The notes below the pieces were generated by a model. The model saw nothing but the letters and a program-made list of their open reading frames with translations, ran no database searches and was not told where the DNA came from. A stretch of DNA of 64,000 bases from Orbicella franksi (Eukaryota): positions 19,840,001 through 19,904,000 of the forward strand of contig OZ116703.1 in assembly GCA_964199315.1 (NCBI GenBank), written 5' to 3'. This document shows positions 1-64,000 of this stretch, in pieces; positions within the stretch are counted from its first letter, which is position 1; every line of letters begins with the position of its first letter. The position numbers were made by a program, and so were the translations under genes.

Positions 1-207
1 TTTACATTTGACTATTAGATTTCACGATCACCGGAAAACAAAGCAAATCTCACAAAAGGAAAGAAAGCGCATCATTCCTGAAATCATTTTGCATGAGACA
101 TGTTAGCAAAATTTAGAAATCAATGTCCAAACCACAACAATAATAATATAATTATGAATGGAACTTTATCAGCAACAATTAGAATCATAATTTTACCTTG
201 TAATTAC

Positions 208-485
208 TGCAGGTTGAGATTTGACTTCGATGTTCGAGTGCGTAATACTCCACGGGCTCTCGGGACGTCTGTAAAAGGAAAATAGCAGAACAGGACACTC
301 AGATTACAGTTAGACTTTACATATAACCTTAAAGATAAATCTAAAGTAAGGCAGAAGTCTAACTCGGCCTCCTCCTGCGACTGACGGGACACCACATCTT
401 CGGCGGGTTCTGTATCTTGCCGATCTTCCGCCTCCGAAGCCGACGAAGAACTCGACGAGCTCGAACTAGATGAACTCTTAGACAT
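208..485 (-). CDS. 5' end of an unidentified gene (exons 485-364 and 268-208); continues off the window start
   Basis: ATG at 485 opens MSKSSSSSSSSSSSSASEAEDRQDTEPAEDVVSRQSQEEA. A phase-2 donor GA|GTTAG (363) joins the pyrimidine-rich acceptor TTTTACAG| (268) to give ...EEAERPESPWSITHSNIEVKSQPA, with a donor at 207. No family recognised. Confidence 0.4.
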
Positions 486-1296
486 GGCAAAGGTCTTCAT
501 TAAACGTCTCTTCCATTTTTTCTTCATTCAGACGATCAATGGATTCCCTAGAATTTGTTTTGCAAACTCCTAAACAACCACGAACGCCATTTTGTGAACT
601 TCCAGAATCTCGCGCGTTGCCTTGGTGCCGAGTTGCCATGGGAGTCACTGCTGACCATGAAAAATTGTTGTCATTTTTGTGGCGCGTCAATATATGTAAG
701 TAGCGGCAGTCCTTTATATTATGTCATTTAAAAGATTTTGAAAAATATCGCATATATACCAAATATAATATCTACAAAGTGTCTAGATATTTGGATTTGA
801 ACTTTAGAATCTTCATAAACTCGATAAATTATTAACGTTTTACATCATAGTTTTGTACCTCCTCGGTTTTACGCTAAATTCGACTAAATATTTATAGCAT
901 TACTTGAAAACTTCACTGTTTTCCCTTATTTGTTTATATAAACAGTAACGTACATCTGAAGACTCTCAAAAACGTTTTTCCAGCGTTGGTTAAGAATAAT
1001 TTGGCTGGTACTCAAAGTGTCTTGTGACAAGTTTAATCTCCCTGTTGTTGTGGTACGTAAGGGATCTCTTTATACAGCCAATGGTGTGAAAAATTCATAA
1101 ATGTTGCATTGTTTTAAAACCAATGATCGACGCGTTTGTTAAACAGCAATCTAAAATATCTTTTGCATGTCAATCAACTCGCGCCGCTGTGCGGTGTGTA
1201 CACAACTTCCGAGTCAAAAAAGATGTTGAATAGTCTAGCTCGTAAACCATTCAACGTCGTTCTTACTCGCAGCATGTGAATGGCTTTATCGCGCGT
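486..1296. promoter_or_regulatory. Probable bidirectional promoter region between two head-to-head genes
   Basis: About 810 bp separates the divergent ATGs at 485 (-) and 1297 (+), with CpG-containing patches near both ends. Inferred from layout only. Confidence 0.4.
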
Positions 1297-1545
1297 ATGG
1301 ATGACATAATCCAGGGTGAAGAGCCTCAGGGTTTGTTCTCGAAGCGTTCATCGTCGAATATTCTCTCCGATCCGAGAATTTTAGCTCACTTGCGGATCGT
1401 GGCGGAGGAGGCGCAAAGCTCCGATAAGGACCACGAACAAGATGAGGAGTCCGAGCTACAGAACACGAAACGAGAGCTTGGACTTAAGATAGCGGCTTAC
1501 AATAAAGGAAACCAACATGGCGCATTCCGACTGATATTGAAGGAG
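1297..1545 (+). CDS. RADIL: RADIL-like exon 1 (N-terminus including the afadin-like helix RELGLKIAAYN)
   Basis: ATG at 1297 in the 1276 ORF; donor GAG|GTGCG at 1546, phase 0. A possible acceptor at 1272 means an upstream exon cannot be excluded. Confidence 0.7.
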
Positions 1546-4500
1546 GTGCGTTGCGAGCTGAACGTTGTCACGAACGATGTATATTGGCGAAGGAATGTGT
1601 GCTTATATCTTAACAATATATAATAATCGTAAATGTGTAGTACACTATTTTGCTCGTGTCTGGCTTGTATATACACCAATAAGTACTTAAAATCTGGCCG
1701 TGAAAATCGAGTTACTGTAATGATCAGGTAACTTTTGAGATTAATTCACTCCGTGGTTGACATTTTACGCATCGAAGAATCCTATTCAAGTCAAAGTGTC
1801 ATTGGCCTACATGTGTTAGGCTTGAACGAAGCTAAAATTGCATTTCCGATAAATCGTATTAGACCTGGAACATAAAAGGCGTTCGGAATTGCTTGCATGT
1901 GACGCGCGCGGCCTTTAGAACACTTAATTGATGATGTGTTCTTTCACTTTCAGGATTTAGGCTTCGAAGGAGCTTTACGATTCTACTTTGAAGACGGCAA
2001 AGAAGAACTGACAAAGGCTCTGCGCCTGACAAACAAAACACTGGTCTCTGAGCTGTTGCCAACGCTGATTGAAAAGTTCAAGCCTGATTTGGTAAACTCT
2101 GCGGTCGAGAAAAAAGCTAAACTGTACGAAGTTTATGAAGAAGGTAACAATTAACCTAAAACTACCAACGCTCATTGCTAGGCTGCATATCGAACAAACA
2201 TTATGAAAGCGTTGTGTTCGTTCAAGTATTTTTTCAAGATTTACATTTAGTACATTCCAGTTTACAGGATAGAAATCAAAATACTTGCACGTGATATTTT
2301 ACTTTATGGCAGTGGAGAGGTGCGAATATTTCGAAGCTTCTAATTCGGCCAGCCGTGATTGATATTTTTTTATTCGATTTTAACCACAACTTTATAATGC
2401 CAATGATTGTTTTGCGTAAAGTTTGTAGTGTTTACATTGTGGGCCATTCCTGACATAGCAACGTTGACAATCTTTATTATAACTCCTGTGACTCGAACAC
2501 GGAAGGGGTAATTTTCAATTGCTAGTTCAAAAACTTTGCATACAACTTTCAATTCACAGTATAGCACGGAAGATCTATTCAAAAGTGCGGTCAGTGAACT
2601 AAGAATGGCTATCATTGAACGGTAATTGAAACTTGATGAGGCGACTAATAGAGTACCATTAATAAATAGCAATGTTCGAAAGCATTTAATTGGCTTCCTG
2701 AGGAGCGTGCACTCTGCATTGTACATTTTTCTCATCTTACGCAAGCTTCAATTCTAGTACAGATCATCGCATTCTAAACACTCTTACGAATTCTTCGCAA
2801 TAAAGACACATTGGAGGGAAATTGCAGAGGTCAAGGTTTTACAGTTCACTGATAAGCTGGAGATTTACAGGATTTTGTTCATGCTTAAGAACATCAGTAC
2901 GTGGAGATGATAAAATTGATTTATAATAAGTCTATAATTTACTGTCTCGTAGAGAACTGCTCAGTTCCAAAAGTAAGTTTCTAGTTTTCTCTCCTTGTAT
3001 TTCCTGTTTGCAAAAAAAGGAATAATAGCAGTAACGGTGAAATGAAAAACTCATTCTCATTGTTTGTAGTGGGATTACAGCATTGTGAAGTGGTGTCTGC
3101 ACATCAGATCTCTTACATCTATGAAATATTATTACCAAGTGACTAATAGGTTTTTATGACAGAGTTGTTTACAAAACATGTTAGATGTACAAGACAAACA
3201 TCAAACTCCTGGCTGTATTCCTTTATCAATAAATTCCAATATACACAGGATTTCCCAAGAGGGTTGAACATATGATTTGTGCTTATAGATCACCATTGTC
3301 AATAAGACAGTTCATTTATAAGGACAAAGAGGATTGTCTGCTAGCTAATGGTCCTAAGTAATGAAAGTATAGTCAAGTAAAATCGGGTAATCAGAAGGGA
3401 GAATAATAATTTCATTGCTTGAGCTTGAGACAGATGACTCCTGTATTGATTTTTACTCTGTAGCAGGCAAAGCATTAATCTCTGGCGAGAGTCTTGAATT
3501 TGTACGGCTTGCATCCTTCATGTGTCTTGAGAAGCTTGACTAATTATAATCTGTGAAGTACATAATGCTCTTAGGAGACATGAAATTTTGCAGCCATTAA
3601 CCCTTTCACCCTATAAGTGCTAAAGTTCAAAACTGAAAAAATCCCTAATCTCATTTATCAGAATAATGAGGAATACATAATGGCATATGAAAGCAGTTAC
3701 TCAATAGCTTTCATTCAAATGGTAACACATTCAACAAGGATGATCCACAGATGTAAAAGTTGGAATTATATTTTCCTTGTAGGGGATAAGGAATACACGT
3801 CTGTAGTGTCACAAAAAAGTGCATGTATTTTTCAATAGGTCTCATCTGTCGGTTAGAAATACAAGCGCAGATATAAATTTAGAAGTGCATTAGTTGATGT
3901 GAGGTTATTAATAAGTTTGACTTGATTTCATTTTTTCAATTCTCTTATAGATGAAATTTGTTTAGACCCTTCAGATGCCCCTCTTGAAATTGCACTAAAT
4001 GCCAAAAAGCTTCCAAGATTTGTTTTGCGTTTGGATTACAAAAATTCTCCACAGACGTCTGTAATATCAAATGGTGAAAGTGTCATAAACAAGACATCAT
4101 TGCCTAATGGAACAGCCTTGAGCAATCGTGCTACAACCCCCAGCATTCCATCTCCAAGTCCATCAAAGGCTAGCACACACACTGCTGGTAGTGACAACAG
4201 CTCCACTGGCAGCTCTGCAGGGCAATCACACTTGAGGAATGAGAGCCCAGTTCCTGGCAGCAAGCTATTTACAAAGTCGAAAACCCCACCACCAGTTCAC
4301 AGTGCGATAAATGACAAAATGCCATCGTCATCGAAAAATGACAAGAAGAGGAACTTTTTCAGTTCACCACGAAGTGCTTTTGGGATGTTTTTTGATGGAG
4401 CTGGAAATCAGTCTGATCAGAGTTCCCATGCTGCAAACAAAATGGCTCGGGCAAAGCACAAAAGGAAAGGATCTTTGGGCCGTCTGAGAATAAAGAAGAA

Positions 4501-7500
4501 AACTGAAGAAAAGACACACACTGAATTGTCCACGGAGCAGATGGCTCCTGGCATTCTTAAAGTCTTTGGTGATCATGTTTCACCAGGTTCAAACTACAAA
4601 AGTGTTCGAGCTACTGAGATGACAACTGCAGATGAAATCGTTCAGCAGGCCCTTGAGAGGTATTCACTTTCCAGGGAAAAGGCATCAGATTATGTGCTTT
4701 GTGATGTGATTGGGTACTTTACAAAAAGGACAGGCAGTGTTAGTAATGCCGAGGAAGATGCTGATAAGTGGATAACAGAGTATGCCAGAGTGATCAGTGA
4801 CAAAGAGAAACCTCTTGTGCTTCAACAGTTGTGGAAGCCAATCAAAGGGTTTTCTCGTAGGTTTGAGCTACGGAAACGAATTGAAACACAGGATTCATCA
4901 TTCTTTAAAGCAAGGGGAAGTGTTGCAATCATGAAAGCTGCATCAGTACGTGAAGCTCATGTACCTCCAAGCATCAAAGAAAACCGACGAGATACAGGAC
5001 AAAGTGAAGTGTCGCATCTGTCATCAGGTGAAGAGCAATTGTCAAGTATTGGTGTGGACGAGGGAGGGAGCTCTGGACGAGCATCAATGATTGCATCACC
5101 ATTTATTGCACCTACAGACACACCCTATCTTCTTCTTCTTAAAGGCTGTAGTAATGCTGATGACTTCTTATACCACAGACTAGATGAACAATTAGCTGTG
5201 GTTGGTCGCCCTGTGCATCACATTGAAACAGACCAATCTCCTGATATTGTTCTATTAGCTCCAGACATTCTACCTCAGCACTGCATTTTAAGTAAAAGAG
5301 TCGAATCATCTGCTCCAGACTTTGAACAAGACTATGACGTTAATTTTGCGGTCTATTTAGAACCTTCCAGAAGTGCAGATGTTTGCATAAATGGAGAAGC
5401 TGTTTCGTCGCCCACTAAACTCACCCCAGGGGACTTAGTTTCATTTGGGAAGCATTACTATTTCTTATTCAAAGATCCCTCTCAGGTGGCAGATAGTTCC
5501 ATGAAGCTAACTTGGGTTAATCATTTGAAACAATTTTACAAGTTGCAGATGTCACAAATACTGCAGAGCTTTCCTGACAGTAATAGTGCAACAACTGTTG
5601 TAGGCATTGAAGATGAGCCAAGCAATAGTTTGCAGTTGTCGTACTTGCCACAAGATGAGGATGAGTTGCTGGAATTGATAATGAACATTGTGGATTTAGC
5701 AGGAGATGGCTACAAGTTGTCTCCAGCATATTTGTTAATTATGTGTATTGAACATTCTGCGCAATATCACACGGAACTGCAAACAAGGCAGCTTCTCATC
5801 AAGATGTCCAATGCAATCCAGACTGTAGCATCAGTAAGTTTGACTTCTTTTGTGAGGAAACAATTTCACTTCACTTATGCGCACAATGATTGACACCTGT
5901 ACTTCAACACACCCCATAATGAGGTATCTTGGAGATACAGTCACCTCCTATTTCTCCCAGCCAGGGCAAATAAGAAGTGCTCTATTTTCAGGCTAACAAA
6001 GGGATTGCTAAATCATAATACTGACTACACAAAAGACACCATATTGTAACTTTCAGTAAGGAGTCAGCTTCCATCAGGGACACTGAGTCATGTCATATGA
6101 AAACACAACATTTGTAACCACCAGAGTGAAAGTCCTAAAATTTGCATAAGGGGTCACTGTGTCCTTTTCCCAGCCACACACAAACTATTACAAATGAACT
6201 AATTCAAATTTACAAGGCTGTGCCAGCAGTGAAATGCCCTCTTTGTAAGTGCACTAATAATATTATTTATGAAATGATTTTTTTTTCTAGGAGAAGACAA
6301 CAGAAATGTCCAAGACAATAGAGAGGTATGGTTCAAGGAATGATTTGCCATTGGTATTTAAAGTTTGTGGTTTCCAATCCATAAGTGATTTAAAAGTTGT
6401 TTTCAGCATTTGCATTTTAGCATTTGAACCACCAATGTAAAGGAGCACTAGGAAATGTATCTTAAATAATATGTCTGTCCTTTTACATGCACACTAATTA
6501 AGAAATTCCATGCTTCATAATCGCCTAGAGCTTGGGTTGGGGAGACATTTGACTTTTCGGGCTAAGAAAAATGTATCAAAGATTATTCAACCCAAGTTAT
6601 ACATATGTGCCTCTTATTGGAAAGGCTGCACAAACCTTAATAGTATAAATATCTATTGTCCACTGATTATGAAGTAGCTATTCTTATTTCCCAGTACCAT
6701 CTTGTAACTTATTGAGTACAAGTTCTAAAAAGTCCAAGCTTTATTGGGTTTGGTATGATCTAGTAGACCTGTGTTCTCAAACCTCTCCAAAACCTTAAGC
6801 GGTTTGAAAAAGCCAACAGACAACAGACAGTGCTGTTTACTATTTGATAAATAGTGATAAACAGTGGTAAATATTTGTTTCAACAGAACAACAGTACCAG
6901 AAAAGGCATTAGAAGAGCTTCTTCCTCAGCTGAGACCAGTAGTTTTCTGGATGGCCAATTGTCTGGAAATGCTTCCCTATCTCCAAGTCAACATGTCTCA
7001 GTTCATCAAAGATCCTTCTCAAGTTGCTGAGTATGGTGATGAAGCTTTGCTCAATGCTGATGAGGAACTGCTCATGTTTCTTGAGGAAGTTATCATTTAT
7101 ACTTTTCAACAGACTGTGTACCACCTCACTAAGGTATTACACTATTCTGTGAAATTGCTCTTAAATCGTTTGTAACTAAATTTGTTTCTGATGTTTGCAA
7201 TTCTTTGTAGAGTGAATTTTGTACAAATTCTTACCTAGCGCTAAGAAGACATTGTTGCAGTTTAAAACTTGGTTCACATGCAATATTGAAAGAAATAAGC
7301 TCACTTAAATCAGTTTGAATTTCGCGGGGTTTCTCGTAACTGGACATACAATTTGTATCAATTTAAGCTATGTATTCTTTTCAATTCTTTCCTTGTTCTT
7401 GAAAACAGAAAATTTAATAGGTGGTAGAAAACTCTCTTTTCTTTTTTCTGCTACAGTTCGAAATTTGGGTAGGGGAAAATTCAAATTCATATTCTGATTA

Positions 7501-10500
7501 AGCTTATTTGCATTTGGTTACAATCACACCGTTTCTCTGTCAGGTGTTGTACATCGCTCTTCCGGCCATTTTGGACACGAATCCATTCCAAGATACAGAC
7601 GAAGACAGCGACAAGAAACCGCAAGAAGTAGAAACCGTCATCAGCATCTTCCAAACCACTTACGACGTTGTTAAAACGTATTCAGTTCACGAAGACATAA
7701 TCCACCAACTCTTTGCATATTTATTTTTCTTTACAAACGCCTCCCTGTTCAACACGTTGATGGAGCGGGGAGCTGGGGGCAAGTTCTACCGCTGGGCCAA
7801 AGGAGCGCAGATACGGGGTAACCTGGATTTGTTGGAGAGCTGGGCTGCGCAGGTTCAACTTCAGGACGAGGCTAATGACTATTTGAACAGACTGTCCACC
7901 GCGACTGATTTGTTGGCCACGCCCAAAGTGCAGCTTTTGCAGGTTTGTCCCTTTCTGGGATTCAAAGCGTTTCAGGCCGCTAAGAAGCAGTTAGGCGAGG
8001 TTTTGATTCGTAATCATTTTTGCTCATTTCTACCAATGTTTACGTAGGCTGACTGGATGACAATCAGAAGAGACTTCCCGGTACTTAACCCGGCTCAAGT
8101 GCAGCAAATTCTGGGTGAATACCAGCTCGGCCCTGGCAGGTCTCGACCAAGAGGCTGGTTTCCTCCTCCTGAGGAAGTGGAACCCGCGCTTCGTACAGGT
8201 AAGTTATGATTCATTTAAAAACGCACCCTATCGCTTTCCTTGTCCTAGACAGGTTTTGTTGTCATAGTCTCTAAGAGATAAAACAACAGATAACAGATTA
8301 GGTGTAGTTGATGTTCAATGGCTTATATAGTAGTAAGCAATCCCTCGATATCGAGTAGAATGTCAACTTGGTAGTGTTCAGTTTATGAGTTCGTTAATGA
8401 TTGAGCAGTCCGATTCTTAAACGGCAGATTCGCAGACAGATGGGGCATCTGAACTCTGCAGAGACTGGAGCTGTGCTGGCAACCTGTTGCCTCTCTTTTC
8501 TCGCCGACCGGAGTCTCTCACGGTGTTCAGTTCTTTCCTGTGTTGCCCTACCATCCGTCTTGCGACGTTTCGTTGTATCAATAGAGCATCAGTATTCTAC
8601 GCGGACCTTTTCTTCTAATATCTTTAGCAACAATGAATGTATGAAAGACCATATGTTTGCCGAAAATTGGTATATTATTAGGATGGAAAAACAGTCTCTT
8701 TTTTTCTACCCCGCCGATATTCGGAGTCCCTCCTGATGTTTTCGCGTTTATTCCAGCACTTTTTTGAGGGTCCGTGTTTTGCTCGCAAAACTTTAGGCCC
8801 TGATGCTTTATTTCATATTCTGCGTGGTTCAATCTAGTGTTCTTCATTGACTTTGTGGAAGAAATGTCTTCTTCAACATGATCTGCCCGTGAGACCAGGG
8901 ATTTCGTTATGATTACAGCTAGGTTAGATTTCCTGCGCGCCAGGCGGAAAGAGTTACCGGTAATTTTATTTTAGCGCACGACATTCGTATCCGTGGGTTT
9001 GGGAAACGCTTCATTCCAGCTCGCATCAAGTGTCCCAGATTTGCTTTTGCGCTTGGTTGGTAGGGTAGAGTTTCCAAGTGTGCGTTACATCAAACAAGAA
9101 TTAATGTCCCCCCTCCTCCCCCCCACCCCACGCCTGTTTTCAGTTTTGCATGTCATAAGATGGGAATCATGGTTAAACGTGAGAACAGAGCCATGAAAAA
9201 TCTTCCCATTGAGTGATGATTATGCCTGTTGCCGTTATGCCTCAAACGTTCTACAGATTGTCGACCCGACTCGATACATGCAGAGTAGGAAGAAATGGTC
9301 CTAAAGTTCTATAATGGCCTGAAACTCAAGAAATGAATATCTTCAGCATATTTTTCGTTTTTTTTCGCAGCGGACATCTTACTAAACTTCTCTGAACATC
9401 CTCCGTTAAAACTACCGACTGAAGGATTTGTACTGGACTTCGAGACGGGACCGTCGGATCCGTCTTTCTACCACTATCTGGATGAGGTTAAACGGGCGAT
9501 GAATGCAGGTAATCAACTGGCACTAAACACTGCTGAGTAACATCGACTTTTTTTAAAGACTAACCTGTTGTCAAGAGAGCGAAATCCGTCGCGTTTTTCG
9601 TAGCTAATCAAGGTTTTGTTTCTTTGGCAGGTCAAAGTACTACAGGATCAGACATGACAAGAGTCAATGGAATAAACAGGTTAGTGAGTGAGTGAGTGAG
9701 TGAGTGAGTGAGTAAATGAGTGAGGTAGTTTGCACTCCGCGTTGTAGTTGTTGGAATACGTTTTGCTTGCTTTTTACTGTTTCGAAGTTCGTGTCTCTTT
9801 CCACTAGGCCTTAAACTGGTATGTCACGAATTCTGAAGTCTCTTTTTTTTTTAACAAATTACCTTCCAATAATCGATCAGTGGGGCTCCGTCCACACCCG
9901 CCGGAGAAATTTGAAAACGCAAGAATCACCGGTCATTTTGGATTTGTGTTTGAGGAAGACTCGGGCAGGAAAATCACGTGATTATCGTGACGTCATCGTC
10001 TTCGAAAAGCTACGTCACGTATTAAAAGTTTTAATATTGTAATTATTATCACAAGTAAAACGTAACTTCAGAAACCACGTGATTATTTTATTACAGAGTT
10101 CAGCAACCGGAACCGGAAGTGAGCCATTCGGATGTGATTCGTGCGTCGTCATTATCACAGAGTCAAGATCACGTGCCTGATCTGGTAGTCTCCCCAGCCC
10201 CCCCTAACTTCAACACTCCTAGTACAAAGGACAAAAACGAGTTCACATTCGAGACTGTCGTGTCCAATTCTCCTCCGTCAAGAAGAGGTAAAACATGGCA
10301 TTATATGATGTAAACTTCACATTTTGCGGGTCAGGCGTGATTTCTCAGTGTTGTTCCACTCAAGTACCTGATATAGTGACAGGCTGGTAAATCGAAAAAT
10401 CGTAGCGTTTTCTTTTGAGGTGTTCCTGGGATCACAAAATGGCCAGCGAGGTTTTATCGCCTTAACATAGCATTTCCGTTTAAGTCGTTTAGCCCCCAAG

Positions 10501-13500
10501 TCGATTAGCCCCCAACCAGAAGTCGATTGGCCCCCATTCACGCTTAAAGAACGAGATATAGACAACGTTTTCGACTTCTGGTTGGGGGTAATCGATTTCT
10601 GATTGAGGCCAAACGGGTAGGGGCTAATCGACTTGGGAGCTAAACTGAACGACCGGATACCGTCCAGACTTGTCGGACTCTGAGCAGGTCGGTAATCGTT
10701 AGCGCCAAGTATGCGAGAAGCAAATGGTGTCACAGTGTACATTTAGTTAAATTGTTTCTCCAGGTTTTAAAGTTGAGCGTGGCTGTTTGTGTTTGCAGAA
10801 AACGGGATCATTGGATCTAATGACACAAGGCAACCCATCCCACTTGAGAGAAGAGAAACTCCCCCAAGAAAACAAGAAACACCACCTGGCAAACCGAAAT
10901 TCTCAGAACTGTCAGCGAACGAGGAAGTTGTCCAAGGCGGAAAGCGGCCCCTTGGAAGACTGGTGTCCGGGCAAAAGCCTGCTGCCACCACCGGCTATCC
11001 GTTCAATCGTTCGGAGGGTCGTGATTCCGTGAAGTCGTCTACTGAGGACTCTTCTATGGTTTCTGCTAGAGCACTGAAGAAAAAAGAGCCTAGAACCTCA
11101 GGTTGGTAGAACACTTTCTGCTTAATTTGTTAGCTCAAGTAATGTGTCCAAGTGCTGTTTTAAGCAAATATTCCTGGACTCTTTCAATAGCTCCATTTCT
11201 TATCACCCAATCAAAATGTCGCGAGTCTATGGGAGGTTGTGAAGTCACATGACGCCATAAGGAATCATGTTGCTTCGTTTGCGAAAGTCTCGGCCTAGTC
11301 CTTCAGACGCGATTTTTTATACGACAGAGAGATTATGATATTTGTTGTTTGGATTGATTAAACATTGCGTTACGTTTTTCTTACGTTACATTAAGAGAAG
11401 AACGATGTAAAGGTGACTTTTGTTGTTTCCGCTCCTTAGATCCATCAACTAGCGATGCTAAAGATGAAAACCAAAACGTGACGAATGGGAGAGCAGCTTC
11501 GCCTTACACGAGCGACAACTCCAAGTGGGTTGAAGTGACAGGCGCCGTGACTCGTGACGCCGTAAACAACGTGGACGGCTTGTCCGTGCTTCCTGTAGAG
11601 GACGTGGAAACGAATGAAGAGCTGGCTCTTCAGATAGCCATGGATCCGACAATTGAGACTTCAAAGGAGTTCGACGAGAGAAGGGCGCTACAGAAAGCCA
11701 AACTCTTGAGTCGCTTGAGAAATGAGTCCGATATTGACATTGCAGATATACCTGCAAGTGCGAATGGCTTCCCAGCCAAGATGGAAGGCATGAGGGAGAC
11801 TGATGACCGACAGGATGATGTGTTTGTTGTCGAGCTGGAGAAGGGAGATGACGGGATAGGCCTGGGACTGATTGATGGACTGGTAAGGTCGCTACTTCTC
11901 AATAACTCAAAGTGAAAGGACTTGTTTGTGGAAGGGGTGTGATCCATTGTATTACCGCAATTAGCCCCAATCGCGCAATTTTCTCGCATATTCGATCAGT
12001 TACGTCTTTTCGCGCGCTTGCCTCAGTTAGATATTTTTCTTGATTTCCTCGTTAGCTTTTGTTCTCTGATAGTGATTGGCTCTATAATTTAGTTTGATTT
12101 TAAACTGATTTTTTTCTAGTTTCTTAGCATTTGCGTGCCAACCATGCTCTAAAATGTATTCAAATTACCATTTTGTGGGGTGTTCTGATTGCGGACAAAG
12201 TATACAATTTATTTCGGACCGATTGATCAGAGCACGAGTCTTCAGGGTCAACTGCTGTGCTTGACAAGCACAAATTAAAACAAAGCAATACAGGTCCATC
12301 AGACTTGCACCTTGGAGTTCGCTAAAGGAAAAAAAAAACGAATTTAAAGGCACAAGGATGTTGTGCGATTGTAATATTGTGGTTGCCTTTTATACGTTAG
12401 ACATAAACCAGTGGTTTTCATTTATAGTACACACCATTACGATCGCCAGGGATTTATGTACGGACACTTGTGGCAGGAGGTCCAGCCATGAAGGTAAGTA
12501 GAGATTTGAGACAAATTCCCTCGGCTAGTCTCCCTGCTCTATTTGAGAGGATACTCCCATAACACTCTCGTTTAATTTAACATACAGGGCATAGAGTGAT
12601 CTATTGATGTTGCATACGACAAGAGACGATGTTCTATATCATCGTTTCTTGATGCCTTCATTTGATTAGCATTGCCTCCGCAACACTGTAGCCTATTTAG
12701 GCCGCGTCTACGCTACGCCGGAGAAATTTTAGAACGCAACAATCAGTAGCCTACGAACGCAGACGTATTTCAAGCGACAGCCGGAAATACGACTGCGCTC
12801 CCAGGCTAAACAATCCGTGGCCATTTTGGATTTGCGTTTGAGTAAAACTCAAGCAGGAAAATATCATGTTTATAGTGACCGCATCATTTTCGGAAAGCTT
12901 CGTTTTCAAATTTGGTTTCTGTCCACACGAAAACGCAAAGCCGGCGTTTTCAATTTCCTCCGGTTTGAAAAGCGTTTTTGAAAAGCTCCATTTTGGTGAC
13001 GAATAAGAGAAATAAAGCTCCGCTTTCAAATTCCAAATTGTGGTCGGGGCGTTTGTTAACGCCAATCTGTGCAATATGCATAACTGCTGCGCCTTATTAA
13101 ATTGTGTTACCGTGTATAAATAGTCAAGTGAAATGTTAATCATTTCAAGGGATGATCAGGCTTAGATTCTCGTTTACTGTCCCGTTGAATTTGTCTCGAA
13201 AAGATAAGGAGAAGTAGTGAATTCATCACTGGTTTCTTGTTTGTAGGATGGTCGCCTCCGTCTCGGTGATCGTATCCTCGCGGTGAATGGAACAAGTCTT
13301 GTTGGGGCAGATTATCAGAGGTAAATGATCCACATAAGTTGTCTTGTCTCACTGTGATGGACAAGCTAAACATGCAGTCAAACAACGGCATGCAGCTGAA
13401 CTTGGAGTGAGAAAAATCTCCTTCACGGTCCAAACCCGAGTTCCAAAAGTGCGACGCAAAGACCTAGTCTAAGGACTTCGCGCCGGGACAACACAACTGC

Positions 13501-13797
13501 AAAGGATTTTGAGAAAGTATGAAAAAAGCGCGAGTAATCCCAGGACTCTTTTCTTGTCCTGCCAACAAAAGGCCCATGCGTGTATTTTTGTGGGTTCCCT
13601 GTGCTCTTATTGTCCATTCTGCCCGAATATATGTGTGTCTAAAAGTAAAATGTCTCTTATTGTGAATGTCAAGAAGTCAATTTTCTTCTGTTTTCAGTGC
13701 CATGCAACAGATCCGACAATCAGGACAACAATTATCTTTCCTGGTGGCGAAGTCTGATATTCATGTAGCTATGAAGATCACTGCTTCCAGCTGCTAA
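1297..13797 (+). CDS. RADIL: RADIL-like protein (Ras-associating and dilute domain) with an additional afadin-like N-terminal RA domain; RA-RA-FHA-DIL-PDZ, 15 exons
   Basis: Exons 1297-1545, 1954-2143, 3951-5833, 6291-6325, 6887-7133, 7544-7942, 8048-8198, 9371-9508, 9631-9679, 10097-10287, 10799-11101, 11440-11882, 12428-12493, 13247-13320, 13698-13797; all GT-AG with continuous phase. RA2 (APGILKVFGDHVSPGSNYKSV...ALERY...LWKP...RRFELRK), the FHA, the DIL and the terminal PDZ (GIGLGLIDG...DGRLRLGDRILAVNG...FLVAKSD) match RADIL as I recall it. Confidence 0.9.
1954..2143 (+). CDS. RADIL: RADIL-like exon 2 (afadin-type RA1 domain)
   Basis: TTTCAG|GAT acceptor; DLGFEGALRFYFEDG...LIEKFKPD...LYEVY resembles afadin DLEFHGVMRFYFQD...LAEKFRPD...LYEVH; donor AAG|GTAAC. 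Confidence 0.8.
3951..5833 (+). CDS. RADIL: RADIL-like exon 3 (end of RA1, RA2, FHA, start of pre-DIL region)
   Basis: Contained in the 622-aa ORF; acceptor CTTATAG| at 3950; donor TCA|GTAAGT at 5834. Confidence 0.92.
6291..6325 (+). CDS. RADIL: RADIL-like exon 4 (EKTTEMSKTIE)
   Basis: TTTTCTAG| acceptor and AG|GTATG donor; phases fit both neighbours; matches RADIL EKTKEL. Confidence 0.8.
6887..7133 (+). CDS. RADIL: RADIL-like exon 5 (dilute region)
   Basis: VVFWMANCLEML...IYTFQQTVYHLTK; canonical splice sites. Confidence 0.9.
7544..7942 (+). CDS. RADIL: RADIL-like exon 6 (DIL domain)
   Basis: QLFAYLFFFTNASLFNTLMER...FYRWAKGAQIRGNLDLLESW; canonical splice sites. Confidence 0.92.
8048..8198 (+). 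CDS. RADIL: RADIL-like exon 7 (DIL C-terminus)
   Basis: ADWMTIRRDFPVLNPAQVQQILGEYQL, the LNxAQ dilute motif. Confidence 0.88.
9371..9508 (+). CDS. RADIL: RADIL-like exon 8
   Basis: DILLNFSEHPPLKLPTEGFVLDF, the conserved post-DIL motif; CGCAG| acceptor and CAG|GTAAT donor. Confidence 0.88.
9631..9679 (+). CDS. RADIL: RADIL-like exon 9
   Basis: TTTGGCAG| acceptor and AG|GTTAGT donor; phase 1 in, phase 2 out, fitting both neighbours. Confidence 0.7.
9683..9713 (+). repeat. (AGTG)n microsatellite directly after the exon 9 donor
   Basis: About 7.75 perfect AGTG units visible. Confidence 0.9.
9881..10010 (+). mobile_element. Truncated 5' half of a PIF/Harbinger-like MITE (GGNCCGTCCACAC terminus)
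   Basis: Shares ccggagaaatttgaaaacgca...cattttggatttg...ttcgaaaagct with the fuller copy at 12698-13051. Confidence 0.65.
10097..10287 (+). CDS. RADIL: RADIL-like exon 10 (low-complexity linker)
   Basis: TTACAG| acceptor, open frame VQQPEPEVSHSD...PPSRR, donor G|GTAAA. Confidence 0.7.
10470..10660. mobile_element. MITE with inverted subterminal repeats (cgattagcccc / ggggctaatcg)
   Basis: Mirror arrays gtcgattagccccaaccagaagtcg and cgacttctggttggggg...ggggctaatcgac in RADIL intron 10. Confidence 0.6.
10799..11101 (+). CDS. RADIL: RADIL-like exon 11 (linker)
   Basis: TTTGCAG| acceptor in the frame of ORF 10789-11109; donor CAG|GTTGG. Confidence 0.7.
11440..11882 (+). CDS. RADIL: RADIL-like exon 12 (linker and start of PDZ)
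   Basis: ...VFVVELEKGDDGIGLGLIDGL, the PDZ GLGL loop; donor CTG|GTAAG. Confidence 0.88.
12428..12493 (+). CDS. RADIL: RADIL-like exon 13 (PDZ)
   Basis: YTPLRSPGIYVRTLVAGGPAMK; canonical splice sites. Confidence 0.88.
12698..13051 (+). mobile_element. PIF/Harbinger-like MITE carrying a nested 62-bp mini-element (12747-12808)
   Basis: Termini taggccgcgtctacgct / tgtggtcggggc. The insert has TIR tagcct/aggcta and is flanked by a near-perfect 9-bp duplication aacaatcag / aacaatccg. Confidence 0.7.
13247..13320 (+). CDS. RADIL: RADIL-like exon 14 (PDZ)
   Basis: DGRLRLGDRILAVNGTSLVGADYQ; canonical splice sites. Confidence 0.9.
13698..13797 (+). CDS. RADIL: RADIL-like exon 15 (end of PDZ, stop)
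   Basis: AMQQIRQSGQQLSFLVAKSDIHVAMKITASSC*; TAA ends at 13797; AATAAA near 14335. Confidence 0.88.
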
Positions 13798-14669
13798 TAC
13801 TCTCTGGTAACCATAGCAACCCCTATTATAACGTGATGATGAAGATATTGAAGGTCACTCGTTTCCAAGTCCTCTGCTGTTGACCGCGTAATATTCCAAA
13901 AAATGTCGAGGAGCCCGTGTGATATTTGAAGTGAAAAATGATGGAAACAAATTTTCCAGTGTATTTATCGAGCCTTGGTCCTCTGTGTGAATCTTTTTAC
14001 ACCGTGCTTGTGGTTTTTTCATGTTTTCTAGTCGAATTTTACCAAATTTCTACGAAAATATAGTATTTTTATTACCCAAGTCTTCGCAAGCAACGTATTT
14101 TTTATACTGAGTGTATCTCTAAGAGTGTACATTTTAAAGCCAGTTTACAGCACATTTTAAAAGGGTTCTGTACAGCTGAGGTAGTTCTACACAATGTATG
14201 CGCTTTTCGCTTGTCTGTAACATCCTCAGTCGTTCATATTCGTGTTTTGGATTAAAGATGCATAATTTATTATTATACGTATTGTAATTTATTCAGCATC
14301 ACTTGGCAGCTTTGTGTAGGATGTATTGATTCGTAATAAAAGCGCTTGGTATACTATGCTTTACAGTTATGGCTCCGTCAATTCCAGTCCGCTAATCCCG
14401 CCCCCCCCCCCCCCAACCCCACCCAAAAAAACCGAATACCGATCGATGTTTGTCGAGGAATCCTTGCCCAGAGTGGTTGATGCACCATGATCCGAGTATG
14501 TTGATTAATCTGTTCAGTAAAACGTAAAATCCGTGTTTGGATTTAAAGATCTAATCTCGGATTTTCCAAAGAAGCACCCTTAATTAACACGTACCTGTAA
14601 CCATTGTCGTGGTTTTGGGAAACAGTGCATATCCGAAAGTAACAAAACTTCTGAAGTAATGCGACAACT

Positions 14670-14886
14670 ATAGACGGATTCCGCAATTGCATTTACATCC
14701 TTGCTGCCATCCAATTCAGACCATGTGATGATTCATTTGGGAGGTTACAATTGTTCTGTTTGTACATACTCTCATGCAATCAGTTGCGTGAGGCAAATTG
14801 CACAGTTGTAACCTCCCAAACGAGTCATCACATGGTCTGAATTGGATGGCAGCAAGGATGTAAATGCATTGGCGGAATCCGTCTAT
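14670..14886. mobile_element. Palindromic MITE (ATAGACGG termini, about 80-bp arms)
   Basis: atagacggattccgc...catccttgctgccatccaattcagaccatgtgatga...gggaggttacaa is the reverse complement of ttgtaacctccc...tcatcacatggtctgaattggatggcagcaaggatg...gcggaatccgtctat. Confidence 0.8.
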
Positions 14887-16827
14887 TGGACGTATTGCCC
14901 CACAAAGCTAACAAGGCCTCTTACCGCCATCCTTGGTTCGCACGAGGAAGCACATCTGGGGGTGTGGCCAGTGGGGTTTAGCCTGCGTTGCAGAGGAAAA
15001 TCTAACCCTACCGGCGGTATGTGGAACGTCTGCGATGCACGTTAGTGGGGTTGCGTCCGCTTTAAAAGTGCAGGATTCAAACGAAGAGCACCATAACATT
15101 GCCTTTGATAATGCCCCTCCGCAGGCTAACCTATTGTAAAGTTTAAGAAAAGTTGTCTAACGGCCGACAAATGCGCGGAGGAGGGGGGTGAACAGGTTTG
15201 AAAGTGACGGAGCCATAAAATGTCTTTTCATTTACTCGACCTCGATTCGATCCGCCCTCGATGCCGGTTACTAGAAGATTACTGGATTTTGATCCATCCC
15301 ACGTGAAAAAGATGCCCTCCGTTTTCAGGATTACAGAAAACCGTTCGGCGTACCTCAATCTGATTGGTTATTGCATGCGTGACAGACATTTCAAACCAAC
15401 GACACGCTAGGTTGAATTGGATGTCTCTTGTAGAAAATCATCAGTTTGGTACTCAGAATACGAGGCAGTAAGTGACATGTTTGATTTCTCAGGCTAAATG
15501 CTGTACTTTTCTTCCCCATCCACTGTGCGAGTTAGAAAACACTAAAATGGAACATGTCATTGCCGCCAGGGAGGTTGACTTACGATCACGTGGACGGCCC
15601 AAGCCGCATTGCACGCATTTTCATCCCGCACAAAAACATCCACGCAACGCGCGTGGTAACGTTATTGGCCAAAGAACTGGGTACCATCTCTAAAAATAGC
15701 TTTAGAGGGATTACCTCAGGAGCAAGGCCTTATGGGCTTCAAACCTCTCACCCTTCATTCTTGACGATACCAAAAACCTTCCTTGGTGACATTGTGGTAG
15801 TTAAGGTTGACCCTCCCCTCCCTTAAACGGATTCCGCGCTGATCGAAGAGTTCAGATACACCATTTGTGTAACTATTACTATTAAGTGTCCATTGCCCAT
15901 GTTCCAAACGAGCAAGGGACGGGGTATATCAAAAATCGATTTGAAAAACCGACTTTGGTACCTAGTTAGTACTTTTACCAAATGTCAGTGTTCTTGGTTC
16001 AAACACAAAGATGTATTGCACTTTGGGAAAGCTCTGATTTAAGAGAGCTTTGTATGCATGGTTTAGAGAAGTGCCTGACCTAGCCCATTGCTAGCGCAGA
16101 GAGCAAGCAGTGTAATCAAATGTTTATTTTATAAAACCTCTTTCTTCAAAGTAAACTCAACTTGCCAGTGTAAACAGTTTTATCGTCTTGGTTACGTAAT
16201 TAAAGATAGGGAATTACCTTAATGGGAAGACTCAATCAACCCAGCCGTCAAAAAGAAAAATAATCAATTCGAGTTGATTTGTTGAAAACGGGATCATTCT
16301 CCGTCATTTTTTAAAAGTAGCGTTTTGGTTACAGTTTTATATTAGAATTTGTTTGACTTTACATGCAAAACCAAACGCACTGAACCAGCATTCCATTGCT
16401 ATCCCGAAATTTCGTCAAACATAACTTCTCAAAACCATATTTATTACGTACAATCAAATTTTCCCCACGTCCGAAGCGCATGCGCACTGTTTTTCACTCC
16501 ACGTCGGTCACATTCTCGTATTTTGAGACCTCGTTACATGTGACCATAGGTGGAAAAACGAAGCGTACCACCAAATTCCAGTGCATAATGCAGCAATTAC
16601 TTTTACGGAAGCATCGCCTTTTGACAATATTCTCACATTACTCGAAGAGCTCCAATCGGAAAGCAACATGACCTGACCCAGATACATGACGTTGCCTTCC
16701 AACCTCTGTCACTAAAACCGCGGGCTGAACTGACCTTTTATTGTCCATGAGTCAAAACGTGAATTGAGCAACATGGTTATGACTTTAGACCCAGTGGCGA
16801 GACGTCTCAAATGAAACCTATTTATCA

Positions 16828-17377
16828 GGCGCGGTTTTTTCGAAAGCTGGATAACGCTATCCATCGGATAAACCACTATCCAGTGCCTGTGCATAGCGTG
16901 GTTTGTTTTGTCAAGGTCATTCCCCAGTGATGCATTGCGCATCCCTACTGCGCATAATTTCACGCGTGATTGGCGCGCGTGCATTAAAAAATGGCGGCTA
17001 TTTCTTTACGGCTTGACCTCGCCATAATGGTAAATCGTCATTTTCTCGAAAACGAGTATGGTGACCTATCATTTTTTTTTGTTGCTTTGAATTCAGTAAT
17101 AAATTTCTCCATGTAAAATAAATATGGATCAATTCTCAGTGTAGAACAAGAAACAATCGTCGGAAACGTGAATTTAGCACGCAATCGTGGCTATAATCAT
17201 GGTGCTATTATCGAACATGGGGACCCCTCATTTTTATCTCAAAATTTAAGTTCCTATGATATAAAAATCAATACGCAAAGTTTGACGAGAATCTCAGTGC
17301 AGGTTCTATTTCAGTGGAATGACCTTAACACTTATCCACTGGATAGTGGCATATCCGGCCTTCGAAAAACCCGACCC
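16828..17377. mobile_element. Common ggataacgctatcc-type MITE split by a nested TTAA-target (Kolobok-like) element at 16915-17324
   Basis: Host halves ...ctggataacgctatccatcggataaaccactatccagtg...ttttg and acacttatccactggatagt...; insert TIR GGTCATTCC/GGAATGACC flanked by TCAA/TTAA. Confidence 0.75.
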
Positions 17378-17437
17378 AGTACGTTAAGTTGTACTATGCT
17401 CCATAAGGTGGTTCTAACTCTTTAGGTCTGTGATTGT

Positions 17438-17984
17438 TCTTTACACCCGCTTTCAGCGTTACATGCATAGCGACTATCTTTCGACATGCCATCTTTCGAC
17501 ATGCTATGTAACCTGGCTCACGTCAAAAATGTAAGCACAACTGGCTTCTTTACGGTCGAACTCGACTTTTAGTCATGAAAGATGGATTTACTTGACATCA
17601 AACTAACGCTAGGAGTATCAAGAAAACATTCTGTGAGGGATAAATCGACTGTTTTGAATGTTTATATCTTTCGAACTGAGCGGTAGCGGCCCAATTCTAT
17701 CAGAAGTCGCCACTGAGAACCAATCTACACTAAAATCGACCACACTAAAATCGTTTGAATTATCCCGTAAATCGGGAAACATGCAAAGTCGACAATCTTC
17801 TTCCTTCATTTGAGGTTGGTAATTATCATTTATTTGTCATTTGTACCGCTAATAACCGAAAAAAGTGCCAGTTTCACAGTTAAACGGTCTTTCAGTCGTT
17901 TACATAGCATGTCGAAAGATGGCATGTCCAGAGATGGTCGAAGGATGTCGCCTATGCACGTGACACTAAAAGCGGGTGTAAAGA
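17438..17984. mobile_element. MITE with about 70-bp terminal inverted repeats
   Basis: tctttacacccgcttt...catgcatagcgac...tttcgacatgctatgtaa versus ttacatagcatgtcgaaa...gtcgcctatgcacg...aaagcgggtgtaaaga. Confidence 0.7.
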
Positions 17985-18368
17985 CAACATATTGCTACGT
18001 TTTTCAACTCTATCAAAGGGTTAAATATTCAGATACCGGATGCTGCTCACTCAAGGGATTATAACGAGGCTTTGTGAGAAAATCGACCACTGAAATAAAG
18101 AAAAAAGCCCAACAAATGAAAAGTCTAAATTTCGCGAAACGGAAACGAAACTAAACATTGCAGACCTAACAACAACTTATGCCTCACTGCGCTAAACACA
18201 ACGGGGAATAGGGATTACAGCTGAGAAAGCAGCTCGCTTCCTTTACAACAAGAAGTACAGCTTGATGGCAGACTTCAAATTTAGAGCTCAATAGTTTAAG
18301 ACAAATTGCAGGAAATGACAGCAGAAGAGCGCAACAGAAGAGCACTGCAAGATCTGGACTTGGCGTCG

Positions 18369-21300
18369 TTACTGAAGGAAAAAAACAAAGAAGATTTAGT
18401 TGTACTGTCTTTTCTTTGAAAGTAAATTGAACTTGGCAACATTTCATGCATACCTTATGCGTTGAGCAGAATATCGTAAAATTGTCCTCGATGAATGAAC
18501 AACCTGGAAATAAGGAAAAACTCAGTTTAGACAGACCACCAACATGACGGAATCAATGCTTTTTTTATCAAGTTCCAAGAAAAACCATCAATGCTATAAA
18601 ATTAATGACATGAAATTCTTGTAAGGTCAAGATTGATGTGCCCCTCAATCGCAGATGCGCGGAAAGCTGCGCAGTATGTTTTTTCCACTCTCAACAAAGA
18701 GGCCGGACTTAAAGAGCGACGGAAATAGAGCCTAATTCGTGTGCTACTTAGCATTTCCTGGAGCTAACAAGTAATAATTAAAAGCATAGGTAATCATACA
18801 GTTTCGAGTTTAATTTGGAATTAATTTGCACGAGTGATTTTTTTTTTATTAATAATGCAAACATGAAAATTCGCATGGAGGAACTGCCGGAAGATCTTTC
18901 TTGAAGCCATGTTTTCTCATTGGAGAAAACTTTTTCAAAGTTCCTGCACAAAATTTTGGTCATCATTTTACGTGATATTATTGGCTTAGAAAATTTCCTA
19001 TTGTCTTTCAGCCAATCATAATCCAGATTATGATGTGTAATTTGCACTGGTGTTACACTTAAACTGCACTGCTCTCAGCCAATCAGAATCGAGTAATTTT
19101 TTCATGTATATTATTAGTATAATAAAAACCAACGTGTAAAAACCTAGATTTTTAGAAGTCTGGCAAAAAAGATCCTTGTATTTTGGGGTTGTTATTGGCA
19201 ATTTAGGCTAAGCAGATTCTTAATTGCTTTGAAGGAAAAACAGTTGTTGATTACCAGAAAAATAAACATACTTGGGTTTGGTCCTTAAATATACAGTATA
19301 TATTCACAAATGTATTAAGATAAGCCTAACACAATTGATTACAGACTGCACATACAGTGTTGACTCTATAACAATAGTTCGTACAGTGGAACCTCGATTT
19401 GACCAAGTCGCTAGGGACCGGCCAAATTTGTTCGTTAAATCGAGGGTTCGTTATATCGAGGTCATAGTTAATAATTGATTTGTAAACACGCAATTCAATG
19501 CAATTTTCGTCACCCAGAAGTGCCGCGTTTTGAGATGCAATTCATTAAGCATGGTGGCTTTCAGTATCAATTATTTTCACTTTTGAGCAGACACGCAGCT
19601 TTTGTTTACAAAAGAGCGACACTTCCAGAGTAGCGATTTAAAAATGTTGCAACATAGAGGTTATACAGAAAATTGTCTATGTAAACAAGGAAACACAGTA
19701 ATTCGTTATATCGAGGTAGATTTTACGTTTGGGCTTCCGGATTATGTTCGTTATATCGAAGAATTCGTTATATCGAGGTTCATTATATCGAGGTTCTATT
19801 CCATACATTTTACTGTAACTTTGGCCGGAACATAGCATATCGTTCGTTATATCCAGGACTTCGTTAAATAGAGGTTCGTTAAATCGAGGTTCCACTGTAA
19901 TTTAACTTTAACCCACAAATAAGAATCTGATTGATCCTGCTTGGCTGAACAGATTCTTAAATTTTTGGGATTTAAAATTTCTGTTTTCAGGTTCTTAAAC
20001 CACTGGGTTCTTACAGGCAGGTTTTTACTGCATCGATTCCTATCAACAGCCACTTCAAAATAACATTGTATTGTCGAGCAGCAGTCCGGTAATGAGAAGA
20101 AGGAAAATCATCAACTAAACTGTAGGGTACCTGAATCTCTGGCGCAAGCGTAGTGGAACATTTTATTACAACCTCGTTTGAAGCAGGCCAGGGTAGCCCC
20201 GAGTTCAGAACACTTGGTGCATTTCTGTTCAAGAGAAAACAGGATTAATACAAACGTGAACACCATTGCCAGGCCCTTCCACGTTGGCATCATCATACCA
20301 TAGCATTGATTCAAGGGTTGGCTGAATGGAACCTTCCGCGGGTTCAGTGCACCTTATCATTCAGTGGATCTTCCTCAGACCATAAGGTGACTAGTAGCCC
20401 TCAGTTCTAGCCACTGATTCTGTTTACTCGCAATACAATCTTCAATACAATCTTCACGTGACACTATTGAATGTCAACCAAGAAAATGGCAACTCACATC
20501 CCAAATCACCCCACACCCACACCCCACCTCCATCTTTCCCCCAACCCACATTGGCTTGTCAGAGCTCCTCAATAACATATTGTGAGGTTCTAATTTGGCA
20601 ACATTTACATTAGAGCAAAACAAAGTTCCAAACTATTCAATTACAGATGCTCTTTGCAGTGTTAAAGCAAAAATCATTCTAAATTAAAAACGTTCCGCTC
20701 TTGAAACGAGTCAGGAGAAATTTGAATCGGGCATATTAGAGGATACAATTAGCCATCTTTTAGTCTGTCGAGGACGAGGCAAAAGAAAGCGCGAGAGGAA
20801 AAATAGGTGGGCATACCATCTATGCTGAAACAGTACGGGGCGAGGCGGGGGGGGGGGGGGTAGGGGTAGCAGTACGGAGACGAGAAAGGGATTGGGAAGA
20901 GACAGGGCTGCGGTCTCGCACATGCCGTCTCCTTCGCAGGCGTTATTAGGGTCGTCAAGCAACACGACCCTAATAACGGCTGCGAAGAAGACTACGCTTC
21001 TCAAAGATAAACGCTCTGTGGACTCTGAGAGAAAAAGCCGACCGCAAACAGTCTAGGATAAATTCAGCAACATAAACGAATCCGAAACGTCACTATACTA
21101 CAAGTTTAACGTTAGGGAACGCATCTGTAAAGCAATGAGACAATAAGAGACCGAAGATCTTGCATAAGGCAGAAAATTGAGTTGACTTACGTGTTGTGCC
21201 GCACTTTCCACAGCTTGCTCCAAACCATGGATGGTTCTTCCAAGCATGAAGACACCCGGCGACCAAACTCCGCAATCTCGATGAATCCACAAGTCTACGT

Positions 21301-24300
21301 CGCAGGTTTCACCATCCAATTGCACGTCTGAGCTCGAGCTCGACTTCCGACCAGGTGAGGACAATTTCTGCGACTGTTTGCCTTCCTTCGAAGTACTGTC
21401 GGTTTTCTCTTTAGAGAATTTTGTTTTGTAAGGTCCGTAGAGATCGCCTAACAAGTTATAACCGCTTCCCTTACCGCAGAGGGAACACACCCAAGAGTCG
21501 CCATCGATGCCGCCACGAGGTCTGGTTGAGATGTGTTTCACCGGTGAACTCGATGTGGACACTTTACGTTTCTTCGGAGATTTACTCGCACTCACCGTTG
21601 GAACTTCCAGAGGTCGTTTGGACGCAGCCGAAGATGCGCCAGACGAGGACATTTCTTGAACAGCGACGGCAGTTTTCGAAAATTTACGTTTCGCCGCGAG
21701 TTCCTGCGCGTTCAATTCTTCAATTTCCATTTCATCTTGCTTTCGCTTCACTTTATGAACGTATGATTTTCGCTTTTGTTTGTCTTTGCTTCCTACGGGC
21801 CGGCCGCGTGGCAACTTTGGTGTTGACCCTTGATTTGTCTGTTCTGATGGAGAAGACTTTTCTTCGTGTTTATTGGGAGTTTTCGAGTCTGGATCGTGTT
21901 TTCCTCGAGGAGATTCGGAGTTGTTATTTTGTTTTTCTTTTGCAGCTGTGATGTCGCTTTTTTCAGCCTGTGTCGGTGACATTTTAGAAACTTTCGAAGT
22001 CGGTAATTTCTCAATCTTAACAGTCATTTTGCTATTGGGCGGACGTTCCGGCTTTTGAACAGTTTCGTGGCTCTTCTTATTACCAGAAGGGCTTTCAGTG
22101 TCGGCCTTTTCCTTGACTGAAACTATTGATTTTGATGCCTTGTCGTCTCGACTGCCTTGGGAATTTCCAGTCTGAGCTCGTTCGTCTTTCCTTTCTTTAG
22201 ATGCCTCGTTTCCATCATCTCCCTTAGTTGCAGCTGCTAGTTGTTTGTTCGCCCCTTGCTGACCCGAACCTGTTTTCACCGGGTTCACAATAATCAACTG
22301 GGGATTCTGCTTGGATGCGTCATCTTTGGAGCTGACCGTCTGCACCGGCACCAAGATGTTGCCTTGGATGAGGTACATCTGTCCAGACGTGGTCTTGGCC
22401 ACCATGACCTGCTGATTGTTCTGAGAAGACTTGCCCTTGGCGATGATGGTGGCCTTGATGGGAGCCGCCTGTTGTTGGGTGGTGCGAGCTGTGGCTGTGG
22501 GCTGCTGTACTGTCTGAATTCCCAGCGTTCTATTCTCGACCACAGGAGCGCTGCCGCTTTCTGATTTCTCTCGAGTCTTATGTAGCAGGCGGTCATCATC
22601 ATCTGACGACAAGCGTTCATCACATCTCAAAGAAGGCACAGCCGGTTTGCCTTCCTTCTTCTGGACTTTCACAGCTTGTTCAGCATCACTACTCTTAGAG
22701 GGTAGTTCCTCCTTAGCCTTACCACTTCCTTCGCAAGCATCTGCTTTGCTGCTTGCTTCATCTTTCTCTGCTAATACCTTCTCTTTGCTGACCAATTCTT
22801 TAAGCTTTTCAGGTTCCTCAGTATCTTTGGTTGTAGTTTTATTTGTCTTATCGTCAAGGTCCCTTTCCTTATCTTCACCGACAGTATTCGTGTTATCAAC
22901 ATCCGCAGCAGGGGTATCACGATTCGTTTCCTCTCCCGTTTTGTCTAATTTTCCAGTCTCTCTACCGGCATTAATTGACGAATCAACGGCTTCATCGCTT
23001 AGTTGACTGGTGGTTCCTAGTTCCGAGACGTTTTTCGCAGATTTGCTATCTAATTCGCCAAAGGTGTCAATAGTTTCGCCAGTTTTACTATCAGCTTTAT
23101 TTGTTTTGTCCTCAGCTTTATCAGTTACACTAGAGGTTCTAGTTGTCTCTGCACCAGTTCTTTGGCTTTTATCATCAGCTTTGACATTCTTTTCTGGATT
23201 GGCAGCTTCACTTTCCTTATTAACTCTTTGGTGTTCCACTTTACTGCTCGATTCGCCTTCTTTACAATAAACATTTTTACCACTAGAAATGTCGCTGCCT
23301 TCACATAACGTTTCTTTAACTTTTTCAGTGGCTTCGCTAGCCAAAACCTCGTCTTTTACGTTGGATTCCACTTTCTTAGTCGGAGAAGCGTTACTTTTGT
23401 CAGACTCTCGGATTGTATCTTTAACATTACTGTCTGATTCGCCAGTTTCCGCCGTGACAGTTTCACTTTCTTTACGCTCTTCACTGATATTTGCAATCAG
23501 CAGTGAAGCCTTTGAGGTTGTGTCTTCTCCTACTCCTTTATCTGGCTTTGTCCTGTTCACTTCACTTAGGTTTTGATCCTCCCCAACATTGCCACAAGAT
23601 TCATCCTCCTTACTGACCGATGAATTCTGCAAACTTATCTCTTCCTGACCACCTTGCCGCCTTAAAGCCTCTGTCTTCGTGATTCTATTTGACACATTTT
23701 GCTCGTTAGATTTCCTTTCCGCAGTTTCGGCCTTATCCAGCCCTTCGACGTTTTTGAAGAAGTCTCTTCTGTCTCTCGTTTTTTCTTCTGTCTTACTTTT
23801 ATTTCCATCTATGCAGTCCTTTTTAATGGTCGGAGGTGACACAGATGGGCGGTCAGCATCGGAGGCGCTTCTTCTCTGGCGAGGTACACCTTTCTGGCCT
23901 TCACCCACTTTCTTTGAAGCAGTTGGTTTCTGTTTAAACGAACACTGTACAGCATTTGACACGGTTCCTGTTGTTTCCAAAATTCCCTCACTGGGATCAC
24001 TGCTTCGCGGAGAAGAAGCCTTCTCTTTCTTTGCCACAGGTTTCTTGATAGAACCTCTCTCTTCGAATCCAAGCTGGCCTGCCCTTGTGGCATCTGGGCT
24101 TTTGGGGTTTGGTGAAGGTGCCTTAGATGGAGGAGATCTCTTGAGAGGAGGGGAAGGCATCTTTAGTGTGTTCTGTTGTCCGGGGTACGATGCTCGGCGC
24201 TGGGTTAGGCCTCCAGTCTTGGTGCCACCCATCAGTTGCTGTGACTGATAGTGTGACTGTGGCAAAGTCGTACTGGGCTGAACAAACATGCAGGAACTTT

Positions 24301-36861: not shown

Positions 36862-38444
36862 TTCTTGAATCAAAATATCTTCTGAAAGAAGGAAAAGTTA
36901 TGCGTGAAATTAAGATAGTAAATAAACAACTGTAAATAAGCAGAAGCAAGTTGTAATCGCAAAAATAATTGCTGCAGCAGTGAGTGAGCCTGAAGCGAAC
37001 GAACGAGACAGCTCTCTAATCGGAAAAAGGTCACACTGTGGGGACCTTGAACAAGTTTTTGCGAAACGCAAGGAATTGTGGTAGCGTTAAGATCAAAGGG
37101 GGAAAAAATTGTGGTTATGCGTAAATGGCAGAATTAAAAATGCGCAGTCTGATCTTGTGCGCAGTATACGAAGATGAGTGACAGTTTTCTGCTGTGTATA
37201 TTGCTATTTTTGACGCTTCTTTTATCATTCCTGTATTCCTTTATAAACTTTTCTTTGTGAACTTAGTCTTTTCTGTATTAGGCAGCTCTCTATTAAGATG
37301 CGCTGTTTTCCATGTGTTCTCTTCGATGAAAATAAGGATGAAAGCTATCGGGAACAACAGGAACATCAGTCCAGGATATCCAACAAATCACTCTTGTGGA
37401 GTCTCGTCTAATACTAACAGAAGTCATTTGGAAAACTACAGAAACGAAGAAGTTAGTGTAGGTCAAAGGCGCCCGCCGTGATAGAGAACCAAGTCAGTTC
37501 AAAATTTTATCGTTAGCTTACCGTAAATGTTAAAGCTCTCAAAGCCAGCGGTGTAGAAGTAAGCCAGTTGTAATCGCTCGTGAAAAAGGTTTAACGTTAT
37601 ATTGTACTATTGATGATATTTAACTGTGTCAACAGAGAAGCGCGCGAGTGACGTAATAACTCAGACAAACTCAGACAAACAAAACGGAATGGTGGAAGAT
37701 TTGAAGCTTTTTTCAAGCGCGTAAGTAAGTGCTCCTAAAAAAAATTTTAAAACGAAAATTTGGCGTTCATTTTCCTCCTATTTCTCTCAGAAAACGCGTA
37801 TGTTGTCTGACTCTCGCAGGGTTCCAATAATTTGCATTCTATTTTTAGACTTCGCGCGCTTCGTTATTGCCACAACAGCAAAATTTTGATTTTTAACCAG
37901 GCATCCATTTTATAGTTTGAAGCAGAGTTCCCTCTCATCAAATGTTATTTGCGATTTGTTGAAGTTAATATCATTTAAAAAATCACAGATTTAAGCAGCA
38001 CCGTTTATATCTTTTATCTGCACAACTGTAGTCACACGGAAATCACGCGGGGGAAGAACATACTTCATTCCAGTCCTTCGCAAAAATTACGGCTTGTTGT
38101 TAATCGTGATCATCCGTGACCTAAACCTTCTGGAATGTTCTATTTCTCAAGTAATATTCGAATTTAGAAACCTTGCAACAATGCTACTTAATTCTTTAGA
38201 GAAGCTTCTGGAAATTCCGGGTGTGCTTGCATAAGAGCGTGAGTTTTGTCCGTAAGACTGAGAGCAATGAAAAATGTAATGAAGCTTAGTGCTGCTGAGT
38301 GCTGTAATCCGAGAAGTTAAATAAATCAGTTTGTTACTGTCACCGACGATCAGGAGTTCTGTATGGGAACAACCCTGCTCTGCATTGACACTCCTTACAT
38401 CCTCATTCCCTTCGGCAGTCTTGTGTACCGTTTAGGTAAACTAG

Positions 38445-39015
38445 TTAACAATTATTTCACGAGCGCGCGTTGGATATAAGATGGCAGAAAGCGAACGAGG
38501 TGTGTAGCACCGAGTTGACTGTAATCATCTCATATCTAACAAGCACGAGTAGAATAATTGTTTTATTAAAAACGCCCCAAAATGTAGAAAGTTAAAATAA
38601 AATAAGAATAAAAACGCCCGAAATAATTACGCGTTCGCTTACCAACTTTGTAGAGCATAGTTAATAGCCATGAGCGAGGAAAATATCTGTGAAAAGTCTG
38701 TAAAATTCATCTCAAATTCTATTCAACTTCACCTGTCCGTGGAACCAAGAATAAATCTGAACAACGTAAGAGTTAGCAAATTGACGTAAATTTTTATGCG
38801 TTTGTTCCCTTAATACGTCAAAAAGTTGTCAAATTTGAGAATGTCTTAATTCTGTAAGAAAATAAATCTGCCGTCAAATTGTCATCTTACGGCAAAAACA
38901 AGCCAAAGCAATCAATAGCAGCTTTCAGACGCGAGGAAACGCCACGTAAAAAAAGATTTCATAAACGGCGATTCCCAGAACGGCAATCTCATAATCATCA
39001 GACACCGTATAATAA
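38445..39015. mobile_element. Common coral-type repeat (aacaattatttcacgagcgcgcgttggatat family)
   Basis: Imperfect hairpin gcgcgttggatataagat...atctcatatctaacaagcacg followed by aataattgttttattaa. Confidence 0.55.
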
Positions 39016-41599
39016 CTCGAGTTTCAAGCTTTAAAACTTCAAAAATTTTTTTTTTTTCCAATGGAACATTTCCAGCTACTGGAGGTTACCTCAAAAACGG
39101 GGAATTTGGTTAATATTGAACATTGTACTCGCAGCGTGACTCTAAACGAAAAATGAAAATGGTGTTAGCCCTAAATGAAAAATGGAAATGAAACTTAGCT
39201 CTGAGGTGTTCGCTTTAACCATTTTTGATAACACGCGTCCTTCACGCTTAGGAATAAAGCTTAACAAAAGATGCACCAGCCAAAAAAGCTTTTATTGTCT
39301 GAAAGAGCTGAATTATCGCTTTTATACAAAAGACGTCGATTTCTTCCTCCAAATAAGTTATAAAACGTTACAATGTGTATATTAGGTCACTGTATGAATG
39401 TTTCAAACATTTTTCATTGGAAAAAGAGAATGTTTGATATTACTTTTTATCCTGAATCAGAAACCAAACAGTGTTGATGCAAAAGTGTAAACCCCTGCCT
39501 TCGAATTGTCAATAGAAGACGAATTCTTTGAGGATTTTTTTCAATTGAATATGATACATTGGCCATATCAAGCTAAATTGCGAGGAGGATCGTTAATGAA
39601 ATTGGGATAAATATACTTACGAAACTTCTTTTCTCTGTTTTCGTCAACCCTGCTCTGTCGTTGGCAAAGTCAACGTTTCTATGTCTGATCCCGTTTTGTT
39701 GCCAATGAGGGATCTAGCGACTGGCTTTTAAAACAAACGGATAAGGCGTACTATGGTGTTGAACATGCGATACGTACTCACAGGTAAATTGAATTAAAAC
39801 TTACTCTTTCGGCCTTCGAAGATTACATGAGTAAACTAGCAGAGTTAACTTCTCTTTCGAACAGAAATGTAAGACTTAAATAGTTAATTCTTGCCTAGTT
39901 TGTTTGATATCGATTTGTCAGGTTTGGTGACTCAGTATTTACTGTAACAGACAGGTCACGATAAAAAGAGTAAATAGTCAAATATGGATAAGGTGTTGAT
40001 GACCCACCAAATTCTCACAAATAGCACTGCAAGAACTGCATGGGAACAACTTGGAGGAATTAATTTTTTGAACGTAGTCTTCAATACAAAGTATTAACTG
40101 GCAGCGATTCTTGCAGCTAAGAAAACCATGTCAGACCTGTCAAATTTGTGTAAATTCACCTGTAATTATTTTATTGAACGTGGTAATCAAATGCAGGTTG
40201 AAATAATTAAAAACTAAGTGAAAATGCTGCCTACTTTGAGCTGAGGTAATCAATATTTTTGCCATGGACAAATAGAAAGTCCGATATCTGATATCTTTGA
40301 TGGGTTATTTGTTAGTAAGACTCATGAAATATCCGTATCCGGGTGATGTGGTGATGTATCAACCTGCCTATAGCGGAGCGACAAGCAAATGCTTTGTAAA
40401 TGTCCTTTTACTAATGAAAAAAGGTTTCTACTGACTTGTCAACTTTACTAGTCTCTTTGTGGTCATTCAGTATATGGTGAAAGCAATCGATGGCAGAAAC
40501 TAAATTATAAGCTAGCTTTATGTGGATGGAAGATTTAAAGTTGAATAATAAAGATAGACAACCGGTCACTGATAATCTTTACAGATTGCATGTGCTATAT
40601 AATCTTAAGCAAAAGATGTTAAGCTCTGGGTTAGGAATATAAATGTCAAGGTTTGATGTTAAATATCTGCAATGCACATTTGGATGCCATATGGAAGTTT
40701 TGAAAGACAAATAGTACGCGATAACGTAACATTCGGAAACAGGCTAGAGAGATAGACGCTTGATCTTTCCTTATGTGAAATATTAGAAATCAACACATTT
40801 GTAACCACCAAAAATAAAGAGTTCTTCATTTTCGAATCATCAGTACAAGACCGATTCTATGACGAGTTTGTAAACAGATCGTGTTTTCTGTGAAGACTCA
40901 GTTGCGACGAGCTGTGTAGATTTTAAGAATTGAAAGACTCTCTGTTTCGGACTAGTCTTGCTCTCTCGTTATTTTTATTTAGTACATCGTTTCATTTTTC
41001 TTTGCACTGAAGGGAAAAAGCTAATACCTAAAGTAATTGATCAACTCGGAATCAAAAGCAAATTTCGCTTCTGTGGTTATAGTCAGTAAATGTAAAAACT
41101 TAGGAGAACCTAAGAAATCTGATTTTAGAATTTGATGACATCATGTGAAAACAAAGAAATTTGAAAATACATATTGCGATGCATCGTAATTAACCTATGT
41201 CGTTATATTTACTGGATCTCCAGAAATTTGCTCTTTCAACCTAAAATGCTACTAAATGGCTAGTTATCCTTTCTTTCTCTCACGTATTTTTTGGATGCAC
41301 CTTGTCACGTGGCGCGGCACGTGACCATTTCCTTAAAATCTCGTAAACTGCTTAATTGCAGGTGCATCTTAATTGTGTTAGCGTTGATGATAGTGTTTTC
41401 AATCACCAACCTTGTATACGTTTGGAATGATTACAAAGAGAGCTAAATAATCAAAAGACCATCCTTAGGAAAAAAAAAAGAAACTTTTGACCCTATAAAA
41501 TTTTGTTTGAAATAAGACGCAGTTACTCCCTTTAAATCGCTGGAATTACCATAAATATTGGTTCTTCTCTGCCAAATGGCACGCGATATGTCTGTTTAC

Positions 41600-44270
41600 T
41601 ACCTATAAGTTTGCTAAAAATTCCTTCAAGATGTCGGGGTCGTTAAGATCTAACTGCATTCTCAATTTGGTAGATTTCTTGGCGAATATGTCGCCGGAAA
41701 TATATCACATAAGTTACTTTGGCCAGAACCTACAACTCACTTTTAGTTTTTCATCGGTGAAATCAATTAGCCGACGATTGGATGGATTTCGTAACAAATT
41801 GTGAGTACAAGACGGACTCTGCCCTTTCTTGTGAACAGTTCGTGTCTGCTTTGTTTAACTGAAAACTAAACATTTAATTTCTTCGATTCCAGTGGATTTT
41901 CCCTTTCGGCAGACTTTCTCATGACAAAGCTAAGCTAAAATTATGCTACCGCTAAAAACATTCCCGTAATCTGCATTGGAAACATGTGGAAGTTTTGCAA
42001 TACTTGTTAGACGATTTCCGAAAACGAAAAAAGGAAGGTTAAATGTTCTTTTTAATCGTGGGCAAACCTTGTAGATGAATTTTTGAGTATATTTTTAAAA
42101 TTAAATTTGTTATTTGTATTTGTCCTAAAAATATCAAAAAAATTTTAAAGTTGAAAAAATTCAGAAATACTTGAAAATTGAAAACTGGAAGAAAATTCAA
42201 AATACTTACTAAATGGTCTCTCTCATTTTTGGACGACCCTGCTCCCTCGCTTGTTAAACTGTTGTTTAAATTCTCGGTTGTATCATGAGTTATATGTAAT
42301 TTACTTGCATAGTTACCTGGCAATCAAAGACAGGTGATATCAATGTGTCTGTGGAATTAAAATGCAACGCACGTACACTCACAGGAACATGAACGAACTC
42401 AGGAATTTCCGCTTTAGATTTCGTGAAGCCGAAAACTGACTAAACGTTTTTCAACACCTTTTACCTTAACAAATTAGATTAGATGTAATAGCTCGATAAA
42501 ATGTTGAAAGCCATCTTTGTGTGGTATTAATTTATTGATTAATTTTAACAGACAGGTACAATTATAAGAGAATAAACCTAGAATTCATTTAGGGATATTC
42601 TCGAAACACCATAATTTTTTTCATGACCAGAATTATAAGTAGCGAAACCTGACATTTTAAGAGTGTAAAAGCAAGACAGGTTATTGAATGATGTAAAATT
42701 TAAGTTATTTTCCATTAGTTGTCTACGTGGGCTTTAGATTGCCTTTTTAAAAATAGAACATACTTCCCATGTTGAACTAATGTAAGCCAGCAAAGGGTTT
42801 AGGAAATTAATTTAGTTTAATTGGTGAATAAGTTATCAATTAATCATGGAATATGGAGATCTCAAAGATGTTAGTGTGAAGCTAACAGTTTCTTGCTAGA
42901 TTACAACTTTTGACATACAGAATGTTTCAAAATTAGCTTGATTATTCAAAGTTTCAAGTGCTAACTCTCTCACATTAACGGTGACGGTAAATGTGATAAC
43001 GTTGATAAAATCATGATGCTATTTCTTTTTGTGGAACCCATTAAATAATAGCAACTTCGTAATGACTGATAAGGTCACGTGACAGTCTTGACAGTGACAG
43101 TGCAAAGTGCCTATTAGGTGTGAACAGTAAATAGAGGAAAATAAATATGAAGCTTGGCAAACTTCAAAGGAGCAAACACAGATAGCAAGATTTACTTTGG
43201 GAGGTCCACGGTCAAGCATAGTCTTCTGTTTTGTGCTCTCACACTTCGTTTGAATTAGGTAAAGATAACCTTTGTATTGGTTGGTTATCGTCAAAACCTG
43301 TGCTGTTTTGAGTACGGTTAAGACCAGAAAACAAAGAACAACGAGTTCTGCCGAGCTTCATAACCAATAAAATTTACAAACTATGATGTGAACGAGACTC
43401 CTGATCTGTAAAGTTTTGTAAATGCAGTGTATTTATTAGGTTATGGTATACCCTGCGAAATTTACCACAGTGCTTTTCTTTCATTTTTTCCATTACATCA
43501 ATGTAATATATTAATTGCTTAAACTACATTTCTTAACATTGAACTGCTTACCAAACAGGTTTTGTAAATACAACATGCAGAATTTAAATATCTCTTATTT
43601 CACTTTACGACCTTAAGATATCAGCCGATACCTTTCTCTCTCGCCACCAGTCTCTCCTGTGATGCATATTTGGAAACCAGTGCTAATTAGATAAAAAGAG
43701 GACGTTCAATATTTCTTTTTCCGATAGCTGAAATATCAACCCATTTTGCAGATAAAACTACTGTCAATACAGGACAGATTGCAAAAGGATGTTTCTAAAT
43801 TGAATTTGTTAGTTGTTTTGGACAAAATCCAGAACTGTTTGGTAGAAAAGAAATGAAAAATAAATTGACTCTTAAAACATGCTTTTTTCCCCTTATTTGG
43901 TCGATCCTTCTCTCTCGTTCGTTGAGCTGTTTCTATATTATGCGAAATATAACGTATTCAGCTGTCAATCAAAGACAGGCAAGGCGTCTGTTGAATGAAC
44001 CACTTCCAGGATGTCGTGCAATATCAGCAATTTTTGGTATTTTTTTTTTTATATAAATAAAAACCCACCTCCATAGATCAATATATCATTCCGAAGTTAG
44101 TAAACATTCGACGTTTCAGGAGAATTATTTGGAAACTCGTTTACCCGTTGGCATACATTTCTTGGTATAAAGCGGCAAGTTTGGGGCCCCATATTCCAAT
44201 GAGTGTGCAACGACTTCTTATGAAACTCTCCATATCAACTAAATTTGGCATGATAAATCGCGCGGTGAGG
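41600..44270 (-). promoter_or_regulatory. Conserved upstream module of GPCR1 (candidate promoter + non-coding exon)
   Basis: Homologous to 55960-58560 (inverted) and partly to 48140-49480, 52960-53150 and 39600-39800; carries a minus-strand GTAAGT donor at 42209. Confidence 0.55.
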
Positions 44271-44764
44271 CTTATTGTTTTGTTTGATGGAAAAATCTGA
44301 AAAATGTGACATCGTCTAAGTACAGGAACATTTAACACCCAACTTCTGCCTTGCACGATTTCATGGACTAATTTCGTTTTTGTCAAGATCATTAAATTTT
44401 TCGCTTAAACATTTTTAACCGAGACAAATATAGGATTCTTTTTTGAAACATAGTAAATAGAATGATTTTTGGTTGGTATTAATCTAATGATAAGCCTGTC
44501 CAGCCGTCGGGTAGAAAGAAAGGGATCCGTTAGTCTCCTTGAAGGATTACTCGTTTCGGGGAAATTAGAAGTTTAAGAACGGAAATTAGCTATTCGTGAT
44601 TAAAAATCGAGATAGGAGTGCACCAATACATATTCTGAACCTCATAAATGACATCAAGTTTAACAATGGGAAAATCAACGGTGACCAAGAATTTGATATC
44701 TAATCCTATAATAAGCCTAGGATTACCATTACGATTCTCAGCTTAATTTTCTCCTTAGTTCCAG

Positions 44765-44910
44765 TTCCGATTGAGAAGTAATATATCAAACACGAGAGAC
44801 AGTGTTTCATTGGGATATCCAAACACCGAGAAGAGAGTTGAAAATACGACGCGCAGCGGAGTATTTTTGACGAAATTCGAGTTGTTTAGATAGCCGATGA
44901 AACACTGATC
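44765..44910 (+). mobile_element. Short abundant MITE (atatcaaacacgagagacagtgtttcat family); other copies at 47913-48025, 50890-51030 and 58560-58727 (inverted)
   Basis: Four copies share gagagttgaaaatacgacgcgcagcggagtatttttgacgaaattcgag. Confidence 0.8.
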
Positions 44911-45934
44911 CATACATAGATGGCGGCTGTAAATTTTACCTCAATACCATGCGAATCTAACACAGCCCATTAGGCACAAGGAAAGCCATATTTTGCACTA
45001 TTTTCCCTGTACTAACGGAACTGTGCATACTAGATTTCAAAATTTTAGAACTTTTCTCGACGTTTTTATGAGCCTTGTTAATGGTTAAGGTTTTCATGCA
45101 GTAAGAACAATGGATAAATATATACCAGCTGCCATTATTTTTCCTACGGAGGATTCGACGCTGTTAGTCATATGGTAGAATGACATCTTCTAAGTGAGCT
45201 AAAATACAGCTTTAAAGATTACTAAATTATTCCTTGAAATGGCCCCACATTGCAAAGAACGCATTAGTCCTAACAGGAGTAGCTCCCTACTTTGTAAACG
45301 ATATAGGCCTTGAGCAACGGTATAAATTTGTATATTCAGAAAAAAACTAGGTCTGCCTCAGATCCTTCAAACGTGTGTACACAGTAAGATCGACCATGGT
45401 TAGGTAAAGATTGCCGTTTGTCATACGAATCGAAACCTCAGTTTAGGGGCCATAGCACCAGTTTCTATATTTGATACGTCGCCGAAACGTACCAAAGAGG
45501 TACGACTAGGTAAAATTATTCCTCACTTATAATTAGAAGCGCCATCACTGCATAAGTTTGTTTAACTCATATCTGGGACTAAACGAACCTCATTTTTATC
45601 AAAGTTATCCAGGCCACAAAAATTCATTTACCATTGAACTAGCTAGGAAGATCCTGAGCTAGCTAGGAGCTACAATTGATTAGGAACAAAAGCCAGCTAA
45701 GTGAGTCAACCTTCTGCAAAGCACAGTTCAACAAATCAGTGAGCCATAACTTCTCGGTTACCATACTTGCTGGACTTTCTAAAAGTTCTTTCCAATAATT
45801 CTTCCTTGGCTTGTAGGTTTCGCTCGCGTCGCTCGAAGACCGCCATCTGTATTCGCTCAAGGGAGATAAATAGGCTATGGATTAAGCAAAGGTCGCCTTG
45901 TGGCAAGTCTATATGCTTGCGAAATGCAAATTCA

Positions 45935-46879
45935 TTACAGATAATTAGAAGAGATTTTGATTCGTGACGAGTTTGTTTGCCTTGTTTTGTGAATGGCTAA
46001 TTTCTTGTTTTCGCGGCAAAACACCAATGAAACTAGACTCTTCCTGAACTGTTGACTGTGAAGCGTGTAAACCAGTGGATTGAGACAGGAATTCAACAGC
46101 GCACTTGCTGTGGTGATGGGATACACTGTGGCGTACCCGCCTGGAATGACGGGACTCGACACGCAAAGCACTGCGGGAGGGGTCCAGCACGTGATGAAGA
46201 TAACAGAGACTGAGACGAGCATCTTAGTTACCTTATTCCTGGATTGTGACGCAGCCGTCGGAGAAGAGCATTGCACGAGTCCAGGCTTGCGCAGACACAA
46301 AATAATCCGTGCGTACAGGTATCCCATAATGCATATCGGTAGCACGGAATTGGCAAAGGACCAACTAAGGTAATAGGCTCGAAGCGTCGTGTAGTCTCGA
46401 AAGTTTTCCACGCACATCTGACCTTCTACGTCATAAGCTGTTACAAAAATAGCTGGTATGCTCAGCAGGAATCCTAGCATCCAAAGAACTGGCACCAACC
46501 ACAATGACCGACCATGACGGAGTATTAGTAATGGAAGTAGAGTGGCATTATAGCGCTCGAAAGCTATCGCGACTAGGCAAAAGCTCGAGGCCGTAACAGC
46601 CACCCAACCAAAGCTCCCACCGGTAATGAACTTGCACAGCAGGTCTCCAGTGAGACCACTTGGTTGAACGATAAAGTGGCTCAGAATGCAAGGTGGAATG
46701 AAGAAGACAGCGACCAGTAAATCAGCGATGGCCAGGTGGAAAAGAAGCCAGTTAATGGAGGTTTTAAGGCCTTTCGTCTTTAACATTAAAGTGCGAACGA
46801 GGGAGTTACCTGCCATGTTGAAAATTATCATGGCGGAGAGAAACAGTACGTACACAAGAGACGTTGCAGAAATTGCCAT
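45935..46879 (-). CDS. Class A GPCR 2, paralogue of GPCR 1 (314 aa)
   Basis: Intact ORF; TSINWLLFHLAIADLLVAVFFIPPCILSHF identical to GPCR1; FERY, CWTP, NPLVY. An in-frame TGA just upstream supports this ATG as the start. Confidence 0.92.
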   Translation of the reverse strand: MAISATSLVYVLFLSAMIIFNMAGNSLVRTLMLKTKGLKTSINWLLFHLAIADLLVAVFFIPPCILSHFIVQPSGLTGDLLCKFITGGSFGWVAVTASSFCLVAIAFERYNATLLPLLILRHGRSLWLVPVLWMLGFLLSIPAIFVTAYDVEGQMCVENFRDYTTLRAYYLSWSFANSVLPICIMGYLYARIILCLRKPGLVQCSSPTAASQSRNKVTKMLVSVSVIFITCWTPPAVLCVSSPVIPGGYATVYPITTASALLNSCLNPLVYTLHSQQFRKSLVSLVFCRENKKLAIHKTRQTNSSRIKISSNYL

Positions 46880-48139
46880 TTCTTGATGTTTTCAGTTTTC
46901 TGAAAGTAGACGTTATGTGTCAATCTTGGACTGTAAATAAACTATTTACACTGAAAACCAGCATAACTGTTATTTTTATATCCTTAAGTATACGATGCAT
47001 TGCTTTGTATTTGGTGAGAAACAAACAAAAAAATCAACCAAGAGCCAGCGAACCATCGAATCATAACCAGTTTGGAGACCCTGCTTAGTTGTTGCTCAAA
47101 ATATTGTTTACACTTTTGAGGTTGTATCGGATGGTTAAATGTAATATAGATTGGGCATCTAGCAATTTGTTCTTTAAAAAAACACAACCGGTGATGCAAA
47201 TGTGGAATTAAGAGTTCATCAGAATACTCACAGGTAATCTGAATAAAAAGAAATTATTTAGCTTTGGGAAATTAAGTGGGAAATCCAGTTGCAATGCATA
47301 AATGGTCGATTTTAGCGATGTTTTTCCTACGGCCGCAGATTTTAAGGTGCTTTTGTTGGGGGAAATTCACAACCGGATTTTGAATTGAAAAAATAGTTTT
47401 TTGTATCTTTTTTAAAATCCCGAAATGAATTATGAATCCAAGTACCATCTCTTCATTCCAAACAAATACATGCTAAGCGTGCCCTATGTGGAAATTAAAG
47501 TACACCATATGTAAACACAAACAATACGATAAGTTACATATCTTCTAGAACTGTCACAATTGTAGTTCGCCTTGATCAGCCTCCAGCTAACAGAAGTGGC
47601 ATTCTATGCATCTTGCGACTCCTGTAATAGCTCTTGTAAAAATCCAGTCTAGGGTCCTCTTAAAGAAATGCACATTGAGTCAGATACGAAATTGCTGCCC
47701 ACTGTGTTTGCCACACTGTTTACACTGTTTGACACATAAGACAGACAGTGGGCGAGAACAGTACATTTAAGTTCTCGCATCCGAGTCTTAAGTGTCACAT
47801 TGTTTAAATAGTTCCAAACGTTTCGGGTTTTGCCTTCCATCAGTGGAAAAGTCAAGCAAATTTTCACTGAGAAAGAGAAAAAGGATAAAAAAGAAGAAGA
47901 AGAAAAAGGGACAATGTATCAAACACGAGAAACCGTGTTGTACCAAATTTCTAAACACTGAGAGGAGAGTTGAAATACGACACGCAGTGGAGCATGTTTG
48001 TCCAGCTTCGACGTGCTTCGAAAAATGAAAACTCTGTCTTACATATATACATACATCCTTTATTATCTTTCCCCATGGGGGCTTTTCGAAGACAATATGG
48101 GGTTAAGGTTGAGGTTGAGTGTTAGATGTATATAATCAC

Positions 48140-49480
48140 CTGAGACTAAAACTAAGGAGAAAACCGAGAAACAAAATCGTGAAAATCTATGCTAATTACG
48201 ATCATAAATCCAAACAAAGTTACGATTATGTACTTTATTTAACTTTGATGAGTTATTAATGAGTTTGAGAATAAATAATCAAACAAGGAAATTGTCCTGC
48301 TGTAACTCAAAATTCTCGCATCTAGCATTACAGAACCTTTACAGAAATTGGTAAGAAGGATTGTAAGTTTAAATGTGTTCCTTGAAGCGAAAGACAACAT
48401 AAAATCATGTCCATTTTTTGTAATTTTACCGCTAATTATGTTAGTGTAAGGTGGCTTTGACCTGCGTTCGCATGAGAGATTTCTTTGCTGTTGAAATCTT
48501 AGACGGTTGCATAACAAATCAGTATAACAAATTAGCCTTTTTCTACTACTGTAAATTTTGTATCATAGGGATATAGCATATCGCTTCGAGAAGAAAAGTA
48601 GGGTACAGAATATCTCCAAAATCCGAAAATTTCTTGCCAAAGCTTACATTTGAATCTCTCTTTAACGCAGGCTACAAATATTTAATCATATAACTCGGTC
48701 TTGTTATGTTAGAACTCCTTGGGTTCTCAATTGTGCAACGCACTACTGTTTTCAAAATGCGGTGGACGGTCATTTTTCTGTTGCTGCCAAAGTTCATGGA
48801 CGCCGAGACAATGAACAAATTTCAAATAAAAACTAAAAACTCTTATTTTTTTTCAGGGATGCATTAACAATTTTGCTAGATTTTATAATTCTGCATAGTT
48901 CTATTTTGATACCGTTTTATTAGCGCATTAACAATGCGAATGGTAAACTGAGAATTTTTAAGCCACCGGGATACAGTTCTACATGTATAGATATTTTCAT
49001 TCCACTGATAAGGAGTAAGGCAACGCCTGTAAAAAACTCAATACATTGTCTCTTTTTTTTGGTATTTTGAGTTTAACCATAAGAAGGTCTTAAAAATTGA
49101 CATACTTACATGTACAAAATGTTTTTTCGTGTTATTATGACCCTGATCCCTAGCCGGTTAGGGCGTTGTTTGAATTTCAGATCGTATTATGAGTTATTTG
49201 TAACATATTTACATGGTCATGTTACAATACAAAGTAATCAAAAGATAGGTGACGTGTCTGTGGAATTAATATGCAACGCACGTACACTCACAGGACCATG
49301 GAACTAATAACAAAATCTCCGCTTTTCAAGTTTTCAAAGAAAATCAGTTGAATTTAATAACTTACAAGCACTTTTTTCTCCATGAAAAATCTACGACTTT
49401 ATGTAATAGCATAATATCATGACAGGCAACAACCTTGGTTTGTATAAATTTACTGAGAACAGACAGATGGCAACGATATA
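48140..49480 (-). promoter_or_regulatory. Upstream module copy for GPCR2
   Basis: gtgtctgtggaattaa.atgcaacgcacgtacactcacagga shared with 42345-42385; donor at 49109; 48150-48270 aligns with the reverse complement of 58440-58555. Confidence 0.5.
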
Positions 49481-49809
49481 GCAAATTATCAGTTAAATAT
49501 ATCTTTGAATGTAGCGTGGCTGTTTGCAGAAGTTGACATCGTCGAAATGTGTATAATGGAAGTTTATTTCGTCAGTCAACTCTTCGTGGGAGTAAGTTTG
49601 CATCAGGCTTGTAGTGTGTCAAAAGGGTTGGTATGGATTCGAGTTACTGTTTTTTTTTATGCCTCTTAAAGAAACAGGCCATAAAGTTGGGAGCACAAGC
49701 ATCCCCACAAGAGAGGACAGCAGACTCAGAATGTCAAGAAGTGCGAATGAAATCCAGTGCCAGGCCCCAATCCTTCAATCAAGCCCGTGGTGGTTTTTGA
49801 ACTTCCAGT

Positions 49810-50110
49810 CTTGTACCGAACATTTTATCACGTGCTTTCGTGTTGTTTGGGGCAACTGTGGTGTCGGCCGGCCTTTCTGAAAAACTACAGCAGCTCCAAA
49901 ACCGCGCAGTCCGTATTTTATTGTATGCAAGCAATGAAGACGATATTGATAAGCTGTTCCAGGCACTCGGCTGACGGAAAATAAGTCATCAAAGGCTAGT
50001 AGCCACCTCTGTTATGATGTTCAAAACTTTACATGGATTGACCCCTGAATATCTACAATCTCGATTCGTATCTCGAAATTATATTACTTCGTATCGACCG
50101 AGGAATTCTC
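49810..50110 (+). mobile_element. Degenerate LINE (L2/CR1-group) ORF2 C-terminal fragment
   Basis: VVWGNCG..LSEKLQQLQNRAVRIL...LG*RKI..QR....VMMFKTLHGLTPEYL is the typical post-RT region; contains a stop and a frameshift. Confidence 0.75.
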
Positions 50111-50319
50111 CCAGAGAGTGGAGGGATGGGGAGCGGAGAGGGAGGTCGGGGCGGGGGAAGGTGGAACTTGAAGATGTTGAAGTCTGAAGTAACGTTATAC
50201 AGCTTGATATACTACGTCATTAATAGCGTATTAGCTTTAAAAGAAACAACCATCCCGATTTTTTATCTGAAATTAATCGGCGTCAAACGTACGAAACCGG
50301 TCAGAATAACAAGATATTC

Positions 50320-50810
50320 TAGCAATAGCTCTGTCACTTATATACCTAAGAAATGCCGTACTCTTTCCTATCAACGCTCGTTTTTTGTCCGATGTGCTAG
50401 AATCTGGAACGTTTTGCCTGAAAGTCTTAAGGAACACAATCAAACACCCCTTGCTTTTAAGAGATCCTTACTAAAATATTATACAAATGCTGTAGATATT
50501 TTTGATCAAGAAGATATAAGGACGTGGCGGACAATTTGCCCAAAGTGCAATACCGCTAAGACCTTAACGCGTCCACCGCATTGCTGCTTTTAAGCTCCCT
50601 ATACTAGATTTAGATTTATATATATTGTATAATTTTGTCTCTTAATTATATCTAAGGGGGCCGCTGTAATTGGCTAAGCTGTAGCGGCTCCCCTGGCCAT
50701 TTTGTTTTGTTTTGCTGTCTGTTTTTTTTGTTTTTTTGTTTTTTTTGCTTCCTCTTCTTTTTCTTTTTCTTTATGTGTAATAGTAGGCCAAAGCTTAATA
50801 AATAAATAAA
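50320..50810 (+). mobile_element. 5'-truncated LINE (CR1/L2-group) 3' end with 3'-UTR stem-loop and (AATA)n tail
   Basis: RSFFVRCARIWNVLP...FKRSLLKYY...DIRTWRTICPKCN...CCF*, then ggggccgctgtaattggctaagctgtagcggctccc and aataaataaataaa. Confidence 0.8.
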
Positions 50811-51313
50811 AGGAAAGGACAGTAGAAAAGAAAAGGTTAAGTCATGGTGTGAAATGGGAAATGGAAAATAATATACTGTGGTGTGAAATAAGGTGAGAGT
50901 TTCAACTAATGAATCAATCCCGAAATACCGTCATTCACCACATTTTCAAACGCCGGGAGGAGAGTTGAACAAACGTTCGACGTGCAGCGGAGTATTTTTA
51001 ACAAAAATCGAGGTGTTTGGAAATGTGGTCGGATATAGACATCGAATTGTAATATGTTTTTTTGAGAAATGTCGCAAAAAAAAAGTTATAGAACCATTAC
51101 AAAAATTTGTGGTTGAATACTGTCTTGAGTGTTTGGTATATCTTTCATTCTATAACGCTAACTTTCTATATATTTCCAAATCTAAACCTAGAATCGGTAT
51201 GTATATTTACGTAGAGGTCATTGACAACTGATTGCGGCCAAATAACCTCAGAGGACTGTGGCTAAAAGTCATAGAGAATTGAGACCAATATTTTGATGAG
51301 TCTTCAAATAATG

Positions 51314-52263
51314 TTATCCATGAAGTTCCAGCTGCCGTGATGACTTTATTCCAGAACCGTTTGTGTTCTTTGTCTTGTATTTTGCTGGCTGCTTATTTTT
51401 GGAACAAGAAACCATTGAGGCAATATTCTTCCTGAACTGTTGACTATGAAGCGTGTAGACCAGTGGATTGAGGCAGGAATTCAACAACGCGCTTGCTGTT
51501 GTCACGGGATGCACTGTGGCGTATCCGCCAGGAATCACGGGACTCAACACGCAAAGCACTGCGGGAGGGGTCCAGCACGTGATGAAGATAACAGAGACTG
51601 AGATGAGCATCTTAGTTACCTTATTTTTGGAATGTGACACGACTCTTGGACAAGAGCCTGGCATGAGAATACGGTTGCGCAGACATAAAATGATCCGTGC
51701 GTACAGGTATCCTATAATGCATATCGGCAGCACTGAACTAGCAAACGACCAAGCGAGGTAATACGCTCGCATCATTGTGTAATCTGGAAAGATCTCCACG
51801 CACATTTGAATTTCTGCATCGAAGGCAGATACTACGAGACTTGGCATGTCCAGTAGGATCGACAGTATCCATACAATTGGTACTAACCAAGACGACCGAC
51901 TACGATTGAGTGATAGCAGCGGACGTACTGTAGCAGAATAACGCTCACTATTGCCACCAGGAGAAAGCTCGAGGCTGAAGCCGCCGCCCAACCCAAAACC
52001 CCACTGGTAATGAACTTGCACAGCAGGTCTCCAGTTACACCGCTCGGCTGCTCGATAAAGTGGCTCAGAATGCAAGGTGGAATGAAGAATACCGCGACCA
52101 GTAAATCAGCGATGGCCAGGTGCAAAAGAAGCCAGTTGATGGAGGTTTTCATTGCTTTTTTCTTCAATATTAAAAAGCAAACCAGGGAATTACCAGCGAT
52201 GTTAATACTAATCATCACGGCCAGAAATAGAGAATACACCAAAGAGCTGGTCGAAATTGCCAT
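51314..52263 (-). pseudogene. Class A GPCR 3, paralogue with a 4-bp deletion frameshift just before the ERY motif
   Basis: TM1-TM3 lie in ORF 51883-52368 and ERY-TM7 in ORF 51314-52075. At 51947/51948 the sequence reads gca ata g|t gag cgt tat, where the paralogues read xIAFERY; no other lesions seen. Confidence 0.8.
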
Positions 52264-53604
52264 TCCTGATTTGAAATCTTTTCTGAAAGTTGGTGTTATC
52301 TGTATGGAGAATTGAGAAATATAATATAGTCTTACTGATTGCATAATCGGCGCAACAGTTATTTGCAAAGTTCTCTGGATTGTATAGATTAGAAAATAAG
52401 TTGTTCGTCTAACAAAATAAATAAATTAACACTCCTTTAGAGATTGATTAAGGGAAACTTTGGTGCAAACAAATGTGAGAAAGATTGATGTGCATCGAAT
52501 ACAACGACAACATTACAGCGCGTTACAATGCTTTCCCGTATACGAGAAAGGGCCTACGCACAATTCAGTTGTTAGATGTTTGGTCGAGAAGATCTGAAAT
52601 TTGAGAAAAATTTGGATGAATGTTAGACCTAATGTACCCTGCAAAAGCCATTTTGTCACTTAATTAAACCACAGAATTATAGCAGACTGAAACTACATTT
52701 AGATCTGTACCACTAATTGAGCATTGCGCCAAATTTTTACAAATAGCACAGATTTAATATGATACCCGTTCCAAAATATTCAAGCAAAAACCAAAACTGT
52801 TCCTTCTAATACAGATCAGAAAACAACACCCTTGTGGATGCAAATAACTAAAATTTTCTATTCGAAATGCTTGTCACTAGAACACGGGTTATACGTGGAT
52901 GTTTGCATCGATTTGCAAATCCGGTCGAATGAGTATATGCTTTTTAACCCCTGAGAAATTGGGTAGGATAATTTTAAAAAATCAAAAATACTTACGAAAG
53001 GTTTTGTTTTCTATCCCTCTATTTTGAAACGCTATGCTTGTTCAACATCCAACCATTAGATTGCTTCAATTTTACACTCGTTGTCGTGAATATAAGCATA
53101 TGAACATTTCTAGCTATCGATTGTGAAGACAGGTGGTATGAACATCAAACTTTTTAAAATAACACCCTCCCTAGGAAGGTGAATTTAAATTTTAAAAATG
53201 CTCCTTTAGTAATTAATCACCAGCGATTTTCACTTTTTATCAATATAAGCTATTTTTTCGTTGGAGAACTTTTGATGATTCCAAATATATAGTAATTTAA
53301 GAAAAATTAAATTAAAAAAATTAAGTAGTGCAAAAGTTATGTAAATCGCGATCATTGGACAGCTTTTTCCAGTCTGACTTTAGCTTTGGCTTTTTTGCCC
53401 CCCATTCACACTCACGAATCATTGTTAGCTTTTCATGGGCCTGAATCACAATTCCAGAGGCTATTGATAAAAAGTTAAAATTTTGACACTTACAAGTTAT
53501 GTTACTGTTTTCCAACCGAAACTTGATAAAAGTTTTGAGCTCAGAATTCGAGTCATCAGGGTAAATTTCAGCCAAAGGAAATCCGTATTTGTTTGAGTTA
53601 AAAT

Positions 53605-54002
53605 GACTGAAAAAAGCTGTATTAAAATCCAACAGGAAATTAGCTTCCTACATGGACGTTCTTATGGCATGTGACGAGCCATAACAGGCTTTTCCTTTAC
53701 TTTGCAAATAAAGAGGCCTAAGACGTGTTTACACTGTGATAACGCACGACGGGCATTTGAGAACACGAGGGAAATTGAAATCCAGCGAGAACGTTTTGGT
53801 TTGATTCTTTGTTCATCTTAGAGTTTATATTCAGCTAATTATATCATTAAAAGGGATTTCTACTTGGTAGAAAGGAGCAGTATGAAAAAAAGCTGAGAAA
53901 AGCTGTATTAAAATCCAGCAGGAAATTAGCTTCCTACACGGACGTTCTTATGACATGCGACGAGCCGTAACAGACTTTTCCTTTACTTACCAAATAAAGA
54001 AG
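53605..54002 (+). repeat. Pair of about 105-bp direct repeats (53605-53715 and 53895-54002)
   Basis: aaaagctgtattaaaatcca.caggaaattagcttcctaca.ggacgttcttatg.catg.gacgagcc.taacag.cttttcctttactt..caaataaagag occurs twice. Confidence 0.85.
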
Positions 54003-55104
54003 CTAAATAATGGCTTAAAATAATGGACAGTTACAGACCTCTCTAGCACTCTTTTCTTGCCGGTTTTTGATTTTTCAGGTTTTTTTGTTACAATTCTTAA
54101 TCGTCTGAGGTACTAGATGTTGAGATGAGGGGGTGTAAAAATAGGTACGAAACATATCCATGCGGCTACTGTCCTATTCTCTGCTGAACAGTGTACTCGT
54201 ATAGGAAACGAATCCGAGTGATCAACTGAGGCGCTGGTCTTGCAATCAGGTGTAAGTCGTCTATCACACTTTTAAGCTGATGCTGTTCTCGGCAGACTTG
54301 AGATGATCTTCACAGTCATTCTCCCTTGCCAGTTGATGTTTGAAATATTTGTTTTCCCTGTTGGAGTGGCATCCTTGTCAATTATCTTGAAGCTCACTGG
54401 ATGTGGTTAAAATCACTTTTATTATGTGACTGAGAAAATGGCTTCATTGTGATTGACGAGGAGCATGCAAATTTATCGTTACTTTTCAATTTGCACTCAG
54501 TGCAAATAAATGCACGCTAGTTTGGCTCGGTTTTCGCCGGACAGGGATCGTTGTGTTCGGGATACTTCTTATTGGGCTAAAAGAATCGAAAACTCTTCCA
54601 GAATTAATTATTCAGTTTGCCCGGTTTCCGGCAAAGATCAGTTGCTTAGCAATATGACGTATCCGTGTGCTCGTGATGCTTCTGATTGGACAAAAGAAAT
54701 CAGAACCTCTTCTAAAACTCACTTCCGCAACTAAGTGCACAGAAAACTAGGGTTTCCTCTCCTCTTCAATGAGTCTAGTTAATAATAAACTCCTTAGAGG
54801 CACGAAACAATCCATGCCACACCAAATATATCATTGCGCTCTTTCGAGAAGCCGTGTTTAGTCGGCATAAGGCTTTCCTTGTAAGGCTGCCGCTTTCCTT
54901 GTAAGTATGACTAGCCAATAGAAATCTTGAGCCTGCAGTCTACTATTAAATAAAGTTCAACGCTTTGGCTACACTTAAATTACAAACTCCATTCATATTG
55001 TTTAAATGGAGGATATTGCATGACGGCGCGAAGATACGCGTGAATTTAAAGTATGCCCTCGAATCCCGAAAGTAGCTTTGTATCAATTTTTCGAGTAAAA
55101 CATC

Positions 55105-55435
55105 CGTGTCTATATAATATTAGTATAAAGCTACTAGCGTTCGATCACGAATGCCGTTCTCTGATTGGTTACGCTACTCACTATCTATTCTCTGATAGAT
55201 AGTGAGTGGCGTAGCAGTACTAGTGTGCGCTTGTTAACAAAATGACAGTTGCTTCTTGGCGTTTTCGAAGTGTCTGTGAAGAGGATTTAGATGAAACATT
55301 TGAACGACTAGTAGATTTATATTAAAACAATTAGATCATTCGCTCTCGATTTCTATACGTGATGGTTGACTCGGGCTGCGTTCTCGTCAACTATCACGCG
55401 ACAGAAATCTCGAGCTCATAATCTAATTGTTTAAT
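55105..55435. mobile_element. Common coral-type repeat (ctctgattggttacgctactcactatctattc family)
   Basis: Internal hairpins ctactcactatct / agatagtgagtgg and ggttgactcgggctgcgttctcgtcaact; family recalled from coral genomes. Confidence 0.5.
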
Positions 55436-55959
55436 GTATCCCTAGTTCTGATACGCTCGGTACCCGGATTGTAGCTGGGAACGAATCTTCAGTGCTGTAC
55501 TTTGTATAGTGACCGGAATACAAAAGAACTACAACTGTGGTACGCACAGTACAATATCTCAAACGTCCTGTTTTTCGTAACATAACCATTTCACAACAGG
55601 AACTAATGGAATATTTTATGGTGAAAGGATACTTAAGGACTTGTTTTTCACAATAATGTGGAGTCAGCACAGTGTAAAGTAATATATTAACGACAGTGAA
55701 AAGTGGAGAAGAAGGCAGGATCACAAAAAAATCTTGTGTAAAAGAGATCACTGGTTAAGAACTTAAAAAAGTTACACCTTCTAGCTTTCAGTGTAAAGCC
55801 TTTAAAAACTAAAACGTAAAAACGCGAGATGAAAAATATATGCGAAAAGAAAGTATTCTCACGCGTAGAGAACAGCTTTCCATCCTTCAATTTTGCTAAG
55901 TAACATTAGAATAACTATTCTGTCACCGGAAGAATTAGTTGGTATGTGTTTCAGGTTGG

Positions 55960-58560
55960 TTGAAGACAAAGCCTCTCGCACGGTATTTAGCAACAATCTG
56001 TTGCAAACTCATCAGAATATCGGAACCCAAATTAAACTTGCCCATTTTCACAAAGAAATGTACTCCAGGGAGGCAATCGCTTTCTCCTGTCTTTGATGGC
56101 AGCTGAATACGTTATATTACACGCAATTCATGATGCAATCGGAGATTCAAGAGAAAACTCAGCCAGCGACAGAGTAGGATCGAGCAAATAGGGAAAAAAA
56201 AGAATTGAAAAAAAAGGTAAGTGTTAAACTTATCTTAAATTCTTTTCTAGTAAGTAAGTAAACCTTTATTTTTTTAATGACGTCTTCAATGTAACTCGTT
56301 CAGCTCTATAAATAAAATTGCTATCAAAAGAGGCCCTGCTAAAAATAAGAAAATAAAAATTTATAAACGTTACAACAGGCTATACGAGAAACAGGAATAA
56401 CAAGCTCACGAACCTTTGTTTTGTTCAGGATTTTGTCCAAAATAACAAACAAATTCAATTAGAAACATCCTTTTAGAAACATCCTTTTACAATTTGTCCT
56501 GTAGTGACGATATTTTTATCTGAAAAATGGGTTGATATTTCGTCTATCAGGAAAAGAAATATTGAACTTCCTCATTTTATCTAATTAGTGCTGCTCTCTA
56601 ATTGTGCGTCACAGGAGAGTCAGGAGATTTGATATTGTGAGGTATGTAAAAAGAAATGAGAGATATTCAAATTCTGTTGAACTTACGAATTACAGAATAT
56701 ATATCTTAAGCTAACAAACACACTGCGGTGCAAAAATTTCATCTATCAGAAGGAGTAGAGGCTTTTGCTCGTCAACATGATGCACTCACTACCTGTGAAA
56801 GCTGGTGAGCGCTTGAGAGCAGGGTCGTCTACACGGACGAAAATCATTTTTACTGAATAATAAAATACGTCCAGCCACCATCAAACCAATGTTTATTGGT
56901 TAATTATGTGAGAACCTTAATAAAGTCCACTGCTATGAACACATTTTTAAACCAGTCATTGTAAATGTTATCGTAAAATGGTAATCTCACTCTTGAAAAA
57001 ACGCGAATTTTCAGTTGTAATTTTGAAAGTCTACATGCACATGGAATTTCCAAAGATTATTGACTCAAAAATCTCGTGCATAGCCATATGCTTCAGTTAC
57101 CGTGTTACATTGATGCAATTTTACAGCATTCAATTAACTGCGTTTTTTGACATTCTTAAAATATCAACTCTCGAGCTCGCTACTGATTCTTTTAAATTCC
57201 TTGTAATATTGGTTGAATTTTTTTCTTTTTCAGAGAACGTCCCTAGATGAATATTGGGTCTACTCCCTTAAAATTTTACCTGTCTGTTGAAATTCATCAA
57301 CACATTATTACCACACAAAGATGGTTTCTAAAATTTTATCGAGCTGCTAAACCTAATCTTAGATTTGTCAAGCCAAAATTACAGGTGTTGAAAAAAGTTT
57401 AGTTGGTTTTCGGATCCACGAGATCGAAAACGGAAATTTTAGTGTTAGTTCCGTCTTCCTGTATGTGTACGTGCGGTCCACAGACCCATCGTCACCTGTC
57501 TTTGATTGCCAGGCTGTGATGCAACTCTATTACGAATATATATAACTCGTGATACGATCAAAACTTTAGACATCAGTTCAACCATCGAGGGAGCAGAGTC
57601 CTTCTGTGCAGATCATTTTGTAAGTATTTGAATTCCTTTGCAGTTTTGTGCTTCAATATTTTCAATTTTAAAATTCTTTTGAAATGTTTAGGATAAACAA
57701 AAAACAACAAATCCAGTCAAAATCCCACAAGCACCACCTTGTATTGACAACTTTTCACTTTTTTCTGCCTGTAGTGATCTCTAAACTAAGTCAATTTTCT
57801 TGTTTTAAGCATGTTTTACTTTCTCTAATTGTCCTTGTGTGTGTACTTTTTCCGTATTTTTTCGTCGCTTTCGCCTTTTGGCGCCTTTTAGCCCTCTTTA
57901 TCTATTTTTATCAAAAGATATATGTATCTATATATTTAGATAAACTGTCTTGCCAAAGACAGTTGTTTAGTCTCAGATATCTCCAAAAGCAGTCCTTTGC
58001 ATAAGCTTTGTTGGCTTCTCTAAGCTTCCTTGCCTTATAGATTTGATATTTGTACATATATTTATTGTGTGGCAAATTAATAATAAAGGAAATCTAATGG
58101 AAATTATCAGTATTGGTAATAGTCTAAAATATGTGTCACAAGACGTTTTAGGCGGTTTGCAATGCAGATTACAGGACTGTCTTTATGCTTTAGCATAATT
58201 TTAGCTTCGTCACGAGAAAAGCTATCGAAACAGAAAATCTAATGGAATTGACGAACTTAAATGCTTAGGATTTTGTTCAACATAGCAAACACAAGAATCC
58301 ATCTTGTAGAGACAATTTGTTACATCAGCGTGGACATTGAACGACTGTTCTTACCGATAAAAAACTTCAATCCCTGTTTCGTTACAACTTTAGTCTTCTC
58401 TGGAATCGGCATTAGTGGTAAATTATCTACAGTTCTCAAATGCATTAATAATTCATCACGTTAAAACAAAGAAACCACGACCGTGAAGGAGGTTTGGATA
58501 CCCGGTCTTAATTAGCATAGATTTTGACGATTTTACTTCTCCGTTTACTCCTTAGTTTTT
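55960..58560 (+). promoter_or_regulatory. Inverted copy of the GPCR1 upstream module, oriented toward GPCR4
   Basis: Collinear reverse-complement matches 56070-56210/43880-43990, 56420-56620/43630-43840, 57050-57720/42100-42720, 58080-58440/41700-42020; plus-strand donor GTAAGT at 57620. Confidence 0.6.
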
Positions 58561-59544
58561 GTTTCGATTGAGAAGATATATCAAACACTCGAGACAGTGT
58601 TTCATCAGCTATCCAAACACCTCGAATTTCGTCAAAAATACTCCGCTGCGCGTCGTATTTTCAACTCCTTTCTCAGTGTTTGGATATCCCGATGAAACAC
58701 TGTCTCTCGTGTTTGATATATTACTCAAACTACGCTATTTCGAACTCTGACAGAAATAAAAAAAATAGTTCAAAATAGCGGGAAGTTCGAAATAACCGAG
58801 TTCGAGATAGCCGATAGTAAATAACTGAAATCAAAGGGAGCTACGAAGAAGTCGTGGATACATTGCCTACAAGATGAAGAGGTCTTCTTGGATCGGCTAC
58901 TTTGTGCTTGACCGGGTTTTGAAGATAACAGGGTCACGATAAAAGTCAAAATAACTCTGCTCTTGAAGCACAATATATACAAGATTTTGTTTGTTGCGAT
59001 TTAAACGTTTACCCCACTGTAGTTGATAATTTTTGAAATAACTTTTTGAAAGCCTCTTTGAAAGCTCAAGTAGTACATGTACAGCGTAACTAGGCAAGTA
59101 AACAAAAAATCAAATTACAGGCTGTTTATACAGACTGCTTATAAATTTTGAACAGAATATATTAATTTATTTTGATTGGCATTGGAAAATAATTATTGTT
59201 TTTATATCGACTTGTACAGGTAGTGTTAATTAACTCATACAGTCTGTTGCACAATGAAGCCATTAAATGAGAGTTCACCATAATCACCAGTCCCAAATTG
59301 ACATCCAGTCAGAGGAGTTGGTTATAACATGTGTAATATTAGTGAGTCAGCAGTGCATTTTGGGTCAAGGTAATTTGGTTGTGGTCCTTCTTCAGTTAAC
59401 ATTCGAGTGTTGCATTATCAAAAGCCTGTGTGTCACATGAAAATATATATGTCACGTGGTTTTGACATTCATACTTTTAAGACAATCAGCTTGAGAGTGC
59501 CAAGAATATTTTGCGCAATTTTACTTTAGTGGGACACGGATATT

Positions 59545-59655
59545 ACAAGGGATCCACTGTAATTGGCTAAGCTGTAGCGGTCTCCTGCCTAATAATAAAA
59601 ATTTTATGTATATAAGTGTTTTAATTAGTTAGGCGAAGTTGAATAAATAAATAAA
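59545..59655 (+). mobile_element. Very short 3' stub of the same LINE as 50320-50810
   Basis: ctgtaattggctaagctgtagcgg identical, followed by an aataaataaataaa tail. Confidence 0.7.
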
Positions 59656-59879
59656 AGATGTTGCAAAAATTTGTTTATTTTATACTTTGGCAAACATAAA
59701 CAATTTGATTTTAGCTAGCTGGTAAATGGGAATAGAGAAAAAAAGTATTTCTGCAAATACTATAAGAATCATTTCAAACAGTTTTCAGCATCCCTTCCAG
59801 AAAGGGCTATATTGTAGTCAAACGTTCAACACACTACATGTGCTTTAATCGATGCCACGAAAATGTACAATTCAAACGA

Positions 59880-60290
59880 TAGAGTGCGGTCATAAACGAT
59901 GAAAGCGAAGAAAGCGAGGAAAAGCGAGCGGTTGCTACAAACAAAATAAATTACAAGTTATAAACGAATACAATAAAAGAAACAGAAATAACCAGCCAAA
60001 GGTAGACGATACTCACAAACGTTATATGACTAGGACGGTTAGGAACACGAAAGAGGAAAGCGGAAGGCTGTAAATAAACAAGATAACTGTAGCACCGCAA
60101 TGAATATGCACAAATAATCTAGAAAAACGCATGTAAAAGGGAACTTAACAAAACAAAATTATGCCGAAAAACCTAACAGAATATTGATAACGTGAAAGCG
60201 AGATAAACGAAAAGAATGCGATGATCACTAAAAGAATGCACGTACAGGCGGAAAAAAATAACAAAAATTTAAATGCGGCGCCAACAGGCT
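59880..60290. repeat. A-rich interspersed repeat ending gcggcgccaacaggc
   Basis: Strong A/G strand skew; terminal motif recalled from coral repeats; class not determined. Confidence 0.35.
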
Positions 60291-61539
60291 ACTTGAAAAG
60301 TTTGGCTGAAAATGATACTCTGCCATGAAATCCCCTGCTACATTTTGAACCAAAAAAGTTCAATTTTGTTTCGATTTTGAACCCAAAGTGAAGGGGATGT
60401 TTTTATTTACAATTATATAAGTTTTCTCCACGTAACCGTGCCCAGAAGGAGCGAGAAGGGACCTAACCAAATACCACATATTTACAAAAGCGAAACACAT
60501 GAACCGTCAAAATGGCCACTCTTAACTTTAGCAATTCGTACCCAGGCTCTCCATGTTATCGGCCAAAAGTTTACATCTGAGTGAGTGACACATTTGCATA
60601 TTTTGCCCCATCAGCAATAGTCGTTTCTACGCTTCGCGTATCAACGACCAAAAAGTAGTTGGCTGGGTTTTAGTAGCTAGGAGAAAACAAGGGGGCATTA
60701 CATTTAGCTGTATAAACAAGTTAAAATTTCGTTTGCATTGCAAACCGTCCGTGTAAACGAAAAAAGTTTCTCTATCGTGCATCTTAGAAACGAGGATTTT
60801 TTATTGATTTTTCAAGAAATTTGGCATTTCCAGCCCAAAAGGAGTTTTTATTTATTAACATCTCATCTCGATTCAATCTGTCGGCTGGATATTTCTTATG
60901 TTGTTTGAACATGCAAGTATCATGAACAGCTGTTGTTAAGCACAAGTTGAGCACAGAACAAACATTACATGTTCTTTGATGGACAGTACAGTAATATTTT
61001 GAGACAAATCCATTACTACGTGTAAGAGTGAGTAGTTTATATGCAGATATTATTCAGTTACCTAGGGCTGAGTAATGTTTAATTTAAACTCATCCGTCTT
61101 TTCAAAATATATTATGACGAACAAGGTGCAGACCAAGGGCGTAAAATCTACGTTGCTTTCTTAAGAAGCTTATATGCTGTTAATATTTTATGTCTTCAGG
61201 CCGAGTGATGTTTTAGGTAAAGCTTGCCCATCTTGTCAAGTGATATCAAGACTCACGAGGACGCAGAGTACAGGCGAAAAATCAGTTTACCTGACTTGAG
61301 CAGAAGCTACACTTTCGCGAAATATCATTGGCAAGACCTTCACCAGGATAACTTCAGTCATTAATCGACGCAAACTTGGAAAAAGATTGGCGCAAATCAG
61401 GGGCAAAATAGTGAAGTATTTCACAGAGTTTGAACAAGAGATCACAGTTGTCACCAGGCTCATTGAGAAGGTACCCCCGTCAAACTTCCCACAAAAGTGA
61501 TTTTCGCTTTATTCAAGTTTGTTGGAATTGTAATTCACA

Positions 61540-62577
61540 ATGCTCCAGGAAGCTTTCGTAAACAGTGTGAACTCAACTGACATCCGTGGCTCGACAGTTT
61601 TGCTCATTCGTTCGTACGAGGAAGCACGAATCACCTTCGCCGTGATTTTGTCGATTAATCTGCTCGTTATCGTGTTGGGAATAATCGTCAATGCGACCAT
61701 TTGTTATGTGATGCTGCGAAAAAAACGCTTTAAAAGAAACAGTTCAAATTTCTTCATTACGCATTTGTCCGTGGTGGAGCTGGTACATCGCCTACTTGTC
61801 TTCCCTTTAATGGTGTACTTTGCAGTTCCAGCGACGGGAATCAAAACGTTCCAGTGCAAAGCTATATCATTTTTCTCTAAGACCTCCGCCTCGGCCATAT
61901 TTGTCAGCCTGGTTGTCATAGCCATCGATAGGCATCAAAAGTTTGTCCACCCTTTAAAGAGTTTGAAGTCAAAGGAAAATCCTTTCACCCTCGTTTTTCT
62001 CTGTCAGCTGTATGCTACCATCGTGTCGTGCCCTTTTGTTATTAGCATGGATAGCATTTCTGTTCTAAAAATCCCCGAAGCTCGAGGTATGGTCTGCGAA
62101 AATTGTGCTGACAAGAAACTTTGTGGTATTCCACAAAATCTACTGGGGCAGTCTTCGACCACGTTATATTTTGTCCTTGCATTTCTTGTTCCGTTGACCA
62201 TCATTTTTGCGTTGTACGTTAAAGTCGCCATCTTCTTGCATCAGAGAGGCAAGAGTGGAATGATGAGCCAAGTGGTGGCAAAATCGAAATCTAACGCAGT
62301 ACGCATGCTCACTATCACCGTATTTGGATATGCCCTCTCCCTAGGCCCCGCTGTCGTTCTCGCCATGTTGAGATCTTATGGCACTCTAAACAGTAAATCC
62401 TTCGACTGCCTATTACTGGTGAGCTGGATGGTCGACTTTGCCACATACACAAGCTCACTGGCAAATCCACTGATTTATGCGTATAACAACAGGGCTTTTA
62501 GACAGGAAATTAACCGTTTGTTTTGTAAAAGAGAAGGTCAAATATTTTATAATGCTAGATTCACAAAATCGACTTGA
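61540..62577 (+). CDS. Class A GPCR 4, divergent orphan/peptide-receptor-like, single coding exon (345 aa)
   Basis: 7 TM segments, N-glycosylation site NST, IDRH, conserved TM3 Cys, LVP in TM5, NPLIY; only distantly related to GPCR1-3. Confidence 0.9.
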   Translation: MLQEAFVNSVNSTDIRGSTVLLIRSYEEARITFAVILSINLLVIVLGIIVNATICYVMLRKKRFKRNSSNFFITHLSVVELVHRLLVFPLMVYFAVPATGIKTFQCKAISFFSKTSASAIFVSLVVIAIDRHQKFVHPLKSLKSKENPFTLVFLCQLYATIVSCPFVISMDSISVLKIPEARGMVCENCADKKLCGIPQNLLGQSSTTLYFVLAFLVPLTIIFALYVKVAIFLHQRGKSGMMSQVVAKSKSNAVRMLTITVFGYALSLGPAVVLAMLRSYGTLNSKSFDCLLLVSWMVDFATYTSSLANPLIYAYNNRAFRQEINRLFCKREGQIFYNARFTKST

Positions 62578-64000
62578 AATCTTTAACTGATCAAATTTGG
62601 CAAGATCCCTCATTACCTAGATGGCTGATAACGAACTAAAAACCAGAATGATAATTTATTCATCACAGGCTCCATTACGGGAGAGTTAGATGTATGTGAG
62701 TAGACTAAAACTCTCCGGCGAGACCTCCAGCGCTTTCGCCGGCTTTTGCTGAAATTGAATATTTGCGTAAAAGGAGGGGGTAGAGTGTTGTACCTCGTTT
62801 GTGTGCCCTGACGTTGAAGTGTTGAGGTGTAAAGTTTAAAAGAGCTACGACACGGTTTCCGCATCTTCAACAGTTTAGCCCAAAGTTTCAAGTTCGTCGT
62901 TCGTTATCCGGGTTATTCTTCTCCATCCTTAACCATCCTTGTTCCTTTATGGTTTATTATTATCTCCGTTGGTGTTTTTCTATGTTAGTAAGTTAGAATT
63001 TTCAGGTTTCCTTCAACCTAATACAATTTGGACACCTTAGGACCAAACCCTGATGTAACCAAGAATTCGATTCTTTGTGGCCGTAAACTGTTAATTTACA
63101 AGGAGAAATAAGTCTCTTATTTTGAATTAGCTTTTATTGAACATGTAGCGAGAATTTTGGGCAATAAACCTAGAAAATAGAATTCTATATGTGCAATATT
63201 TTCACATGTAAAAAAAGCGATACAACCAATCACCGTCTATAGTAGAATTCCAAAGTTTTGCACCTCGTGAATAAAATTCCGTACGTTGCACTTTCTATGA
63301 AATAATCTATACATATGGAACATCGTATACACTGGAACAAAATTCCTCGAGCCGGGCGAGTTTCTCCTGTATCGGATCTGTGTTGATACTCTTGAGAATT
63401 TTTGCTCTCAGATTTTCAAATAGTCGCGTGTATATAAATGAATGACATTTAAATGGATAAAACAGTTCTCTAGAGAATATCACGCCGTCTGTACTGGGAA
63501 ACCAAAGCACCCAAGCTAAAAAAGCCTGTTTTTATTTTGTAAAATAATCTGTAACAAAGTAATAAAATCATGATGATATATCGATCGAACCTTAGTTAAA
63601 TGATTACTGGTTATTAACTCGTAACTGTAATGTATGAGAGAAATGTCCCCTCAGTTAGCGGAATAAAAAACTTATGGACAATTAAAAATAGTAGTGGTAT
63701 GGGCTAGTCCAGTACGAATTTGACAGGTAGTGTCATGCAAATGAAAAAGTATTGTTATGGAAAGGAGTTCTATTGTTTTCTCGAGTTTGACGTATCCATG
63801 GTAACCAGAAGCCCCGCCCCCTTTGACGTCATTAATCTCGTTTCCGTGTTGACCGAGTAAAAAGCCTGGTTTCTAACATAAACAAAGTAATCACGCAATT
63901 TTAAAGTTAACCATTAACTTTAATATCAAATGTTTCCCTAAAATTACAGGACAGAGCCGTGTGCAACTCCCTAGTGGATTGCGCTCAACTTATGAATGAA

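Follow-up and report, generated by a model that had tools for sequence, protein, structure and literature searches.

In the 64,000-nucleotide stretch of Orbicella franksi contig OZ116703.1 that we analysed (the window), a gene on the + strand (1297-13797) comprises 15 coding exons and, in its full model, encodes a product of 1505 aa. The domain order of this product is N-terminal helix, RA1, RA2, FHA, DIL, and terminal PDZ. Taking all the evidence together, we consider it very probable that the gene is a RADIL/RASIP1 orthologue with an ancestral two-RA layout, shared with its older paralogue afadin, and a putative GTPase-related function. Retention of an ancestral two-RA layout was one of two readings offered in the initial annotation, and this reading is supported because the introns around RA1 are equal in the coral afadin gene and because the N-terminal module occurs in RADIL proteins of many phyla.

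Gene structure and expression

Coding exons 1 to 3 (1297-1545, 1954-2143, and 3951-5833) are spliced across GT..AG introns into one continuous frame, and their translation returned the same peptide strings that the initial annotation had quoted for this splice. Both joints, for which an RNA-seq check had been proposed, are crossed by spliced reads in polyA RNA-seq carrying the same species label: 15 reads, from two runs, span 1545/1954, and 25 reads span 2143/3951. Reads also span joints 5833/6291 and 6325/6887, which bound coding exon 4, a 35-nt micro-exon (6291-6325). No reads in the polyA RNA-seq fell within the interval 2201-3800 of the second intron. The span first assigned to this feature, 1297-4040, consists of real exons, but position 4040 marks only the end of RA1, and exon 3 continues to 5833.

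A minor alternative donor at position 1727 appears in 3 reads of one run, and this form is not the main transcript. It was also rejected as a second coding isoform, since a stop codon at 1621-1623 lies in frame and no in-frame Met occurs in exon 2.

Coding exons 8 to 15 were set by homology to Oculina P0241 together with GT..AG sites, and not by reads; junctions were placed singly against Oculina P0241. The whole model is 88% identical to XP_078347345.1 from the coral Oculina patagonica, which NCBI names RADIL-like, and transcript-derived full-length proteins of related corals (1510-1513 aa) have the same N-terminus.

Domain organization and RADIL identity

Pfam searches, which were run on single exons, matched RA2 (E = 2e-15), FHA (1.4e-6), and DIL (1.7e-18), and matched RA1 weakly (0.011), with that domain split across exons. 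Exon 3, which is supported by reads and by Pfam, encodes aa 147-774. It contributes the last strands of RA1, reaching approximately nt 4036 (..PRFVLRLD), followed by a Ser/Lys/Pro-rich linker and the Pfam matches to RA2 (4547-4879) and FHA (5201-5449). The DIL-containing region begins in exon 5 (6887-7133). The first part of DIL lies in exon 6 (7544-7942), with a Pfam match from approximately 7706, and its end lies in exon 7 (8048-8198), at approximately 8054-8128. Exons 8 to 11 (9371-9508, 9631-9679, 10097-10287, and 10799-11101), whose positions follow from GT..AG sites and the alignment to Oculina P0241, separate DIL from PDZ, and the stretch that they encode is poorly conserved and probably disordered. 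Exons 12 to 15 (11440-11882, 12428-12493, 13247-13320, and 13698-13797), placed by homology to Oculina, encode the PDZ domain, which starts at approximately 11820 (VFVVELEK). The stop codon at 13795-13797 follows ..ITASSC.

Of the domains that had been called RADIL-like, RA2, DIL, and PDZ each match RADIL far better than afadin. RA2 (4505-4912) matched the human RADIL RA structure 3ec8 at 1.8e-32 and Rasip1 (5kho) at 3e-22, compared to 5e-7 for afadin RA2, and its sequence motifs LKVFG, YKSV, and ALERY are common to human RADIL and Rasip1. With the 95%-identical Oculina PDZ as query, the PDZ domain matched 1um1 (KIAA1849, which is RADIL) at 2.2e-31 and afadin at about 1e-10, a similarity no greater than that to generic PDZ domains. 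DIL is 62% identical to the DIL domain of Saccoglossus RADIL and 34-49% identical to those of vertebrate RADIL, compared to 29% over 94 aa (E = 0.007) for the coral's own afadin. Identity of exon 3 to vertebrate RADIL is 32-36%, and the RA2-FHA region shares 23% identity with the afadin of the same coral.

The protein thus shares with RADIL (human FLJ10324/KIAA1849) and RASIP1 a RADIL-type RA domain followed by FHA and DIL, and shares with RADIL a PDZ domain at the extreme C-terminus. Compared to vertebrate RADIL (about 1075 aa), the 1505-aa coral protein has in addition the helix with RA1 (aa 1-175), plus a Ser/Lys/Pro-rich linker of 160 aa before the RADIL-type RA domain. The αN-RA1-RA2-FHA-DIL-PDZ order is that of afadin (AF6, Canoe), and afadin RA1 is the closest solved relative of the coral RA1 by sequence. 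However, RA2, DIL, and PDZ bear only a distant likeness to afadin, and the proline-rich, F-actin-binding tail of afadin is absent, as initially annotated, because the stop codon comes 10 residues after the PDZ domain. Judged by sequence, the gene is the coral's single RADIL/RASIP1-family orthologue, a predicted Rap/Ras-effector scaffold.

The N-terminal helix and RA1

Coding exon 1 (aa 1-83), confirmed by junction reads, holds the start codon and the αN helix, carries the conserved N-terminal motif GLF..KRSS.N.LSDPR.L.HL, and ends in ..GAFRLILKE. Exon 2 (190 nt, entered in phase 0 and left in phase 1) encodes the RA1 core, which runs from DLGFEGALRFYFED to LYEVYEE. The only significant match of exon 2 in the PDB was afadin RA1 (6amb_B, E = 2.4e-6), and a profile of invertebrate RADIL RA1 domains matched afadin RA1 at 2.4e-12, with the next RA domain at 9e-4.

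The fold was modelled with AF2 for residues 1-185 of the Oculina orthologue, which is 96.6% identical to the Orbicella protein over aa 1-175 and so stands in for its exact sequence. The model (pLDDT 76) has a long helix at residues 26-71, corresponding to approximately nt 1372-1509 of exon 1, followed by a β-β-α-β-β-α-β fold. In Foldseek, the modelled N-terminus matched NORE1A-Ras (3ddc_B) first, at E = 2e-8 over 136 aligned columns that include the helix, and afadin RA1-HRAS (6amb_B) second, with the highest TM-score (0.86) and an rmsd of 2.0. The likeness to RASSF5/NORE1A is confined to the helix-extended RA domain: identity is 21%, coral RADIL has neither SARAH nor C1, and the protein families are unrelated. 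By sequence match and modelled fold, then, the helix and RA1 of coral RADIL are afadin-RA1-like, in agreement with the afadin-type N-terminus first proposed for this gene.

With its helical extension, RA1 would probably bind another Ras-family GTPase, in the manner of afadin and RASSF5. The β2 Lys, counterpart of afadin K58, is Lys104 here (motif LTKALRL, nt 2008-2028, in exon 2) and is nearly invariant in the RA1 domains of 18 RADIL proteins. Most of the RFYF strand is also conserved across phyla in RADIL RA1. At the Leu-Phe motif after αN (L27/F28 of AF6; residue roles in PMC5653649), Phe77 is invariant and the Leu position is occupied by Ala76. A different reading, in which RA1 is a structural, dimerising, or autoinhibitory module rather than a GTPase site, is possible, and we regard it as rather unlikely. 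It accords with the dimerisation of afadin RA1 that lacks its helix, with the weak Ras binding of afadin RA1 itself (PMC5653649), with the failure to retain the Leu that makes the Leu-Phe switch-II contact, and with the fact that vertebrates, and apparently molluscs, manage without RA1. Against it stand the conservation of the β2 Lys and of most of the RFYF strand across phyla, and a modelled fold whose best matches are two Ras-bound RA domains. The RFY strand motif has been lost from crinoid RADIL RA1, which implies that the constraint on this domain may not be GTPase binding everywhere.

Distribution of RA1 among animals

An αN-RA1 HMM detected the module in RADIL of the four cnidarian classes sampled, hemichordates, amphioxus, one tunicate, starfish (asteroids), crinoids, a brachiopod, and annelids. 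The coral N-terminus is 35-48% identical to those of hemichordate, amphioxus, tunicate, echinoderm, brachiopod, and annelid RADIL. By contrast, the HMM detected no such module in any vertebrate RADIL, RADIL-like, or RASIP1 protein sampled, in keeping with the single RA domain ascribed to vertebrate RADIL and RASIP1 in the initial annotation. RA1 was also not detected in mollusc, nemertean, and urchin models, where missed 5' exons could explain its absence; the S. purpuratus RADIL model begins within the RA1 tail. At the level of RefSeq models, two-RA RADIL is therefore the norm outside vertebrates. The special status that had been implied for the coral gene does not hold, since a two-RA RADIL is normal in most non-vertebrate animals. 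In sequence databases this is the very situation that the initial annotation had named as removing the novelty.

A tree of the RA2-FHA region groups the one-RA proteins of vertebrates as a clade within the RA1-bearing set and puts the coral gene in a cnidarian clade (support 100/99) that belongs to the RADIL set, whereas the afadin branch is very long. In the RA1 tree, coral afadin lies outside all RADIL RA1 domains, at the end of a branch 3.3 changes per site long. The coral's own afadin is the sole afadin in both trees, and the root and deep order are weak for that reason. Neither full-length Lingula RADIL as query nor a profile with the coral afadin exons added brought up an afadin among the 120 matches listed, which were saturated with RADIL, and a representative search likewise listed none.

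The coral afadin gene and the origin of RA1

The genome contains only three DIL loci, one of which, on a different contig, is afadin, with an exon 2 that scores E = 1e-22 to human afadin RA1 and with RA2, FHA, and DIL as well. The initial annotation had proposed comparing intron positions with those of afadin. The introns around RA1 turned out to have the same positions and phases in the coral afadin and RADIL genes, with intron 1 just before DLE[YF] and intron 2 in phase 1, a few residues past LYEV, and the AF6 exon layout in PMC5653649 agrees with this placement in both genes.

These shared introns, and the status of afadin RA1 as the closest solved relative, would also be expected if afadin exons 1-2 had been shuffled into a one-RA RADIL in corals or cnidarians, the regain of RA1 that had been offered as an alternative to ancestral retention. 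We consider this scenario highly improbable, because the same N-terminus is found, at the 35-48% identity given above, in RADIL of many non-cnidarian phyla. Moreover, the RA1 domains of coral RADIL and coral afadin share only 35% identity, while the afadin one matches human afadin RA1 at 1e-22, and the RA1 tree places coral afadin outside all RADIL RA1 domains. It is extremely unlikely that the gene is itself the coral afadin or a tail-less duplicate of it: its RA1-RA2-FHA-DIL-PDZ order is that of afadin, but the true afadin sits elsewhere, RA2, DIL, and PDZ are nearer to RADIL, and the protein stops right past PDZ. That exons 1-2 belong to another transcript, with the join an annotation or assembly artefact, has next to no probability, as it is favoured only by the length of the 1.8-kb intron and is opposed by the reads over 2143/3951 (25) and 1545/1954 (15, in two runs) and by full-length transcript contigs of related corals that encode the same fusion.

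Our preferred reading remains that of a RADIL orthologue that has retained RA1. The duplication that separated afadin and RADIL would then be older than the cnidarian-bilaterian split, and the afadin/RADIL ancestor would have had two RA domains. The vertebrate stem would have shed RA1 once tunicates had split off, and molluscs would probably have done so too. In the coral protein, RA2 would bind Rap1-GTP, as happens with RADIL and RASIP1 in humans, RA1 may respond to a second GTPase, as argued above from residue conservation and the fold model, and the PDZ domain would then bring partners to membranes or junctions.

Discussion

The coral gene is an ordinary, expressed RADIL orthologue, as NCBI already predicts in sister corals. 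One recent paper (PMC11006394) terms RADIL and Rasip vertebrate paralogues of afadin, the vertebrate studies consulted treat a single RA domain, and a Trichoplax 'RASIP' appears in a figure of PMC5653649. We found no description of a two-RA invertebrate RADIL in the open-access literature. The αN helix has been described as limited to AF6 and RASSF effectors of the classical type (PMC5653649).

We think it likely that the gene represents an ancient animal RADIL, rather than a vertebrate invention, with an ancestral helix-extended RA1 plus RA2, maybe a protein with two inputs from Ras-family GTPases, that vertebrates, and perhaps molluscs, reduced to one input, in vertebrates before RADIL and RASIP1 split, and that it adds a third family of helix-extended RA domains to AF6 and RASSF. 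The data indicate that afadin and RADIL had already separated before the cnidarian-bilaterian ancestor, that the original RADIL was a two-RA protein, and that the vertebrate one-RA proteins are reduced. Nematostella, Clytia, amphioxus, and Ciona-like tunicates would be non-vertebrate models in which to study the contribution of the first RA domain. The helix-extended RA domains, few in number, also gain members. The general message is a small one that is useful for research on Ras/Rap effectors and cell junctions.

Structure and expression of the coral RADIL gene

A gene model guided by the Oculina patagonica RADIL-like protein (P0241, XP_078347345.1) and GT..AG sites placed 15 coding exons at 1297-13797, where exons 1-5 were set by reads and exons 6-15 by homology only. 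The product is 1505 aa long and 88% identical to the Oculina protein. An in-frame stop at 1243-1245 lies upstream of the ATG that opens exon 1 (1297-1545), and a GT donor closes this exon; exon 2 (1954-2143) is bordered by AG and GT, and an AG lies directly before 3951. Joining exons 1-3 in frame gave exactly the peptides quoted in the initial annotation. PolyA reads from two runs with the same species label, mapped to 1001-7000, confirmed both predicted junctions, with 15 spliced reads at 1545/1954 (two runs) and 25 at 2143/3951. Spliced polyA reads also spanned 5833/6291 and 6325/6887, and RNA-seq depth was zero in the intron stretch 2201-3800. Exon 3 extends beyond 4040, to 5833.

A minor donor at 1727 was joined to exon 2 in 3 reads of one run, in which the main joint had 6 reads (9 in the other run). 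The resulting extension (1546-1727) meets a stop codon at 1621-1623 and therefore is not a coding alternative, but a non-productive or 5'-variant transcript. A 35-nt micro-exon (6291-6325), with spliced reads on either side, separates the FHA exon from the DIL exons. Nearly all reads of both runs differed from the assembly at 4219, 4260, and 5563, and mismatches also occurred at 4135, 4729, and 4732; these seem to reflect variation between alleles or strains, not editing. Two RADIL introns contain stop-free stretches (9815-10039 and 12733-12978, + strand) with similar peptide-like strings (..RKTRAGKSRDYRDVIVFEKLR.. and ..SKTQAGKYHVYSDRIIFGKLRF..), probably a dispersed repeat inserted twice.

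Domain affinities and the RA1 fold

The RADIL-like character proposed for RA2, DIL, and PDZ was supported. RA2 matched the RA domain of human RADIL (3ec8, 1.8e-32) ahead of Rasip1 (5kho, 3e-22) and afadin RA2 (1wxa, 5e-7). The DIL region is 62% identical to that of Saccoglossus RADIL, 34-49% to vertebrate RADIL, and 41-44% to RASIP1. The PDZ domain, compared using the 95% identical Oculina copy, matched RADIL PDZ (1um1) at 2.2e-31, and afadin PDZs at about 1e-10, not more strongly than unrelated PDZs. It starts at about 11820 (+) and is followed by a stop codon 10 residues beyond; the afadin C-terminal tail is absent, as claimed. Pfam searches of single exons detected RA2 (RA, 2e-15), FHA (1.4e-6), and DIL (1.7e-18), and only weakly RA1 (RA, E 0.011), because this domain is split between exons.

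The afadin type of RA1 was likewise upheld. The sole significant PDB match of exon 2, the RA1 core, was afadin RA1 (6amb_B, 2.4e-6), and a profile of seven invertebrate RADIL N-termini matched afadin RA1 at 2.4e-12 and the next RA domain at 9e-4. An AlphaFold model of Oculina residues 1-185 (mean pLDDT 76; 96.6% identity to the coral gene over aa 1-175) places a b-b-a-b-b-a-b fold after a long helix (residues 26-71). Foldseek ranked Ras-bound NORE1A (3ddc_B) first, with the helix in the match, and HRAS-bound afadin RA1 (6amb_B; TM 0.86, rmsd 2.0 A, 36% identity) second. The model supports the RA1 assignment, and as modelled the coral N-terminus is of the helix-extended RA type treated by Smith et al. 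(PMC5653649).

Coral RA2 has the LKVFG, YKSV, and ALERY motifs common to human RADIL and Rasip1, which are Rap1 effectors (PMC4733052). In RA1, the b2 lysine (counterpart of K58 in AF6, afadin) is kept, as is the Phe of the Leu-Phe motif, and the Leu is lost. Given these residues, a putative second GTPase site in RA1 is plausible.

Comparison with coral afadin

The coral genome contains three DIL loci, and an invertebrate-RADIL RA1 profile found only one locus besides RADIL, on contig C3 (17246156-17256394, - strand; RA1, RA2, FHA, and DIL; loci L010, L012, and L013). With a match of 1e-22 between its RA1 exon and human afadin RA1, this locus is the true afadin. The presence of this gene and the low identity between the two (35% in RA1, 23% in RA2-FHA, and a weak DIL match) rule out that the RADIL gene is the coral's afadin.

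Nevertheless, the two genes share their RA1 intron positions. Exon 1 ends ..AFRLILKE in RADIL and ..IFEISEPNE in afadin; exon 2 (starting DLGFEGALRFYFED and DLEYRGVMRFFFQD; 190 and 193 nt, respectively) is phase 0 in and 1 out in both and stops a few residues past LYEV; and a single large exon 3 encodes the RA1 end, linker, RA2, and FHA. The same layout is reported for human AF6 and Trichoplax, with the helix in exon 1 and the remaining RA1 in exons 2-3; the MLL fusion in AF6 begins at residue 36 (PMC5653649). Coral afadin exon 1 encodes 36 aa (aN helix), and the following intron is about 134 bp, compared to 5.6 kb in Trichoplax and 37 kb in human (PMC5653649). That introns agree in position and phase while the sequences have diverged so far suggests that the afadin/RADIL pair arose when a whole gene was duplicated long ago, and not by recent exon transfer. 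The suggestion that RA1 was regained by shuffling is contradicted by this combination and by the occurrence of the module in many phyla.

Distribution of two-RA RADIL proteins

BLASTP and HMM searches with the N-terminal 175 aa against every RADIL-like protein fetched found complete helix-plus-RA1 modules in cnidarians (the stony corals Oculina, Acropora, and Montipora, an anemone, an octocoral, the scyphozoan Sanderia, and the hydrozoan Clytia), three hemichordates, amphioxus, the tunicate Clavelina, starfish, crinoids, the brachiopod Lingula, and the annelids Owenia and Paralvinella, at 96.6% down to 31% identity to coral RADIL. The same searches found no such module in fetched vertebrate RADIL, RADIL-like, or RASIP1 proteins, including those of lamprey and hagfish, in agreement with the single RA domain ascribed to them, nor in eight mollusc models, Lineus, or Capitella. 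The S. purpuratus model begins within the RA1 tail, which suggests that its 5' end was missed. Shorter RefSeq isoforms of non-vertebrate RADIL also occur (Montipora isoform X2, 1220 aa, P0461/P0462; Branchiostoma lanceolatum, P0240); the amphioxus protein carries the name RASIP1-like, with no PDZ match on record. In non-vertebrates, natural short isoforms may give the appearance of the RADIL/RASIP1 split seen in vertebrates.

In an RA2-FHA tree, coral RADIL fell inside a cnidarian clade (support 100/99), the vertebrate one-RA proteins formed a clade (89/99) amid RA1-bearing sequences, and the coral afadin branch was very long. An RA1 tree recovered within-phylum groups, with afadin again far outside. 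Rooting of both trees is weak, because coral afadin is the only afadin included, and the deep branching order was not recovered.

Other features of the window

Downstream of RADIL, three intronless rhodopsin-family GPCR genes (35974-36873, -; 45935-46879, -; 61540-62577, +; 7tm_1 E 1e-29 to 1e-40) form a small cluster. A fourth ORF lies at 51314-52075 (-). A single 1358-aa open frame (21098-25174, -) had no Pfam match; the sequence there has a strong AT skew (-0.35), and the frame probably represents a gene for a low-complexity protein.

Evolution of the RADIL family

A 2024 paper termed RADIL and Rasip "vertebrate paralogs" of afadin (PMC11006394), a zebrafish study confined its sequence comparison to vertebrates (PMC8380458), and Smith et al. 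count "RASIP" with the Ras effectors that Trichoplax has conserved (PMC5653649). We found no description of two RA domains in non-vertebrate RADIL in the open-access literature; this layout is visible in RefSeq models, yet apparently undiscussed. We conclude that the gene is an ordinary coral RADIL orthologue, expressed and correctly read, and not exceptional, since most non-vertebrate lineages sampled retain two RA domains. This spread and the introns common with coral afadin support the ancestral architecture initially proposed: RADIL most likely had two RA domains from the outset, and RA1 would have disappeared on the vertebrate stem, between the divergence of tunicates and the RADIL/RASIP1 split, and possibly in molluscs too. 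The coral gene is a new member of the known RADIL family that shows the family's ancestral layout.
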